The notes beneath the pieces are model-generated. The model was given only the letters and a program-made list of their open reading frames with translations, was not told the DNA's origin and ran no database searches. A DNA stretch of 63,271 nt, filler included. It is 8 parts of 8 records of this genome, joined end to end, with 100 filler letters (N's around TTAATTAATTAA, not from the genome) between each part and the next. Parts side by side here need not be neighbours in the genome. Positions count along the whole stretch, not along the records: positions 36,634 to 46,300 come from SRR31156797_39831; 7 more parts are not named here. The stretch is one strand, 5' to 3'. The position numbers and the translations under genes were made by a program. Numbering within the stretch: position 1 is the stretch's first letter; the number at the start of each line of letters is the position of its first letter. This document shows, piece after piece, positions 1 through 63,271 of the stretch.

Positions 1-30
1 TTTGGTACGTTCAAATTTTTCTTTAGCCAT
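1..30 (-). CDS. tuf: Elongation factor Tu, N-terminal 10 codons (runs off window)
   Basis: Reverse complement reads ATGGCTAAAGAAAAATTTGAACGTACCAAA = MAKEKFERTK; AGGAG SD upstream; lies directly after the Thr-Tyr-Gly-Thr tRNA cluster. Confidence 0.95.
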   Translation of the reverse strand, partial: MAKEKFERTK

Positions 31-72
31 TTTAGTATTCTCCTATAGAGTTTTACCATTTGTTTTCAAGTG

Positions 73-145
73 AGCCCTTGATCGGACTTGAACCGATGAC
101 CTCATCCTTACCAAGGATGCGCGACTACCACTGTGCTACAAGGGC
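73..145 (-). tRNA. tRNA-Thr(GGT)
   Basis: GCCCTTG/CAAGGGC acceptor stem, CATCC-TTGGTAA-GGATG anticodon arm, GGTTCAAGTCC T-arm; CCA not encoded. Confidence 0.96.
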
Positions 146-147
146 AT

Positions 148-187
148 AAAAAAAGCCCATAACCGAAAACATGCGATTACAGGCTTT
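148..187 (-). terminator. Intrinsic terminator-like hairpin between tRNA-Gly and tRNA-Thr(GGT)
   Basis: Minus strand AAAGCCTGTAATCG-CATGTTTT-CGGTTATGGGCTTT (14-bp stem, 3 G-U pairs) ending in a T7 run. Confidence 0.55.
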
Positions 188-262
188 AATAGCTTGCGGC
201 TTGTTTTCTGGTCCGTGCGAGCTTTTGAGTAGCTCTCCCAGGTGAGATGCCAAATACCATAG

Positions 263-333
263 AGCGAGTGATGAGGATCGAACTCACGTAGTCAGCTTGG
301 AAGGCTGATGTTCTACCATTGAACTACACTCGC
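263..333 (-). tRNA. tRNA-Gly(TCC)
   Basis: GCGAGTG/CACTCGC acceptor stem, TCAGC-CTTCCAA-GCTGA anticodon arm, GTTCGATC T-loop. Confidence 0.96.
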
Positions 334-381
334 ATATCAAATAACGCGAGTGAGAGTGAGTTTGCTCGACACCCGCAAAAG

Positions 382-464
382 TGGGCCAGGATGGATTTGA
401 ACCACCGTAGACTTCCGTCGTCAGATTTACAGTCTGATGCCATTGACCACTCGGCCACTGACCC
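382..464 (-). tRNA. tRNA-Tyr(GTA)
   Basis: GGGTCAG/CTGGCCC acceptor stem, TCAGA-CTGTAAA-TCTGA anticodon arm, long variable arm, GGTTCAAATCC. Confidence 0.96.
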
Positions 465-470
465 ATTTTG

Positions 471-546
471 TGGAGCCACTAGCCGGAATCGAACCAGCGA
501 CCAACGGTTTACAAAACCGTCGCTCTACCAGCTGAGCTATAGTGGC
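471..546 (-). tRNA. tRNA-Thr(TGT)
   Basis: GCCACTA/TAGTGGC acceptor stem, ACGGT-TTTGTAA-ACCGT anticodon arm, GGTTCGATTCC, encoded CCA. Confidence 0.97.
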
Positions 547-568
547 TAGTCATATCAAAAAGCCAAGA

Positions 569-596
569 AATATAACAAATAATTCCTGCGTTGCAA
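569..596 (-). promoter_or_regulatory. Putative sigma70-type promoter of the tRNA-tuf operon
   Basis: TTGCAA-N16-TATATT with TG just upstream of the -10, about 22 nt before the first tRNA. Confidence 0.5.
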
Positions 597-653
597 ACAG
601 TTTATGTTAAAATAATCAAATTAATTTCAAACACTACATAAAGGCACGTATTG

Positions 654-790
654 ACGTTGAAATGTTGAAACGTTGAAGCGTTGAAAAATTATGAATGATA
701 GATTATGGATGATGGATGATGGAATACGATAGAACTTAAGAAAATCCTTATTCGCAATTTACTTCTATTATTCTAATGTTCGCTATTCAT
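654..790. repeat. Short tandem repeat arrays (octamer RYGTTGAA x4; heptamer ATGGATG-like x5; degenerate inverted array)
   Basis: acgttgaa-atgttgaa-acgttgaa-gcgttgaa at 654-685; atgaatg-atagatt-atggatg-atggatg-atggaat at 691-725; TTC-periodic array 759-790 ending in attcat. Confidence 0.7.
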
Positions 791-912
791 GATGCTGTCT
801 CTGCACTTCTAATATCAAACATCCTTGTTCGACACTCGTAGATCTCTCAACTTCTCCACCTCTGTCCGCCATAGCCCGCGTTGCTCCAGCAAAGTTGGGA
901 CGAAGACGGATA

Positions 913-968
913 TCCTCTTCTCTCACTCTTTCACTCCCCACTTCCCCTCTTCTCCACTTCTCCGCCTC
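913..968. repeat. Degenerate pyrimidine-rich octamer tandem repeat (CCACTTCT-like)
   Basis: ctcactct-ttcactcc-ccacttcc-cctcttct-ccacttct-ccgcctca immediately after the thioesterase stop. Confidence 0.6.
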
Positions 969-1416
969 AGCGCTCAGTGCCCAGTGCTCTTCGATGAAGC
1001 GCAGCTTCAAAACGTCTTTTCTGCTCTTCCGTCTCTGGTACCAGCTTTGGCACTTCAACCGGCTTGCCATTCTCATCCATCGCGACCATGGTAAAGTAAC
1101 ATGAAATACAGTGCCTTTGCGTATTGGTCTTCAAGTCGTCAGCAACGATCTTGATACCGATCTCCATAGAAGTACGACCAGTATAATTCACCGAAGCATA
1201 AAAGGTAACAAGATCACCGACATTAATAGCTTCCTTGAACAATACTTTTTCAACCGATAAGGTTACAACATAATGGCCGCTGTATTTTGCTGCACATGAG
1301 TATGCCACTTGATCCATGAGCTTCAGCATTTCTCCCCCATGCACTTTCCCGGAGAAATTCGCCTTGTCCGGAGTCATGAGGATGGTCATCTCGAGCGTGG
1401 AATTTTTTTTATTCAT
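967..1416 (-). CDS. Acyl-CoA thioesterase (hotdog fold, YciA-like)
   Basis: ANFSGKVHGGEMLKLMDQVAY, VVTLSVEKVLFKEAINVGD and TGRTSMEIGI motifs. Confidence 0.92.
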   Translation of the reverse strand: MNKKNSTLEMTILMTPDKANFSGKVHGGEMLKLMDQVAYSCAAKYSGHYVVTLSVEKVLFKEAINVGDLVTFYASVNYTGRTSMEIGIKIVADDLKTNTQRHCISCYFTMVAMDENGKPVEVPKLVPETEEQKRRFEAALHRRALGTER

Positions 1417-1428
1417 AGGGTCACCAAA

Positions 1429-4332
1429 TTATTTTGTGATTTCCTTAATTTGTAAATCTCTTATTAGGAATGCAACATCATTCTCATTCAAGTTTGATTC
1501 CGGAATTGTTATCTTCAGAACGTGCTCACCCGGCTTCAAATTCTTGATCGGGATCACCGTCTCCACGAACTTCTGCCAGCTTCCCGAGCATTCCGGCTGC
1601 AGCCCGTCCTCCGAAACTTTAACGAAGGTGGAACTTCTGGCTTCTAAGCCATCCAGCTCGACCTTAACCTTATTACTTGAAAAAACTCCAGCGATATTTA
1701 AATGTAAGTTAAAATCGCCCTCTACATCATTTTCAAAGTTCCAGGTCAGTGTTTTCCCGGTCGGTGCTTTGTAGTACCACTGGGTTTGCGCATATTCATA
1801 ATGGATATCCATTTCCTCAGGTAAAGCTTCCTCAGCTTCATAAGGATAAAGCACGATCACTTCACCTTTGCTCAATCGTCGTTGCCAAAGCGTTTCGTAA
1901 CGGGCGGCCATTTCGCTGTGCACGCGTGGAGGATTCTTGGCGATCTCTTCTGCATTCAGATCGATCATGAGTTCAAGGTCTTCTGCTGTTATCTTAATCT
2001 TTGGCTGAAAATTCTTAGATTTGATATACTTATAAAGCTCACTGGTCATAAATCTCGTGGATGCGGACCAGTTCAAGTGTTGGACAAGGTTAAGGGTTGA
2101 GATCAGCAGCTTGCCTTTTCCGATCTGCATTTCTACAAGATAAGCTTTATGCTCACCGCGATAGAAATTATCGATCGCCTGGATCATGGGTTGCATGCCA
2201 TCCGGGAAAAATTTAAGATGCAATGATTTCGCCCGGTAGATCATGGGCCAAAATTGCATGTCACAATATCCGTCATGTGGGAAGTTCTTCAATGCCGGAT
2301 GATCAAAGATCACCGTTCCGCTATTCCCGTAGCGCTTGGGATGATTAGAGCAAATGGTCAACCAATTTGTAAGTGGCTCATCCAATTGCGGAAATACCGG
2401 TGGCGCTTGATATGCCGGATCGATGCGCGTGATATGCAATCCGAATATCCCCATTTCTTCCGGCCAGGCCCAGGTCTTGCCACTTAGCAGCCAAATATTG
2501 CCACCTTCATTCAAATGATCGTAAAAACTCTCATCCCAGGAATCTGTCAGGATCAAGTCTTCAATTGATGGTTTTAATTTATCCAGATCTGTCGAATTTT
2601 CCGTATTGGGCATGTACTCTTCGAGCTTACCCAAGCGTTCGTTCGGATCCCAGATCATGGTCTTTTCTGTTTCCAGCTCTTTGATCTCCGGGAACACCCA
2701 AAAATTCCACTCATTTTTGATCTTTTCCTTCCCGGAATATGTCCAAGCCTTCAAGGTCAACTTTTGAGCTGATTTCAATTCGTTTAAAGGCAGTTCAATT
2801 TTTACAACATTCTTTACATCAACTGCTGGAATATCAAATTCAGAGATTACTCCACCTCTCCACGTCTCCGCCTCTCCACTTCTGAGGAGTTCCCACTCTC
2901 CTCCTCTCGATTCAAACGACAATCCCCCATGATGAGAACAATGCAAAGTTAAGCGCAGGGTATCTGAGTTTGTCAATACCCTCTCATTCCAAGAGCAAAG
3001 CAAAACGGTCTCCCCATTCGTTTGTAAAAATTCTTCCGCACTCTCGTTTTTGGGATCTGCAAAGTCATCAACCACGCCTGAAACATAGGCGCCACAATCG
3101 GTAAATCGTAACATACTGTAACCGTCCAGTTCAGGGAATTTTCTAGCCTCTTCAAGCATCTCTTTGCGAACTTGTGCCTGAATAGCTTCTGTATTTTTTA
3201 CATAAACCGGAAGCATATGCTCCAAACTATTCTCTTTGGCTTTAACCATCATCGTATCGATCCAGGGAGGAATGGAATCGTACTTTGAGATAAGGGCAGG
3301 GTTAGGATAGGAAGCTACCAAGGGGTATTCATGAGCAATAATAGGAAATTCGTCTGTCCGTCCTTTTCTGTTGCCGCAAAGATATGCTTCAAATGCTTCG
3401 TTGGCAAATTCGGCTCTGTGTTCATATTCACCTATGGGACGTTCGATCAGATCGAACTTTCCATAGTCGTCATTAAAGGGATTGGAACCGCTGCGATTCA
3501 ATACCAATGTGCCTGGATCCAGGTCTTTCGCAAGATCGTATAAACTGTCCAGAACCTCAACCAGACCCGGTGTATTGAAATACATTTCATTACCGCACCC
3601 ATATATAAATGTTGCCGGATGTTTCCGTCCCATCTTGACCATGTCAATCCAGATATCACGCCATTCGGCAAAACGTTCCGACTGAACATCATCCCCGATC
3701 TTTTTACCACCGGTTTCCATCTGGACAAGGATACCCACTTCATCGGCGATCTTCATGTAACTCTCTTGGGGAATGTGCGAATGATGCCGTACCACATTGA
3801 ATCCAAAATTCTTTGCTTGTGTCAATCGTTTGCGTATAGCATCTTTTGAAAGGTCATCGCAAGCACAACCGCCCTCTCCGCCATAGGCGCGGACATACAT
3901 GGGCAGTCCGTTTAAATAGAATTTACCCTCTTTCGTCTCAAATGACCGTATGCCGAATCGACGGGTACCAACATATAATAATTTGTTTGCCTTATCTCTG
4001 ATCTTTAAGGTCAAATAGTATAGATTCGGTGTGTCCGGACTCCATAACATCTTTTTGTCCAGAGCCAATCGAAGGACATATTCACCATCCACAAATTTCC
4101 AGTCGAGATTTTTATAATGGATATTTCTTCCCTTGGGTTGCTTTAGGCTGATGTTCACTGACTCATCCGAACGCAGGGCATCATCACGTGAAAATATAAC
4201 AGTTAGATGCGCATCATCCGGTGATGAAATAACTCGCAGGTCATTGAAACCCACAACACTTTTTTCACCAGAGCAGGAAAATACAGCTACTAACAAACTG
4301 ATAAAGACGATACCGGCAATTAACTTCTTCAT
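1429..4332 (-). CDS. Glycoside hydrolase family 2-like lipoprotein (TIM barrel) with C-terminal beta-sandwich/CBM-like domain
   Basis: Lipobox VFSC; LWSPDTPNLY, RRFGIRSF, FYLNG, GFNVVRHHSH, ADEVGILV, GNE (acid/base) and HEY (likely nucleophile); C-terminal GSWQKF...LKPGEHVLKI. Confidence 0.8.
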   Translation of the reverse strand: MKKLIAGIVFISLLVAVFSCSGEKSVVGFNDLRVISSPDDAHLTVIFSRDDALRSDESVNISLKQPKGRNIHYKNLDWKFVDGEYVLRLALDKKMLWSPDTPNLYYLTLKIRDKANKLLYVGTRRFGIRSFETKEGKFYLNGLPMYVRAYGGEGGCACDDLSKDAIRKRLTQAKNFGFNVVRHHSHIPQESYMKIADEVGILVQMETGGKKIGDDVQSERFAEWRDIWIDMVKMGRKHPATFIYGCGNEMYFNTPGLVEVLDSLYDLAKDLDPGTLVLNRSGSNPFNDDYGKFDLIERPIGEYEHRAEFANEAFEAYLCGNRKGRTDEFPIIAHEYPLVASYPNPALISKYDSIPPWIDTMMVKAKENSLEHMLPVYVKNTEAIQAQVRKEMLEEARKFPELDGYSMLRFTDCGAYVSGVVDDFADPKNESAEEFLQTNGETVLLCSWNERVLTNSDTLRLTLHCSHHGGLSFESRGGEWELLRSGEAETWRGGVISEFDIPAVDVKNVVKIELPLNELKSAQKLTLKAWTYSGKEKIKNEWNFWVFPEIKELETEKTMIWDPNERLGKLEEYMPNTENSTDLDKLKPSIEDLILTDSWDESFYDHLNEGGNIWLLSGKTWAWPEEMGIFGLHITRIDPAYQAPPVFPQLDEPLTNWLTICSNHPKRYGNSGTVIFDHPALKNFPHDGYCDMQFWPMIYRAKSLHLKFFPDGMQPMIQAIDNFYRGEHKAYLVEMQIGKGKLLISTLNLVQHLNWSASTRFMTSELYKYIKSKNFQPKIKITAEDLELMIDLNAEEIAKNPPRVHSEMAARYETLWQRRLSKGEVIVLYPYEAEEALPEEMDIHYEYAQTQWYYKAPTGKTLTWNFENDVEGDFNLHLNIAGVFSSNKVKVELDGLEARSSTFVKVSEDGLQPECSGSWQKFVETVIPIKNLKPGEHVLKITIPESNLNENDVAFLIRDLQIKEITK

Positions 4333-4440
4333 TTCACCACACTATTTAGAGTTTTTTATTTACTCTTGAATATAAAAAAATGATCGAGATTATCAATCGT
4401 TTATATTCATCTTGATTTTTTTTACAGCACAATTCAACAG

Positions 4441-4468
4441 CTTACTGCTTACTGTTTACTGCATACTG
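4441..4468. repeat. Heptamer tandem repeat (YWTACTG x4)
   Basis: cttactg-cttactg-tttactg-catactg abutting the stop of the 4470-6422 gene. Confidence 0.75.
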
Positions 4469-4469
4469 T

Positions 4470-6422
4470 TTACATTCCCCCAAAGCGCTTCCTTAATATC
4501 CAGTCGGCACATAGCAATAAAAACATGACGCCAAACAAGAAATAGCTCTTCCGGGCAATGAACATAGAGTTTATTTGCATCCACTGTTTTTCAGTGGAAA
4601 TTGAACTCAGCACTTTCGCTGAACTGTCTATAGATACATAGTGTCCGTCGTTATCTTCAGCCAACTTTTTCAGTATGGTTTCATTACAACCATTTTGACG
4701 TTTTTCCATATCGTTGATATCAATTTTTATGTAGGATGTATCATTCTCCAATAAAATATCTTGATAGTAGAGTTGAGCGCTAAGGATATAATCTCCGGCT
4801 TGTTCAAATGAGAATTCCGCAAGCATTTCATCCGAGCGTAATTCCCTGCGTTTTAATTCATTATAATTACTATCCAATATACTTAAACGTAATGTTTCAC
4901 TTCCATCAAGAAGGTCAGTATTGGTTCTTTGAACTGCAATGGGTACGGAGTAATATTCTATACCAGTGTATATGTCCTCATCCAAAGAAAAGTAAGCGTT
5001 GGAGAATTGTTTAATCATGACCTCAACAATGCCTTCTATCAAATATCTGTATATACCGTTCCAATCTTTTCCATAACCGGCCAGATTCCATCGCCATAGT
5101 CCGGATGCATTGATCACAATAGCTTTCTTCTCCCGTTCTTCCATGATCACCGGACGATCATTCTCCGACCTCAAGATCACCTTGCCCTCATCACTATATC
5201 TTGCAACTTGGATCGGGGGCAATTGCGTCCAATATCGAGTATTTTCACCCGGATCGGATGCAAAATGCACGTAGGATCTCATTAATTCGATCTCAAGTTC
5301 TGATTCACTTTGATACGTATTTTTATCATCACGATAGATCAAAACTGACGGTATATCATCATGTATTCTGGGATATATGTCCGGATACCATGTTTGGATA
5401 ATAATATCCGGTTCATGATCAGGATAGTGTTCAAACCATTCTTCCTGACCAAATACATGATAACGTTCATTTTCGCTCAACACTGTTTTGATCATGGCCA
5501 CATCTTCATCCGGGATACCGGCATAACATAAAATATTGATAGCAGATGAATGTATGCGAATATTTTCAGCCCCAAATCTTGTATTATCATCACCTTGATT
5601 TATATACCATTCCCAGTTACTATTCCCTTCTGCTTCCGGTGGAAATACCTTATCCATGATGATCATTCTTTGAGCGGGAATATGAACACCTTGCCTCAGA
5701 ACTTCTTTGCCATCTTTCAGTATGAACATTTCAGCTTCAATTAATTCACTGCCTGAGTTAAACAAGGTCCAAGTAAGTGAGATGGAATCTCCCTCAAAAA
5801 TATGTTCGGGATATTTGATCGATCTTAGTTCAGGTAATCCGCTTTTCTGCTTATTACCTACTCCAATGGCATGTACTTTTAATCCCTTTTGAAGCCTGAT
5901 GCTCTCCAACTCTTCACCAAGATAGGAATGTCCATCCCCTACCAAGACTAACTCTTTGAATTTAGTCTGCATTTCGGCAAATCTAATTAATTTACCGTTA
6001 TCGCTTATCATCTCGTTGACAGAAGACCTTTTCAACAAATTCTCTGAAATAATTCCGGGGTCGGACATACCTGAAATATGGAAAATGTTTACTTCTTTAT
6101 TTAAATTTCGGTAGGCTTTTGAACCGATAATACGATCAACGGTAAAGTTGCTATCTGAAAGCACCATACTTTGCGAAAGATCCCATAATATGGCAATATC
6201 GGGCTTTACCTGTTTATCATGAGTTTTTTCGATCTTTAAATCTGAGAAGATCAGGATAAATATGATCAATGCGGCAATTCTAAGGCATGCCAAAATGTAT
6301 TTGAGTACTTTAGGGTAAAAACTGTTCTTTATATTCTTGAATGACCAATAAACTAAAAAGATAAGTAAAAGGCCGGTGATCAATAGAAGTATCCAGGAGG
6401 ATGTCAGTTCAACATGCAACAT
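4470..6422 (-). CDS. Membrane-anchored vWA-domain protein
   Basis: Two N-terminal TM helices (LRIAAL), DLSQSM MIDAS-like motif, VLVGDG, VHAIGVG, GLWRW, C-terminal TM ending DWILRKRFG. Confidence 0.7.
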   Translation of the reverse strand: MLHVELTSSWILLLITGLLLIFLVYWSFKNIKNSFYPKVLKYILACLRIAALIIFILIFSDLKIEKTHDKQVKPDIAILWDLSQSMVLSDSNFTVDRIIGSKAYRNLNKEVNIFHISGMSDPGIISENLLKRSSVNEMISDNGKLIRFAEMQTKFKELVLVGDGHSYLGEELESIRLQKGLKVHAIGVGNKQKSGLPELRSIKYPEHIFEGDSISLTWTLFNSGSELIEAEMFILKDGKEVLRQGVHIPAQRMIIMDKVFPPEAEGNSNWEWYINQGDDNTRFGAENIRIHSSAINILCYAGIPDEDVAMIKTVLSENERYHVFGQEEWFEHYPDHEPDIIIQTWYPDIYPRIHDDIPSVLIYRDDKNTYQSESELEIELMRSYVHFASDPGENTRYWTQLPPIQVARYSDEGKVILRSENDRPVIMEEREKKAIVINASGLWRWNLAGYGKDWNGIYRYLIEGIVEVMIKQFSNAYFSLDEDIYTGIEYYSVPIAVQRTNTDLLDGSETLRLSILDSNYNELKRRELRSDEMLAEFSFEQAGDYILSAQLYYQDILLENDTSYIKIDINDMEKRQNGCNETILKKLAEDNDGHYVSIDSSAKVLSSISTEKQWMQINSMFIARKSYFLFGVMFLLLCADWILRKRFGGM

Positions 6423-6428
6423 GCCGGA

Positions 6429-6689
6429 TCAGCGCAACCCTCGTTTGCCATGTAATCTGGAGATGCGAATGATCTGTTCATACAGCTCTTTGATCTCGTC
6501 ATCGCGGATCGTTTGCTTGGGAAGAGATTGAAGTTTTTCAAAAACTTCCTTTTCTCTGTTTTCGTCTAGAACGTCCCGCCCTGCTTCTTTTTTTAATTTT
6601 CCCAATTCAAAGGCTAATTCCATACGTTCGTCAAGCAATTTGACAAGTTGCTCATCGATCTTGTCTATTTTCTTTCTAAATCTGTCCAT
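6429..6689 (-). CDS. Chorismate mutase, AroQ (type II)
   Basis: RKKIDKIDEQLVKLLDERM...GKLK...VLDENREKEV pattern, 86 aa. Confidence 0.9.
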   Translation of the reverse strand: MDRFRKKIDKIDEQLVKLLDERMELAFELGKLKKEAGRDVLDENREKEVFEKLQSLPKQTIRDDEIKELYEQIIRISRLHGKRGLR

Positions 6690-7918
6690 TAATACTCACT
6701 TAAAGGTTCAGTTAATTGAAAATCCCCAAATCCGGTCTGATCCACGAAAATAAAACTACGGTTAACAGAATAATAGTACCAAATAATATAGGGTTTGCTG
6801 TCTATCTCCATATGATGCTCTTCAATGGCATCGGGTTCGCCATAAATAATAAAGATCATACCTCGATCTGAGCGCCAACCTTCACGATGTCCGGAAAAAC
6901 GTTCATTTGATACATGTACGCGATAATAGTATTCGTTCATCAACTCATTATTTTCAGTATGAGGTGTAGGGTCGATCTTTTGCCAAGTTTCGGTAAAGAA
7001 ATTCTTCTGTTCATCACCTTCGGCATTCAGCATTTTCTTATATGTTCGTACGGGGAAATATCCGGTATGCGAAAGGTATCGCATCTGTTGGATCGCATCT
7101 TCTAAATTCGGGATCAATGAATTCGTCCCGCTCCATTGAACACGCAAGGGGATATCTCTTGTATATTCCGTACTGTCAATAACAGCCTTAAGAGTAAGGA
7201 AGTATTGATTATAGTTCAAATCCTGAGTTTTTACCGGGAATATATATTCATGTTTTTCTTTTATAAGATCGATCTCGAATTTTGCATGCTTTAATATTTT
7301 ATCTCGAGATCTCACGATATACGAAAAGGGGTAGCGTCCCTCAACACCTGCAGCACTAAATCCGATATATATGGCTTCGGGCATATCACTACTTCCATTG
7401 AGGTACACAGAATCGCTGACAAAATATAAGTCACCGATCATCCAGGGGCCTGAACTTAAATTGGACATATCCACTTCCCGGATCTGCTTTCTCCGGTTTT
7501 GGGTCTTCAGATCCGTTATCAGGATTTCCAGTCTATATTTGCCGGGAACCAAAGTATATGTCTTTTCCAGCTTAATGGTTTTGTTCCGGGAATTGGTCAT
7601 TTTGAATTCATTGACCACCAGTTTTTCGATCCAGCTTTCGCCTACTAATTTCTTCTTTCCGTCAAAGATCATGATGGAGACATCAAAACGTCCTTTGAAT
7701 TGATCCTTCTGTTTTACAAAATGGATCTCGTCATACGGCATGCTCATCCTGATCTCCAACTCACCTTTACCCGGCTCATTGGACGGCCTGACAACATGTT
7801 CAATTTTATATTCCGGACCTATCTGCCATTTTTTACTCTTAACTTGCGCAGATAAGACACTGCTAAGTAACAGTATTGCAGTTAGAATTAAAATAAATGT
7901 ATGTTTGGTGTTTTTCAT
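6689..7918 (-). CDS. GWxTD domain-containing secreted protein
   Basis: Signal peptide; WQKIDPTP...NELMNEYYYRV...EGWRSDRGMIFIIYGEPD C-terminal domain. Confidence 0.88.
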   Translation of the reverse strand: MKNTKHTFILILTAILLLSSVLSAQVKSKKWQIGPEYKIEHVVRPSNEPGKGELEIRMSMPYDEIHFVKQKDQFKGRFDVSIMIFDGKKKLVGESWIEKLVVNEFKMTNSRNKTIKLEKTYTLVPGKYRLEILITDLKTQNRRKQIREVDMSNLSSGPWMIGDLYFVSDSVYLNGSSDMPEAIYIGFSAAGVEGRYPFSYIVRSRDKILKHAKFEIDLIKEKHEYIFPVKTQDLNYNQYFLTLKAVIDSTEYTRDIPLRVQWSGTNSLIPNLEDAIQQMRYLSHTGYFPVRTYKKMLNAEGDEQKNFFTETWQKIDPTPHTENNELMNEYYYRVHVSNERFSGHREGWRSDRGMIFIIYGEPDAIEEHHMEIDSKPYIIWYYYSVNRSFIFVDQTGFGDFQLTEPLSEY

Positions 7919-8046
7919 ATCAGTAAAAATTATATCTTATTCAAATCATATCCAACCGAAAAGGTTCCGAATTTCAAGAGACAAGCCCCAATAACCATAA
8001 GACAATTATCACTGATTGGATATTTGTGTTTGTATCTTGACTCTTT

Positions 8047-8763
8047 TTATTTTTTACTCTTCTTGGGTTGGAGCAGTCTTACACGATGCATACCCCAGAC
8101 CGTAATGACCGTCAACAGGATAGTAACAACAGCTGTTACAAGCACATGTGCAATAGTTAATACCGCAGGATCAACGATCAAATACTGGACCATCTCAAGA
8201 AGGATCATGCTTGCTGCCATGATCGGAATATAGATCATGTTATATCTTAGCACCAACAAGTAGAGCGCGATCATCATAAGGCCAACTACGCTTCCGCCCA
8301 ACAACCACCATCCGATTGAAAGCTTGCCTACGTATGCAAATCCGGAAAGGAACAATAAGATGATTGTAAGTGATTTTCTCTTTTGCCATCCACCACTTAG
8401 TTTTTCGGCAACTACAAAAGGTACCATTAACATAATGAATGTGACGAAATATGATTCGATCGACGAAAAGAAACTTAGCATGATCGGATGTATGGATTCA
8501 AGCTCCAGTGGTGATATTACAACCGGCATCCTGGTGATCATATTACCTTGCGCAAACGCTATTACAGCTGCCAAAATAAGTCCCAGCCCTACTCCCTTCA
8601 CACCAATGACATGCTCGTTTCGTTGAACATGCAGAGGCATTCTTGCCATATAACCGACAGGTATCGCATACAAGAAGGATGAAAATACCGTTCCGAGCAC
8701 CACACCGATCACAAGCATCATCATCATGTTGGAATAGGGTTCCGATGTAGGATATTGCCCAAT
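8047..8763 (-). CDS. Multi-pass membrane protein, C-terminal part (5' truncated by contig end)
   Basis: Frame stays open to the contig edge (IGQYPTSEPYSN...); about 7 hydrophobic segments; no diagnostic motif visible. Confidence 0.7.
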   Translation of the reverse strand: MGQYPTSEPYSNMMMMLVIGVVLGTVFSSFLYAIPVGYMARMPLHVQRNEHVIGVKGVGLGLILAAVIAFAQGNMITRMPVVISPLELESIHPIMLSFFSSIESYFVTFIMLMVPFVVAEKLSGGWQKRKSLTIILLFLSGFAYVGKLSIGWWLLGGSVVGLMMIALYLLVLRYNMIYIPIMAASMILLEMVQYLIVDPAVLTIAHVLVTAVVTILLTVITVWGMHRVRLLQPKKSKK

Positions 8764-8863
8764 NNNNNNNNNNNNNNNNNNNNNNNNNNNNNNNNNNNNN
8801 NNNNNNNTTAATTAATTAANNNNNNNNNNNNNNNNNNNNNNNNNNNNNNNNNNNNNNNNNNNN
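8764..8863. other. Artificial contig spacer
   Basis: N44-TTAATTAATTAA-N44, stops in all six frames. Confidence 0.99.
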
Positions 8864-9102
8864 GTGATCGCCGAGATATTGGCCGTAGCGATGATGGAAA
8901 GGTTGATTCCTCCCGTCAGCATGGAGATCATCATGGCCAGGGAGAGAAGCCCCAGTTCGGGCAGCTGAAACGCCATTCCCTGGAAGGTGCTTAGCTGGAG
9001 AAAGTTCCTCGGGCTCAGTACGACCATCAGAAGAAAGGAGCCTGCGAGGATAAGGCTGAGAACTTTAATCTCAGGTTTTTTCTTGAAATCTGTTATTAAC
9101 AT
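8864..9102 (-). CDS. Sugar ABC transporter permease 2 (3' truncated)
   Basis: NFLQLSTFQGMAFQLPELGLLSLAMMISMLTGGINLS, RbsC/BPD_transp_2 signature. Confidence 0.9.
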
Positions 9103-10109
9103 ACCGACTCCTGTTCATTCACATCGATAATGGCGGTGCGCCTCGACTTCTTCATTCCCTGAAACGAACTGAATCCGATACTGATGAGAATCACAGCCCC
9201 CACAAGGAACTCGTACCACACCGCCGGAACGGCCATAAGGGTCAATCCGTTCTTCAATATGGCCAGGAGAGCGACCCCCAGGAACGCTCCGAAAACGCTG
9301 CCCTTGCCGCCGGCCAGGCTGGCGCCCCCCAGAACGACGGCCGCGATGACATCCAGCTCCTTTCCGACGATAGAGTTGGGAGCCACCGTCTGGACGAGAA
9401 GGGCCTGCACCACACCGGCCAGGCCGGACAGAAAGCCCAGGAAGGAGTAGACGAATGTTTCGGACAGGAACACATTGAATCCGACCCGCTCGGCCGATCT
9501 CCGATCCCCTCCCAGCGCATAGATACTGCGCCCCAATATGGTAGAGCGAAGAATGAATACGGCCGCGACGATGACCAGGAACCAGATGACGGTTATGATC
9601 GACAGCCCGTAGGGATTCCCGCCGGCATTGTAGAGCGTAAAGAGGCGGATCTCAGCAAACGACCGGAACCAGTCCGGCAGGGAGTAGATCCACTTGCCCC
9701 CCGTAATCACAATCAGGAATCCGTAATAGATATTCATCGTCGCAATCGTTGTGATAATGGGAGGGATCCTGAATGTGTATATCAGGTATCCGTTGAGAAA
9801 CCCGAGAGCCGTACCGATGGCAACGGCGATGATCACGGCCGTAAATATGTTCCCGCCCATTCGGATGATCGTTACGGCCATTATGTATTCGCTCACAGTC
9901 GCGATGGCCGGAAAGGAGATATCGATCCCTCCTGAAATCAGCACGAACAAAACGCCTATTGCCATGATCCCCACAAAGGAGTTGCTTTTCAGGAGATCGA
10001 ACATGTTCTCAGCGGTAAAAAAGTTTGCGTTCTTCGTTGTGATGACAATGGAAAGGAGCACAATGATCATCAATAAATATGTCTCATGGTATTTAAAAAA
10101 CTTCTTCAC
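9096..10109 (-). CDS. Sugar ABC transporter permease 1
   Basis: ISGGIDISF, IPPIITTIA, GRSIYALGG, ELDVIAAVVLGGASLAGGKGS. Confidence 0.95.
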   Translation of the reverse strand: MKKFFKYHETYLLMIIVLLSIVITTKNANFFTAENMFDLLKSNSFVGIMAIGVLFVLISGGIDISFPAIATVSEYIMAVTIIRMGGNIFTAVIIAVAIGTALGFLNGYLIYTFRIPPIITTIATMNIYYGFLIVITGGKWIYSLPDWFRSFAEIRLFTLYNAGGNPYGLSIITVIWFLVIVAAVFILRSTILGRSIYALGGDRRSAERVGFNVFLSETFVYSFLGFLSGLAGVVQALLVQTVAPNSIVGKELDVIAAVVLGGASLAGGKGSVFGAFLGVALLAILKNGLTLMAVPAVWYEFLVGAVILISIGFSSFQGMKKSRRTAIIDVNEQESVC

Positions 10110-10113
10110 TTGC

Positions 10114-11616
10114 TCATCCTTTCTCAGACATCTCGATACAGTTCAGAATATCTTCTTCCTGAACATCTTCGGTGATAAACTCATCAACGATCCGCCCGCG
10201 ATTCATAACCAGAACACGATGGCAGCTGTTCAGCACCTCCGGAACCTCATCGGATATAAGGATCACCCCCAGCCCCTGGTTCGCCAGCGTCTTGATGGAC
10301 TCATGGATGCTGCCCTTCGCCGCAACGTCGACGCCGACGGTAGGACCGTCGAGTATGAGAAGCTTCGGATCGGTGGCAAGCCACTTCGCGATGACCACTT
10401 TCTGCTGGTTTCCCCCGGAAAGGGTAGAAACGGCGGACTCCACTGACGGGATCTTGATATTGAAGCTGGAGACCAGATCGGAGACCCGGGCATCCTTCTT
10501 GCCGTGATCTATAATAGAGAATCTCTTTACGAGCCTGTCGATAATGGTTACAACGGTGTTCCTGGCCACTGACTGTTCCATAACAAGGCCCTGGACAAGT
10601 CTGTTTTCCGGGACATAGGCCACCCCCTTCTCAACGGCCTGCTCAACCGATTTGAAATGGATGGCTTCGCCGTTCAGCGTCACCGATCCCGTATCGAAGG
10701 GATTCATTCCGAACAGGGACATGGCCAGCTCCGTTCTGCCTGAGCCGAGCAGCCCCGTAATCCCCAGGATCTCACCAGGGTAGAGACTGAAGCTGATATC
10801 CTTGAAATTGTCTTTTTTGGATAGGGAATCGACCTTCAGGAGGACCCTGTCCGAGGAGCGCTGTCCCTCGTTCTTCGAGTACTCAAAATTCCCGCCGGTC
10901 ATCAGATATTCGATCCTCTTGCTGTCCAGTTCGGACGCGGGATAACAACCGATTTCAACACCGTCCCGGAGAACCGTAACCTGTTCCGCGACGTCCATGA
11001 CCTCATTGAGCTTATGGCTTACGAAGATGATCGCTATGCCCTTCTGCTTAAGATCCCGAACGACATTCAAAAGAGCGCTGATCTCTTTCTTCGTCAACGC
11101 CGTCGTGGGCTCATCCATTATGAGCAGCTTCAGATCGCCTGTTAAGGCTCGACAGATGGCAATCAGCTGCTGATCCGCAATAGAGAGATCTCCCACCATG
11201 TGGTCCAGGGGTATATCGATATGGATTCGCTCCATGGCCTTGCGGGCGATGTCGACGTACTCTCTGCTGTTCATAAGCTTTCTGCTGCCGGATATCATAC
11301 GGCTGAGTCCTATATTCTCAGCTACGGTCAGATTGGGAAACAGAGAAAGATCCTGGTAGATCACCTCGATCCCTTCGTGTATGGATTCGATGGAACTCCT
11401 GTTTTTACTCAGCACTCCATTGATAAAGATCTCGGAACCTGCTTCAGGAGTCTCAACACCAGAGATGATCTTGATCAATGTGGACTTCCCTGATCCGTTT
11501 GTACCGGCAAGGCAATGCGCCTCGCCGGCGTGAATTTCAAAATTGACACTGTCTAATGCCTGAACACCAGCGTAGCGCTTACTGATATTCTTCATTGTCA
11601 GAAAAGCAGAGGACAT
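10114..11616 (-). CDS. Sugar ABC transporter ATP-binding protein (two NBDs, RbsA-like)
   Basis: GTNGSGKST, LIMDEPT, LSGGNQQKV; start placed at ATG 11616 after a GAGGT SD. Confidence 0.95.
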   Translation of the reverse strand: MSSAFLTMKNISKRYAGVQALDSVNFEIHAGEAHCLAGTNGSGKSTLIKIISGVETPEAGSEIFINGVLSKNRSSIESIHEGIEVIYQDLSLFPNLTVAENIGLSRMISGSRKLMNSREYVDIARKAMERIHIDIPLDHMVGDLSIADQQLIAICRALTGDLKLLIMDEPTTALTKKEISALLNVVRDLKQKGIAIIFVSHKLNEVMDVAEQVTVLRDGVEIGCYPASELDSKRIEYLMTGGNFEYSKNEGQRSSDRVLLKVDSLSKKDNFKDISFSLYPGEILGITGLLGSGRTELAMSLFGMNPFDTGSVTLNGEAIHFKSVEQAVEKGVAYVPENRLVQGLVMEQSVARNTVVTIIDRLVKRFSIIDHGKKDARVSDLVSSFNIKIPSVESAVSTLSGGNQQKVVIAKWLATDPKLLILDGPTVGVDVAAKGSIHESIKTLANQGLGVILISDEVPEVLNSCHRVLVMNRGRIVDEFITEDVQEEDILNCIEMSEKG

Positions 11617-11654
11617 TGTTGTTACCTCATTGACTTGTAGTTTATTGAGCCGAC

Positions 11655-11678
11655 CCCCTGTGGATAATTCCACAGGGG
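11655..11678 (-). terminator. Stem-loop downstream of the SBP gene (mRNA stabiliser or partial terminator)
   Basis: CCCCTGTGGA-TAAT-TCCACAGGGG perfect 10-bp stem between the SBP and ATPase genes. Confidence 0.6.
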
Positions 11679-11696
11679 TATATTTTTAATTAAATG

Positions 11697-12695
11697 TCAG
11701 AAGCCGAAGCTGTCAACATTATCCTTAGTGATGTCGATGACAGCATCCACCTTGATAACATCTCCGTCCAGTTCCACTTTTCCAAGTCCGGGGATTTCCA
11801 TCCCGGCCGTAATCGCCTTGCCGTCTACCAGCTGCTTTGCGATCCAGGTCATGGCAAATCCGGCATCCTTGGGATCCCACAGAATGCCATGCTGCATGGA
11901 GCCTTCCTTAAGATAGGGGGCCGCATGATCGGGGAGAACCGTACCGACAACGGAAATTTTCCCGGCCAGCCCCTTCTCTTTCAGAGCCTGAGCGGCCCCC
12001 GGAGGGCCAAGGCTGCCAAATCCGATAATGCCCTTAAGATCGGGATAGGTCTTTATAAGCTCGAGGGTCTTCTGCTTCGCCAGCTCCTGATCCTCACCGC
12101 AGGGGATCCTCTCGGTAACCAGCTCGAGATGGGGATACCTCTCCTTGGCATATTTCAGACCTTCATCGGCCCAGAGGTTATGAAGGGGAACGGTCAGACT
12201 GCCGACAAAGATGGCGTACTGACCGGAATCGCCCATGTTCTCTACCAGCATGTCCCAGAAATGACGACCGAACCTGACGTTGTCGATCAGCTCGATATCA
12301 TAGTCCTTGCCTCTCTGATCGGGAGACTCATGGGTGATAATCCTGATGCCCTTGTCGGCGGCCTTCTTGAAAGCCGGTTCAAGAGCATTGGCATCGTTGG
12401 GGGTTATACAGATCGCGTCAACGCCCTTGTTGATGAGATCCTCAACCATCTTCACCTGCTGGGCGGGATCGGCGTCCGAGGGACCGATCTGATAGGCCTT
12501 TACGCCCAGTTCCTTATCCGCCTGCTTGACTCCTTCTTCCAGCCTGTTGAACCACGGAATGCCTGTGATCTTCACAACAGTCGCAATCTCGGGCTCTCCC
12601 GCTCCCGCCTCGCTTTGTCCACCGGCAAACAATGACGGCAAAACCAAAAAGAAACAGAATGAACCGACGAGCACATGTTTCAGAAAGCATTTCAT
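11697..12695 (-). CDS. Sugar ABC transporter substrate-binding protein (LsrB/RhaS-like family)
   Basis: VVKITGIPWFNR, DADPAQQV, LWDPKDAG; spirochaete-style SLFAGGQSE signal region. Confidence 0.9.
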   Translation of the reverse strand: MKCFLKHVLVGSFCFFLVLPSLFAGGQSEAGAGEPEIATVVKITGIPWFNRLEEGVKQADKELGVKAYQIGPSDADPAQQVKMVEDLINKGVDAICITPNDANALEPAFKKAADKGIRIITHESPDQRGKDYDIELIDNVRFGRHFWDMLVENMGDSGQYAIFVGSLTVPLHNLWADEGLKYAKERYPHLELVTERIPCGEDQELAKQKTLELIKTYPDLKGIIGFGSLGPPGAAQALKEKGLAGKISVVGTVLPDHAAPYLKEGSMQHGILWDPKDAGFAMTWIAKQLVDGKAITAGMEIPGLGKVELDGDVIKVDAVIDITKDNVDSFGF

Positions 12696-12766
12696 CTCTT
12701 AGACTCTCCTTTATAAAGGGTATTTATTATTTTCCTGGTACGGATACCAGGAAAGTAACAACTGAT

Positions 12767-13423
12767 TTATTTCCCCTGACCGTAATGGTTCCTGGCGAAA
12801 TCCTGCATCGCCGCAATATCCTCAGGGGAGATCAATTGGGGAGTTCCGATGGAACGGGCCAGGATATAGATCTGTGCCGATTTTTCAACCACAAAGATGA
12901 TCTTCATAGCCGCATCGAAATCGCCTCCCACACAGATCGTTCCATGGTTGGGAACCATGACAGCATTGCGGTCGCCCAGGGCTTTCACCACGTTCTCCGC
13001 CAGTTCGGGAGTCCCCGGCAGGGCATAGTCGCAGTTGATAATCCTGTCTCCCACAATCTGAACGAAGTCTTCACTTATACCGGGAAGATCTTCGTTGAGA
13101 ACGCCGAACACGCTTGAGTAGATAGGATGGGTATGGATGACCACATTCACGTCAGGTCTGTTATTCATAATGGAGATGTGAAAATTGAACTCTATAGAGG
13201 GCTTTCTCTTTCCCTCCACGACCTCAAAATTGCTGTTCATGATAACAACATCGTCTACTGTGATATCCGGATAGGGCATCCCGCTGGGTTTTATATAGAT
13301 CAATCCGGTCTCGGGATCTCTGATACTCAGATTTCCCCATGTTCCCACTGTCAGTCCCTGACTGAAGAGCTTCATCCCACCGTCAACGATGGCCTGTTTA
13401 AATGTCTTCTTACTATTGCTCAA
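12767..13423 (-). CDS. Class II aldolase/epimerase (FucA/AraD family)
   Basis: GTWGNLS, IKPSG, KPSIE..FH, VIHTHP, NHG metal-binding His motifs; TTG start after AAGGA. Confidence 0.9.
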   Translation of the reverse strand: MSNSKKTFKQAIVDGGMKLFSQGLTVGTWGNLSIRDPETGLIYIKPSGMPYPDITVDDVVIMNSNFEVVEGKRKPSIEFNFHISIMNNRPDVNVVIHTHPIYSSVFGVLNEDLPGISEDFVQIVGDRIINCDYALPGTPELAENVVKALGDRNAVMVPNHGTICVGGDFDAAMKIIFVVEKSAQIYILARSIGTPQLISPEDIAAMQDFARNHYGQGK

Positions 13424-13443
13424 AATATCTTCCTTAAAATCGA

Positions 13444-13483
13444 ATGTTACATTAGTATCATTAATGTGGTACTATAGTAACAT
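13444..13483. promoter_or_regulatory. Candidate DeoR-family operator (imperfect palindrome)
   Basis: ATGTTACATTAGTATCA...TGGTACTATAGTAACAT in the divergent intergenic region. Confidence 0.45.
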
Positions 13484-13574
13484 CCTAGGTTATAACTGTC
13501 AAATTATTAATTCAACTATTGCTATTAATATAATTTTGCTAGTAATCTAGCGCCTATACCGGAGTGAGGAAGCA

Positions 13575-14349
13575 ATGAACGCCAAACAGGAAAGGATTGA
13601 GAGGATTCAGAGTATGATCAGGGAGTCTCAGTCCCTCTCGATACGCAAGCTCTCAGAACTGCTGGATGTTTCCGTTATGACAATAAGAAGAGACATTGAC
13701 GGTATTCTCAAGGATCCGGACATTCAGATGATTAGGGGCGTGTTCCTTTACACTCCGTTTCAGGAGGCTGAAGAAAACTCGAACTACTCAGTTATATCCG
13801 CATCGACGGAACATAAGGAAGCGAAACAACGCATTGCCGATGAAGCAGTTAGAATGATAGAGCCCAATGACCACATCCTTTTGGACGCCGGCTCGACGAC
13901 CGAATTCCTGGCGAAAAGCCTTCCAGACGACAGGACCCATAACGTACTCTGCTTCAGCCTGAACATCCTGAACATCATACTGGCGAAGAAGGAATCATTC
14001 GTAACGATTCCCGGAGGGAAGTACCACAGCAGCTCAATGATGTTCGAAAGCCGGGAAGGTATTGAGCTGGTAAAGAACTCGAGGGTGAATAAGGCATTCA
14101 TCTCGGCCAGCGGCGTTAATCTCAGGCTGGGAGCGACGTGCTCTGCTGAGTTTGAAAGGGAATTGAAAAAATCCGCCCTCGCATCGGCACAGACGAGGAT
14201 CCTGCTGGTGGATTCTTCAAAATTCAATAAGGTCCAGAGCTTGTATTTCGCTGATCTGAAGAATTTTGATATCATTGTAACAGACAAGGATATTCCGGAT
14301 GAGATCGCTGAGGAAATCAGGAAGTGGGATATCGGGCTGAGGATCGTTT
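13575..14349 (+). CDS. DeoR/GlpR family transcriptional regulator (stop not reached)
   Basis: HTH LLDVSVMTIRRDI, ILLDAGSTT, LLVDSSKF, IIVTD. Confidence 0.95.
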
Positions 14350-14449
14350 NNNNNNNNNNNNNNNNNNNNNNNNNNNNNNNNNNNNNNNNNNNNTTAATTA
14401 ATTAANNNNNNNNNNNNNNNNNNNNNNNNNNNNNNNNNNNNNNNNNNNN
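14350..14449. other. Artificial contig spacer
   Basis: N44-TTAATTAATTAA-N44. Confidence 0.99.
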
Positions 14450-15760
14450 CGCTTCGACATCCTCTAACAGGCTCTTGTCGATAGGAACGCGTTCGCCGGA
14501 AATAACCAATTCGACTTCTTTTTCCATTTTATGAGAAATATCGCGAACCAGGCGAGGAAACTTCTTGAGGATATTGTCCATTTCCACCTGGCGAACTTCC
14601 ATGATTGACTTCTGTAAGTTTATTATGTCGTTAGAAATAGATCTATTAACCGCTGCGAAATCCCTTACCAGCGCCGGAGCAATTCCTGCTTTTCTGAAAG
14701 AATACTGGAGATGATTCAGAATCTCGGATTGAGTGATCAACTTACCGACCGAATCAAGAAAATGGTCGACCTTTTTCTCATCAACACGGATTGTTTTTAC
14801 CTGGGACACCGAAGTCGGCTTTTCGACGGCCAAATCCTTGGGGCCTGAATCATCAACCGCCGCATCACGGCGTTCGGAACCTTCTGATTCAGTCTGCAGT
14901 TGATCCTTGATATCCTCCAGGATCATATTGAAAAACTCGATAACCATGGCGTCTATTTCCAGGGTTTTTTCCCTGTACATGTCTATCCCGTCGGAAAGTT
15001 CGGCCAGAACGCCCATGATATCTTCTTCCGCAACTTCAAAAAGCGACTTGATCATTTCGTCAAGGGCTTTGAAGAAATCGTCAATATCGGCATCGGAAAA
15101 GGCGCCGGATTCAAACTTTTCCAGCCCTGATTCAAATGATAGTATGTGTGAAGTGACATCAACGCCCTGGTAGGTGTATTTAATGCCGCTTGCAGTTTCG
15201 TCTAAGGATAATTGATTGATAATGTTCGACAACTCTGCCATGTACCTGCGCAGTCGCTGAGTGTCGATTTCATCAAGGGATGCAATGAGCGAATCGAGTT
15301 CACCGAGAAGATTGCCTGCTGCTTCAACGAAAGCATCTTCCCGGCGAGTTATCATTTCGAGTTGGTGGTTGATCTCTTCTATGAACTGGGCGTGTTCCGG
15401 AGTCAGATTTATATAGCTTATATCCTCTTCCAGGCGGATTATCACGTCGCGGAATATATCGTTCCCTCTGAACAACAATTCCACGATTTTCGGGCGCCGC
15501 TCAAGGATCGAATTATCCTCATCGATGATTTGCATAAGATCTTCCAATTTGTGGGCAATGTGGCCAATGTTGTCCACATTGAACATTTTGGAAGAGCCTT
15601 TGAGAGAATGAAGATGCCTGAAAAGAGAGAATATAACCTCGCTGTTGGCGGGGTCCTGCTCGATAGCCACCAATTCAGTGTCCAGGATGCCGATTGTCTC
15701 CCGAACCTCATCCTTGTATTGTTCAAACAGTTCAGCCAGGCTTTCGTCGGCAATATCCAT
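14450..15760 (-). CDS. cheA: Chemotaxis histidine kinase CheA (3' truncated)
   Basis: Hpt FRHLHSLKG, dimerisation TIRVDEKKVD..LDSVGKL, kinase entry KFPRLVRDIS..KEVELVISGE..IDKSLLE. Confidence 0.92.
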
Positions 15761-15805
15761 TACTCACTCCAGAAAAGATCACTTATGTATCTGCTGATTA
15801 TCGCC

Positions 15806-16219
15806 TTACATATCCAATGCTTTTTTGATGGCCGTCATGACCTTTTCTTCATCATACGGTTTGAGAATGTATTGCTTTGCCCCAATTTTCAAGCATTTCA
15901 TGACCGTGCGTGCATCGGACACGGAAGAGGCCATGATTACTTTTGCTTCGGGATATCTTTCCATTATTTTTTCGAGGACTTCAGTTCCTCGCATTTTAGG
16001 CATGATAATATCAAGAGTCATCAAATCGGGATTAAGCTTCTGAAATAATTCTATGGCTTCAATTCCATCTTCGGCCATGCCGACCACATTAAAACCGTTG
16101 TCCGTGAAAAACTTGGCCAGCATGTTGCGCATGACAGGGGAATCATCAACTATCAGAACGCTTTTGGGATCGTCAGATGCAGATGCGGAGGATGTGCTTG
16201 TGGTCTGATCGTCAGTCAT
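15806..16219 (-). CDS. cheY: CheY-like single-domain response regulator
   Basis: VLIVDDS, MTLDIIMP, YILKPY; start at ATG 16219 after GGAGG; directly upstream of cheA. Confidence 0.85.
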   Translation of the reverse strand: MTDDQTTSTSSASASDDPKSVLIVDDSPVMRNMLAKFFTDNGFNVVGMAEDGIEAIELFQKLNPDLMTLDIIMPKMRGTEVLEKIMERYPEAKVIMASSVSDARTVMKCLKIGAKQYILKPYDEEKVMTAIKKALDM

Positions 16220-16613
16220 GTCTTGCCTCCCTGTGGATAAAATAACTATCGGCTTATTATACTGCGTCCGCCATAAACAATGAAAATCATATTTTGACAG
16301 ACACTTAATAATTATAAGCAATTAAAAGAAATGGAACAAGGGTTGCGGAACTTAATGAGAATTAATCCGGATTTTACGGCGGGTCTGCAGCCATCGTTTC
16401 ACCTGCCGAAGCCGCCCGAAAATTATGTTACAGGGCGGATGACGGCGGCACACCTGTTGGGGCGATTAGCAAACCGCCCCTATCAGGTCCGTGCAAGGGC
16501 TCCGCACCAATAGCGACCATGCGTGCACCCAAAGCTTGCGTCCCTGACGGGCATTCCTGAAATCAAGATTAAGACTGTAGCTTATCTATGTTGAATTAGA
16601 AAAGAGCTTGTAG

Positions 16614-16652
16614 AAAAAAACGACCCCATGCCCGTTAGCGTTCATGGGGTCG
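16614..16652 (-). terminator. Intrinsic terminator of the acs operon
   Basis: CGACCCCATG...CATGGGGTCG 10-bp stem followed by T7 on the minus strand, downstream of acsE. Confidence 0.75.
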
Positions 16653-16708
16653 ACTTCTCTGATTCCGTTCCCGTAAAAACGGGCGTTAACCGGAAAAATT
16701 AAGGTCTG

Positions 16709-17626
16709 TTAGACATCCAGCCATGATTCGCTGAACAGGCTGTGTCCCAGGATGACCTTGGCGGTCTTGACATAATCAACGGCTTCCTTGTCCATGGTGG
16801 AATAATCGTATTCCTGTCCGTCCATTACGCCGTAAACCAGGTCGACGATGTCCTGACGTTTTCCCCTGGCGATATCCATGAGAACGGAATCAAAAGCGTC
16901 GACGATACTGGCATACATGCCCTTTCTGGCCAGCATGCACATGTATGTCTGGTTAAGGATGGGGCGCAGGTGTTCGGCATTGCCGTTGGAAATGTTGGAC
17001 AGCCCGTTGGTGGAGCGGATGGGCTGGGCTTCAGGGTCCAGGGCGGCGGCGATATCCGGCAGCATGTCGAAGAACTCGAAGTTGTTCATGAGCTGTTCCT
17101 GCTGGATGTTTACCGGAGTAATAATAGGATCGATATAAATATGCTCCATGGGGATGCCGTGGCCCTGGGCGGCCATGATCAATTCCGTGGACCACTCGGC
17201 CCTTTCATTGGCGTCCCTGGCCATGCCGGTGGGACCCCACATCAGGGCCACCATATCCGCGTCGTGATCGGCGCAAATGGGCAGCATGGGTTCGTATCTT
17301 TCGGGCCGGCACATGATCGAGTTCATCATCGCCCTGTTTTTGCAGACCTTGAGGCCCGCGGCCATGGCGTCGATATTCGAGGTGTCCAGCACCAGCGGAG
17401 TGTCCGTGACTTCCTGAACGGTCTCGACGACCCAGGTCATCAACTCTTCGCCGCCTTTGCGGGCAGGTCCGAGGTTGATGTCGATCCAATCGACTCCGAT
17501 TTCGGTCTCTTTTTCGGCCATCTCCCGAATGGGGCCCGGATCTTTTTCCTTAAATGCCTTTCCGATCGCCCTGCTGATGACGTTCAGGTTCTCGCCGATG
17601 GTCTTCATATATTTGTTATCGGGCAT
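16709..17626 (-). CDS. acsE: Methyltetrahydrofolate:corrinoid iron-sulfur protein methyltransferase
   Basis: Pterin-binding barrel (IGENLN, WIDINLG, PLVLDTSN, IYIDP, GLSNISNG); follows acsC; GGAGG SD before ATG 17626. Confidence 0.9.
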   Translation of the reverse strand: MPDNKYMKTIGENLNVISRAIGKAFKEKDPGPIREMAEKETEIGVDWIDINLGPARKGGEELMTWVVETVQEVTDTPLVLDTSNIDAMAAGLKVCKNRAMMNSIMCRPERYEPMLPICADHDADMVALMWGPTGMARDANERAEWSTELIMAAQGHGIPMEHIYIDPIITPVNIQQEQLMNNFEFFDMLPDIAAALDPEAQPIRSTNGLSNISNGNAEHLRPILNQTYMCMLARKGMYASIVDAFDSVLMDIARGKRQDIVDLVYGVMDGQEYDYSTMDKEAVDYVKTAKVILGHSLFSESWLDV

Positions 17627-17654
17627 GGTCTGCAATCCTCCAACTGGTTTTTTG

Positions 17655-19004
17655 TTATGCTACTTTGAATTCTTTAAGGAACTTCGGAATATGCGCGGCC
17701 TCTCTCGGGCCGATTGTAATATTCCAGTCAGGCAGTTCTTCTTCCAGGTCGCCCATGATAGCCGCGGCGTAACCCGGAATAATCAGGGACCTGTGCTTGA
17801 CCTTATCCGCTATTCCGCATTTTTTCACGAACATGCCCACAGCGTCGCCGACAAACTTGCCGGCGGCCCAGGCTGTCAGAACCGATAATCCCTCGGTGTC
17901 CTGAATAAGCAGCCAGGCAGGTACGCGGCTGCCCTCTATCTCTCCGGAAACAATAAAGTATGTCAAGGAGAAATTCGAAGTGACCAGAACCGGTGAGTTT
18001 TCATCCGGGCCGTTAATGTCGTAGATACCCTGGCTCACGGTCATGGGTCTTTGCGGGTCGGTAAAGATATTCAGCCGTTCCAGCAGAAGCGGGAATATGG
18101 TTGAACCTTCGAAATCCGACATGACTATGATGCCGGTGTACTTGGCGATAAGCCCGGCGGCGATTGTAACCTGCATGGACAGGGAATCGGTCATTTCGCA
18201 GGGGAAGGCGATGGTCGGGAAGCCGAGGGAACGGTTCTGAGCCATCAATGCCGCGCGACGAATAGCCACGGAATCGACCAGGGACTGTTGTACGGTCCTG
18301 GAACCGCTGTCCAAAATCAGGTCTTTTAAACCCATTTCGGTCAGCTTGTCGGTAAGTTCCATGAGCGCGGAAACGTCGTCGGCTTTCACGGCCAGCGGAC
18401 ATCCGGCTTCCAGGGCCAATTTGCCCATGTCTTCAAAATTGTCGGCTGTGGCGGTATAAATAAGCGGATTGTAAGCGCCGACCGCTTCCAGGGCCTGTTT
18501 CATGACGGCCGGATCCTCGGACATCAGGATCAGACTGAGGTCGCATTTGTCAACTATCAGTTTTGCCGCGGAGGCGAATTTGGCGCCGTCGCCGGAAACG
18601 CATTTAAGAGCGATAAGTTCCGGTCTCAGGTTCAAACCGACGCGCTCATACTGATAGGCCATATAGCGCTTGCATTTTTCCTCGATCACGCCGGCATCGG
18701 CGTCATCAGAAATCAGGGCAGCCAGCCCCGGAGGATTGAAAAAGGTTTTTTCATGGCGAAAAAGGACGGTTTCTCCGCCTGTCTTGACCGCCGTATCCCC
18801 ATAACCGATAGTCAGCGGCCTGATCGGAGGTGCGGAAGCCGCTGATAGTTGTTCGCTTGATTCATCCGAAACATGGGGACAGGCGTCGAGTTCCGCCTTA
18901 CCCGACGCCAGGTTCATGGCAAAAGCCAGGCATGTCGGGGAACCGCAATCGCCGCAGTTCGTTTTTGGTAGAAGTTTAAAAATCTGAATTCCGGTCAGGG
19001 CCAT
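17655..19004 (-). CDS. acsC: Corrinoid iron-sulfur protein large (gamma) subunit
   Basis: LPKTNCGDCGSPTCLAFAM, GGETVLFRHEKTF, IFTDPQRP, SVLTAWAAGKF, GPREA. Confidence 0.97.
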   Translation of the reverse strand: MALTGIQIFKLLPKTNCGDCGSPTCLAFAMNLASGKAELDACPHVSDESSEQLSAASAPPIRPLTIGYGDTAVKTGGETVLFRHEKTFFNPPGLAALISDDADAGVIEEKCKRYMAYQYERVGLNLRPELIALKCVSGDGAKFASAAKLIVDKCDLSLILMSEDPAVMKQALEAVGAYNPLIYTATADNFEDMGKLALEAGCPLAVKADDVSALMELTDKLTEMGLKDLILDSGSRTVQQSLVDSVAIRRAALMAQNRSLGFPTIAFPCEMTDSLSMQVTIAAGLIAKYTGIIVMSDFEGSTIFPLLLERLNIFTDPQRPMTVSQGIYDINGPDENSPVLVTSNFSLTYFIVSGEIEGSRVPAWLLIQDTEGLSVLTAWAAGKFVGDAVGMFVKKCGIADKVKHRSLIIPGYAAAIMGDLEEELPDWNITIGPREAAHIPKFLKEFKVA

Positions 19005-19032
19005 CTTACTCTCCTCATCCGGCTATGGCTGT

Positions 19033-19057
19033 CCCCCGGTCCTTTTGGGACCGGGGG
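19033..19057 (-). terminator. GC-rich stem-loop between acsB and acsC (no U tract; likely stabiliser)
   Basis: CCCCCGGTCC-TTTTG-GGACCGGGGG. Confidence 0.55.
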
Positions 19058-19071
19058 CGCTTGTTCATTAT

Positions 19072-19675
19072 TTAAAGAATGGAATCCATCGTCAGTGCGG
19101 GATGTTCCTTTTCCTGCAGCCAGGGAAGGATTTCCTCTTCCGTGATTCCGACTGTCTCATCCGCGATACGGTCGATCAGGTCGGGGACTCCGAGTTCCTC
19201 TCCGCGCTTGATAATCCGTTCGCGCAATTCCTCTTTCAAGGATTTGGGCATCCAGACCATACGCAGGAGCCCGCCGTCGCCGGTCAGGAACTTTCTCTGG
19301 ATAATGTTGAATTTACTATGGCCGACAAAGCCCGAAGACTGTGCGCCGCCGCCCATAACACCGGCCAAGGTGGTGAACTTCATGCCGCACGGGGTTTCGC
19401 CCGTGTAATCGCGATGTACGGTCATAACGCCGTTGGCCGTGGGGACCAGGGCGGCGATACACTCGCAGCAACCGCAAGTGGTCATGGGATCGTTTACCAT
19501 GCTGTAAAAGGAGACGTTGGTTACAGCCTGGCGCGAAGCCTTGAAGATGAAATCATTGGCGCCTTTGAAAACGCCCATTACAGGATCCAGGACCTCGCCC
19601 TTTTCAATGGGCTGGTTGGGGCCGTTGGGATTGATTTCATAAGAAGCCTTGCAGTCCATCCAGTTGTAGGCGCCG
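19072..19675 (-). CDS. acsB: Acetyl-CoA synthase, C-terminal A-cluster domain (5' truncated)
   Basis: GAYNWMDCKA, PMTTCGCCECI, TPCGMKFTTLAG, RMVWMPK, HPAL. Confidence 0.96.
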
Positions 19676-19775
19676 NNNNNNNNNNNNNNNNNNNNNNNNN
19701 NNNNNNNNNNNNNNNNNNNTTAATTAATTAANNNNNNNNNNNNNNNNNNNNNNNNNNNNNNNNNNNNNNNNNNNN
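19676..19775. other. Artificial contig spacer
   Basis: N44-TTAATTAATTAA-N44. Confidence 0.99.
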
Positions 19776-19825
19776 GAAGTAATCGTTGATAATTTTGTGA
19801 TTTTTTGTTATCAAAACATTAAAAG

Positions 19826-20758
19826 ATGAATAATAAACAAAAGGCTCAATTGAATCAAGGGAAGGAATTAAATAAATTGAATAGCGATTACCCTGTATTG
19901 GCTGAAGATGCCAATTATATGGCGATTGTGACTCCAATGCTGACCTTGTATTCGGAAGTTTCTGATTTGGCTCCGCAACAAGAGGAGAGTTCGAAACAGG
20001 AAACGGAGCAAAAACAGATTTCAAAAGTTAGTCTTGAAGAGAATTGTTTAAGAATTTCTGACCTTATGGTTAGTTATGGATACCTGAAGGAGTTTGCTCC
20101 TTTTAAAACTATTGCGAATTGTTCTAAGAGCTGCCTGGCTGGCTTTTCTGCCATCGATTTAATTATTCATTCGCAGTACTTGCGAAATTTAATTGATGAA
20201 CATCAGCAAGAGAGTACTGATGCTGGTGTATCGCCAGAGTTGAAACAAAATTTGGTTGATAGTACTGCTGATTTTCAATTGAAGCAGAATGATCCGAAGG
20301 ATTTTATTTCTCAGCATAAGGCAATTACCAATCAAATTGATGTGAAATTGGAGAGATTTCAGGAATTGCTTGATTTTTCGTTGAATCGTTACATGAGGAG
20401 TAAGTATGAAAAGGCGAATCCGGAATTGTACAATGCCTATAGGGTAGCTGTTGATCTTGATTTATCGAAAGGCAAGGTGCACGCGCTAAAAGGTGTATTT
20501 ACAGATTCTGTTACGGGAGAGCCCGTAAAATCGGTTTTGATATCGATAGATGGAGGAAAGGCTGTAATGCATGCCAAACAAAGTGGAAAGTATTTTATAC
20601 CGAGTTTAAATTCGGGTGAACACGAGTTTACTTTTAGTCGCAAGCCTTATCAAACAGTTGTGCGAAATGTACTTACTTATCCGGATAAGTGTATTGAGAT
20701 GAATATAGAGTTTACACCCATTGAGATTGAGGAGGCTGTTTTAGATCCTGATGATTAA
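19826..20758 (+). CDS. Hypothetical protein: helical N-terminus plus carboxypeptidase-regulatory-like C-terminal domain
   Basis: 310-aa ORF; LKGVFTDSVTGEPVKSVLISI...GKYFIPSLNSGEHEFTFSRKPYQT. Confidence 0.75.
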   Translation: MNNKQKAQLNQGKELNKLNSDYPVLAEDANYMAIVTPMLTLYSEVSDLAPQQEESSKQETEQKQISKVSLEENCLRISDLMVSYGYLKEFAPFKTIANCSKSCLAGFSAIDLIIHSQYLRNLIDEHQQESTDAGVSPELKQNLVDSTADFQLKQNDPKDFISQHKAITNQIDVKLERFQELLDFSLNRYMRSKYEKANPELYNAYRVAVDLDLSKGKVHALKGVFTDSVTGEPVKSVLISIDGGKAVMHAKQSGKYFIPSLNSGEHEFTFSRKPYQTVVRNVLTYPDKCIEMNIEFTPIEIEEAVLDPDD

Positions 20759-20836
20759 TGAGGATGCTTTGTTGATATTTCGATATTAGCAGGCAGTTTT
20801 ACAGTATTTGCCCAAATGGAATTCAAATCGGTGATT

Positions 20837-20871
20837 AGGGGTCGTCAATATTTATTTGACGACCTTTTTTT
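20837..20871 (+). terminator. Intrinsic terminator
   Basis: GGTCGTCAA...TTGACGACC stem followed by T7. Confidence 0.8.
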
Positions 20872-21781
20872 AGTTTTAATGGGAAGAGCTTATTTATATC
20901 TTATAATATGTATTGTTTGGTTTACTCAATTTGTTAACTGTTAATGAATAGTTGATGATTTGGAGTATAGGTTAAAATAACTATTCTAGAGGCTTACCTG
21001 AGGGATGTAATTTTCTTGTTATGTAAGTTAAGTATAATAATAAGAAAACGGGATGATGAAAATGGATATATTTTACTATTACGACTCTATTGAAGCAAAA
21101 ACTCTATTGTGAGTAAAGCACCTTCAGTTTTGAAATCAAGATAATTAACGAATTGAATTGTGGAATAATAAAGTGTTAGAAGAAAAAAAGTAATTTCATA
21201 ATTATTCGTTGAAATGTATAGCCTAGTGTTTCATTATAAGAATTATGTGTGTGTCCGCAAAAAGAATTGTACAAGAAAAAAGAATTATTGGAAGATGTGA
21301 TTGTTGTGATGTAGAAGCTATTTGAAACTTCGTATGATTGCGATAGTTAGATTCATGGAATGTTACAAATATGATATTGAGGAATTATTTGAGATAATTG
21401 ATAAGAAAACCTTTTATCAACTTTATTGTGTATTTACTAAAGTGTATTCTTTGTTTCTTTAAATAACTTTAAGCTTTATGTAGAACGTTTATTAATAATA
21501 ATTATGCTTGTCTGGGTGTTGAATTATATATAACTTAATAAAATATTTCATAATGCTTAAAACATCTTAATCTGTCTAGTTTTTTCTCTGCAAATGTATC
21601 TACTCAAAAAAGCAGTGATACATCTAATATTTCGGTAATAGGAAAAATATTTTACTCATTTTATCGAAGTTTTTTGGTTTTGCAGCTGTACTAATTGTAT
21701 GAATTTTTATGCTTTGATATCGAGCTTAAAGGCGGAAACCGAAAAGCCTTAAATAGAGTAGGTATTTAAAATTTCATTATT

Positions 21782-21982
21782 ATGAAAAAGAAAAATTTAA
21801 ACAAAAAATTGGTTTTAAAAAAAGAAACAATCTCTAATTTAAACATGAGAAATGTAAAAGGTGGTGGTGTTACTATTCTTACTACATGTAATACTGTTAC
21901 TATTACAGCTGATTGCCTCACAGATGAGTGTTCACAACCGTGTATTATAGAGCAGCGCCCAACATTATCGGATTGTGTATAG
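21782..21982 (+). CDS. lanA: Class I lanthipeptide precursor peptide
   Basis: Leader with LxLxKx5L motif (LVLKKETISNL) and a GG site; 38-aa core with 5 Cys, 8 Thr, 2 Ser; directly upstream of lanC/lanB. Confidence 0.93.
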   Translation: MKKKNLNKKLVLKKETISNLNMRNVKGGGVTILTTCNTVTITADCLTDECSQPCIIEQRPTLSDCV

Positions 21983-22015
21983 CGTACATTTTTAGAATTT
22001 TTTTAAATATCAAAC

Positions 22016-22102
22016 TTAAGAGGTTGTCTCATAAGATTTTGATAACTCTCTCCTGTGCTCGCAGGATTTTAATTATCCGACTCTTGAGATAGCCTCTCTT
22101 AA
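22016..22102 (+). promoter_or_regulatory. Long stem-loop between lanA and lanC
   Basis: AGAGGTTGTCTCA pairs with TGAGATAGCCTCT; inner GATAA/TTATC and TCCTG/CAGGA arms. Confidence 0.6.
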
Positions 22103-22113
22103 ATTAAATCGTT

Positions 22114-23328
22114 ATGGATTGGGGAAAATTACAAAAAATAAATAGAACAGAAATTGAATCAAAACTTTCCCAGATCGAAGAAATATTAATATCGCAAAAA
22201 GAAGCATATGAGAGTGGGCAAGGGCTTATGGGGGGTAAGTTGGGAGTTGTCTTGCTTTTTTTATATTATGCTAAGTTAACAAATAAGCAAGAACCATATG
22301 ATTTTGGATTAGAATTAATATCTAATGTATTTGATGATATAAATAGTGGATTTAATTTTCATACACATGCAGGTGGTTTGGCAGGTATCGGTACAACATT
22401 AACTATACTTACTGAAGCAGATTTGTTAGATGCAGATTTAAATGAGATTCTAACTGGGCTAGATGAATATTTGTATACTTTAATGATATCTGAAATTCGG
22501 AATGGTAATTATGATTTTTTACATGGAGCAGTTGGTTTAGGGTTTTACTTCTTAAAAAGAAATACAAAAGATTCAAAAATATATCTGGCTGAGTTCATAA
22601 AAGAATTGAATAAAATTGCGACAAAAGACGAAGAAGGAATTAGATGGTTATCAGTTTTAGATCATAAGAAACAAACTAAAGGTTTTAATATTAGTTTATC
22701 GCACGGCTTGGCAAGTATCATTGTTTTTTTAAGTAAGCTTTATTCTGAAGGAGTTGCAAAAGAAAAGGTTTCAGAGTTGTTAAATGGTTCAGTAGAGTAT
22801 TTATTAAATCAACAGCAGGATGTTTCAAAATACAAGTCAAATTTTCCTTCATTAGTGAGCAAAGAGGAACCTTCAACTTATAGCAGATTAGCCTGGTGTT
22901 ATGGTGATTTGGGAATTGGAACAGCATTGTATGTAGCAGGATTAAATGCTAATAATGAAGACTGGAAAGAAAAAGGTATAGAAGTTGTTTTACATTCTAT
23001 AAAAAGAAGAGATGGAAAAGTCACCGGAGTGGTTGATGCCGGAATTTGTCATGGTACTGCCGGAATTGCCCACATGTACAACAGAATGTACTACTATACA
23101 GGCAGATATGAGTTTAGTGAAGCTGCAACTTATTGGTTTGAACAAACATTACAAATGGCAAAATTTGATGATGGCTTGGCAGGATATAAAGTCTGGAAAA
23201 CACCAGAACGTGGAGGTTTTCAAAATGAATATGGATTTTTAGAGGGAATTGCAGGGATTGGCTTAGCATTTATAAGTGCTATTTCAAATATTGAACCCAA
23301 ATGGGACGAGTGTCTTTTTTTGTCTTAA
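22114..23328 (+). CDS. lanC: Lanthionine cyclase LanC
   Basis: YDFLHGAVG, SLSHGLAS (catalytic His), LAWCYGDLG and GICHGTAG (Zn ligands), GFLEGIAGIGL, WDECL. Confidence 0.95.
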   Translation: MDWGKLQKINRTEIESKLSQIEEILISQKEAYESGQGLMGGKLGVVLLFLYYAKLTNKQEPYDFGLELISNVFDDINSGFNFHTHAGGLAGIGTTLTILTEADLLDADLNEILTGLDEYLYTLMISEIRNGNYDFLHGAVGLGFYFLKRNTKDSKIYLAEFIKELNKIATKDEEGIRWLSVLDHKKQTKGFNISLSHGLASIIVFLSKLYSEGVAKEKVSELLNGSVEYLLNQQQDVSKYKSNFPSLVSKEEPSTYSRLAWCYGDLGIGTALYVAGLNANNEDWKEKGIEVVLHSIKRRDGKVTGVVDAGICHGTAGIAHMYNRMYYYTGRYEFSEAATYWFEQTLQMAKFDDGLAGYKVWKTPERGGFQNEYGFLEGIAGIGLAFISAISNIEPKWDECLFLS

Positions 23329-23368
23329 TTGTAGTACACAATTTGTATTTCAATATTAAAGAATAAAT

Positions 23369-25606
23369 ATGAAAAAAAATAATTATAAGAGTTTTGATAA
23401 TTTTGTTCTTAGAGTGCCATTGCTGCCATTAAATTATATACAATCAATTTATACAAAAAAAAACACTGCTGATGAAGATCTAAAGAAGATCTGCGAAAAT
23501 TCAAAAATTCAAGAAGCTGTTTTCCTTGCATCTCCAATATTACATAGTGAATTGTTAAAATGGTTAAACAATGAACTTACAAATGCAAAAAAAATTGAAC
23601 GATTAAAAGAATCGCTTACTAAGTATTTATCACGAATGGGAAGTCGATGCACGCCATTTGGTTTATTTGCCGGTTATGGTTTGGGAAAAATTGGTGATAA
23701 AAACCAAATTGAGCTAGACGATGACCAAAAGTATTATGCACATCTAAGGTTAGATATGAACTATCTTTGTGCATTAGCTATAGATTTATCTAAAATTAAA
23801 GAGATCAAAGAGCAAATCAATTTTTTTCCTAATTCAAGTATATATAAATCAGGCGATAAATTGAGATATGTTGAATATCGTTACGATAATAGTAGAAGGA
23901 ATCATTTTGTAGTAGGTGTTGAAGACTCGGAATATTTACAACAAGTTATAAATACTTCAAAAGAAGGTGCTCAAATTTCGGATTTAGCTGATCTCTTGGT
24001 TGATAAAGAGATTTCGTTTGATGAAGCTAAATTATTCATAGAAGAACTTATTGATAGCCAATTGCTAATTAGTGAATTGGAACCATCGGTTACAGGAGCA
24101 GAGTTTCTTAATCAAATTATTGAAATTTTAAAACCTCTCAAAAATATTGATCACATTATTGATTTACTTCTAGAGTTTGAGAATGACATTGTTAATATTC
24201 GAAATAATGCAATTGGAATTTCAGCAGATAACTATAAAAAAATAATAGAGAAACTGTCAAAGCTTAAAACGAAATACGATATAAAATATTTATTCCAAAC
24301 TGATTTAGTAATTTCTGCTAAGGAATTAAAATTAAATTCTGATATTTCAAACGATGTATTAAAAGGCATTGAATTAATGAACAAATTAACGCCTAAGAGA
24401 ACTAACGAAAATTTATTAAAGTTCAAAGAAGCGTTTTATGAGAGATACGAAGAGAGAGAAGTGCCTTTGTTACAGGCGCTAGATGTTGAGTCAGGTGTTG
24501 GTTATGTTCAAGACATTGGCAGTGGAGATCTGAATCCATTAGTTGATGATATTGCATTACCTGTAGGTAAACTACAAAATGATTATAATATAAAATGGAA
24601 CAAAATACAGTCTCTTTTACTCAAAAAATATAATGAAACTTTATCGACAGGATTAAGTGAAATAGAAATTATCGACGAAGATGTTAAAGATTTTAATGCT
24701 AATTGGGATGATTTACCCTCTACCTTCAACGCAATGGTGGAAATTATTTCATCATCAAGGATTGAAAAGAAACCAATAATAAAATTTAATTCTGCTGGAG
24801 GGTCTTCTGCTGCTAATTTATTGGGTAGATTTTGTCATAGCAGCTCCGATTTATATAGCTACGTAAATAGAATTACAGCAACTGAAAAGGATATATTTCA
24901 AAATTCTGTTTTAGCTGAGATTGTTCATTTACCAGAATCAAGAACAGGAAACATCCTGCTAAGACCTCAATTAAGAGATTTTGAAATACCTTATTTGGCT
25001 AAGTCTTCGGTTTCAGAAGATAATCAGATTTCCATTAAAGATATAGTAGTATCAGTTAAAAATGGTAAGAAAGTAGTTTTGCGTTCAAAATCTTTAAATA
25101 AAGAAATTATTCCAAGATTAAGTAATGCTCATAATTTTTCTAATAATGCATTACCAGTATATCAGTTTTTATGTGATTTGCAAACTGAAGATGTAAGAGC
25201 TGGAGTTGGTTTTAATTGGGGAGCATTATCTAATGAATATGGTTATTTACCAAGAGTGAGATATAAAAATATTATATTATCTGAAGCTACTTGGAATATT
25301 AAAAAAGAAGAGATTAAGAAGATAATTGAAGCTAAAGATGATGCAAATATTGAAAAAGAAACTAAATTATGGAAAACGAGACTTAGTTTACCTGACTATG
25401 TATTATTAGCTGATGGAGACAATGAGCTATTGTTTCACTTAAATAATATGTTGTGTATAAAAACATTATTGTCATTAGTAAAAAAGCGAGCCAAGTTTCA
25501 GTTAAAAGAATTTTTGTTTAATTCAGAGGATGCAATGGTAAAAAGGAGGAAAGATAGTTTTACCAATCAAGTTGTGTTTTCTTTTTTCAAATCAATAAAA
25601 AACTAG
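23369..25606 (+). CDS. lanB: Lanthipeptide dehydratase, glutamylation domain (split LanB, part 1)
   Basis: FVLRVPLLP, EAVFLASP, SRCTPFGLFAG, LLGRF, RTGNIL, PRLSNAHN, YLPRVRY, DGDNEL; 745 aa, no elimination domain. Confidence 0.94.
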   Translation: MKKNNYKSFDNFVLRVPLLPLNYIQSIYTKKNTADEDLKKICENSKIQEAVFLASPILHSELLKWLNNELTNAKKIERLKESLTKYLSRMGSRCTPFGLFAGYGLGKIGDKNQIELDDDQKYYAHLRLDMNYLCALAIDLSKIKEIKEQINFFPNSSIYKSGDKLRYVEYRYDNSRRNHFVVGVEDSEYLQQVINTSKEGAQISDLADLLVDKEISFDEAKLFIEELIDSQLLISELEPSVTGAEFLNQIIEILKPLKNIDHIIDLLLEFENDIVNIRNNAIGISADNYKKIIEKLSKLKTKYDIKYLFQTDLVISAKELKLNSDISNDVLKGIELMNKLTPKRTNENLLKFKEAFYERYEEREVPLLQALDVESGVGYVQDIGSGDLNPLVDDIALPVGKLQNDYNIKWNKIQSLLLKKYNETLSTGLSEIEIIDEDVKDFNANWDDLPSTFNAMVEIISSSRIEKKPIIKFNSAGGSSAANLLGRFCHSSSDLYSYVNRITATEKDIFQNSVLAEIVHLPESRTGNILLRPQLRDFEIPYLAKSSVSEDNQISIKDIVVSVKNGKKVVLRSKSLNKEIIPRLSNAHNFSNNALPVYQFLCDLQTEDVRAGVGFNWGALSNEYGYLPRVRYKNIILSEATWNIKKEEIKKIIEAKDDANIEKETKLWKTRLSLPDYVLLADGDNELLFHLNNMLCIKTLLSLVKKRAKFQLKEFLFNSEDAMVKRRKDSFTNQVVFSFFKSIKN

Positions 25607-25615
25607 CAATTATAC

Positions 25616-26545
25616 ATGTACAATACAAAAGAGGTGCAAAAAATATCAAAACGTACTTTTGTAATAGGCGATGAGTGGCTTTATTATAAATTATATTCTG
25701 GACCAAAAACTTCTGATGAGGTACTAATTAATGCAATAAAACCATTGGTTGATGAGCTAATTGAGCATAAAATAATTGATAAATGGTTTTTTATACGATA
25801 TGCAGATCCTAAAGAGCACCTTAGGTTAAGGTTTCATTGCTGTAATCAGAAAAGTATTTTAACTATAATCAATTGTGTTAATACTTCATTAAAAACCTAT
25901 GTTGATGATGATTTAATATGGAAAATACAAATAGATACATATCAGAGAGAGGTAGAACGATATGGAGAAAATACAATTGAATTGTCAGAAGATCTATTCT
26001 TTCACGATAGTAAACTAATCGTTGATATGATTGATTTAATTGAAGGTGACGAGGGAGAAACGATTCGCTGGTTATTTGCCATGCGTGCAATTGATAGTTT
26101 ATTAGATGATTTCAAGTTTGATGACCAGCAAAAATTAATATTGTTGGAGAATCTTAAAGATGGATTTGCTAGAGAATATGGTATGAATAGGGTTTTAAAA
26201 TCACAACTTGACAAGAAATTTAGAACGGAACGACAATCTATAAATGATGTAATGAACAAAGAATTTGATTCTCAAAGCAAGATTAAACCATTGTTTGAGT
26301 TATTAAAACAAAAATCAACAAGAATAAGGTATATCTCTAATGAGATACTAAATATAGAAAAAAGAAATAAGCTCTTTCGTCCACTTAATGATTTATTGGG
26401 AAGTTACATTCACATGTTAATGAATAGGTTGTTTAAATCAAAACAACGTTTACACGAAATGGTGATTTATGATTTCTTATACAGATATTATAAATCGGAA
26501 ATTGCAAAAAAAATGAATAAACTTAAATTGGAAAAAGTTAATTGA
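25616..26545 (+). CDS. Lanthipeptide dehydratase, elimination domain (split LanB, part 2)
   Basis: EWLYYKLY, WFFIRYADP..HLRLRF, TYQREVERYG, FFHDS, SYIHMLMNRL. Confidence 0.94.
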   Translation: MYNTKEVQKISKRTFVIGDEWLYYKLYSGPKTSDEVLINAIKPLVDELIEHKIIDKWFFIRYADPKEHLRLRFHCCNQKSILTIINCVNTSLKTYVDDDLIWKIQIDTYQREVERYGENTIELSEDLFFHDSKLIVDMIDLIEGDEGETIRWLFAMRAIDSLLDDFKFDDQQKLILLENLKDGFAREYGMNRVLKSQLDKKFRTERQSINDVMNKEFDSQSKIKPLFELLKQKSTRIRYISNEILNIEKRNKLFRPLNDLLGSYIHMLMNRLFKSKQRLHEMVIYDFLYRYYKSEIAKKMNKLKLEKVN

Positions 26546-26742
26546 TATAACTTAACTACTAGCATATCATAATAATGGTAGCTTATGATAAAGGTGGAAA
26601 AGATAGGATAAAAAACAGGGAGTTGGAAAAGCTTCGACAAATAGGTATGTTACTTAGGATTAGATTGATAAAGTGATTGAAGTTTTAAAGAGTAAATAAA
26701 AATAATGCCTAAAAAAGTAACCGTTGCGCATCCACATAAAAT

Positions 26743-26842
26743 NNNNNNNNNNNNNNNNNNNNNNNNNNNNNNNNNNNNNNNNNNNNTTAATTAATTAANN
26801 NNNNNNNNNNNNNNNNNNNNNNNNNNNNNNNNNNNNNNNNNN
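26743..26842. other. Artificial contig spacer
   Basis: N44-TTAATTAATTAA-N44. Confidence 0.99.
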
Positions 26843-26890
26843 GATAACCTTTATTCTGCAAAAATTGTTCCGATATAATTTCTTGTTCGC

Positions 26891-28039
26891 CTACAATGAT
26901 TTTTCCAGTATCCAATAAAGTTGTTCATCACTTAACACCACCGGATTCCCTTTCATACTACTCGCGTTTTTAGCTTTTTTCACCAATTCCGGAGAATCTT
27001 TTTCTGTTAATCCAAACTCCGACAAGGAAGGTATCTTAAGTTCATAAACAAGGTTCGAAACCCACATTACAACATCCTCTGCTTTTGCAATGATACTGCC
27101 GGTTAATATCTGTGCCAGTTCATCAAACTTCGCAACATTTTTGTTTTGTTGCCTGATGGCTTCAACATTTGCCTCAATAACTGCAGCCATTAATCCGGCA
27201 CACACAGCTCCATGCGGAATTGGAAACATCCCCCCCATCGGTCCGGCAAAACCATGAATCGCACCCAGTTTTACATTCGCCAATGCCATTCCACCCAACA
27301 TACTTGCCATGGCCATATCTTCCCGTGCCTCTGCATCATTTCCATTTTTATAAGCTTTTAACAACGAACGGGAAACACGATTAAGCCCCTCACGGCATAG
27401 CATATCGATAAAAGGATTAGCCTGATTGGAAACAAATGTTTCGAGCAAATGAGTTAATGCATCAACACCTGTGCTCGCCGTTAAGGCAGGAGGCATTGAG
27501 TAAGTTAAAGCCGGGTCTACAACAGCTACATCGGGATACATCAGATTACTGCGCAAACTAACTTTTACATTGTGTTGCACCGATTTTATAACTGAATTTT
27601 TGGTTATTTCTGCCCCTGTTCCTGCAGTAGTTGGAATGGCAATACATGACAGAGGTGCAGCGAGTAAAGGTTTTCCAAGTCCGATTACTTCAAGATAATC
27701 CATCAATCCTCCCGGATTTGGCACCAAAGCAGCAATAGCCTTGGCACTATCGATAACACTACCTCCTCCAAAACCAATTACCACATCACAATTCATTTTT
27801 CGCGCTAACTCAACACCTTTGTTTATATCTTCACTGATTGGTTCCTTCCCGATATTCAAAATAGAAACCTCTATGCCCAAAGAAAAAGCTTTAATTAAAT
27901 CTCTGGCCCTATCAGAATTTTTCCCGGTTACCAGCAAGATTTTCTTCCCCATTCCGGAAACTAATGCCGGAACTTTTTCAATTGAATGGTTGCCAAAAAC
28001 AATTTGACTGGCCGTAGCAAAACTAAAATTCAGTCCCAT
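26891..28039 (-). CDS. Iron-containing alcohol dehydrogenase
   Basis: [37 protein letters not shown]. Confidence 0.93.
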
Positions 28040-28338
28040 CCCTGCTCGTTTGGGTGAACATTAAAAAACTTAAGCGCCGATCGTGGTTCAGCCATCATAT
28101 CTGCCACCGTATCGCGCCATTTTTGGTAATGAGCGGTTTCCTTATGTTTGCCCGGATCATCGGCTGTACGATACACTTCAACCAAAACAAAACGTGTTGG
28201 ATCATCTTGTTGTTGTACAAAATCAAAACGTGCTATGCCCGGCTCATTAATACTGTTTTTAGCATTCTCGATAGTAGCTTCTTTAAAAGCCTTAATGCAT
28301 TCTTCTTTTACATGAACAAAAACGTGAACAATGAACAT
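28030..28338 (-). CDS. ABM/LsrG-like small cofactor-free monooxygenase/isomerase
   Basis: [32 protein letters not shown]. Confidence 0.88.
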
Positions 28339-28460
28339 GGTGTATAATTTAACTGGAATTCATCAGTATAAACTGCGAAAACCGAAATCGCAAATTCAGC
28401 CTGAATTAATTTCCTTGATTTACTATCTTACAAATTTGAAAAAATATTTCCTTTCCATTC

Positions 28461-28486
28461 CAACCTTTTAAGAATATCTTCGTCAT
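28461..28486 (+). promoter_or_regulatory. Putative ECF-sigma autoregulated promoter
   Basis: CAACC-N15-CGTCAT (AAC...CGT pattern typical of ECF promoters) about 50 nt upstream of the sigma gene. Confidence 0.55.
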
Positions 28487-28536
28487 ACAGGTGAGAAAGC
28501 AATTTTAGAACCAAAAATTTAAAGCTTTTACAGAGT

Positions 28537-29118
28537 CTGGAAATACATTACAAACATAACGAAACAAAACTGGTTAGGCTTTGCCAAAAAGGAGATGCGA
28601 AGGCACAATACAAATTATACAAACTTTACAGCAAAGGAATGTACAATGTGGCCATACGTATGACCAACGACCAGGGACTTGCAGAGGATGTACTTCAGGA
28701 TTCTTTTATTAAAGCCTTTTCTGAAATAAAAAGGTTACAAAACGAAAAAGCTTTTGGAGGTTGGTTAAAAAGGATTGTTATTAATCGTTGCATTGATGTG
28801 GTTAGAAAAGAAAAAATGCTGTACACCGATATGGAAAGTATTACACTGGAACATACCCAGATTGCAGAAGAAATTGATAGCAAAGTGGATCCTGAAATTG
28901 TACATCAATTGATAAAAAAACTTCCTGATGGAGCAAGGGAAATACTTGTACTAAGAGCTTTGGAAGGTTATAAGCATGCCCAAATTGGTGAAAAACTGGG
29001 CATTTCAGAATCAACAGCAAAAACCCAGTTTTTCAGGGCAAAACAGTTACTGGCAAATTTGATTAAAGATGAAACAGGAAATAGAAAAATATCTGAAAGA
29101 AAACCGGTTGAGGCTTGA
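28537..29118 (+). CDS. ECF RNA polymerase sigma factor (probable CTG start)
   Basis: In-frame LVRLCQKGDAKAQYKLYKLY precedes the first ATG (28639); AEDVLQDSF, FGGWLKRI, LPDGAR, YKHAQIGEKLGISESTAK. Confidence 0.9.
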   Translation: MEIHYKHNETKLVRLCQKGDAKAQYKLYKLYSKGMYNVAIRMTNDQGLAEDVLQDSFIKAFSEIKRLQNEKAFGGWLKRIVINRCIDVVRKEKMLYTDMESITLEHTQIAEEIDSKVDPEIVHQLIKKLPDGAREILVLRALEGYKHAQIGEKLGISESTAKTQFFRAKQLLANLIKDETGNRKISERKPVEA

Positions 29119-29608
29119 TGCCGATGAGCCGGAAGCAGATTTAATTTGGGAAGGAATAAAAGGAGGCTTAAATCAAAAGAATAAAGGTCTTCCCGAATGG
29201 TTCTGGAAAGTGGCTGCAATAGTAATATTTGTTGTTTCTGCAAGCTATTTTATTGTTAATGAAACATCAAAAAAGCAGGTTGTTTTCCTTACTTTATCCG
29301 ATGTTTCGCAAGATTTGGGAGCATACGAAACTCAGCTAAAAGAACAGGTAGATTTAAAGTGGGAGGAAGTAAAACAACAACTTCCGGCAGAAGACTCTGA
29401 TCTCCGGTTTTTACTGGATGAAATGAACGGCCTGGATGAGATTTATACCACCTACCAAAAAGACCTGAACAACACCCCGAACAATGAACCAATTGTACGA
29501 GCCATGCTCGATTATTATGAAAAAAAGATAAAGATTCTTAACCGTTTGTTACTGGAAATTGAAAAACAAGAATACCATAAAACTAACATGGATTTTCATA
29601 AACTATAA
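29069..29608 (+). CDS. Putative anti-sigma factor (single TM)
   Basis: Overlaps the sigma stop; LDADEP...IWEGI N-terminus, WKVAA TM, helical C-terminus. Confidence 0.75.
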   Translation: MKQEIEKYLKENRLRLDADEPEADLIWEGIKGGLNQKNKGLPEWFWKVAAIVIFVVSASYFIVNETSKKQVVFLTLSDVSQDLGAYETQLKEQVDLKWEEVKQQLPAEDSDLRFLLDEMNGLDEIYTTYQKDLNNTPNNEPIVRAMLDYYEKKIKILNRLLLEIEKQEYHKTNMDFHKL

Positions 29609-29654
29609 TTTCTCAGGTGACTAAGATTCCTAAAAAAAATTACATAGAATACCA

Positions 29655-30971
29655 ATGAAAGCAGTAAATAAAAATGAGATGAAAAAACAACTACACTTTA
29701 AATTAATTCTGGCCACGTTATTCATTCTTACCGTAAGTTTACCGGTAACTGCCCAGAGTTACGAAATGTCGAAAACATTAAGTAAAAATGCAGTCGTTCC
29801 GGCTGATGTGAGAATTAATATTTCGAACCACTCGGGAGATATTAAGTTTAACACAACCAACGACCAAACGGTAAGCATTAAAACCGACATTAAAGTAAAT
29901 GCCCGTAGTCGCGAAGATGCCGAAAAATTGATTGAGGCCATAGAGAACTTTCAATTCGATGCAAACGGAAACTCGTTAGACATTGATACACGTTTTTACA
30001 GCAAGATGAATTCCATAAACGGAAGAGCTACCATTACTCTGGAAAATGGAGACAAAGTAAAAATCAGGGATTTTGAAATAAAACACGAAATTAATATTCC
30101 GAAAACAGCAGAACTAAACCTAAAAAACAAGTACAGCACTGTTATATTGGGTGTTCTTAATGGGAAAGCTGAATTAAACCTGTACAGCAGCAAACTTCGG
30201 TGCAAAAAATTTGTGGCCCCTGTTAAACTGGAAACAAAATACTCTAAACTGCAGGTGGAGAATTTTGAAACAAATGCAGAGCTAAACTTTTACGATAGCG
30301 ACCTTGAGTTTAAAACCGCCCATAACTTTGAAATAGAAAGTAAGTATTCGAAAATTGAAGGGGATAAAGCTACCAATATCAATTTCGATTCGTACGACGA
30401 TAAATTATTGATAACAAAATTCGATAATTTAAAGATGGAAGCAAAATACTCGGACATGATTTCTGAAGCTGATCTTGACCAACTTGAGTTGGATCTGTAT
30501 GACTGCAATATAAAAACCAATTCAGCAAAAAAAGTAACATTTACCGGTAAATACTCCGACCTTAAACTAGGCAATGTAAATGATATAAAAATACCTTATT
30601 CGTATGACAATAATGTTTATTTGGGCAAGAACGTTTCGATACAAATTACTGAAAGCAAATACAGCAAATATGAAATAAAAAACACCTCTAAACTGGAGAT
30701 TTCGGGTTATGACGACGATATTGACATAGACCATTTAGATACTGAATTTCAAGGCATTTCTTTTAGCAACAAATATGGAAAACTAGGCGTAAACACTGGG
30801 TCTGTTCCTTTTCTACTAGATGTTGAAATGAAATATGGGAAAGTTAATTTCCCCGATACCTTACCAATAACCAAACACATTGAAAAGAATAGTGAAAAAG
30901 AAATAATTGCGGGCAAAGAAGGAGAAACCATTTTGATTCGAGGATATGATAATACCATAAATATTGAATAA
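29655..30971 (+). CDS. Secreted beta-solenoid protein (DUF4097/adhesin-like)
   Basis: Signal peptide; ISNHSGDI, then about 14 repeats with alternating KYS / YD turns. Confidence 0.7.
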   Translation: MKAVNKNEMKKQLHFKLILATLFILTVSLPVTAQSYEMSKTLSKNAVVPADVRINISNHSGDIKFNTTNDQTVSIKTDIKVNARSREDAEKLIEAIENFQFDANGNSLDIDTRFYSKMNSINGRATITLENGDKVKIRDFEIKHEINIPKTAELNLKNKYSTVILGVLNGKAELNLYSSKLRCKKFVAPVKLETKYSKLQVENFETNAELNFYDSDLEFKTAHNFEIESKYSKIEGDKATNINFDSYDDKLLITKFDNLKMEAKYSDMISEADLDQLELDLYDCNIKTNSAKKVTFTGKYSDLKLGNVNDIKIPYSYDNNVYLGKNVSIQITESKYSKYEIKNTSKLEISGYDDDIDIDHLDTEFQGISFSNKYGKLGVNTGSVPFLLDVEMKYGKVNFPDTLPITKHIEKNSEKEIIAGKEGETILIRGYDNTINIE

Positions 30972-30989
30972 CAACCATCGTTAATATTG

Positions 30990-31028
30990 GCGCCCTGGTT
31001 AAAGAAAAACCGGGGTGTTTTTGTTTTT
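30990..31028 (+). terminator. Intrinsic terminator
   Basis: CGCCCTGGTT/AACCGGGGTG stem then TTTTTGTTTTT. Confidence 0.75.
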
Positions 31029-31073
31029 ACTGGAATGTTTTTTGTTAAATTAGTGCGTTAAAAACCACAAAAA

Positions 31074-32162
31074 ATGATGATTTCCAAATTCCTGACCTTC
31101 GTGTTGTTTTTCGCATGTTCAGTCCTGGCAGTGTCAGCTCAACCACAAATCCTGACCAGTAAAGTAATTAATGCACAAACCCAAAAACCTGTTGTTCATG
31201 CCGAAATTTTTATTTCAGGAACAATGGTAGGATCTATTTCCGATAGCCTTGGTAATTTCACATTAAAGGTACCTTTTCTTCCCTGTGTTTTGGTAGTCAA
31301 CCATGTTTCTTACGAATCCTTCATTAAACCAATTACCTCCGTACAAAACATGTCCATAGAACTTTCCCCCGAAAACTTCAAAATCAAGGAAGTAAGTGTT
31401 AAAGGAAAAAATAAACGCAGACGAAACCTTCGTTTCTTTTATTCGCACTTTATTAAAAAAAATAAAAATGAGATAGAGCTATTAAACGATTCGGTATTAC
31501 ATTTTTACCGGGATGAAATGAAATTCCGGGCAAGTTGTAATGAACCCTTAATTATTCAGAATAATTACTTAGGTTACCAAATAAAAGTAGTTCTGGAAGA
31601 GTTTGAAGTGACGGCAAAAGACAGTCCTAATGGTAAATGTGTTCCTTTAAATTCTCTAAACGGAGGTTTTTTACTACAGTTAACCGGATACTATTATTAT
31701 CAACCACTAGAGAAACAATTTCCAAATAAGGAGAACTATTTTATAAAAAACAGAAAGGAAAATTACTACGGCTCCTATCGTCATTTTTTAAAATCGATTT
31801 ACAATAACTCACCCGAACAAAACGGATTTGAAATTCTTTCGGCATCAGGAAATGAAGAAAACTTATTTCAGAAAGTGCCTGCTGATGAATGGGTAACAGG
31901 CAACAAAAAATTCCGATTTAATGCCGATACTTTAAACATCACTTATCATTTTGATGATAAAAAATTCCCCATTTCAAAAGAAGAGATTCAAGGACGCAAT
32001 TATCAATACATTCAACGATCTGTTATTTATGCAACAAACCTCCCGTTCGTAGTTAGAAGCAACGGCACCAGTCCAAAATTAACTTTTATTTTAGAAGGGC
32101 ATATGGCGGTTAAAAGTTTTGCCAATTCGTTACCTGATGATTATGATCCACCAGTGAAATAA
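31074..32162 (+). CDS. Secreted protein with carboxypeptidase-like regulatory domain
   Basis: Signal peptide; VINAQTQKPVVHAEIFI..GSISDSLGNF..HVSYE; PLIIQNNYLGYQI; YYGSYRHF; LPDDYDP. Confidence 0.8.
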   Translation: MMISKFLTFVLFFACSVLAVSAQPQILTSKVINAQTQKPVVHAEIFISGTMVGSISDSLGNFTLKVPFLPCVLVVNHVSYESFIKPITSVQNMSIELSPENFKIKEVSVKGKNKRRRNLRFFYSHFIKKNKNEIELLNDSVLHFYRDEMKFRASCNEPLIIQNNYLGYQIKVVLEEFEVTAKDSPNGKCVPLNSLNGGFLLQLTGYYYYQPLEKQFPNKENYFIKNRKENYYGSYRHFLKSIYNNSPEQNGFEILSASGNEENLFQKVPADEWVTGNKKFRFNADTLNITYHFDDKKFPISKEEIQGRNYQYIQRSVIYATNLPFVVRSNGTSPKLTFILEGHMAVKSFANSLPDDYDPPVK

Positions 32163-32224
32163 TTCATTGAAAAGATATAATCATAATTTATTTAATTCTT
32201 AACACGTAAAAAACCTCATTAATT

Positions 32225-32232
32225 TACTTTTG
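32225..32232 (+). promoter_or_regulatory. Bacteroidota -7 promoter element
   Basis: TACTTTTG matches TAnnTTTG, 20 nt upstream of the sigma ATG. Confidence 0.55.
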
Positions 32233-32252
32233 CTTTTTCATTAATGTGAGTA

Positions 32253-32834
32253 ATGCACAGCACAGACGAAGAGCTTTTACAAGAAATAAAACGGGATAAA
32301 CAAATTGCACTTGAAAAATTACATTATAGATATTACCAGTTACTCTGCAATTTTGCTTATTCATTTGTAAAAAGCGTCGATTTTGCAGAAGAAGTGGTGT
32401 CCGATGTTTTCCTTAACATTTGGATAAAACGCAACTCCTTGAATATCAACTCAAGCATTAAATCATACCTTTATATTTCAGTAAAAAATCAATCTCTCAA
32501 TTTTCTTAAAGCTCAAAAAGACACCTTTGAAGCAATTGAAGAAAATAGTTTCGAAAATAAATTTTCGGAGCACAATGCAGATGCACAGATTACGTACACA
32601 GAAACATTGAATAGAATTGAAAAAATAATTAAGGAACTCCCCCCTCAACGTCAAACTATTTTTCGTTTAAACCGAATTGATGGTCTTAAATACAAAGAAA
32701 TAGCAGAAGTTTTATCCATCTCTGTTAACACGGTTCAAAAACAAATGACCGAAGCGATTAAGTACATTTCAAAATATTATTCTCAAAATATACTAATACT
32801 CCTTACTCTTTTCCTGTCGCATTTTTCCTCTTAA
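32253..32834 (+). CDS. ECF sigma-70 factor (FecI-like, Bacteroidota type)
   Basis: AEEVVSDVFLNIW, SYLYISVKN, LPPQRQTIF, LKYKEIAEVLSISVNTV. Confidence 0.94.
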   Translation: MHSTDEELLQEIKRDKQIALEKLHYRYYQLLCNFAYSFVKSVDFAEEVVSDVFLNIWIKRNSLNINSSIKSYLYISVKNQSLNFLKAQKDTFEAIEENSFENKFSEHNADAQITYTETLNRIEKIIKELPPQRQTIFRLNRIDGLKYKEIAEVLSISVNTVQKQMTEAIKYISKYYSQNILILLTLFLSHFSS

Positions 32835-32926
32835 TCTTTCTTTAATATTTACTTCATTTTTTATTAATCAGCTTCAATGGTAGCTCTTTCAAACAATTCT
32901 TGTCATACAGGTGTAAGAACATCAAA

Positions 32927-34117
32927 ATGGATAAGAATAAATTTTACGAATTAGCAGCAAGAGTTTTAGCAAACGAAGCAAATTCTTCTGAACAAGAATG
33001 TTTAAATAATTTACTTGAAGTTAGAAAATACCGTAAACTCTTTGAATGGCTAAAGGCTGAATGGGAGAAAGAAGTATTAATGGGAAATATTGATTTCGAC
33101 TATGAAACGGGTATCGAAAGACTACGTTCAAAAATTGCGGCATCAGAAGAAAAAGCTGTTCTACAAACAAGGGTGATTCCTATGAAACGAAGGCTTTCTC
33201 AAATTGCGGCAATTAGCATCTTGTTAATTACGAGCAGTATTATATACCTTCAGTTTAGAACAACCGAACCGAAAATTACTGCTTTTGCCGAAAACAATAA
33301 GCAGGGAATTACATCCGGCGAAACAAGATTGATATTGAATGGCCGGGAAGAAATTGAGATTTTAAGTAAAAATGCCGAAATTGATTACAGCTCTAAAGAT
33401 GGGATCGTTGTTGTTAACGATTTGCAAGAAATAAAACAAGATATTAAACAAGATGAGACCACTTATAATACTGTTATTGTTCCTTACGGGAAACGCAGTA
33501 AAATAACATTAGCCGATAATAGCGTAGTGTGGTTAAACTCAGGCTCCAAGTTCATTTATCCGGCAAAGTTTTCCCAGAAAAAACGTGAGGTATTCCTTGA
33601 AGGAGAAGCACTATTTGAAGTAGAACACGATACTAATAAACCCTTTACCGTTTTAACAAACAATATTGAGATCAAGGTATTGGGAACCGTTTTTAACGTA
33701 AGCGCATACAGCGACGATGCTTTTACAAACACGGTGTTGGAAAGTGGAAGTGTTGAAATTGATTATCCGGGCAAGTCCAGAATAAAGCACAGGAAATTAA
33801 GAATAGAACCCGGAACCTCTGCTATCTACAATCTATTGGAAAAAACAATTCAGAAAAAGAAAGTAAATCCCAAATATTACACCAGCTGGCGTGAAGGTAT
33901 TTTATTATACCAACACCAGTCTCTGGAAGAAATCGTAAAAAAACTTTCAAGGTATTACAATACCAACATTCAAATTGAAAATCAGGAACTTGCCATTACT
34001 CGTTTCTCAGGTAAGCTCGATCTAAAAGAAGATGTACAAAAAGTTTTAGAAACCATTGCTTTTGCATCTGACCTTGAGATAGTAAGCAAAAACAACCAGT
34101 TGATAATAAAAAATTAG
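32927..34117 (+). CDS. fecR: FecR family anti-sigma factor
   Basis: TM then VPYGKRSKITLADNSVVWLNSGS, REVFLEGEALFEV, VLGTVFNV, LSRYYN, FSGKLD. Confidence 0.94.
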   Translation: MDKNKFYELAARVLANEANSSEQECLNNLLEVRKYRKLFEWLKAEWEKEVLMGNIDFDYETGIERLRSKIAASEEKAVLQTRVIPMKRRLSQIAAISILLITSSIIYLQFRTTEPKITAFAENNKQGITSGETRLILNGREEIEILSKNAEIDYSSKDGIVVVNDLQEIKQDIKQDETTYNTVIVPYGKRSKITLADNSVVWLNSGSKFIYPAKFSQKKREVFLEGEALFEVEHDTNKPFTVLTNNIEIKVLGTVFNVSAYSDDAFTNTVLESGSVEIDYPGKSRIKHRKLRIEPGTSAIYNLLEKTIQKKKVNPKYYTSWREGILLYQHQSLEEIVKKLSRYYNTNIQIENQELAITRFSGKLDLKEDVQKVLETIAFASDLEIVSKNNQLIIKN

Positions 34118-34155
34118 TTGCCTATGATATAAAATCCTAACCAAATTAAAAAACA

Positions 34156-34186
34156 ACCGGAGAATGTGATCCAGACATTCCCCGGC
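34156..34186 (+). promoter_or_regulatory. Hairpin in the fecR-susC intergenic region
   Basis: CCGGAGAATGT-GATCCAG-ACATTCCCCGG preceded by an A-rich run. Confidence 0.5.
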
Positions 34187-34241
34187 TAGCGAAAATTCTT
34201 TACGACCATATGGTCTATAATAAAAATTAACACGTAAATAT

Positions 34242-36533
34242 ATGAAATTTAATATTGAATATGACTCAATTAAGAGTTTGAAGAAACTGTTTTTGATAAT
34301 GAAAGTAATAATTCTACTTTTTATTTCTTCAATTATTACGGCGAGTGCAAGCAATACTTATGCACAGCTAACCAAACTAACTTTAAATGTTGAGCAAGCA
34401 ACAATAATTGAGGTTTTTACCGAAATTGAAAATCAAAGTGAATACATTTTTTTCTATCAGGACGAAAAAATTGACCTCGAAAAGAAAGTAAGTATTCAAG
34501 TTCAGGACAGAACAATTTCTGAAATTTTGGATGAACTATTTGAAAACACCAACAATGTCTACAAAGTTGCTGATCGTCAAATCATTATAGGCAAAGACGA
34601 AACAAAAAACGTACAAGCTCCGAAAAATGGGAAGGTGGGGTCGAAAGTAGAAACGATTGCACCACAGAAAAAAACGATTACAGGTAAAGTTGTCGACGAA
34701 AAAGGGATGCCTCTTCCGGGAGTTTCGGTAATTATAAAGGGAACCACGACAGGAATTACCACCGATTTCGATGGAAACTTCACATTAAAGGTTGACCAAG
34801 ATGCCAAAGTTTTAGTGCTCTCTTTTGTGGGTATGAAAACCCTTGAAGTCTCAATTGACGGGAAACAGAGCCTTAACATTACGCTGTTTGAAGACACCGT
34901 TGGTATTGAAGAAATTGTAACCATTGGATATGCCAAACAAAAGAAGAAAGATGTTACCGGAGCAGTAGCTTCGTTAAAAAGCGAAGACTTTAACAAAGGA
35001 GTTACCAATTCTCCGGGACAGTTACTTCAGGGTAAAGTTTCGGGTGTAAGCATTACCTCATCAAGCGGTGCTCCCGGAAGCGGGCAACGTATTATTATTC
35101 GTGGACAAGGAACAATACGCCAAGGATCGGGGCCATTATTTGTAATTGATGGTTTTCCAATAGGATTAGCCGGAACCGGGTCAGACTCAAGCCCATTAAA
35201 CTTCATTAACGCCGAAGACATTGAAACAATCGATGTTCTTAAAGATGCTTCGGCTACCGCAATTTATGGTTCGCGTGGAGCAAATGGTGTAATCATGATT
35301 AATACAAAAAAAGGAAAATCAGGAGCTTCTCAATTGTCTATTTCTTCACATGTAGGTGTATCTAAAATTGCAAAAAAACTGCCCTTATTAAGTGCCGATG
35401 AGTTTCGAGATAAAGTAGTTGAGATTGGTGGTGTTTTGGAAGACCGTGAAGGTAATACCGATTGGCAAGATGAATTAACCCAAACGGCTATTACGCAAGA
35501 CTACAATCTAATAATGTCGGGAGGAACAGACAAACTAACCTATCGTGCTTCTGTTGGTTATTTAGATCAGGAAGGTATAATTATAAATACTGGAATAAAA
35601 AGATACAGTGGAAGATTAAATGCTACCCAGAAATTATTGGATGGCAAGTTGAATATTGATTTTAACCTGAACACAACAATTGAGAAGGGCGAAAACGCCG
35701 AGTCGAGCACAATCGTTGCAAATATGTTAAGTTTTAACCCTACTTACCCTGCTTATGACGAAAATGGAGAGCCAAGCAAATATCCTGATTTAATCAATCC
35801 GCTAAGTCAGGCTGAATTATTTAAAACGTTTAGTGAAAGCCGTAACATCATTGCCAATATCGCTCCGTCTTTCGAAATTATTGATGGTTTAACATACAAG
35901 CTAAACTTTGGATACACCAACAGCTCAAGCGATTACGATTACCAAGAAATGCCAAGTGTAGACCCATACGTTGAAGGTAGACTTGAACAAAGTTTCTCGA
36001 ATGGAGAAAATACATTAATTGAAAACTACCTCACATATAATTTTGATATTCAAGACCACAATGTTATTCTTCTTGCAGGTCATTCTTTCCAAAAAACGGA
36101 GAACAGATCAAGAAGCTGGAATATTGATCAATTTGAAGCTAACGGCATTGAACCTCGCTATAATCCTGGGTTAGGCCAACGCCTCGATCTATCTTTAAAC
36201 AGGCCAAGTGGATCTGCTACCATCGACGAATTGCAATCGTTTTTCGGAAGAGCATCTTATAACTTCAAAGGTAAATACCTGGTTACAGGAACTGTCCGTT
36301 CCGATGGCTCGTCTAAATTCGGGAAAAACAACAGGTACGGAACATTCCCTTCGTTTGCTGCTGGTTGGCGAATCTCTGAAGAGAATTTTATGGAATCTTC
36401 TCCCTTTAGCAATTTAAAACTTCGTGCCGGGTGGGGACAAACGGGTAACCAGGAAATCCCTTCAAAAATTACCCAGGAGTCTTTCCAGTCATCAAACAGT
36501 GGTGACTATACCTACCCCTTAACCGAAACCGGT
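34242..36533 (+). CDS. susC: SusC/RagA TonB-dependent transporter with N-terminal STN signalling domain (3' truncated)
   Basis: IENQSEYIFFY (STN), PLPGVSVIIKGT, IIIRG, PLFVIDG, DIETIDVLKDASATAIYGSRGANGVI, RSDGSSKFG. Confidence 0.96.
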
Positions 36534-36633
36534 NNNNNNNNNNNNNNNNNNNNNNNNNNNNNNNNNNNNNNNNNNNNTTAATTAATTAANNNNNNNNNNN
36601 NNNNNNNNNNNNNNNNNNNNNNNNNNNNNNNNN
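36534..36633. other. Artificial contig spacer
   Basis: N44-TTAATTAATTAA-N44. Confidence 0.99.
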
Positions 36634-38675
36634 TCATTTACATTTTTTGATTCAATTGAGTTTAATTTATTAAGCAATCTTACTTCTGAATACTGATTAT
36701 TATCAGGATCCATAGCTTCTGTTACACCGTCTGTATATGTGAAAACTATATCTCCTTCTTCAAGTTTATCTTGCTCAAGTGCATATTCAAATCCTGACAT
36801 TCCACCAAGAACAAAACCTTTTTTAAGCTCCATATATGAGAATTTCCCCTCTGAAGCTCGATAAATCAGTGGTGGGTTATGCCCTGCATTTGCATACTCG
36901 ATAGCCCCTGTTTGCAGGTCTATTATAAAAACTATACTTGTTGTAAATAAGAATTCATCATTATCTTCACACAACATGTTATTTGCACTATTAAAAATTT
37001 CATGCGCAGGAATATTTCTTAAAGCTTCATTTTTAACAAGAACTTTTGAAATAACCATAAATAGAGAAGCCGGAACACCTTTACCTGAAACATCTCCAAC
37101 TGTAAAACAGAACTTATTCTCATTTATGAAGAAGAAATCAAAATAATCTCCTCCAACATTTTTCGCTGGTTGCATACTTCCAAAAATACTTATATCTGTT
37201 CTATCTGGGAAAGGAGGGAAAATTCTAGGCAGCATACTGGCCTGAATTTTATTCGCAACTTGCAATTCTCCTTCGATTCTTTCTTTTGCAGCTGTTGTTT
37301 CCTTGAGATCATGTATATATGTTTTAAGATCACCTGTCATCTTATTATATGTATTTGCTAATACTTCTAGTTCATCTTTTGTATTAATTTCAATTTTGCT
37401 GTCAAGATCACCATTTCCCAATTTGCTAACTCCATCTGTTAATTTAAGAATTGGTTTAACTATAAAACTTGCAAATTTACTTGATATAAACACAACAATT
37501 ATTATTACGACTATAAATATTAAAATTATTGTTCTCAAGCTGTTTTGGAAACTTTTTTTGGAATATTCTGTCATGATTTGACCAGCTTTATCAATTTCGC
37601 CTCTACTTTTATTTACATAACTCATAATTTCATCAGTAAAAGCTACTACTACTATATTCCAAGATGTACTTTCAATAGGTGAATACGCAGCAATTCTAGA
37701 AACATTATTTACTTCCAGTTCGAATACTCCCTCTTTTTCACCAGCTATTTTAGCTGCTAAACTTTGAAGTTCTTTATTTGAAGATTTTGAAATATTTTGA
37801 CTTTCTCCAATAGTTTTTTGTAACTCATCGCTTAATTTTGTATATGTCAAAACCTTACCGGTATTATCTGTTATAAAAACTTCACCTATGTCTTTGACCT
37901 GAGTACTTAATATATCAAGCATAGCATTTAAAGTAACATCTATTCCTATCACACCTTTTAATTTGCCGTTATTATAAGTAGGACTGTAACAAGTTAGTGT
38001 ATAATCATTCGATGCTACATCTACATACATTTCAGACCATGCAATTTCTTTCTTTGCCTTTGCTTCCATATACCATGGTCTTTTTCTTGCGTCATATGTC
38101 TTATTATAATATGCAAGCCATGTCATGTTAAAAAATACACCTGATTCACTCCCAATATACACTCCATCTACAGATAAAGGAAGTATATCCATGGACTTAT
38201 TATTTGAAACTATCGATCTAAATAGCGTATTTAATTTACCTAATGTTTTTATATCTTTTTCAACTTTTCTTTCATTTACTCTCGGTGCTAAACTATAGTA
38301 AAAATCTAAGTTTGGATTGTCTTTTGTAACAGTTAATTTTTTGTACGAAGAGGAGTTTGCGCTATTTGGATTTCTCCATAACTCTTCGACAAAATCTGTT
38401 GCAATTGTAATTTGAGCTTCAATAGTTTTGAATACATAGTTACTGTTTGCTGCTTGCGATGATACCAATCTTCTTAGATATCTTGATGCCTGTGCTTTCA
38501 ATCCCTCTTCACTTGTTGCAGACGCTTCATCTTTTAGAAGGTTAATAGCATTAATAGAGTTTCCCGCTTCTTTTTTGACTGTATATTGTGTAGCGGCTAA
38601 AAACAGTGAAAGTGAGATTATGGATATTGTCATCACCATAATTATAATTTTACTTTTAATTTTGAGATGCTTCAT
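36634..38675 (-). CDS. Membrane dCache_1-HAMP-PP2C (SpoIIE/RsbU-type) phosphatase (3' truncated)
   Basis: TM; YDARKRPWY...MYVD...GVIGID Cache motif; TM; HAMP (KPILKL...DELEVLANTYNKM); VGGDYFD, VGDVSGKG, NAGHNPP, YTDGVTEA. Confidence 0.93.
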
Positions 38676-38716
38676 AACTCCTCCTTTTTGGAATTATTTG
38701 TACTTAGTTATAGTAA

Positions 38717-39886
38717 TTAATCTTTTAATATATAATCATTTAATTCTAAACTGTACTTTATCTTCTCTTTTCTTTTGTATTTTTTCATTCCTATATCAAT
38801 AATTCTGTCGACTAATTCACTGGTATAAATCTCTTTGTTATTCCACATCCTTATATATGTTCCGTGAGTCTCCATGCCAGGAATTGTATTTAATTCATTA
38901 AAATAAATTTTGTCATCACACAGAAAAAAATCTAATCTTGCAAAGCCTGATATCTCAAAGGCCTTAAAAATTATTTTGGAATAATTCTCTATTTGCTTAA
39001 CAATACTTTCATCAAGTATTGCAGGAACAATTCCTTTTTTAGATCCAGGTCCATATTTTGCTTCAAAGTCAAAAAATTCATTTTTATAGTTATTAAACTC
39101 TCCAATAGAACTAAAAGAGATCTCTTCACAATCCCCAACTACACCAACGGCTATCTCTCTAGGACATCTGATAGCATTTTCTATTAAAATTTTACTGTCA
39201 TATTGAAATACTTGATTTATAGAATCTATAATATCGTCATAGCTTTGAATCTGAACAATCCCAATAGACGAACCCAATCTACAAGGCTTGATATACAATG
39301 GCAGCTCAAGTTTTGTTTTGATTTGATTAATTATTTCTTGTTGATTCTCTACCCATTCATAGCAATGTAATTTAATATAATCGACTACAGGAACATCATT
39401 TTTTTGACACAATATTTTTGTTACTTCTTTGTCAATTCCTGCAACGGATGATAAAAGACCACAACCTGCATATGGTATATTCATAAATTCCAGCAAACCT
39501 TGAATTGTACCATCTTCGCCGTTCAGTCCATGAAAAACAGGAAATACAATATCATAAACTTTATCAGCTAAATTTTTGAAAAAATTCCCTTCATGTTTTT
39601 TTAAATATGTAGTTGATAAAATTAATTCCTTACTTTCAGCTAAATCAACATTTAGAGTTGGAAATAACTGTTCCGCGTAATCACTAAACAAATCCTCTAT
39701 ATGAGATTTAGTTTCTTCAGAACTAGCAACTGATCCATCTTTGTTAATATAGATTGAGTGTAAGTTATATTTCTTTTTGTCCATATGCAAGATTACATGC
39801 AACGCTGAGATTACAGATATGTCATGTTCGGTTGACTTCCCTCCAAAAACAACAGCAACATTTAATGCTGAATCATTCATGACCAT
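38717..39886 (-). CDS. ddl: D-Ala-D-Ala ligase family ATP-grasp enzyme (atypical acceptor site)
   Basis: FGGKSTEHDIS, HGLNGEDGTIQG, IKPCRLGSSIG, FFDFEAKY, ARLDFF, NELNTIPGM; start could be 39880. Confidence 0.85.
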   Translation of the reverse strand: MVMNDSALNVAVVFGGKSTEHDISVISALHVILHMDKKKYNLHSIYINKDGSVASSEETKSHIEDLFSDYAEQLFPTLNVDLAESKELILSTTYLKKHEGNFFKNLADKVYDIVFPVFHGLNGEDGTIQGLLEFMNIPYAGCGLLSSVAGIDKEVTKILCQKNDVPVVDYIKLHCYEWVENQQEIINQIKTKLELPLYIKPCRLGSSIGIVQIQSYDDIIDSINQVFQYDSKILIENAIRCPREIAVGVVGDCEEISFSSIGEFNNYKNEFFDFEAKYGPGSKKGIVPAILDESIVKQIENYSKIIFKAFEISGFARLDFFLCDDKIYFNELNTIPGMETHGTYIRMWNNKEIYTSELVDRIIDIGMKKYKRKEKIKYSLELNDYILKD

Positions 39887-39906
39887 CACTCCTTCTCCTT
39901 CTAGTT

Positions 39907-42342
39907 TTAACTCTTTACTTTCTGTGCTGTGGCACTAACAAATAAATATATTATTGAAGAGGAAATAGTTATTATTCCTATCAAAAAAATACTTACTGAA
40001 AATCCAAATATTGTTATAAAGAAACTACATATCAGAGGCGAAACAACCATTATGAATCTTTCATATGAATTATATATACTCATAAATTTTGTTTCTCCGA
40101 TATCCTTAGCTTTTTGTGTTGAGGTAATAAAAGACTCTTCAGCAGCATCTGCTATCATGCTTCCTAGTGAGATTCCTGTTATCACTAATACAAAAGCAAC
40201 TATCCCATTTGAAAATTTAAGTATAAGAAGAAAACTTCCTATTATTAAACTTCCTGCGGTTATAAATAATCTATCGTTTTTAATTCTCGCAACCAGTTTA
40301 CTCACAATAGGCATAAGTAAATACACAATTCCAAATATAGTCATTACCCTTCCAATATTTGCTTGGGAAATTCCCTCTTTGTTCATAGTAAGAGGCATCA
40401 TAAATTGAAACACACCTACATAAACTAGATGAAAAGGAACTAACCTAAAAAAGAAATTTGCAAATACATTTTTATCATTGAAGATATTAAGTGTTTCTTT
40501 AAAGCTTAAATTAGAAAGTTTTTCAGTCTGTTTCTCTTCACTAATCTCTTCTTTACGATTTTCATGCACGATACTTTTTGCAATCGCAAGTCTACGCATA
40601 TAAATCAAAGAAAATACTAGTAATAAAAAGGCGATTATTGCAGAACACAATAGTGCAGTTACAAAACCAAATCTGTAAACTAAAACTCCACCAATCGGTA
40701 ATGCACATATTGATGCAGCTCCATAACCACTTGCCCAATATCCAAATCCAATTGCTACGTTTCCATGTTTAAATGACTTCAAAATAAGTGCAGTTGAATT
40801 TATAGTAATTCCACCAAATCCTAATCCTGATAAAAATCTAAAGAAAGCCAGACTAGGTATGCTTGTTGACAACGCAGCTCCTACAGCTCCAATTATTAGT
40901 AAAACAGTACATTGCGAAAGAATTTTTCTCTCAGAGATTTTTCCTGCTAAATATCCTACTACTAATACAGATATTGCTGACCCAAACATATATGTCGTTA
41001 TTGGAAAACTTAGAGTTGCATTTACAGATAAACCTAAAATATACATTGGGTTATTATGGTGGATCTTTTCTATTAAGAGAGGCATAAATGATATTGGCAT
41101 CATCTCTCCAAAATAAAATATAAATGAAATTAACTGAATTATTATCTTCTCGTTCTCCAGAGTTGCTTTTTCAGCTAGTTCCTCATCTTTTTTATTTACT
41201 CTTTTCATTGTTGCAAATAGAAGAAGCTGATAACTTATAATCAATGAAATTATCAATACAGTTCCCGCATCCAAAAGTAACTCCATTGTTTTTTTTGCAA
41301 TTATTTTTTCATTTAGGAGAATAAAAATTGTACCTTTTGAATTTTTATTATAGTTAAAATTTGCTCTTCTATAAGATTGATTTTTAGTACTTGTAATGTT
41401 TAATTTTCCTATTTCTTTTTGAAAAATAGTTTTAGTTTTATCTTCAAAATCTGCCATATAAAGTATATTTTGTGATCTATCCGTAATCAAAATTTCTTTT
41501 GCTTCCGGCACTTCTTTTATCTCTCTCGATAGATATTTCTCAAATCCGTTTAATCTATTTAATTTCAAGCCTAAATCTGAAAAATATTTTATTTCACTAT
41601 CTATTGCTTTAGAAAAATTTGCAATATTTTCATTTAAAATACTCGTATACTTATTTCTAAAATAGTCTATATTAATATATGAGTAAAATAGTTGTGATAC
41701 GAAAAAAACAATAAGTATAAATATAAAATAAACCTTTTCTCTACTACTTCTTATGAAAATAATAAATAGTGCCAATAAAAGTACAGTTATCGTCAAGGTG
41801 TTAAGAAATATATTCCAGTTCTCCCATACCATCGCTCTAACTTCTTTACTAATAACGGATTTTGGAAATTCTATAAATACATAACCTTCTATTTGATTAT
41901 TTGCAGTTTCGCTATTATCGGAATAAATGGCTGACGATATATAATAGTTGTTTGCAGCTTGAGCAACTTTTACTTTTTCATCACTATTTTTCGGAAGTAA
42001 TGAATCAATAATCTCTCTATTAATATAACTCTCATCGTAACTGTAATAAACATTTCCTTGTTTTGAAGTAATAAATACATTTGAAATATTTTTATCGTCA
42101 TTTATTATTTCATCAAAAAATATCTCGATTCCACTAAATTTGTGAAGTGGTTTCCCAAGATTAACAGCTGTTTCTATTTTTTTTGTCAAGTTTCTATTTA
42201 TTAGAATATATCTTGAGCTAAGTGAAGTTCTAAACACCTCTTCAAATGAAGACATATTTAGTAGAAAATTTAAAATTAAAGACACAGTTAGAATTACCGC
42301 AGATACCAAAAACACTTTAAGTCTGATTCTACCTGTTCTCAT
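39907..42342 (-). CDS. MFS transporter fused to an N-terminal region with two extracytoplasmic domains
   Basis: About 400-aa TM-soluble-TM-TM-soluble-TM region, then about 12 TM with GYLAGKISERK and FRFLSGLGFG; start placed after the GAGGGTG SD, overlapping the SBP stop. Confidence 0.8.
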   Translation of the reverse strand: MRTGRIRLKVFLVSAVILTVSLILNFLLNMSSFEEVFRTSLSSRYILINRNLTKKIETAVNLGKPLHKFSGIEIFFDEIINDDKNISNVFITSKQGNVYYSYDESYINREIIDSLLPKNSDEKVKVAQAANNYYISSAIYSDNSETANNQIEGYVFIEFPKSVISKEVRAMVWENWNIFLNTLTITVLLLALFIIFIRSSREKVYFIFILIVFFVSQLFYSYINIDYFRNKYTSILNENIANFSKAIDSEIKYFSDLGLKLNRLNGFEKYLSREIKEVPEAKEILITDRSQNILYMADFEDKTKTIFQKEIGKLNITSTKNQSYRRANFNYNKNSKGTIFILLNEKIIAKKTMELLLDAGTVLIISLIISYQLLLFATMKRVNKKDEELAEKATLENEKIIIQLISFIFYFGEMMPISFMPLLIEKIHHNNPMYILGLSVNATLSFPITTYMFGSAISVLVVGYLAGKISERKILSQCTVLLIIGAVGAALSTSIPSLAFFRFLSGLGFGGITINSTALILKSFKHGNVAIGFGYWASGYGAASICALPIGGVLVYRFGFVTALLCSAIIAFLLLVFSLIYMRRLAIAKSIVHENRKEEISEEKQTEKLSNLSFKETLNIFNDKNVFANFFFRLVPFHLVYVGVFQFMMPLTMNKEGISQANIGRVMTIFGIVYLLMPIVSKLVARIKNDRLFITAGSLIIGSFLLILKFSNGIVAFVLVITGISLGSMIADAAEESFITSTQKAKDIGETKFMSIYNSYERFIMVVSPLICSFFITIFGFSVSIFLIGIITISSSIIYLFVSATAQKVKS

Positions 42343-43534
42343 TAACATCACCCTCAATCGAATAATATACTTCATCAGCACTTCTGATTATATCAATTGG
42401 CAAATCATAACCTATCAATTCAGCAGTTTTCAAATTAATTGATATTCTTGGTATTTTTTCAAATTTTTGATTTAGTTCTCTCGGAAGTGTTCCGGTTAAA
42501 ATCTTAATTAGTTTTTTTGCATTATATAGACCTGCTTCTTTTCCTGAAACTCCCAACATAACTCCTTTTTTTACTGCCGGAGATCCCTCCATTGTAAAAG
42601 AAGGCAGCTTGTAATCTATTAACTTGTTTACAACATTTGGAACGTTATCAGGCTCAAGTCCACCTGAAATCCCAAGAAACATAGCATCTGATTTTGGACA
42701 TACTCTATCCATAGCATCTAGATAAAGTTTATAGGCCATTTTATACTCTTCAACTGTTGGCTCAGCCATTACATCATGTCCTTTTATAATTTCGAAACCT
42801 CTTTCATCAGCTACTTTTTCTACGGAATCAACTGCAGCATAACTTCTGCCGTTCTCACTATTTTCATATATTAAGCCCAAATTATCAAAGCCTATTACTT
42901 CAAAGAAAAGATTAACCTGTCTGATATATTGCTGTTCATCTAATCTCGCTGTAATAAAATCATGTCCTGAATCTTCAATAGAATCAACAAAACCCGATCC
43001 TATCGGATCAGATACTGCATCCATCAAAGTAAACGTTTTATAGTCAGGATCACTTAATACTTCTCCACTTGCTAGAGTTCCCAGAAGTATAACAGCATCA
43101 ATTTCATTCGCCTTCGCTTTTCTCATAATTTGTTTAAACTCATTCTTATCACGATTCTCAGAATCAGCACGAAAACTAAAAAACATCTGTGGACTTAATT
43201 CTAAATACTCACTATAGTCACTTCCCTGAATCCCATTAATAAATTCTCTATTAGATTTATAGTTCTCTTTTTTAAGGCTTTCAACTTCATTTACCCATCC
43301 CATTAATTGAAGACCACCAATTATTGCGCTAAATGTTTCGTAATATTCGGGATAATCATCACTTTGTATAACTGCAATTTTAAATTTTTTTGTTACTTCA
43401 AACTCTTCAATAGAGGAGTTTGAAGTAGAGTCCGCCTCTTCTTTGAAGATAGAAGAGGCTTCATCATCACTTTGAAAACATCCCAAAAATACAGAGGTAA
43501 AAATTATGATTATTACTTTATAAAAAGCACTCAT
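42329..43534 (-). CDS. Substrate-binding lipoprotein (ABC_sub_bind family)
   Basis: Lipobox FLGC; ILLGTLA, AVSDPIGSG, LGLIY, VKKGVMLG, SINLKTAELIG..P..I...AD. Confidence 0.85.
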   Translation of the reverse strand: MSAFYKVIIIIFTSVFLGCFQSDDEASSIFKEEADSTSNSSIEEFEVTKKFKIAVIQSDDYPEYYETFSAIIGGLQLMGWVNEVESLKKENYKSNREFINGIQGSDYSEYLELSPQMFFSFRADSENRDKNEFKQIMRKAKANEIDAVILLGTLASGEVLSDPDYKTFTLMDAVSDPIGSGFVDSIEDSGHDFITARLDEQQYIRQVNLFFEVIGFDNLGLIYENSENGRSYAAVDSVEKVADERGFEIIKGHDVMAEPTVEEYKMAYKLYLDAMDRVCPKSDAMFLGISGGLEPDNVPNVVNKLIDYKLPSFTMEGSPAVKKGVMLGVSGKEAGLYNAKKLIKILTGTLPRELNQKFEKIPRISINLKTAELIGYDLPIDIIRSADEVYYSIEGDVNENR

Positions 43535-43558
43535 TTTTTATCCTCCTCTGGTTTAAGT

Positions 43559-43969
43559 TTATATCGATTTTTCCATAAACAAGATATTTTGTCCATTTTT
43601 TCTTACATAACTTACATTATCCATTATCTGTTTTATCATAAATATGCCTAGTCCGCCGATCTCTCTTTCTTCCATGGAAAGAGTAATATCAGGATCTTCT
43701 TTTTTTAAAGGATCAAATTCCATTCCACTATCAATTACTGAAATAGAGAATAGTTTTTTCTCCGGGTCATCATTATATTGAATCTCCAACTCTCCCTCTT
43801 GATCACCGTAGGCATAGTTTATGACGTTTACAAATGCTTCTTCACATACTAGACGAACCTTTCCTTCAAGTTTAGTGTCATTTCCGCTAAGTTTATTGAC
43901 ATTATTTACAACAAAGTCAATCATGGAGTCTAGATTTTCCAAAATCGCCTTTGTTTTATATGAATTCAT
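43559..43969 (-). CDS. Anti-sigma factor Ser/Thr kinase (RsbW/SpoIIAB-like)
   Basis: LVCEEAFVNVINYAY, IDSGMEFDP, REIGGLGIFMI. Confidence 0.92.
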   Translation of the reverse strand: MNSYKTKAILENLDSMIDFVVNNVNKLSGNDTKLEGKVRLVCEEAFVNVINYAYGDQEGELEIQYNDDPEKKLFSISVIDSGMEFDPLKKEDPDITLSMEEREIGGLGIFMIKQIMDNVSYVRKNGQNILFMEKSI

Positions 43970-43983
43970 AGGTATCGCCCAAA

Positions 43984-44310
43984 TTACTTATCGTATGAGT
44001 CTTGAATAATTAAGAAATTATCAAGCCCACTCATTTTAACAACTTCAACTACAGGCTCCTGTGCACCAATTAAAAATACTTTTGCTTTCATTCCAATTTT
44101 TTGTTTTGAGAATATGATTACTCTCAATCCTGCACTTGCAATATATTCTAATCCACCGGCTAAATAAGCTATTTCACTTATATCTTGCCCCTGAAATTTT
44201 CTAAGTTCTTCCATTAATCCACCGGCATTTGTTGCGTCTAATCTTCCGGTTAAATTAATTTTAACGATCCCTTGATTTTCTTCAATATTGAATTCCAGTT
44301 TAGAAGCCAT
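43984..44310 (-). CDS. STAS anti-sigma factor antagonist (RsbV/SpoIIAA-like)
   Basis: LTGRLDA, LEYIASAGLR (phosphoacceptor Ser kept), VVKMSGL; AGGAGG SD. Confidence 0.92.
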   Translation of the reverse strand: MASKLEFNIEENQGIVKINLTGRLDATNAGGLMEELRKFQGQDISEIAYLAGGLEYIASAGLRVIIFSKQKIGMKAKVFLIGAQEPVVEVVKMSGLDNFLIIQDSYDK

Positions 44311-44362
44311 TATCATTCCTCCTATTTTTTATAAATTAATTCGGTTATTCAACTTTTTAACA

Positions 44363-44399
44363 ATCTTTATAGGGTGTATCTCATACGCCCTATAAAGAT
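44363..44399 (-). terminator. Long stem-loop between glgX and the STAS gene
   Basis: ATCTTTATAGGGTGTAT-CTC-ATACGCCCTATAAAGAT, 17-bp stem; no long U tract on the coding strand. Confidence 0.6.
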
Positions 44400-44409
44400 G
44401 TTATGTTTT

Positions 44410-46300
44410 CTATTTCTTTTTACCAATTAAAACTACTACTGATCTTGAACCTACTAAAACTTCATTTTGATTTTCCAGATAAACTTCTTCTCCAGTTGCC
44501 CATGCATCTTCTGGTGATGGCATACCTGTATTCATCGCAAGGTGCCATTCAACCCCTTCTGGTAGAGATGGAATCTCAAATCCATGCATTTCCCAGTGAA
44601 GATTCATCGCTACATAGATATACTCATCTTCATCAGTTCCATACTTGCTGGCAGGTCCACAAAACATTACAGCTAAAGTTAACGTTGAAGCATTATAGTC
44701 TAAATTCCAAGACTCTACTCCATGCCAAGATATTTCAGGATAACCAGTTTCAGTATAATAACTATCAAAGTGGCTAACTCTGAGAACTGGATGATCTTTT
44801 CTAAATGCTATTAATTTTTGTGTAAAATTAAATATATCTTTATTTTCTTTTAGATTATCCCAATTAAGCCAAGATATTTCATTATCCTGACAATAAGCAT
44901 TATTATTTCCGAACTGAGTATTTCCAAACTCATCTCCAGCTAATAACATAGGAATACCACGGCTTAGCATTAAAATTGTTAATGCATTTTTAATTTGTTT
45001 TCTACGAAGTTTGTTTATCTCTGTATCTTCAACTTCGCCTTCGTAACCACAATTCCAACTATGATTGTCATTTCCACCATCATTATTGTTTTCACCATTT
45101 GCAATATTATGTTTTTCATTATATGAAACCATATCCATTAGTGTAAATCCATCATGACATGTTATGAAATTTATAGAAGCAGTCGCTCCACGATTTTCCC
45201 AACCATATAGATCAGGCGAACCTTGAATACGTTCAATTACTCCACGTACAACTGCACTTTCCCCTTGTATAAATTTTCTAACATCATCTCTAAATTTACC
45301 ATTCCATTCTGCCCATCTTCCCCAAGATGGAAACGAACCTACTTGATATAGTCCTCCGGCATCCCATGCTTCTGCAATAAGCTTACACTTACCTAGAATA
45401 GGATCAAAAGCCAGTGTTTCAAGTAAAGGTGGATTTGCCATCGGTGCTCCATTTTGATCTCTTGATAATATAGATGCAAGATCAAATCTAAAACCATCTA
45501 TATGATATTCTGACGCCCAATATCTCAAGCAGTCTAATATCATATTTCTAACAATAGGGTTATTACAATTTAGTGTATTTCCACAACCACTGAAATTATA
45601 ATAATATCCTTCCGGTGTTAATAAATAGTACGTTTGATTATCTATTCCTCTATATGAAATATAAGGTCCCATTTCATTACCTTCAGCTGTATGGTTAAAT
45701 ACAACATCCAGAATAACTTCTATTCCATTTTGATGAAATTGTTTTATTAAATTTTTAAGCTCATCGACTTCCATTCCTAATTTCCCGGTTGCTGCATAAC
45801 CAGCTTTGGGAGCAAAAAATCCTACTGTACTATAGCCCCAATAATTTACTAATCGTTCCCCAGTTATATCTGATATTCTGGAGTTTTCAAATTCATCAAA
45901 CTCATATATTGGTAACAGCTCTATACAGTTAATTCCAAGCTCTTTTAAATAAGGAATTTTTTCTATTAACGAAGCATATGTTCCGGGATGTTTAACTTTT
46001 GAAGATTCATGTTTAGTAAAACTTCTAACATGAGCTTCATAAATCAACAAATCTTTCATTTCGATTTCAAGTGGTTTATCATCTTCCCAGTCAAAATCAT
46101 CGAATATTATTCTTGATCTATGTTGGAATTTATCATCCCAATCAGGTTCAACTCCCCAAACCTCTCTACCTCCTATAGCTTTTGCATAAGGATCAAGAAG
46201 AATTTTTTCTTTGTTAAACCAATGTCCCTGACTTTTATCATTGGGACCATCCATTCTAAATCCATACTCTGTATTTTCATAATCAATATCAAATACAACC
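44410..46300 (-). CDS. glgX: Glycogen debranching enzyme / isoamylase, GH13 (5' truncated)
   Basis: LLDPYAK, NYWGY, DVVFNHTAEG, DGFRFDLA, IAEAWD, TCHDGFT, GNNNAYCQDNE. Confidence 0.95.
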
Positions 46301-46400
46301 NNNNNNNNNNNNNNNNNNNNNNNNNNNNNNNNNNNNNNNNNNNNTTAATTAATTAANNNNNNNNNNNNNNNNNNNNNNNNNNNNNNNNNNNNNNNNNNNN
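46301..46400. other. Artificial contig spacer
   Basis: N44-TTAATTAATTAA-N44. Confidence 0.99.
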
Positions 46401-46943
46401 GTCGGTGATTTTGTAAGTTTTGATAGCGGATTTAGAAACACCAACGGTTATATCAATTCCCGCCATCTTGATGACAAAGCTTCAGCAGGTATCTTTTTGC
46501 ATCTGAGCACGATTTTAAAGGAAGTTGAAAGTGAAATGACAGAAAGCATCACATTCTTTTTCAATGTTACAGAAGAAACCGGTCAGGGAATTGCAGGAAT
46601 GCCAAAAGATTCTGACCTCATCGTTGTTGACATGGGAGTTGTCGGAGAAAAACCTGCAGGAAGCGAAAAATGTGTGAGCATCTGCGCAAAAGACAGCTCA
46701 GGACCATACAACTATGATCTCACAACTGAACTTATAAAAATTGCCCAGACAAACGAAATTGAACATAAAATCGATGTTTTCCCATTCTACGGATCTGACG
46801 GCTCAGCTCTTCTGAGATCATGCAGCGATTCAAGAGTCGCACTCATTGGACAGGGCGTTGACGCAAGCCACGGATACGAAAGAACACATGTATCAGGACT
46901 TATGGCGACTGCTTCTTTGATTATGGCTTATATTTTTAAGTAG
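46401..46943 (+). CDS. M42 family metallopeptidase (5' truncated)
   Basis: Frame open from the contig edge: VGDFVSFD...SRHLDDKA, TEETG, VDMG, KDSSGPY, YGSDG, SHGYERTH. Confidence 0.9.
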   Translation, partial: VGDFVSFDSGFRNTNGYINSRHLDDKASAGIFLHLSTILKEVESEMTESITFFFNVTEETGQGIAGMPKDSDLIVVDMGVVGEKPAGSEKCVSICAKDSSGPYNYDLTTELIKIAQTNEIEHKIDVFPFYGSDGSALLRSCSDSRVALIGQGVDASHGYERTHVSGLMATASLIMAYIFK

Positions 46944-46946
46944 AAA

Positions 46947-48389
46947 TCAGGACTTATAGATCTTCTCGTACTCTTTTGCAGAATACTTCCAGCTGAAATC
47001 TTTTTTCATTCCCGCCTTTTTCATTTTTAAGATATGTGGCTTTCTGTCAAAGTATGTGCTGACTGCCCAACCAACAGTGTCGTAAATTGAATTAGGTGTT
47101 AGATCATTGAATTTAAATCCGGTGCCTTTGCCCGTTTTTTCATCATATTGCTCAATTGTATCTGACAAACCACCTGTATCTCTGACTATTGGAATAGTTC
47201 CGTATTTTAATGAATATATCTGATTAAGTCCACATGGTTCATAGCGTGAAGGCATGATAAAAAAATCACTTCCTGCCTCGATCAGATGAGCAAGTTTATC
47301 GCTATATCCGATGTATGAGCCGATCTTTCCTGGAAATTTTGAAGGAAGTTCGCCAAAATACTTCTCAAGCCCGGGATCACCACTTCCTAAAACAACAAAA
47401 TGAACAGACATTGTTTTAAGAATAGATTCAATTGCACATGCAAGAACATCAAGTCCTTTCTGATCTGCAAAACGGCTGACAACCCCTACTATCGGATATT
47501 TTTCCTTCATATTGAGGCCCATCTTTTCTTTAAGAGCCTTTTTATTTTTCTGTTTAGGTCTTACCTTGCTCAAGGAGTAATTTGCTTCTATTAACTTATC
47601 AACTTCAGGATCCCATTTCTCATAATCAACACCGTTAAGGACACCGATAAATTTTGCACCTTTATCCTTTAAATATGGAGACATTCCATAAGCTTGTTTT
47701 CCACTTGAGATCTCATTTGCATAACTTGGACTTACCGTCGTAATGTAATCAGCAAAATGAATCCCGCCTTTAAGAAGGTTGACCTTGCTGTGATCTTCAA
47801 AGATCTCAGAAGTGAAGTTTTCCCATCCAAAACCCATGTAGTTATAATCAACAGCCGAATATACTCCCTGGTAACCAATGTTGTGAATTGTAAGAACAGC
47901 CTTTGCCTTATCAACTCCACTATCTCCCCAGTCCCAGGTTTTCATATATGCCATAACAGGAGCGGTCTGCCAATCATGGGCATGAATTACATCAGGACGA
48001 AAGTTAAGATCTCTTAGCAACTGAAGAGCTGCTCTGCTAAAAAAACAGTACCTCAGTGCGTTATCGACATAATCATCATTATCAGAATCGCTGTAGATCC
48101 CATCTCTGTTAAAAAACTTATCAAACTCAATGAAATAATAGGTTATTCCCTTTGAAGATGTTTTTTTCACAGCGCACCATTCTTCATTTCCTCCTCCCAT
48201 CCAAACACCCATAGATTTAAAAGAAGTTTTTATTTTTTTACTAGCTTTAAGGCACTTGTAATAAGGAAGAATGACGACAACTTCATGTCCTGATCCTTTT
48301 AAAGCTCCGGGAAGTGACCCTACAACATCGGCTAGTCCGCCTGTTTTTACGAAAGGTTCGGCCTCAGAAGCGATCATTGCGATTTTCAT
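46947..48389 (-). CDS. glgA: Glycogen synthase (GT5)
   Basis: MKIAMIASEAEPFVKTGGLADV, HAHDWQT, TIHN..YQG, MPSRYEPCGLNQ, TGGLSDT; GGAG SD before ATG 48389. Confidence 0.96.
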   Translation of the reverse strand: MKIAMIASEAEPFVKTGGLADVVGSLPGALKGSGHEVVVILPYYKCLKASKKIKTSFKSMGVWMGGGNEEWCAVKKTSSKGITYYFIEFDKFFNRDGIYSDSDNDDYVDNALRYCFFSRAALQLLRDLNFRPDVIHAHDWQTAPVMAYMKTWDWGDSGVDKAKAVLTIHNIGYQGVYSAVDYNYMGFGWENFTSEIFEDHSKVNLLKGGIHFADYITTVSPSYANEISSGKQAYGMSPYLKDKGAKFIGVLNGVDYEKWDPEVDKLIEANYSLSKVRPKQKNKKALKEKMGLNMKEKYPIVGVVSRFADQKGLDVLACAIESILKTMSVHFVVLGSGDPGLEKYFGELPSKFPGKIGSYIGYSDKLAHLIEAGSDFFIMPSRYEPCGLNQIYSLKYGTIPIVRDTGGLSDTIEQYDEKTGKGTGFKFNDLTPNSIYDTVGWAVSTYFDRKPHILKMKKAGMKKDFSWKYSAKEYEKIYKS

Positions 48390-48653
48390 TTTTTCTCCAA
48401 CACTAACTTTTTTACTAAAAAACAAATTTCCACACCTAGACAATTTTAGCTTTCCTGTTGATTTTTGACAAGAAGATTTCATCAAAATAACAAAATTTTT
48501 ATGTTGTTGTATATATTGATATAAAACATGTTTCAACTTTAGTACAGAAAGCGACTTTTTGTTGCATTTTAACAGAAATTTAATTTGACTTTGTCAACTC
48601 GTGAACATAATTTGGGGCGTGTGTTGTTCAAACTTTCTTGACAGGAGACATTG

Positions 48654-49655
48654 ATGGACCTTATTAAAAATCTGAAACTCAAAGCTGTAAGTGCTCAAAA
48701 AACTATTGTACTTCCGGAAGGCACTGATGTAAGAACTCTTAAAGCATCGAAAATAATAAACGAAGAACGACTGGCAAAGGTCGTATTAGTTGGAAATGAA
48801 GCTGAAATACGTAAAAATGCTGAAGACTTAGAAATATGTCTTGAAGGAATCGAAGTTATCGAACCCGCTACAAGCAAATATCTCAATAACTTTGCAGCAT
48901 CCTTTTACGAGATCAGAAAGAAAAAAGGAATAACTGAGGACCAGGCACTTCAGACTATGAAGGATGAAGTATATTTCTCAACAATGATGGTTCATCAGGG
49001 ACTTGCAGACGGTCTTGTAAGCGGAGCAGTTCATTCAACTGGAGATACAATAAGACCTGCACTTCAGATAATAAAGACTAAACCCGGAATTAACATCGTT
49101 TCAAGCGTTTTTATAATGATCGTTCCAAATTGCGAACTTGGTTGTGACGGAATGTTCGCTTTCGGCGACTGCGCTGTAAATATTGATCCTACATCTGAAG
49201 AGCTTGCTGAGATCGCTATCTGCTCTGCAACTACTGCTAAAACTCTGTGTGGAATTGACCCTAAGGTCGCTATGCTTTCTTTTTCAACTAACGGAAGTGC
49301 AAAACACGCCTATGTTGACAAAGTGATCAAAGCAACTGAACTTGTCAGAGAAAAAGCTCCACATATTGAAGTTGACGGAGATATGCAGGCTGATGCAGCA
49401 ATGGTTGAGGCTGTTGCCAAAACAAAATTCCCCGAAAGCAAGGTTGCCGGCAAAGCAAATGTCCTTATTTTCCCTGATCTTCAAAGTGGTAATATTGGAT
49501 ACAAACTTGTGCAGAGACTTGCAGGTGCTAAAGCAATTGGTCCTTTTCTTCAGGGAATTGCAAAACCGGTTAATGATCTTTCAAGAGGCTGTTCTGTGAA
49601 TGATATTGTAGATGTGGCAACAATTACTGCCGTTCAGGCAACTCAGGAAGACTGA
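48654..49655 (+). CDS. pta: Phosphate acetyltransferase
   Basis: IVLPEG, ADGLVSGAVHSTGDTIRPALQ, DCAVN, VAMLSFST, FPDLQSGNIGYK, PVNDLSRG. Confidence 0.96.
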   Translation: MDLIKNLKLKAVSAQKTIVLPEGTDVRTLKASKIINEERLAKVVLVGNEAEIRKNAEDLEICLEGIEVIEPATSKYLNNFAASFYEIRKKKGITEDQALQTMKDEVYFSTMMVHQGLADGLVSGAVHSTGDTIRPALQIIKTKPGINIVSSVFIMIVPNCELGCDGMFAFGDCAVNIDPTSEELAEIAICSATTAKTLCGIDPKVAMLSFSTNGSAKHAYVDKVIKATELVREKAPHIEVDGDMQADAAMVEAVAKTKFPESKVAGKANVLIFPDLQSGNIGYKLVQRLAGAKAIGPFLQGIAKPVNDLSRGCSVNDIVDVATITAVQATQED

Positions 49656-50147
49656 TCAGTCCTCAAGCATATAGGCTTTATCAATAACAATTGCGTCAAC
49701 AGGAACATCGTCAAACCACTTAACTGTATGAGTCTCAACTGCTGTAATTGCATCAACTGTTTCCTGACCTTCGACAACGATACCAAAAGCTGCGTAATTA
49801 TTATCAAGGCTTGGACACTCTGCATTACAGACAAAGAATTGACTTGTAGCGCTGTTAGGATCTTGAGTTCTTGCCATTGAAAGAACGTATTTATTATGCT
49901 TGATCTCAGGATTTATCTCTAGTTTGATTGGATCACCCAAAGGAGCTTTTTCAAACATTCCTTTAAGCATTCCGCCACCTTGAATAACAAAATTCTTAAT
50001 AACTCTATGGAAGATAAGCTTGTTGTAATATCCTGCCTGAACATGCTTAATAAAATTCTCAACTGTTATCGGTACATCTTTTCCATAAAGACCAATGACC
50101 ATCTTACCCTTTGATGTTTCAAAAACTGCTTTGTTAGTTATTTCCAT
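49656..50147 (-). CDS. Cyclophilin-type peptidyl-prolyl isomerase
   Basis: PITVENF, FHRVIKNFVIQGGG, LSMARTQDPNSATSQFF, YAAFG. Confidence 0.95.
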   Translation of the reverse strand: MEITNKAVFETSKGKMVIGLYGKDVPITVENFIKHVQAGYYNKLIFHRVIKNFVIQGGGMLKGMFEKAPLGDPIKLEINPEIKHNKYVLSMARTQDPNSATSQFFVCNAECPSLDNNYAAFGIVVEGQETVDAITAVETHTVKWFDDVPVDAIVIDKAYMLED

Positions 50148-50299
50148 TTTCTCCTCCAGGAAAAATCAATAAAATCCGCGCAATAATAAAGTATAATTCT
50201 AATTTTATCAATAGAAACTGAATTTTCTTGTTAGCCATTAATATATATGCTATTTTCTAGACTACGTAATCCTTAATTAATTTGAAGGAGAGAACCTTA

Positions 50300-51879
50300 A
50301 TGCTTGCTACTATTTCAAGTAAACTTAAAAAGATCCTGGCAATTCTCTTTATTTTGTTGTCAGCATCATGTGTCTTTGGACTTAACCCTGACCACAGCAT
50401 GAATCGATTTAACATTGAATGTTTTGATTCATCCAATGGAATGCCGCAGAATACTGTTGCAGATATTTTTCAGGATAAAGACGGATACATGTATTTTGCG
50501 ACTCAGGAAGGTGTTACAAGATACGATGGCGTTGATTTCCGCTCTATCCAGACAGAAGCGGCATCAAACAATACCTCGTCAATTGTCTCTGTCGGACAGG
50601 AAGACCTTCTTCTTGGAACTGCAGCAGGTGTATACAGCACCAAGGATGAGGAAGCGATTCTTTCAGATTATTTTGTAAGACATATGATCCGTATGCCAAA
50701 TGGAGATCTGTGGGTAGCAACGTACAGCTCCGGTATAATTCTTTTCAAGGCAAACGGAAAAAAGGATGTGTTTACAAAGGAAACAGAAAAGATCAATTCA
50801 AATATCATATCTAAACTTGCTGTTGACTCTAAAGGGAACATCATTGCTGCAACACTTGAAGGTGTAAGTATCTTTAAAAAAGATCGTTTTGAACCTGTTG
50901 AAGGTATCTATGCTTTTTCCTATGACCTTTCTATGGATAGCAAAGGATGGATCTGGGCGGCCACTGATAGAGGTCTTGCCTTAATAAAAGACGGAAAACT
51001 TGATTATATCTATAAAAAAGAAGATGGACTTCCAACTGAAAAACTAAGATCTGTAGCTTCTGACTCTCAAAAAGCCGTTTGGATCGGAACGGAAACCGGT
51101 GATATAATTAGATTTTACAAGGGAAGTTTTTCAATGATGCCTAGAAAGGCGGATAAAAAGCTAGGCGCAGTAATAAATGTTTTTGAAGATAGAGAAAATA
51201 ACATCTGGTTTGGAACAGAGGTGACAGGAACTTGTATTGTCAGAGAAGGAACTCTTTTCCAACCAGGCATAAACACCGGAAATATCCGCTCAATAACACA
51301 GAAGAAAGACGGATCCATCTGGACAGCTACTTTTGGTGAAGGAATTAAGGTTCTTACAAAAAAAGGTCTCACTATCTATGACACATCCAATGGACTTAGA
51401 AGCAATAGCATCAATACCGTTTTCGCTGATAGTCAGGATAGAGTCTGGATAGGAGCAAGAAGAAGCGGCGTTCAGGTTCACATTGATGGAAAGATCGCTG
51501 ATTTTGCTTCTATGATCGATAATTTTTCAGTTGCAAACCCTGTTTCTCCAACCATGTTCTTCGAGGATTCAAGAGGTAACATCTGGATAGCTGACAGACA
51601 TTCCAACAAGCCTGTTTATGTCTGGAAAGACGGTGTTCTGGACTCATATACGATCATGAAAGGTGAACTATCAGTTCTTGATATTGCAGAAAACAGCAAA
51701 GGAGAAATCTTTCTTGCAACTATAAAGAGCGGAATTTTTAAGTTTGATAGTTTCAAGAAAAGTTTTGAGAGGATCAGTGCTCTTGACGGTTTAAAAGCTT
51801 CCAGCCTCTTCATTGACAAAAATGACCGTATCTGGGTGACTACTTTTTCAGAAGGGATCATTGTACTTGCTAATGGTGA
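50300..51879 (+). CDS. Two-component regulator beta-propeller sensor protein (3' truncated)
   Basis: Signal peptide; repeated GMPQNTV..I.QD.DG.MYFAT..G and D..G.IWI.T..G blades. Confidence 0.88.
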
Positions 51880-51979
51880 NNNNNNNNNNNNNNNNNNNNN
51901 NNNNNNNNNNNNNNNNNNNNNNNTTAATTAATTAANNNNNNNNNNNNNNNNNNNNNNNNNNNNNNNNNNNNNNNNNNNN
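51880..51979. other. Artificial contig spacer
   Basis: N44-TTAATTAATTAA-N44. Confidence 0.99.
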
Positions 51980-53210
51980 CGAAAAAAAAGACATCATTAA
52001 CACCAAATTCTCCCTTTGTAAGAGTTCCTGTTTTATCAAAAACTATGGCATCTATATTCCTTGCTCTTTCGAAAGCTGTCCTGTTCCTGATAAGCAGTCC
52101 GTTTCTTGCACCAATTGCAGCAGAAACTGCAACAACAAGTGGAATTGCAAGCCCCAGAGCATGGGGACAGGTGATGACCATTACCGTGACTGCTCTTTCC
52201 AGTGAAAAAGCAAGGTCGGTGTCTGCCAGCCTGAGCCATGCAAAAAAAGTGAGTGTACCAGCAGTCAGAGCGATTATCGTGAGCCATAGGGCAGCTTTGT
52301 CTGCAAGGTTCTGTGTCCTGGATTTGCTTTGCTGTGCCTGTGATACAAGGTCCAGCATCTGTGAAAGGAAAGAATCCTTTCCTGTCTTACATACCTCAAT
52401 TGTAAGGGCCCCTTCTCCATTGATGGCTCCTGCTATTACCTCGTCCCCTGTTTCCTTTGGAACAGGATTTGATTCTCCTGTAAGCATTGATTCGTTTACA
52501 GAACTCTGACCTTCAACAATAGAACCATCAACAGGGATTTTCTCCCCGGGTTTGACAAGGACTTTGTCTTCAGTTTTTAGTTTATCAACAGGTAAATCTT
52601 CGGTAGTCCCGTCACTTTTCACCAGATGAGCATCAGATGGTAGCAGTTTGACAAGTTCCTGCAACGCCATCGAAGCTCCCATGACTGATCTCATTTCCAT
52701 CCAGTGGCCAAGGAGCATGATATCTATAAGGGTTGCAAGTTCCCAGAAAAAGAGCTTTCCTTCCAGTCCAAAGACAACAAGACTGCTGTAACCGTATGCA
52801 ACAGTGATAGCAACTGCAATAAGTGTCATCATTCCAGGATTTTTTGCTGTAAGTTCGTCTTTTATCCCTTTCAGGAAAGGCCAGCCACCGTAGAAAAATA
52901 TGATACTTGCAAGGATGAACAGGAGGAACCTGTCCCCCAGGAACGAGGGGATAGCGATGCCAAATACGGAACTCAGGAAAGCCTGGATTATGGGTGACAG
53001 GAGCAGTGCCGGTATGGTTATTATGGAGGAGGCTACGAACCTTTTCTTAAAATCCTCCACCATCATTGCATGGTGGTCAGAATGTCCCTGGTGACCACTA
53101 TATCTTTCATGTGTCATATGATGATGATCTTTTGTATGCATTCCATGGTCTTTTCCATGTTCGTGCATTGAATGTTCATCGTCATGTTGACCACTATTCT
53201 TGTCTTCCAT
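51980..53210 (-). CDS. copB: Copper-translocating P1B-3 ATPase (3' truncated)
   Basis: His-rich N-terminus, PGMMTL, TGES, CPH transmembrane motif ([10 protein letters not shown]), DKTGT. Confidence 0.92.
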
Positions 53211-53391
53211 ACTTCACGTTCCCATTCTTTAATTTGAAATTTTAACCCATTTTTATTTTGTTCTGGTTCTCTTTTTATATTTACGGTAGAAAAAAGTAAT
53301 ATCTACTTATGAATTTCAGGAGACGAAGCACGAACAAAGATTAATATTATATAAAAATGTAAAAATGATGCAGTGTACAGTAGGTGATTTC

Positions 53392-54021
53392 GTGCTAAAG
53401 ATAACACCATATATGGGTCCTCTGGTCATAATAGTCTCAATAGCAGGATTATGGCAACCTTTACTAGGCTATTTCATGTTGTTTGTGTTCGGCGCCATAT
53501 TCCTGATAGCACCTTTCAGGGGCCGCTGGTTCTGCGGAAATCTTTGTCCCAGGGGAAGTTTCATGGATTTCTGGGTTGGGAAGATATCTGAAAAGAAGAA
53601 GATCCCAAAAATCCTTCAGAGCTACTGGATCAGGATACCACTTTTCCTTTTAATGATGGTTTTCATGGGTTACAGGTTGATCAACACCCATGGGATCATC
53701 AACCAGATAGGTATGGTACTGGTGGTCATGTGTCTGACAACATCTTCCATTGCAGTCATACTCGGAGTTTCTATTGCTCCGAGGACATGGTGCACCTTCT
53801 GTCCCATGGGAACCCTGCAGAGCATAGTCGGTGTCAACAAGTATCCGCTTCAGGTGGACATGGATAAATGTATCAAATGCCACAAGTGTGAGAAAGTGTG
53901 TCCCATGTATCTGAACATCGTTGAGATAACACACAATCCTGACTGTATCAAGTGTGGAAGATGCATCGATGTATGTCCTAAGGATGCACTGAGCTTTGGG
54001 AAGTCAACCAAAATTTCATAA
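53392..54021 (+). CDS. Membrane 4Fe-4S binding protein (NapH/MauN-like)
   Basis: GRWFCGNLCPRG, RTWCTFCPMG and two CxxCxxCxxxCP motifs; GTG start after a GGTGA SD. Confidence 0.88.
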   Translation: MLKITPYMGPLVIIVSIAGLWQPLLGYFMLFVFGAIFLIAPFRGRWFCGNLCPRGSFMDFWVGKISEKKKIPKILQSYWIRIPLFLLMMVFMGYRLINTHGIINQIGMVLVVMCLTTSSIAVILGVSIAPRTWCTFCPMGTLQSIVGVNKYPLQVDMDKCIKCHKCEKVCPMYLNIVEITHNPDCIKCGRCIDVCPKDALSFGKSTKIS

Positions 54022-54098
54022 CCTTTTCTTTTCTCTTCCTTTTTTCCTATCATCTCCTCCCAGCAGATACAAGAACAATAGCCACCTTCAAACAAAAT

Positions 54099-54893
54099 AT
54101 GGGAAATATGGACACATTGAACTTCGATGGCTCCTGCGACCCGAATCCCGGAGGAATAATGGGATTCGGATGGGTGATCAATTGGAACACCGGAAAAGTT
54201 CCAACTGAGGGAAGCAAGGAAAGGAAACCAGCTCCTTCAAATACCAATAATGTTGCTGAATACACAGCCCTTAAAGAGGGTATATCCAATTACCTGAAAC
54301 TTGGCGGGAAAGGTCCTCTTCAGGTCTACGGTGACAGCAAGCTTGTCATAAACCAGATGTCAGGGACATGGAAGATCAAGAACCAGAACCTTGGGAAGAT
54401 CAAAGAGGAAACGGCAGCTATCATCCAAAAGTATAATCTTCAGGTGAAATTCAGCTGGGTTCCCAGAGAGCAGAATACAATTGCAGACCGCCTTGCAATG
54501 CCTAAGTCAAGACAGAAGAGTTCATCAGAAAATCCGTCTAAAACATCATCTGTGACTCCATCGGAGAGAAAGTTCGTTGCTGATGTGAACTCTGCATCTG
54601 TTTCCTCAAACATGAGACTGAAGATAAACGAATTGAATACGGACCCCTCACCTGGTTTCAAATCATTTGCAAATCTCAAGGTAGGTGGTTTTGACTCATT
54701 TTCCAGGAAGAAGTTCGAGACGTTGAAAAAAGAGGCGGGTAAAAAAGCATCAGCTATCACAGAAAAGGAATTTCCCGGAAACAGCATTCAACAGGCTTCT
54801 GCATTGAGGTGGATGCTGCGTGGTCTCTCAATGGACCTTGCGGTGAGAAAGGTCAAAGTGGATATTGAATTAAGTAAAAAGAAAAAGAAATGA
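54099..54893 (+). CDS. rnhA: Ribonuclease HI with a C-terminal extension
   Basis: FDGSCDPNPG, TNNVAEY, GDSKLVINQ, WVPREQNTIAD (D-E-D-D intact), then about 130 extra residues. Confidence 0.88.
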   Translation: MGNMDTLNFDGSCDPNPGGIMGFGWVINWNTGKVPTEGSKERKPAPSNTNNVAEYTALKEGISNYLKLGGKGPLQVYGDSKLVINQMSGTWKIKNQNLGKIKEETAAIIQKYNLQVKFSWVPREQNTIADRLAMPKSRQKSSSENPSKTSSVTPSERKFVADVNSASVSSNMRLKINELNTDPSPGFKSFANLKVGGFDSFSRKKFETLKKEAGKKASAITEKEFPGNSIQQASALRWMLRGLSMDLAVRKVKVDIELSKKKKK

Positions 54894-54913
54894 CAGATAT
54901 GTAGTTCATCCTG

Positions 54914-56491
54914 TCAAAATGCCTTTTTTAAAGTAAACCAGAAGACACTACCCTCACCGGTAGGATTATCATCAACTCCAACTTCCCCGCCGTGAAGTTC
55001 AACTATTCTCTTGACTATAGCAAGTCCCAGTCCACTTCCTTTGACGCTGCCCTTGTCAACCCTTCTGAAACGCTCAAAAATCATGGCTTTGTCATCATCG
55101 CTGATTCCCGGTCCCATGTCGGCTACATGGATCTTCCATTCGTCATCAAAATCATGGACACCAATACTTATTTTTCCTTCATTTGGACTGAATTTAACAG
55201 CATTGGACAAAAGATTGAGAAATACTTCCTCGATTAGCGGATTAATAAGGGAAGGATATTCTTTGTTAGGATTGAAGTATAGTTTGATCTCCTTTTTACC
55301 CATCTCGGGTCCAATATTTCTGATAACCTTTTCAAGGACAGGTGAGAAATCATGTTTCTCAAACCGTATATCACTAATAGATTCAAGTTTGACAAACTTG
55401 GATGCGGCTTCTATCATACTGATAAGCTTTTCATTGTTTGTGTGTATTTTGTCAAGCAGTTTTTTCTTGCTCTCTTCGCTTTCGAGTATTGTCAGCTCTT
55501 CTGTAAATCCTCTTATAATATTCGCAGGATTGAGCAGGTCATGGGTCAGTATATCTGTAAACAGTACTTTAAGGTAGTTCGCATCCTCAAGTTCTCCTGC
55601 ATACTTTTTAAGATCCTCTTCAGCCTTTTTTCGATTAAGGGCTTCAGCAAGCACATTTGCCACTGCTTGCACGAAATTCATATCGTCCTTTGTGAACACT
55701 CTTTTTTGGGTTGTATGGACGTTAAGGGTTCCAAAAAGCATGTCCTTACTTCCAATATTTACATCCATCCCACTTACAACGCCATTACTTTTCAACATGA
55801 AAAGGTCAGATGGTCTTTCAGTTGCCTTCTCGTTATTGTTCGTTGATGTCTCGCATGAATAGAGTGTATAGCATACCACTTCATTATTCTCAGGTTCTGC
55901 TTCAGACTGAGCTTCCCATCCGATACCTGCAACCATTATGTGGTTGTTATCCTCACGCTTCATTATTTTGCAATACTCGACATCAAGTGTACTGGCAATA
56001 AGTTTAACAGATTGTTGCATAAGGGTGTCCAGATCCGCTCCTGCAAGTCCTTCCTGTCCAAGTTTTGCAACAGTAGCCTGTTGTTTTTCTCTCATCTGGA
56101 GAACTTTTTCCACAGATTTACGTTCACTGATATCTTTTGTATGCCTGACCACCAATATAACGTTCTTAGCATCATCGAAGATAGGAGATAGTTCTACGAG
56201 TTTTATTTTGTTGTCAAGGGGATCGGTAATCTCAAACCTTTCACATTTTCCTGTTGAGAATACGTCAAACAGTTTGCATGATTCGCACTTTGTACTGCGT
56301 TTCATGAGACTGCTGTAGCATGTGAATTGCTGTTTTTCTGAATCTATAGGTGTATCGCAGATTTTCCTGTTGCTTGCTACGATATTAAAATCCCGGTCTA
56401 TTACCACTATGAGATCCTGCACTGATGCAAAGGCTTTCTCCAGGAGTTTGAGCTTATCATTTTTTTGCTCATCGTTTTTTTGTTCACTCAT
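54914..56491 (-). CDS. Cytoplasmic PAS-GAF sensor histidine kinase
   Basis: Cys-containing PAS, GAF (FTKDDMNFVQAVANVLA), H-box THDLLNP, NLLSNAVKF, DMGPGI, GSGLGL. Confidence 0.93.
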   Translation of the reverse strand: MSEQKNDEQKNDKLKLLEKAFASVQDLIVVIDRDFNIVASNRKICDTPIDSEKQQFTCYSSLMKRSTKCESCKLFDVFSTGKCERFEITDPLDNKIKLVELSPIFDDAKNVILVVRHTKDISERKSVEKVLQMREKQQATVAKLGQEGLAGADLDTLMQQSVKLIASTLDVEYCKIMKREDNNHIMVAGIGWEAQSEAEPENNEVVCYTLYSCETSTNNNEKATERPSDLFMLKSNGVVSGMDVNIGSKDMLFGTLNVHTTQKRVFTKDDMNFVQAVANVLAEALNRKKAEEDLKKYAGELEDANYLKVLFTDILTHDLLNPANIIRGFTEELTILESEESKKKLLDKIHTNNEKLISMIEAASKFVKLESISDIRFEKHDFSPVLEKVIRNIGPEMGKKEIKLYFNPNKEYPSLINPLIEEVFLNLLSNAVKFSPNEGKISIGVHDFDDEWKIHVADMGPGISDDDKAMIFERFRRVDKGSVKGSGLGLAIVKRIVELHGGEVGVDDNPTGEGSVFWFTLKKAF

Positions 56492-56812
56492 AAAAATAAA
56501 ACCCCCTTGTTGTTGAAAGTAGCAAGTACAAATTGTAATCTTTTCATATCAATTGTGTAATATTATGCTAATAATGGGAATGACAGTCTTGGATCCTATT
56601 ATTTATATGTATCCAATTTAGCATCTATTATTATTATGATGATACTGATATACAGGTATCGATTTTAAACTATAGAGCAAAAAAAGCCAGAAACCTACAT
56701 CTGCTGCTCCTATAAAAAATTATAGAGTTAATATATCCAATATCAAATATTTAACAAAAATCAATATTTGATATTTTCCAAATATTTACCTGATAACTGT
56801 CTTATATTTGCT

Positions 56813-57667
56813 TTATAAATCTGTGCCACAGTACTTACAAAACAAGGCGTCTGTGTCATTTTCTTCATGCCCGCACTTCTTGCAGGTGGTCTTAGGTCTT
56901 GCCTTCTCCCTTGCATCTATGGAAGCCAGGCTCATTTCGGCTGTCACAATACCCGTTGGAACAGCGATTATGCTGTAACCCATTATCATAACAACAGAAG
57001 CCAGGGTTCTGCCAAGCGTCGTGTGGGGTACCAGATCTCCGAAACCGACAGTTGTCAAAGTCACAATGGCCCAGTATATACTGAGTGGTATACTGGCAAA
57101 TCCATTTTCTTCCCCCTCTATCAGATACATAAGCGACCCGAGAATGACCACCAATGTAAGTACCGTGAAAAGGAAGACAGTTATTTTCCTGCTGCTTGCC
57201 TTCAAAGCATCTATTAGTATCTCTGCCTCGTTCAGGTACTTCACCAGTTTGAGTATACGGAATATCCTGAGCACCCTGAGTATCCTGATGACCAGCAAGA
57301 ACTGGCTCCCTGGAAGGAACAGGCTAAGGTATGTGGGGATTATCGCGAGCAGATCAACTATTCCAAAGAGGCTTGTTGCATATCTGGTCCTGCTTCTGAC
57401 ACATGTAAGACGAAGTGCGTATTCGATGGTGAATAGTATCGTGAAGAACCATTCCATATTATAGAGAAGGGTTCCGTATACGCTTCTGAATGAATTGACA
57501 CTGTCCATCATTACAGCAAGAACGCTCAGTAATATACTGACTATAAGAACGATATCAAAGCTCTTTCCGGCAGGGTTGTCAGCCTCAAAAATGATATCAT
57601 AAAGACGACTTCTCCAGTCATCTCCCTGGGGTCTGTTTTCAGAATATCTATCCTCATATACAGCCAT
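56813..57667 (-). CDS. Voltage-gated-type K+ channel / ion transporter with C-terminal zinc ribbon
   Basis: S4 RILRVLRIFRILKL, YWAIVTLTTVGFGD filter, CKKC...CKYC. Confidence 0.92.
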   Translation of the reverse strand: MAVYEDRYSENRPQGDDWRSRLYDIIFEADNPAGKSFDIVLIVSILLSVLAVMMDSVNSFRSVYGTLLYNMEWFFTILFTIEYALRLTCVRSRTRYATSLFGIVDLLAIIPTYLSLFLPGSQFLLVIRILRVLRIFRILKLVKYLNEAEILIDALKASSRKITVFLFTVLTLVVILGSLMYLIEGEENGFASIPLSIYWAIVTLTTVGFGDLVPHTTLGRTLASVVMIMGYSIIAVPTGIVTAEMSLASIDAREKARPKTTCKKCGHEENDTDALFCKYCGTDL

Positions 57668-57676
57668 GTATCTCCC

Positions 57677-58765
57677 TCAAAAATCGAACAGGCTTTTTTG
57701 ACCTGTATTCTCCTGCAGGTTATCCACCCTGACACCGATACGCCTGAAGTTGATCTCGCTTTCCTCAAGGAACTGCTTCATCATCTCTCCTGCACTACGG
57801 CTCAGGATATCCCTGTCATTGACAGCGTGGTTTAGTGTACGACTTTTTGTTGAAGTTTTGAAGTTAGAGAATATAACAGTTACTGTCACTGAACGGAAGG
57901 ATACTTTTCGATTCCTCACTTTTTCCATGACATCATCCATGAGCTCTTCAAGCAGCAAGAATATCATATTCTCATTCCTGCTGTCATGTTTCAGGGATGC
58001 CATCCTGCCTATCTGGTCAGTTGCTGTTCGCTCTTTCACAGGACTTTCATCGATACCTGAAGCAGCATCTTTTAACCACATTCCCTTGTTCTTCCCAAAA
58101 ACCGCGATAAGTTCCATTACATCGCAGGCTGCCAGCTCCTTGACAGTACCAATTCCAATCTCAGATAGCTTTTCTTCAGTGACCTTGCCGATTCCCCACA
58201 ATTCCTTAACAGACATCGGTTTGAAGAAAGCTTCGACTTCTTCAGGTCTGATAACGGTGATACCATCAGGTTTCCGGTATGAGGAGGCCATCTTGGCAAT
58301 GAGCTTATTAGGACCAATTCCAACAGAGCATGTGATCCTTTCCTGCTCCTTTACTTCCTGCTTGATCCGCAGACCTATCTCTTCCGCAAGTCCATAGTCA
58401 CCTTTGCAGGATCCTGTGATCTCCAGAAATGCCTCATCGATGCTTATCTTCTCAAAAGCATCCTCGCTGTCGGCATTTGACCTAAGTATCTCCATTATGT
58501 TTGCAGATACCTCTTCATAGAATGCTTTGCGAACGGGGAGGAATACAGCATCGGGCTTTTTCGACCTTGCAAGCTTGCAGGGCATTGCAGAACGTATCCC
58601 GGCTTCCCTTGCAATATAGTTGGATGTACTTACAGCTCCGCCTGACTCTCCCCGGTTTGAATACATGCAGACCACAACAGCCTTATCCCTGAGAGATGGG
58701 TCTTCCCTCTCTTCTATTGCGGCATAGAAATAGTCCATGTCCACATGGATGATCACACGTCCCAT
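57677..58765 (-). CDS. dinB: DNA polymerase IV (Y family)
   Basis: HVDMDYFYAAIE, NYIAR..GIRSAMP, SIDEAFL, SVGIGPNKLIAKMAS, KPDG, LWGIG. Confidence 0.95.
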   Translation of the reverse strand: MGRVIIHVDMDYFYAAIEEREDPSLRDKAVVVCMYSNRGESGGAVSTSNYIAREAGIRSAMPCKLARSKKPDAVFLPVRKAFYEEVSANIMEILRSNADSEDAFEKISIDEAFLEITGSCKGDYGLAEEIGLRIKQEVKEQERITCSVGIGPNKLIAKMASSYRKPDGITVIRPEEVEAFFKPMSVKELWGIGKVTEEKLSEIGIGTVKELAACDVMELIAVFGKNKGMWLKDAASGIDESPVKERTATDQIGRMASLKHDSRNENMIFLLLEELMDDVMEKVRNRKVSFRSVTVTVIFSNFKTSTKSRTLNHAVNDRDILSRSAGEMMKQFLEESEINFRRIGVRVDNLQENTGQKSLFDF

Positions 58766-58854
58766 TATCAAGTAACTAGGTTCGGGTGCCTTTTATGGTT
58801 AACTGATGTATCAGGAACATCGAACATGGAACAATTGACCCGTTTCTCCTATTT

Positions 58855-59913
58855 TCAGAGTATCGTATCCCTGCAGTCCACGTAGATGTTGCTAAGGTCC
58901 GGTACCTTTCCTGATATCGGCTTTGCGTAGAGGTACATGGTTTCCTTCATTGGTCTGAACTTCTTAGTGACCTTGAGCAGGGGGTCATCAGGATCGGTAT
59001 ATACTCCGAAGAAATCACATTTCGTGTCGAACATGAGGTTGTTGCAGTAGTTCAGTATCTCCACCATTGCAGATTCATGTTCAGGGTCAAATGCATGGTC
59101 TACCACTGAATGGAATCTGAAGAACTCACCCTCCGGGGGAACCTTTGGCATACTGGTGAAGTGCCTGAGTATACCGTAGGCATTGGCCATGATCTTCCAC
59201 ATCATGGGTTCCTTCGTGTAGGTCATCTCCATGAGAACCGATGAGTCCCAGAAACCAGCACATGCAACGATCTTTCCTCTCCATTTGGCCACAAGGAAGT
59301 TCTCAAGCCCGTACCCGAGCACGCGGTTTGCGTATGCCTTGAAACTACTGGCAGTGAAAGGTGTGAAATGGGCCCTGCCCTCGTAATAGGTATTGATCAG
59401 CTTAACAGCTTCAGGAAGTTCTTTGGGGTCGAGCCTCTCAAGGTCATATTCTCTCTCAGAAAGCTTTTTTTTATATGCGGACATGGAAACTATTTCTATC
59501 TCTTTCTCCCGGATATATCCGAGCTTCTCACAGAGTTTCAGGAAAGAGATATTCGGTCCGTATGCATAGGAATAGATGTGAGAGGCCTTATTCTCCTTTG
59601 CAGCTTTCTCGGCTTCCCTTATTAGCTGCACCCCGATTCCTTTTCTTCTGTGTGCAGGATGCACCATCACCTCAGCTATGTAAATGTATCTATCTCCAGG
59701 GCTTCCCTTCACGGTCCACCCTATCCACCCTACAGCTTCATCATCCACTTCTGCAACACGTATCTCCCAGTTATCGTAAAGCTCGTACCTTGCTGTGATA
59801 TCAGGCCCCTTGTCTATGACCATCTCGCATTGTTCATTTCCCTGAGGGCACATTCTTTCGATACTCAGCAAAGTTTCGTTGTCTTGTTCTTTAAAAGGTC
59901 TGATGTTAAGCAT
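58855..59913 (-). CDS. GNAT family N-acetyltransferase (probable tandem fold)
   Basis: VMVHPAHRRKGIG acetyl-CoA motif; second domain FLVAKWRGKIVACAG. Confidence 0.82.
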   Translation of the reverse strand: MLNIRPFKEQDNETLLSIERMCPQGNEQCEMVIDKGPDITARYELYDNWEIRVAEVDDEAVGWIGWTVKGSPGDRYIYIAEVMVHPAHRRKGIGVQLIREAEKAAKENKASHIYSYAYGPNISFLKLCEKLGYIREKEIEIVSMSAYKKKLSEREYDLERLDPKELPEAVKLINTYYEGRAHFTPFTASSFKAYANRVLGYGLENFLVAKWRGKIVACAGFWDSSVLMEMTYTKEPMMWKIMANAYGILRHFTSMPKVPPEGEFFRFHSVVDHAFDPEHESAMVEILNYCNNLMFDTKCDFFGVYTDPDDPLLKVTKKFRPMKETMYLYAKPISGKVPDLSNIYVDCRDTIL

Positions 59914-60198
59914 TCCATCACCCCAAAGTCCATTTTGTTGGTTCTAATTTGTTCCATGTAACCGGAAAAAAAGAAAAGCCGGAAAAAACAGAGTCACTAC
60001 TCTGCATCACATATTTCTATATTATAGACTCCCAAATAAAACTTGAATTTGATGGGATATATAAGTTTTGGATAGAGTAAATCCTAAAAAGCAAAATAAA
60101 CGATGGGATTAAGAAAAGTTGGAAAGATTGGCAGCTATCCTCACAATAACTGCCATTTGAAACGAGCTGTAATTTGCCTAAATTTGCCTAATATTTGT

Positions 60199-61128
60199 CT
60201 ACACTTCAAAATCTGCAAGTGCAGTGCTGAGATATCTCTCACCGGTGTCAGGAAGTATCACTACTATCATCTTTCCGGCGTTCTTCTCTCGCTTTGCCAC
60301 CTCAAGGGCTGCATGGACGGCTGCACCACAGGAGATTCCGACCAGTATTCCTTCTTTCTTTGCCATCTGTCTTGCTGTCTCAAAGGAATCATCATTACTG
60401 ACCTTGACGACCTCATCGATGATGTCAGTATTGAGCACCTCTGGGACAAAACCGGCACCTATCCCCTGTATTTTGTGTGGACCAGGTTTGCCGCCTGAGA
60501 GGACAGGTGAATCCACAGGCTCAACTGCAATTGCCTTGAATGATGGCTTTCGGTCCTTCAGGACTTCTGCAGTTCCGGTAATGGTTCCTCCGGTTCCAAC
60601 ACCTGCAACGAGTATGTCGATCTTGCCATCGGTGTCCTTCCATATCTCCTCGGCAGTAGTGCGTCGGTGGATCTCGGGATTTGCAGGGTTCATGAACTGG
60701 TGGGGTACAAAGGAGTTCTCAGTTCTCTCTGCCAGCTCTGCAGCTTCATCGATGGCTCCTTTCATTCCCCCACCGCCGGGTGTGAGCACGATCTCGGCAC
60801 CAAGCACCCTGAGTATCTTACTTCTTTCGACACTCATGGTGTCAGGCATAGTAAGGATGAGGCGGTATCCTTTGGCAGCACATACGAATGCCAGTCCGAT
60901 ACCGGTATTCCCCGAAGTCGGCTCTATTATAATACTATCCTCGTTCAGGAGTCCTTCTTTTTCAGCTGTCTCAATCATGTTCAGTGCGATACGGTCCTTC
61001 ACCGAACTAAGCGGATTGAAGGATTCGACCTTCCCGATAACTGTTGCGTGGCATCCTTCTGTTATTCGGTTCAGGCGTACAAGTGGTGTATTGCCCACCG
61101 TCTTTGTTATGTCTTCATAGATATTGAT
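60199..61128 (-). CDS. cysK: Cysteine synthase A (O-acetylserine sulfhydrylase); probable ATC start
   Basis: [24 protein letters not shown] (PLP Lys), [28 protein letters not shown]; first canonical start (GTG 61098) lies inside the conserved region. Confidence 0.95.
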
Positions 61129-61200
61129 ATTCCCAACTCCTTTATTGTCCTGATTCTGATGTTTACTTGATATGTTGAATTGTTGGTATTTTCTGTAACT

Positions 61201-62202
61201 TCAATGCCTCTTTTCCTTGAAAATGAGACTTGGTTCCTCGATGACGACCTTCGTGTCTGCCGGGACGGATTCAGTGAGCCACACATTACCACCAATAACG
61301 GAGCGTGCTCCGATAACGGTATCTCCACCAAGGATGGTTGCGCTGGAGTAGATTATAACATCGTCCTCGATGGTCGGATGTCTTTTCTTGTCCCTGATAA
61401 TCTTCCCTGATTCATCCTTTGGGAAACTCAGTGAACCAAGGGTGACTCCCTGATACAGACGGACATGGTTCCCGATCTCACAGGTCTCGCCGATGACAAC
61501 GCCTGTACCGTGGTCGATGAAGAATCCCTTGCCGATCCTTGCACCGGGGTGGATATCTATTCCTACGGCACTGTGGGCATATTCCGTCATGATCCTGGGG
61601 ATTATGGTGATTCCCTGCCTGTGTAGTTCATGAGCTGCCCTGTAGACAGTCATGGCAAATATCCCTGGATAGCTAAAGATGATCTCATCATAGTTTTTAG
61701 CTGCAGGGTCACCTTCGTAAGTTGCAAGGATATCAGATGCCAGCATGGACCTGATATCAGGTATTTTCCTCAGGAACTTCAGTGTTTCCTCGTGACCACG
61801 GTCTATGCATTCGGTACATTCTCCATCGTAGCGCCTGCATTCATGTATGATACTGTTGGTTATCTGCTCCGAAAGCTTGTCGAACAGTTCGATTATCTCG
61901 TTCCCTACATGATATGAGAGCGTGTTTCTGTCCACGGTCTGGTCTCCGAAGTATCCCGGGAAGAGGATGTCCTTGATCAGGTCGATGATCTCTATCAGTG
62001 ATTCCTTTGATGGGATCACAGCAGCATCAAGGTGGTCAAAACAACCTTTATCAGAACAACTATTGACAACGAGATCTACAATTTCCGGGATCTCAGCACG
62101 GTATCTGTTATCTATCACGGAATCCAGTATCGTGCATCTTTTTTGTTCTGGTGGTGATGTTCTTTCCATGTTTCTTTCATCCTTTTCTTTCATTTTTTGC
62201 AT
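61201..62202 (-). CDS. cysE: Serine O-acetyltransferase (long EpsC-like form)
   Basis: GDPAA, SYPG, YRAAH, GIDIHPGA, FIDHGTGVVIGET, YQGVTLG, KRHPT; start may be 62169. Confidence 0.93.
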   Translation of the reverse strand: MQKMKEKDERNMERTSPPEQKRCTILDSVIDNRYRAEIPEIVDLVVNSCSDKGCFDHLDAAVIPSKESLIEIIDLIKDILFPGYFGDQTVDRNTLSYHVGNEIIELFDKLSEQITNSIIHECRRYDGECTECIDRGHEETLKFLRKIPDIRSMLASDILATYEGDPAAKNYDEIIFSYPGIFAMTVYRAAHELHRQGITIIPRIMTEYAHSAVGIDIHPGARIGKGFFIDHGTGVVIGETCEIGNHVRLYQGVTLGSLSFPKDESGKIIRDKKRHPTIEDDVIIYSSATILGGDTVIGARSVIGGNVWLTESVPADTKVVIEEPSLIFKEKRH

Positions 62203-62360
62203 TTTATAATGTTAACAGCGTTAACGATAATTGCCCTTCGAAGTTCACTTTTTCTGCGTTATATTCTCGTCCCACAAAGTCCGGTCACTATGGACCATTA
62301 CACTGACTCACTATCCCACATAATGATCGATGACAATCACATTTAAAAGCTTTGGAGCTT

Positions 62361-63271
62361 CTAAGAAAGCAGTTCTCCTGTATCCCGTACCAATTCCTCA
62401 GCTTCACTTTTTGCATCAGACGGAGCAAGTTCCACAAATATCGGTCCGAATACTGAGAGTGTGTAGTTCAGGTCAGGATAGGTATCAACACCTGTACTTA
62501 ATCCTATATCAAACAGTGCTTTATTGGCTGCATCTGCATTTTTCTCATCGGAACGATAGACATCTCCCATTATCGACCGTATCTCCCTGAACTTCAGTTC
62601 CATCCGGTCGAATATTTCCCTTCTTTCAAGGAGTGCATCTGTCCTTATGTCCTGATTCCATCCAGGCGAATAGGGGAAGGTGAGTCTGAGGGGCTTCTCT
62701 TCGGAAGCAGGGTAATTTAAGACCCCTTTACTTCCAGTGGAGAGATCCTGCCAGGGAATTCTCAGTCTGAGGTCATATGCTGCATTATTGAGGGATGAGA
62801 GCTGTATAACGATCAGTTCAGCACCATCACCACGTTCTCCGAAGATGCGTGGTTGAACGGAGTTCAGGCTGAAAAGTGCATACTCACTTTTTTCCACGGA
62901 AATCTCTGCCTTCAGGAACAGCATCTGCATCGGTGCTGCCGGCATGCTGAAGTCTATATCGGTCTCGGGTTCCCAGTCATCGATCTCAAGGAAGATCTCG
63001 TCCACCATGACCGAGCTGCCACCGGTGTTTGATAGGATAATACGGAGTTCGTTATCGTTCATAGGATACTTCAGGTCTAATGTTGCATTGAGGATCTGAA
63101 GGTCAGGTGTATCCCGGTCATGCATCCTTTTTTCCTGTGCAGTTATAGCTTCCATGAGCTCAGGCAGGAAGATGTTGATGTTCTCAAGTTCTCTCTGAAG
63201 ATCATCATCGGAATCCTTCATACTCTGGAGCATTTCCCCAAGTTCATTAAGAGAATCATCGTTAGCCTTAT
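62361..63271 (-). CDS. Hypothetical protein, C-terminal part (runs off window)
   Basis: Frame open to the window edge (KANDDSLNELGEM...); acidic, with an Ig-like LSNTGGSSVMV segment; no recognised family. Confidence 0.7.
   Translation of the reverse strand, partial: KANDDSLNELGEMLQSMKDSDDDLQRELENINIFLPELMEAITAQEKRMHDRDTPDLQILNATLDLKYPMNDNELRIILSNTGGSSVMVDEIFLEIDDWEPETDIDFSMPAAPMQMLFLKAEISVEKSEYALFSLNSVQPRIFGERGDGAELIVIQLSSLNNAAYDLRLRIPWQDLSTGSKGVLNYPASEEKPLRLTFPYSPGWNQDIRTDALLERREIFDRMELKFREIRSIMGDVYRSDEKNADAANKALFDIGLSTGVDTYPDLNYTLSVFGPIFVELAPSDAKSEAEELVRDTGELLS

Follow-up and report, generated by a model that had tools for sequence, protein, structure and literature searches.

The four genes at positions 21782–26545 very probably form the biosynthetic core of a Bacteroidota-type class I lanthipeptide pathway and make up an accessory island of a Marinifilaceae bacterium. 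They were found in a 63,271 nt stretch of DNA (the window) that joins 8 contigs by N spacers; the contig that holds them spans positions 19776–26742 (6967 bp, 30.6% GC). The original prediction had placed here a lanA precursor gene, a lanC cyclase gene, and separate lanB genes for glutamylation and glutamate elimination. All four are open reading frames exactly at the predicted positions, co-directional on the plus strand, and profile searches confirm their families with scores far above the cut-offs. The features of the contig are:

19776–20944, plus strand: flank common to the nearest species genome (G069), outside the cluster
19826–20758, plus strand: flank gene, 310 aa; weak CarboxypepD_reg-like Pfam match, below cut-off
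20837–20867: terminator-like hairpin in the flank
21729–21764, plus strand: DUF805b RNA motif (Rfam RF02914), 52.4 bits (gathering score 35.6), E 5e-13
21782–21982, plus strand: lanA, 66 aa; NF038153 lant_leader_L1a, 30.3 bits, cut-off 22
21782–21865, plus strand: lanA leader, 28 aa, ending in KGG
21866–21979, plus strand: lanA core, 38 aa, with 8 Thr, 2 Ser and 5 Cys
22019–22097, plus strand: hairpin in the lanA–lanC spacer, MFE -32 kcal/mol, z -4.24, with none of 200 shuffles equally stable
22114–23328, plus strand: lanC cyclase, 404 aa; PF05147, 1.1e-44, 152.9 bits
23369–25606, plus strand: lanB glutamylation subunit, 745 aa; PF04738 (Lant_dehydr_N), 2.3e-154, 515.5 bits
25616–26545, plus strand: lanB glutamate-elimination subunit, 309 aa; PF14028 (Lant_dehydr_C), 2.1e-76, 257.9 bits; TIGR03891, 258 bits
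26676–26742, no strand assigned: start of a dispersed repeat with matches in G069, where the contig breaks

The closest relatives of the cluster occur in three Marinifilaceae genomes, with LanB 86–89% identical: Labilibaculum filiforme (locus L001), Marinifilum sp. RC60d5 (L002) and a Marinifilaceae MAG (L003). These three clusters are uncharacterised; they share the lanA, lanC, lanB1, lanB2 order seen here, and their leaders are 82–86% identical to ours. More broadly, the order lanC, lanB-N, lanB-C is kept in 14 of 14 related loci, as is the split of LanB. The two LanB parts lie in different frames in 11 of these, and they are also separate open reading frames in L002 and L003, which belong to the three loci with both parts in the same frame. 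A regex search found leader-bearing LanAs in 12 of the 14 loci. Five further regex hits (L001 6909–7115 and 8483–8662; L002 9694–9885 and 8512–8691; L009 14777–14884) were rejected as spurious because they ran opposite to lanA, fell within lanC or lacked a GG site.

The catalytic motifs that the original prediction expected are present in all three enzymes. LanC has D, H, R, C, Y, C and H at NisC chain positions 135, 206, 274, 278, 279, 324 and 325, which we take to be the zinc and acid/base sites. Its WCYG and CHG motifs align to the Cys-Cys-His zinc ligands of NisC, and the His of its SHG motif aligns to His212, a residue whose role is named in PMC9993889. LanC matches TIGR03897 over its C-terminal part (94.9 bits) and resembles the cyclase domains of LanM, as described for Bacteroidota class I clusters in PMC7268733. 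The elimination subunit aligns to NisB through its HLRLR and QREVERYG stretches and to chain 9g04 through its IHxxxNR stretch, and has Arg, Glu and Arg at NisB chain positions 789, 826 and 829; its ATG at 25616 follows the stop of the glutamylation gene (25606) after 9 nt. In the glutamylation subunit, the counterparts of NisB R83, R87, T89, D121, D299 and R464, presumably the substrate- and tRNA-binding residues, are all identical. The dN/dS values against L001, L002 and L003 range from 0.12 to 0.30 for the three enzymes (LanC, 0.20–0.30; glutamylation subunit, 0.16–0.18). Judged from their sequences, the four genes are intact, the enzymes are under purifying selection and the active-site residues that were checked are conserved.

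The LanA leader contains the LxLxKx5L motif (L10-V-L12-K-K14-ETISN-L20), ends in K26-G-G28, and can be aligned with Marinifilaceae class I precursors. Together with the profile matches and the Marinifilaceae relatives, this bears out the predicted combination of a split LanB, an LxLxKx5L/GG leader and a Bacteroidota origin. Walker et al. 2020 (PMC7268733) describe the same leader motif, a GG end, C39 proteases and a split LanB as typical of Bacteroidetes class I clusters, as the original prediction had held. The core carries a net charge of about -4 and has a computed monoisotopic mass of 4055.887 Da when unmodified, which ten dehydrations would lower to 3875.781 Da. Protein database searches returned no match to it. 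A mersacidin-type motif was considered and rejected: T19-D-E-C22 of the core differs at the first Thr from the TxTxEC motif quoted in PMC7268733, and none of the lipid II-binding motifs given there is matched in full by the core. Since the core is anionic and lacks a full lipid II-binding motif, antibiotic activity is not implied. Overall, at the level of sequence, the lanA core appears new, and the enzymes and the layout are ordinary.

By analogy with the family, the 28-residue leader would dock the precursor on the dehydratase, whose 745-aa subunit would then transfer glutamate from glutamyl-tRNA(Glu) to Ser and Thr of the 38-residue core; the separate 309-aa subunit would eliminate it, giving up to 10 dehydroamino acids. 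LanC, a predicted zinc enzyme, would add the five Cys thiols to form up to five thioether rings, and a C39 peptidase-ABC exporter encoded outside the contig would cut the leader after Gly-Gly.

Among known systems, the cluster is closest in its described features to the pinensin type, family I 17 in PMC7268733, which has the same leader motif, Gly-Gly end and split LanB. A C39 peptidase-ABC exporter is said there to be 'often' found in such clusters; some relatives have one, with homologues within 10 kb in 5 of the 14 related loci, whereas this contig has none and its core is unmatched. According to the same source, the only ones isolated from this phylum by 2020 were the pinensins, in agreement with the predicted scarcity of characterised examples, and class I lanthipeptides of Runella and Chryseobacterium were reported later (PMC9993889, PMC9576775). 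Runella limosa (RuiA) and Chryseobacterium sp. OV715 (ChmA) likewise have Bacteroidota class I systems, described with LanA, LanB and LanC, whose dehydration in E. coli was shown to be complete only with a cognate tRNA(Glu)/GluRS (PMC9993889); this need makes them the practical model for testing the present cluster. The nisin pathway (NisA/B/C/T/P) would share the two-step glutamyl-tRNA-dependent dehydration and the zinc-dependent cyclisation, as the aligned active-site residues suggest. However, similarity of the enzymes to that pathway is low (E 9e-18 and 2.6e-8), and NisB is one protein, whereas LanB is two proteins here. The nisin leader contains FNLD, and the subtilisin NisP cuts it at a site other than Gly-Gly. 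The contrast between FxLD and LxLxKx5L leaders is drawn in PMC7268733. Among the matches listed, no literature linked lanthipeptides with Marinifilaceae.

The contig contains a flank that is shared with the nearest species genome and a cluster that is not. Over positions 19776–20944, it is 98.5% identical in nucleotides to G069:C18:1250-2417, and the 310-aa flank protein is 99% identical to its G069 counterpart; the likeness stops at 20944. Despite this flank, the lanthipeptide cluster was not found in G069, and it is therefore dispensable. Run X1, possibly the source, contains an identical record of 6967 nt, and contigs that are 95–99% alike were seen in three microbial-mat runs. The other window contigs have GC contents of 0.31–0.51, indicating mixed origin, and a further low-GC contig is unmatched in G069, so that the window is not one organism. 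Contig depths were not usable as evidence, neither the low or absent cover over 21873–22105 in runs X3 and X4 nor the higher depth of the flank than of the cluster in runs X2–X4. The runs listed as containing the stretch included no RNA run.

As the original prediction noted, no peptidase-transporter or immunity gene is visible, and the contig ends about 200 nt later. In particular, neither this contig nor the other window contigs yielded a gene for an exporter, a peptidase, immunity or a regulator; the 42 open reading frames scanned on the latter include no C39, S8 or LanFEG-type gene, and a tblastn search there with the L001 exporter matched only an ABC ATPase (29%), which was rejected as unrelated. 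The contig stops 197 nt past the last stop codon, within the repeat at 26676–26742. This repeat matches 19 places in G069 with 83–100% identity, three copies of about 340 nt each lying on G069 contig 18, and the last 30 nt of the contig overlap short records that are about 4-fold deeper (run X1). Its reading as a transposase remnant was dropped, as its open frame matched no Pfam family. The gene set is thus real but incomplete on this contig, and its predicted product, a ring-containing modified peptide, is of a type common in Bacteroidota. The claim that the locus is the source of a new natural product stands in part: it is still a fair inference because the core is unmatched, but the genes for export and leader removal are missing from the contig.

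This gap could mean that the cluster is an orphaned, non-productive module whose exporter and peptidase were lost in a rearrangement near mobile repeats, so that no mature peptide leaves. Where the L. filiforme cluster (L001) is directly followed by a C39-ABC exporter and HlyD, the nearest cluster (L003) has a transposase fragment. Because the 197 nt downstream are unlike the downstream DNA of any relative and the contig ends in a dispersed repeat, the exporter may be truly missing, beyond merely unseen; the absence of the cluster from the nearest species genome points the same way. Nevertheless, we consider such an orphan improbable. The dN/dS values and the kept catalytic residues argue for continued use, and each of G001, G002 and G003 has 2–4 C39-domain genes elsewhere in the genome, which makes an unlinked exporter plausible; unclustered lanthipeptide proteases have been reported (PMC8960859).

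A biosynthetic class I lanthipeptide pathway also accounts better for the gene content than a different peptide class would. A split LanB could serve a thiopeptide, a pyritide-like peptide or a linear dehydrated peptide, with the LanC-like gene incidental: TIGR03891, which the elimination subunit matches, is named for thiopeptide-type bacteriocin biosynthesis, and PMC7268733 notes split LanB in thiopeptide pathways. But lanC has intact zinc ligands, sits between lanA and lanB, and precedes lanB in all 14 loci; moreover, the core has five Cys, and the contig carries no YcaO, cyclodehydratase or second elimination-like gene, making this reading very improbable. That the contig is a chimera of unrelated DNA, as the mixed GC of the concatenated window and the repeated sequence at both contig ends might suggest, can practically be dismissed, given that the four-gene block at 22094–26535 has colinear counterparts in three genomes of isolates or MAGs, the L003 match runs unbroken over 21421–26538 (87%), and a mat-run contig spanning 20895–21858 crosses the flank-island junction at 20944/20945.

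Two RNA elements accompany the pathway genes; like the absence of the cluster from G069, they are additions to the original prediction. The DUF805b motif, a member of Rfam clan CL00115, is nearly identical to the consensus over model positions 1–35 of 35, and consists of a 4-bp hairpin whose loop is conserved and a likewise conserved 3′ tail that ends 17 nt before the lanA ATG; its hairpin by itself is not unusually stable (z -0.81). Here it stands ahead of a lanthipeptide precursor gene. The motif likewise lies 17–24 nt upstream of lanA genes in L002, L003, L004 and, in three instances, L012. No published account of the genes it accompanies was found, and the paper that reported its discovery (PMC5737381) does not name it in the main text. 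The start of expression is probably a short distance upstream of the DUF805b hairpin. A scan for sigma-70-type promoters gave 39, no better than the 33.9 ± 5.5 of shuffles, and the Bacteroidota-type TTTG...TAnnTTTG promoter was not found near lanA (3 in the window, 3.4 expected). The second element, the lanA–lanC spacer hairpin, has a terminator-like apex (22051–22066) followed by a T run and is likely a partial terminator or processing site. Hairpins of other sequence occupy the same place in L001 (z -5.55), L002 (z -5.16) and L003 (z -2.88). By damping expression past lanA, it would probably yield more precursor than enzyme.

Comparison with the three nearest clusters separates what is kept from what is replaced. 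The leader DNA is 89–92% identical to that of L001–L003, whereas the core DNA is only about 55% identical, i.e. unalignable. The core peptides differ from all three, the only likeness being a C-terminal CSxPCxIExRPT...C shared with L001 and L002 (15 of 36 residues identical). The elimination subunit is 86% identical to that of L003 but 66–67% identical to those of L001 and L002. As here, L002 and L003 have DUF805b upstream of lanA, and L001–L003 all have a hairpin after it; the flanks are unlike in every one of these genomes. It is possible, if rather doubtful, that the locus is plug-and-play, with enzymes, leader and DUF805b fixed and the core segment swapped, whole or by halves, through inter-strain recombination.

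The Bacteroidota class I lanthipeptides obtained so far, by production or isolation, are few: the pinensins, the Runella and Chryseobacterium peptides and, reportedly, Pedobacter peptides. The cluster adds to a family whose members number in the thousands. Its core, which is unmatched, anionic, rich in Thr and equipped with five Cys, would be a sensible choice for co-expression by the published tRNA(Glu)/GluRS route. On the plug-and-play reading, the DUF805b hairpin would give the precursor a regulon in common with numerous small proteins that are secreted, membrane-bound or Cys-rich; if true, an orphan Rfam motif would gain its first functional context, and core swapping would become directly observable in natural mat populations. 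What the analysis offers besides a further cluster is the leader-fixed, core-replaced pattern among near-identical clusters and the placement of DUF805b ahead of lanA genes; testing either would cost little, and neither is very surprising.

The ORF calls, together with the Pfam and NCBIfam matches, agree with the four co-directional lan genes originally predicted, at the same positions, and two RNA features accompany them:

21729-21764, upstream of lanA: DUF805b RNA motif (RF02914), near-identical to its consensus (Rfam 52.4 bits; gathering score 35.6)
21782-21982, co-directional with the other three genes: lanA, 66 aa (NF038153 class I leader model, NCBIfam, 30.3 bits; cut-off 22)
22019-22097, lanA-lanC spacer: long hairpin (-32 kcal/mol, z -4.24)
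22114-23328, co-directional: lanC, 404 aa (LANC_like, Pfam, 1.1e-44)
23369-25606, co-directional: LanB glutamylation gene (lanB-N), 745 aa (Lant_dehydr_N, Pfam, 2.3e-154)
25616-26545, co-directional: LanB elimination gene (lanB-C), 309 aa (Lant_dehydr_C, Pfam, 2.1e-76; TIGR03891, NCBIfam)

The elimination gene starts 9 nt past the stop of the glutamylation gene. The catalytic motifs claimed for these enzymes are borne out by alignments, in which the residues facing the NisB and NisC sites are kept. In particular, identical residues stand opposite all six of the NisB (4wd9) chain positions 83, 87, 89, 121, 299 and 464 (R, R, T, D, D and R), and LanC has D, H, R, C, Y, C and H opposite NisC chain positions 135, 206, 274, 278, 279, 324 and 325, which, with a chain offset of six, correspond to D141, H212, R280, C284, Y285, C330 and H331. 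We take the aligned NisB and NisC positions to be the catalytic residues. The role of NisC His212 is named by Lee et al. (2023, PMC9993889). In the elimination subunit, HLRLR and QREVERYG stretches can be aligned with the NisB chain, and an IHxxxNR stretch with 9g04, the closest solved LanB.

A scan of species-representative genomes with the LanB returned 14 loci, the nearest being in Labilibaculum filiforme (L001, 88%), Marinifilum sp. RC60d5 (L002, 86%) and a Marinifilaceae MAG (L003, 89%); positions 21421-26538 form one unbroken DNA alignment with L003, at 87%. The dN/dS values of the enzymes against these three loci (0.12-0.30) indicate purifying selection. Overall, the original prediction is supported: the cluster is real, intact and under selection. 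The predicted split of LanB is likewise found as separate lanB-N and lanB-C ORFs, and the gene order lanC, lanB-N, lanB-C recurs in all 14 loci. In 11 of the 14 loci the reading frame changes between the two parts, and of the three loci where it does not, L002 and L003 have them as separate ORFs; the split is therefore architectural rather than a sequencing error. Further, the glutamylation subunit shares 85-89% identity with those of L001-L003, and the elimination subunit 86% with that of L003 and only 66-67% with those of L001 and L002; this unevenness shows the cluster to be mosaic. A leader regular expression found plausible LanAs in 12 of the 14 loci, with five further matches discarded as spurious. 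L003 also has a group II intron domain upstream of its cluster (2019-2094) and, downstream, cobalamin riboswitches (16629-16843 and 20516-20726) ahead of periplasmic-binding/FecCD transport genes. Two other Bacteroidota-type lan clusters, L004 and L014, come from MAGs whose titles name Thiohalospira sp. and Bifidobacteriaceae, and their contigs are probably mis-binned; L004 also has an L1a leader and DUF805b.

The predicted LxLxKx5L/GG leader is read in MKKKNLNKKLVLKKETISNLNMRNVKGG, which contains LxLxKx5L and has Gly-Gly at its end; the NF038153 score above cut-off agrees. Of the residues of the core, GVTILTTCNTVTITADCLTDECSQPCIIEQRPTLSDCV, 8 are Thr, 2 are Ser and 5 are Cys; its net charge is close to -4 and its monoisotopic mass is 4055.887 Da. 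Among 5.8 billion proteins, LanA has four relatives, the best 54% identical and similar mainly in the leader, and a protein search restricted to residues 27-66 returned zero candidates. Seven precursors with near-identical leaders carry six different cores. For example, the window and L001 cores are alike only in the C-terminal CSxPCxIExRPT...C part (15/36 identical), and P0001 looks like a fusion of the N-terminal half of the L001 peptide with the C-terminal half of the Marinifilum fragile peptide (27/44 and 29/43 identical). At the DNA level, identity to L001-L003 is 89-92% for the leader, mostly 86-91% for the enzyme genes (about 73% for lanB-C against L001 and L002, and 78% for lanC against L002) and about 55%, that is, unalignable, for the core. 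Moreover, a 1934-nt contig from a microbial-mat run matches 20895-21858 and 22012-22647, and between these matches it has 183 different letters where the window has 153 (between 21858 and 22012); the replaced interval is the core-coding part and a few flanking bases. The novelty of the cluster is confined to its unmatched core peptide.

The DUF805b motif and the lanA-lanC hairpin are candidate regulatory features beyond the original prediction. Here the motif stops 17 nt short of the lanA start codon (ATG). In L002, L003 and L004 it is placed 17-24 nt upstream of lanA, and in L012 all three tandem lanA genes are preceded by a copy; in the other ten of the 14 loci none was found at the gathering score. 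It is not specific to lanA, since it scores above the cut-off in 33 of 97 genomes of the family of genome G001, where a single genome can have as many as 8 copies. In 27 of the best 30 loci (L038-L067), an ORF of at least 25 codons begins 10-27 nt downstream, and in another it begins at 50 nt, the distance to the start codon being nearly fixed (mostly 16-23 nt). These ORFs include two of the lanAs and two further GG-leader Cys-rich peptides; the others encode small, mostly unnamed proteins (DUF1842, OMP beta-barrel, Bor lipoprotein, TPR), and none of 19 scanned downstream proteins is a DUF805 protein. Stem positions of the motif covary among the copies in G001's family, and the stability of its hairpin by itself is unremarkable (z -0.81). 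A literature search that covered the main text of the discovery paper found no printed account of DUF805b gene contexts.

The apex of the lanA-lanC hairpin is terminator-like and is followed by a T run, and hairpins of different sequence occupy the same place in L001, L002 and L003 (z -5.55, -5.16 and -2.88). By analogy with other lantibiotic operons, the hairpin is probably a partial terminator or processing site, which would yield an excess of precursor mRNA.

The GC content of the window's eight contigs (63271 bases, paired 44-N spacers between them) ranges from 0.31 to 0.51, and nothing in G069, the nearest species genome, matches a neighbouring low-GC contig; the contigs are thus mixed, and only the lan contig (19776-26742, 6967 bp, GC 0.306) is usable as context. 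Two contigs of about 50% GC (8864-19675), clearly from another organism, carry genes for a CO dehydrogenase/acetyl-CoA synthase delta subunit, a CheA-like kinase fragment and a sugar ABC system, and an unrelated contig has a 264-aa ORF (54099-54893) matching RVT_3 (reverse transcriptase-like / RNase H-like).

As predicted, no peptidase-transporter or immunity gene is visible: an ORF scan of the lan contig found no exporter, peptidase, immunity or regulator gene, and the contig ends 197 nt past the last stop (200 nt had been estimated). In L001, a C39-peptidase ABC exporter (735 aa), a PD-(D/E)XK protein and an HlyD protein lie downstream of the cluster; exporter and HlyD homologues occur within 10 kb in 5 of the 14 loci, and L003 has an integrase-core fragment in place of the exporter. 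In L004, a 44-residue stretch like a C39 exporter N-terminus directly follows lanB-C (8640-8771), 4.4 kb before the full exporter, and may be a rearrangement remnant. The last 197 nt of the lan contig do not match the relatives' downstream DNA. The final 30-67 nt have matches at 19 places in G069 as part of a repeat of about 340 nt, and in run X1, possibly the source, the last 30 nt of an identical 6967-nt record overlap short records with about four times the depth; the contig therefore stops at an assembly-graph branch inside the repeat. The break lies at the repeat's first bases (26676-26742). In G069 contig 18 (L037, 3734-6466), three copies of this repeat, with an internal palindrome, occur in 2.7 kb and divide single unrelated genes (YARHG-domain, small membrane protein, esterase/TPR and HD-domain), an arrangement that looks like a cassette array; the 19 repeat starts in G069 are often near contig starts.

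At the other end, the flank (19776-20944) aligns with G069 contig 18 at 98.5% identity, the 310-aa protein it encodes shares 99% identity with the G069 counterpart, and similarity ends at 20944. G069 has no copy of the cluster, its sole relative being distant (40% LanB identity). LanB homologues (E<=1e-20) occur in 11 of the 97 genomes of G001's family, only three with this LanB type (86-89%) and the rest at 43% or less, and the flanks differ in every carrier. This patchy presence and the differing flanks mark the cluster as an accessory island. The flank gene at 19826-20758 is one of a multi-copy family whose proteins are about 310 aa long and have a weak CarboxypepD_reg-like end (6 matches in G069, 10 in genome G003, and as many as 6 in several others), and a second record in run X1 links the contig's first 30 nt to 20905-20939, omitting this gene.

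Bacteroidetes are the source of nearly a quarter of class I LanCs and their LanCs resemble LanM cyclase domains; many of their class I LanAs have LxLxKx5L in place of FxLD and a GG end; split LanBs occur in such clusters, as in pinensin, and a C39 protease is often encoded (Walker et al. 2020, PMC7268733). The partial TIGR03897 match of the window LanC fits this LanM likeness. For the LanBs of Runella and Chryseobacterium, a cognate tRNA(Glu)/GluRS proved necessary in E. coli (Lee et al. 2023, PMC9993889), and a Runella product is listed by Ayikpoe et al. (2022, PMC9576775). The cluster, canonical in form, shares every defining feature of the Bacteroidetes class I type that its contig allows to be tested; a linked exporter, if there is one, would lie beyond the truncated end of the lan contig. 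Only the DUF805b motif and the pattern in which the leader is fixed and the core replaced go beyond routine genome mining.

Follow-up and report, generated by a model that had tools for sequence, protein, structure and literature searches.

Partner switches of the RsbU/RsbV/RsbW and SpoIIE/SpoIIAA/SpoIIAB kinds have three parts in common, namely a STAS antagonist with a conserved serine, a GHKL serine kinase and a PP2C phosphatase. The icfG cluster of Synechocystis PCC 6803 is described as comprising slr1856 (STAS), slr1857 (isoamylase/GlgX), slr1859 (STAS), slr1860 (IcfG, PP2C) and slr1861 (kinase), and has been connected with carbon and glucose metabolism (PMC12329169). According to the same source, Slr1861 is an anti-SigC factor that binds SigC, the gene of which lies elsewhere, and phosphorylates Ssr1600, Slr1856 and Slr1859 (PMC12329169).

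Two further groups of systems bear on the locus described here. The dCache_1AA receptors, for example PctA, Tlp3 and Mlp37, drive a chemoreceptor signalling domain and carry the AA_motif (YxxxxRxWY, then 13-17 residues, then Y[x27-34]D), through which single amino acids are held by their free alpha-amino and carboxyl groups (PMC8915833). The secondary transporters that depend on a substrate-binding protein (SBP), such as TRAP, TTT and TAXI-GltS, have the SBP gene directly upstream with start-stop overlap, and their membrane part is DctQM, TctAB or GltS.

Gene layout of the contig

The contig has 9667 bp and a GC content of 0.313, and forms exactly positions 36634-46300 of the window, that is, the whole analysed stretch of 63,271 nucleotides (filler included), in which eight contigs are strung together via N...TTAATTAATTAA...N spacers. 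It is a short metagenomic contig and its source is probably a marine Fusobacteriota bacterium. Seven genes, all on the minus strand, encode GlgX, a STAS protein, an RsbW-like kinase, a PF04392 lipoprotein, a sensor-fused MFS protein, a Ddl and a dCache-HAMP-PP2C protein, and the contig ends cut the 5' part of glgX and the 3' part of the PP2C gene. By ORF coordinates, the gaps are 93 nt (glgX-STAS), 14 nt (STAS-kinase), 24 nt (kinase-SBP), 17 nt (MFS fusion-Ddl) and 41 nt (Ddl-PP2C), and the SBP and MFS-fusion genes overlap by up to 53 nt when the longest ORF is taken. A terminator-like scan located a palindromic hairpin with a 17-bp stem (44363..44399, no strand assigned) in the 93-nt spacer; its role is putative. 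ORF coordinates and profile matches thus bear out the co-directional, tightly packed set with both ends cut that an earlier note had described, and its statement that sigma-factor, ABC-permease and cell-wall genes are absent from the 9.7-kb contig was upheld. Elsewhere in the window, an ECF sigma/FecR/TonB receptor group (32253-36533) and glgA (46947-48536) belong to separate contigs that differ in GC content, and are therefore not physical neighbours of the glgX operon.

The partner switch and its relatives

The gene set is a composite of two modules, each of which recurs in other phyla. Module 1 consists of glgX, STAS, the RsbW-like kinase and dCache_1AA-HAMP-PP2C, whereas module 2, a cassette, consists of the PF04392 lipoprotein, a fusion of two PDC domains with an MFS transporter, and a Ddl paralog.

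GlgX, the glycogen debranching enzyme (44410..46300, minus strand), matches TIGR02100 with 653.9 bits (cut-off 640.9) over profile positions 72-685, with about 75 N-terminal residues missing at the contig end. It is 76-78% identical to the GlgX of four Fusobacteriota genomes with cassette-free (type A) loci and 67-71% identical to that of three Spirochaetota genomes. The STAS-domain antagonist (43984..44316, minus strand; PF01740 44.6 bits, TIGR00377 58.7 bits) corresponds to the second STAS of an icfG-like layout, being 48-55% identical to Spirochaetota STAS2 but sharing no more than 27-32% identity with the STAS encoded ahead of glgX. Its Ser61, presumably the phosphorylated serine, aligns with the serine of the DS(S/A)GL stretch in SpoIIAA and TM1442. 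The GHKL kinase (43559..43969, minus strand; PF13581 84.2 bits) shares one Glu, one Asn and the DxG and GGLG stretches with RsbW 6M36 in an alignment, and its identity to kinases from type A and cassette-bearing (type B) loci is 46-61%. Together with the SpoIIE-type PP2C membrane phosphatase (36634..38675, minus strand), these profile matches make the partner switch complete, as the earlier note had proposed.

About 40 C-terminal residues of the phosphatase are missing on the contig; its full-length orthologues have 717-729 aa and are 48-60% identical. Its dCache domain has the complete AA_motif at the expected spacing (Y194, R199, W201, Y202, Y217, D246), as do all 17 Fusobacteriota-type PP2Cs tested, and the motif is invariant in the nine type B orthologues. 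The input domain would hence be an extracytoplasmic amino-acid sensor like those of PctA, Tlp3 and Mlp37, attached here to a PP2C phosphatase instead of a chemoreceptor signalling domain. The motif is absent from the PP2Cs of Spirochaetota glgX operons (0/3) and from the cyclases neighbouring the cassette (0/5), and the amino-acid input is therefore lineage-specific.

The whole order recurs in two other Fusobacteriota MAGs, G137 and G002, and is therefore not a chance arrangement. In G137, glgX (81%), STAS (65%), kinase (49%), SBP (55%), MFS fusion (51%) and ddl (39%) follow one another on one contig and the 3' part of the PP2C gene (58%) is on a separate one. G002 has kinase, SBP and MFS fusion on one contig and ddl with a full-length PP2C gene (52%) on another, and a STAS gene directly upstream of glgX. 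The cassette thus sits between kinase and PP2C on our contig and in both MAGs. Matches to the MFS fusion, Ddl and PP2C are tied together in four more metagenomic cases by longest contigs of equal length. Module 1 is also found without the cassette: STAS-glgX-kinase-dCache-HAMP-PP2C occurs in 4 of the 30 Fusobacteriota glgX loci fetched (type A; with either a 3-nt gap or a 7-nt overlap between STAS and glgX). Of 30 Spirochaetota glgX loci, 3 show [STAS]-glgX-STAS-kinase-PP2C, with the upstream STAS present in two of these. Hence the gene set recurs, in the form of two modules.

By its described gene content, the icfG cluster has the same five gene kinds with the debranching gene between two STAS genes, a STAS-glgX-STAS layout also present in the Spirochaetota loci and G002. 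The contig differs from icfG in that the kinase gene comes before that of the phosphatase and three additional genes lie between them; the membrane location and the dCache_1AA and HAMP domains of its phosphatase may be a further difference. It differs from the Rsb and SpoII switches in having a metabolic enzyme gene embedded, no sigma gene in or near the operon, and a putative extracytoplasmic amino-acid sensor as its input domain. Since glgX sits within the switch operon in three phyla, the link between glgX and the switch claimed earlier is real.

It is possible, though rather doubtful, that the switch acts solely via a sigma factor encoded elsewhere, with glgX merely a co-transcribed carbon-metabolism member and the cassette an unrelated passenger. 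The Slr1861-SigC precedent agrees with this, as do the matches of the kinase to RsbW and SpoIIAB models and the sigma-70 family genes of the Fusobacteriota relatives (5-7 each, several with reading frames of 260-290 aa), which leave room for a distal target. However, glgX keeps its place between STAS and kinase genes in Fusobacteriota, Spirochaetota and, according to the literature, Cyanobacteria, STAS and glgX being separated by 0-3 nt or overlapping, a placement that simple co-regulation rarely preserves. The 8-18 kb inspected per locus contained no sigma gene. The earlier note had gone further and deduced a non-sigma target; given the distal sigma factor of the homologous Synechocystis kinase, the lack of an adjacent one does not establish such a target.

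The three-gene cassette

The substrate-binding lipoprotein (42329..43534, minus strand) matches PF04392 with 53.4 bits, has an LGC lipobox as read in the sequence, and has 3LFT and 3LKV as its nearest solved structures. Known ligands of PF04392 proteins are L-Trp, L-Tyr and L-Phe, not dipeptides, which counts against a dipeptide reading. Its gene is directly upstream of the MFS-fusion gene, a secondary-transporter gene with extra periplasmic domains, with overlaps of 4-8 nt in several genomes, likewise to TRAP, TTT and TAXI-GltS. The fusion (39907..42381, minus strand, 824 aa) joins a TM-PDC-TM-TM-PDC-TM module to a DHA1-like 12-TM MFS (MFS_1 119.9 bits; weak dCache_1 match, E 1.6e-4). In its AlphaFold model (pLDDT 81.8), the N-terminal half resembles the sensor domains of DcuS, WalK, CitA, KinD and Tlp3 and the C-terminal half resembles MdfA, NorA and VMAT2. 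Unlike in the known SBP-dependent systems, the membrane part is an MFS, and docking of the SBP on it is putative. The pair LuxP-LuxQ is a comparable combination of an SBP with a sensor. The titles and abstract beginnings covered by a literature search held no description of an SBP-dependent MFS.

The Ddl paralog (38717..39889, minus strand, DdlA-length) shares with DdlA and DdlB both Pfam domains (PF07478 176.1 bits, PF01820 107.8 bits) and all catalytic residues, and its best solved relatives are Ddl structures (e.g., 2I87, E 4e-65). It scores above the Ddl subfamily cut-off (NF002528, 339 bits versus 262) and below equivalog cut-offs. It differs from DdlA/DdlB and Van-type ligases by its location outside the dcw cluster, an altered region after N-x-x-P-G, and its own clade, as the cassette Ddls group together (support 96/96), separately from the other Ddl that these genomes encode. 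A Gly replaces Ser281 in the Fusobacteriota copies, and a Phe replaces Tyr216 in two of nine full-length cassette copies, the latter change being linked with depsipeptide ligases. A second ddl was found in all seven genomes checked, located in murB-ddl-ftsQ-ftsA in G002 and G137; in these relatives the cassette ddl is accordingly not the housekeeping copy.

The MFS-fusion family numbers 210 representative clusters at E<=1e-30 and occurs in only 2 of 190 Fusobacteriota genomes (G002, G137). Of 12 Spirochaetota cassette loci, 10 have an adjoining SBP gene, 8 a Ddl gene, 10 one for an Orr-like racemase and 11 one for a HAMP adenylate cyclase; two methyltransferases and a cNMP-binding transporter are also borne there. 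One query for the racemase found none in the two Fusobacteriota MAGs. Psychromonas sp. MB-3u-54 encodes Ddl and MFS fusion with consecutive locus tags and accessions.

The proposal of the earlier note, one integrated autocrine circuit in which Ddl makes a D-dipeptide, the MFS exports it, SBP and phosphatase Cache domain sense it, and the switch controls glycogen mobilisation, appears unlikely. The tight co-directional order kept in G137 and G002, the likeness of the MFS half to DHA1 exporters, and the cassette's adjoining a Cache/HAMP membrane sensor (PP2C here, cyclase in 11/12 Spirochaetota loci) would suit it. Profile comparison, however, confines the likeness between the PP2C and cyclase sensors to the membrane-proximal, TM and HAMP portion. 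In four cassette-free genomes, glgX, STAS and kinase are also accompanied by this dCache_1AA-PP2C and its motif, one for single amino acids (PMC8915833), so that nothing points to sensing of the ligase product, and the cassette may be functionally unrelated to the switch and may just have landed there. The switch, its recurrence, the non-housekeeping ddl of the relatives and the glgX link stand, and the idea of one indivisible system does not, the two modules being separable.

A unit that salvages or remodels cell-wall precursors or D-amino acids, with SBP and MFS uptake of D-Ala or another D-amino acid, Van-like alternative Ddl ligation and no signalling, could draw on the retained catalytic residues, the NF002528 score, the substituted Ser281 and Tyr216 and the Spirochaetota racemase, but is improbable in view of VanG, VanC and VanA scores far below cut-off (VanG 256 versus 495), the absence of VanX, VanH, VanT-like or mur genes at any locus, the exporter-like MFS half, and Spirochaetota methyltransferases and cNMP-binding transporter ill-suited to simple salvage.

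Proposed mechanism and physiology

The contig is thus probably, although far from certainly, an icfG-like partner-switching operon around glgX with a three-gene cassette inserted between kinase and phosphatase. Domain content, gene order, recurrence, the paralogy of the Ddl, the amino-acid motif and the predicted folds are observed, and the ligands, protein contacts, transport direction and output are proposals. The earlier view that no characterised example exists holds for module 2, of which literature searches found no description, and fails for module 1, the icfG-like kind being already characterised in Synechocystis.

Module 2 may be a separately mobile cassette, in which the dedicated ligase would make a D-aminoacyl dipeptide and the DHA1-like antiporter domain would move it, and the lipoprotein would dock on the two periplasmic PDC domains to gate or inform transport. 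For module 1, extracellular amino acids would bind the distal pocket of the phosphatase dCache domain, and HAMP would relay the signal to PP2C, setting the phosphorylation of the STAS protein(s) that the kinase phosphorylates. Unphosphorylated STAS would sequester the kinase, with the kinase's other partner released or bound.

Fusobacterium nucleatum draws on polyglucose only once amino-acid fermentation ceases (PMC4234264). Because STAS and kinase genes are missing within 1.5 kb of glgX at 25 of the 30 Fusobacteriota loci, among them those of 45-66% identity, this physiology is not assignable to the present operon. The output could alternatively be a sigma factor encoded at a distance, on the Synechocystis model. 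The preferred output of the icfG-like operon is glycogen debranching itself, with GlgX as a putative client of either the kinase or a STAS protein, an arrangement that would tie glycogen breakdown to amino-acid supply.

Gene content of the locus

The contig at window 36634-46300 (9,667 bp, GC 0.313) appears from its gene content to be an icfG-like partner switch around glgX with a predicted amino-acid-sensing membrane phosphatase, into which a three-gene cassette conserved across phyla has been inserted. An earlier note had described seven co-directional genes, and Pfam and NCBIfam models agree, all of them lying on the minus strand with the domain content claimed. These are glgX (44410-46300, 5' end cut), which passes the TIGR02100 equivalog cut-off (653.9 bits against 640.9) although its N-terminus is missing; a STAS protein (43984-44316); an RsbW-like GHKL kinase (43559-43969; PF13581, 84.2 bits); a PF04392 substrate-binding lipoprotein, or SBP (42329-43534; 53.4 bits against a cut-off of 25.9); a fusion protein of 824 aa with an MFS transporter as its C-terminal half (39907-42381; MFS_1, 119.9 bits); a Ddl-family ligase with both Ddl domains (38717-39889); and a dCache_1-HAMP-PP2C phosphatase (36634-38675, 3' end cut; PF07228, 130.8 bits). 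From glgX to PP2C the genes are spaced by 93, 14 and 24 nt, an overlap, and 17 and 41 nt. As also stated earlier, the same scan of the contig found no sigma factor, ABC permease or mur/fts gene. A perfect palindromic hairpin with a 17-bp stem (44363-44399) lies inside the 93-nt glgX-STAS spacer and may be a terminator, attenuator or processing site parting glgX from the downstream genes. A promoter-like scan gave 50 matches against 51.3 expected from shuffles, i.e. no excess.

The locus is exactly one of the 8 contigs that make up the window, which are joined by spacers of the form N...TTAATTAATTAA...N at 8764-8863, 14350-14449, 19676-19775, 26743-26842, 36534-36633, 46301-46400 and 51880-51979. 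The GC content of the 8 contigs runs from 0.31 to 0.51, so that adjoining contigs need not be physical neighbours or come from one organism, and the window may be a mixed bin. On one side, 32253-36533 carries an ECF sigma gene (TIGR02985, a Bacteroidetes-type model), FecR and a STN-CarboxypepD-Plug TonB-dependent receptor cut by the contig end, and is a self-contained trans-envelope signalling unit unrelated to the switch. On the other side, the contig at 46401-51879 (GC 0.383) begins within an M42 peptidase gene, the top model of which is that of the NAGGN osmoprotectant system with a score under its cut-off, and also has glgA, pta and a cyclophilin gene.

The partner switch around glgX

All parts of an RsbV/RsbW/RsbU-type partner switch are present, namely a STAS antagonist, a GHKL serine kinase and a SpoIIE-type PP2C. 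In the STAS protein, the residue at the Ser position of the DS(S/A)GL stretch of SpoIIAA and TM1442 is Ser61, which we take to be the phosphorylated residue of the antagonist, and the Asp before it is Ala in the target. The kinase aligned to RsbW (6M36) matches its Glu, Asn, DxG stretch and GGLG stretch, and nine orthologues all keep the PP2C residues D510, D513, D528, D649 and G650; the final DD stretch falls past the contig end and is found in the orthologue consensus. Judged by these residues, the switch parts look functional.

The surroundings of glgX were surveyed in two phyla. Among 190 Fusobacteriota genomes, 82 matched glgX, and the best 30 loci were inspected with 1.5-kb flanks. The four closest (76-78% identity; G130, G126, G131 and G135) are without the MFS fusion and carry STAS (113-116 aa), glgX (706-707 aa), kinase (139-151 aa) and dCache-HAMP-PP2C (728-736 aa) genes, with STAS and glgX separated by a 3-nt gap or overlapping by 7 nt, and with a convergent DNA glycosylase gene ending the unit. 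One further locus belongs to G137, a cassette-bearing genome, and at the other 25 (45-66% identity) neither STAS nor kinase was found in the flanks. Likewise, 181 of 401 sampled Spirochaetota genomes have glgX, and three of the best 30 loci, those of clearly highest identity (67-69% to the G130 GlgX), show the order [STAS]-glgX-STAS-kinase-PP2C. Their second STAS is 48-55% and their kinase 41-46% identical to the target proteins; an upstream STAS match is missing at one of the three, and no switch genes were seen at the remaining 27. A STAS gene therefore precedes glgX in the four Fusobacteriota genomes, at two of the three Spirochaetota loci and, directly, in G002, the second cassette-bearing Fusobacteriota genome; the target contig stops inside glgX.

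A described counterpart exists in Synechocystis PCC 6803, where the icfG cluster comprises two anti-sigma antagonists (slr1856 and slr1859), an isoamylase (slr1857), the IcfG phosphatase (slr1860) and a kinase (slr1861) (PMC12329169). Compared by described gene content, the target resembles this cluster in having a debranching-enzyme gene within a STAS/kinase/PP2C group, as do the four Fusobacteriota and three Spirochaetota loci without the cassette. This layout, common to cyanobacteria, Fusobacteriota and Spirochaetota, shows that the association of glgX with the partner switch is old and under selection.

Proposed input and output of the switch

The published dCache_1 amino-acid-binding AA_motif is YxxxxRxWY followed after 13-17 residues by Y[x27-34]D (PMC8915833). 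It is complete in the target PP2C (Y194, R199, W201, Y202, Y217 and D246) and in 17 of 17 Fusobacteriota-type PP2Cs, cassette present or not, a count in which some may be one protein with an alternative start. It was not found in the three Spirochaetota PP2Cs or five cyclases tested. A physiological rationale is offered by F. nucleatum, which stores polyglucose during amino-acid fermentation and draws on it only once this fermentation stops, according to a paper that cites Robrish and Thompson 1988 (PMC4234264). The Fusobacteriota glgX loci of 45-66% identity are without switch genes, and this physiology is thus a rationale, not an assignment.

As to output, GlgX itself is the client that we tentatively prefer, at somewhat less than even confidence, since its gene lies between STAS and kinase genes in three phyla and is tightly coupled to STAS. 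By analogy with Synechocystis, a distal sigma factor would be nearly as likely: there the kinase Slr1861 acts as anti-sigma factor on SigC, the gene of which lies elsewhere, and Slr1856 and Slr1859 are described as having unknown targets (PMC12329169). Related genomes hold 5-7 sigma-70 family genes each, elsewhere. No sigma factor gene occurs on the contig, in keeping with the earlier note, or in the inspected flanks of related loci. The ECF sigma gene at 32253-32834 was ruled out as the sigma of the switch, since a different contig carries it, together with the FecR and TonB-dependent receptor that belong to it.

The sensor-fused transporter and the adjacent binding protein

The AlphaFold model of the MFS fusion (pLDDT 81.8, pTM 0.77, from a 22-sequence alignment) predicts TM1, an alpha/beta domain (85-173), TM2, TM3, a second alpha/beta domain (280-356), TM4 and a 12-TM MFS. 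Modelled alone (pLDDT 79.6), the first 400 residues resemble the extracytoplasmic PDC/sCache domains of DcuS, WalK/YycG, CitA, KinD, DctB and Tlp3; the ESM Atlas returned for this half unnamed clusters and a weak sCache lead, and nothing else. The MFS half resembles DHA1-type antiporters, with MdfA, VMAT2 and NorA as top Foldseek matches (TM-score to the target 0.73-0.81), and is modelled as a DHA1-like, 12-TM fold of drug:H+ antiporters. A profile of the N-terminal module matched 210 representative clusters among 1.84 billion at E<=1e-30; among the best 150 of these, 121 fall within 700-920 aa and 130 include the MFS half, which argues that the fusion is a real and sizeable family.

No ABC permease or ATPase gene adjoins the SBP in the target or in annotated related loci, ABC ATPases being seen only outside the cassette at two Spirochaetota loci (L041 and L046). 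The literature surveyed names TRAP, TTT and TAXI-GltS as SBP-dependent secondary transporters; unlike in TRAP and TTT, the membrane protein here is an MFS, and there is no DctQM or TctAB. The ligands of characterised PF04392 proteins are L-Trp, L-Tyr and L-Phe, as listed in Table 1 of the source (PMC10443332). The idea of a natural SBP-MFS fusion was dropped, as none of the six longest among the best 150 representatives carried PF04392, and hhalign of two of these six against the SBP profile gave no match (probability <1%).

The Ddl paralog of the cassette

In a tree of 17 Ddl sequences, from which two distant ATP-grasp proteins and two fragments were left out, the nine full-length cassette copies (the target and eight from Spirochaetota) group in a single clade (support 96/96), separate from the second Ddl of these genomes. 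A second ddl is present in seven of seven genomes checked, and in G002 and G137 it lies within murB-ddl-ftsQ-ftsA; for the relatives, at least, the cassette ddl is thus not the sole housekeeping copy. The residues that we take to be catalytic in E. coli DdlB (E15, S150, K215, Y216, R255, D257, E270 and N272) are kept, except that Tyr216 is Phe in two Spirochaetota copies. Ser281, presumably of the second D-Ala site, is Gly in the target and G002 and Ser in the Spirochaetota cassette copies. The target passes a Ddl subfamily cut-off and no equivalog cut-off, and the Van-type cut-offs of NCBIfam are not reached (VanG, 256.2 against 495; D-Ala-D-Lac, 194.5 against 550). Kept catalytic residues, the changes at Ser281 and Tyr216 and the subfamily-only score together point to a ligase that looks active and may have an altered site for the second substrate.

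The cassette outside the target

The MFS fusion was sought in the 401 sampled Spirochaetota genomes, of which 22 match at E<=1e-30; 13 of these reach E<=1e-130, as whole proteins or contig-end fragments, and the weaker matches are to other, longer proteins and take in no more than the MFS half. At 12 cassette loci that were read, the SBP is adjacent in 10, Ddl in 8, an Orr-like PLP enzyme in 10 and a HAMP adenylate/guanylate cyclase in 11. The PLP enzyme is closest to ornithine racemase Orr (three copies scanned, 141-195 bits; cut-off 480); one protein query did not find it in G002 or G137, and at L042:7778-8448 its gene is in two ORFs of 100 and 123 aa, which may be a frameshift or pseudogene. 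Several genomes show a 4-8-nt overlap of the SBP gene with the MFS gene. For Psychromonas sp. MB-3u-54 the known part of the cassette consists of Ddl (CXF72_15115, PKH01778.1) and the MFS fusion (CXF72_15120, PKH01779.1), which have consecutive tags and accessions. The cassette is thus a unit of its own, present in three phyla and wired to different neighbours.

Several Spirochaetota loci are elaborated further. At L041:1-5233, L042:2534-7747 and L043:575-5756, genes upstream of the cassette encode two methyltransferases (267-286 aa) and a 1161-1181-aa protein in which a TLC/MFS-like membrane part is combined with HEAT repeats and two cNMP-binding domains. Seen beside the HAMP cyclase, this set suggests a transport loop gated by cAMP. 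Such a cNMP-binding TLC/MFS-HEAT protein occurs at five cassette loci. The methyltransferase pair is present at L041, L042, L043 and L045, and in L041, which was scanned, is closest to daptide N-methyltransferase. At L047:3905-13536 and L048:276-9812 a class-I lysyl-tRNA-synthetase-like gene takes the place of Ddl (TIGR00467, 265 bits in L047; tRNA-synt_1f, 263 bits in L048), and two PF04392 domains are fused in an SBP of 793-794 aa; this variant, along with the Orr-like racemase, may indicate that the substrate is a basic amino acid. Glycogen/starch-synthase-like genes adjoin the Orr-like racemase at L048:9923-11476 and the second Ddl of genome G001 at L008:2-1429, and may be further links between glycogen and Ddl or the cassette.

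Recurrence of the whole gene order

Full-length relatives of the MFS fusion are rare, with 12 in a collection of 5.8 billion proteins, bearing the names Psychromonas, Fusobacteriota and Spirochaetales, and 2 of 190 Fusobacteriota genomes carry it. In these two, G137 and G002, the gene order recurs, with its parts on separate contigs. For example, one 6.6-kb contig of G137 holds glgX (81% identical), STAS (65%), kinase (49%), SBP (55%), MFS fusion (51%) and the start of ddl (39%), and a second holds the 3' part of PP2C (58%). It is followed there by a 187-aa protein (L060:998-1561) and then by an ORF, which by eye only are DJ-1/PfpI-like and cupin-like, respectively. Similarly, G002 has kinase, SBP and MFS fusion on one contig, and the 3' part of ddl with a full-length PP2C (52%) on another. 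The longest-contig values 19750, 10768, 13556 and 16168 bp are common to the best PP2C matches (48-60% identity), the best Ddl matches and the MFS-fusion matches, which suggests four further contigs of this kind, equal values being a hint only. A single-protein scan of genome contigs returned no relative, and two metagenome contig scans no match.

One circuit or two modules

In the target, the cassette lies precisely between kinase and PP2C, two genes that adjoin in the Fusobacteriota operons without it. The earlier note had proposed a single autocrine circuit, in which the ligase makes a peptide, the MFS moves it, and the binding protein and Cache domain sense it for the switch. This proposal is partly supported: the partner switch around glgX holds, and its link to the cassette is one of position only. 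The cassette recurs next to Cache/HAMP sensors, and may therefore still have a role in signalling. The likeness between the type of PP2C found with the cassette and the Spirochaetota cyclase sensor is confined to the membrane-proximal Cache, TM and HAMP regions, with no shared ligand module. The positional link, this partial likeness, the same AA_motif in PP2Cs without the cassette and the L-amino-acid ligands of PF04392 together rank the autocrine circuit below the composite reading of two modules.

A more ambitious version, which we consider unlikely, would make the triad an SBP-gated MFS transporter with a dedicated D-aminoacyl dipeptide ligase, exporting or recapturing a small D-dipeptide signal for Cache/HAMP sensors (the PP2C switch in Fusobacteriota, a cAMP cyclase in Spirochaetota), with GlgX as a non-sigma client, so that glycogen breakdown would be gated directly by an amino-acid signal, self-made or from the environment. 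The earlier statement that no characterised example is known fails for the glgX switch half, given the icfG cluster (PMC12329169); within the literature searched, there was no description of an SBP/MFS/Ddl triad, an SBP-dependent MFS or PF04392 in such a context.

Implications

Through the cassette, a family of sensor-fused MFS proteins comes into view that numbers at least 130 clusters (50% identity) and whose members in three phyla go together with a private Ddl paralog, a PF04392 binding protein or both of these. Docking of the binding protein on the transporter would mean that SBP-dependent secondary transport has a class not described before, and that the Ddl fold has a new use outside cell-wall synthesis; were the D-dipeptide reading true, the class would be the third or fourth of its kind. 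The role of the isoamylase gene in the cyanobacterial icfG cluster has remained unexplained, and Fusobacteriota and Spirochaetota offer simpler, non-photosynthetic settings for testing GlgX as a direct client of STAS or the kinase. The operon is known from a marine lineage and was not seen at the more distant glgX loci. For fusobacteria, the amino-acid-binding Cache domain on the phosphatase suggests a testable mechanism by which amino acids may suppress polyglucose breakdown.
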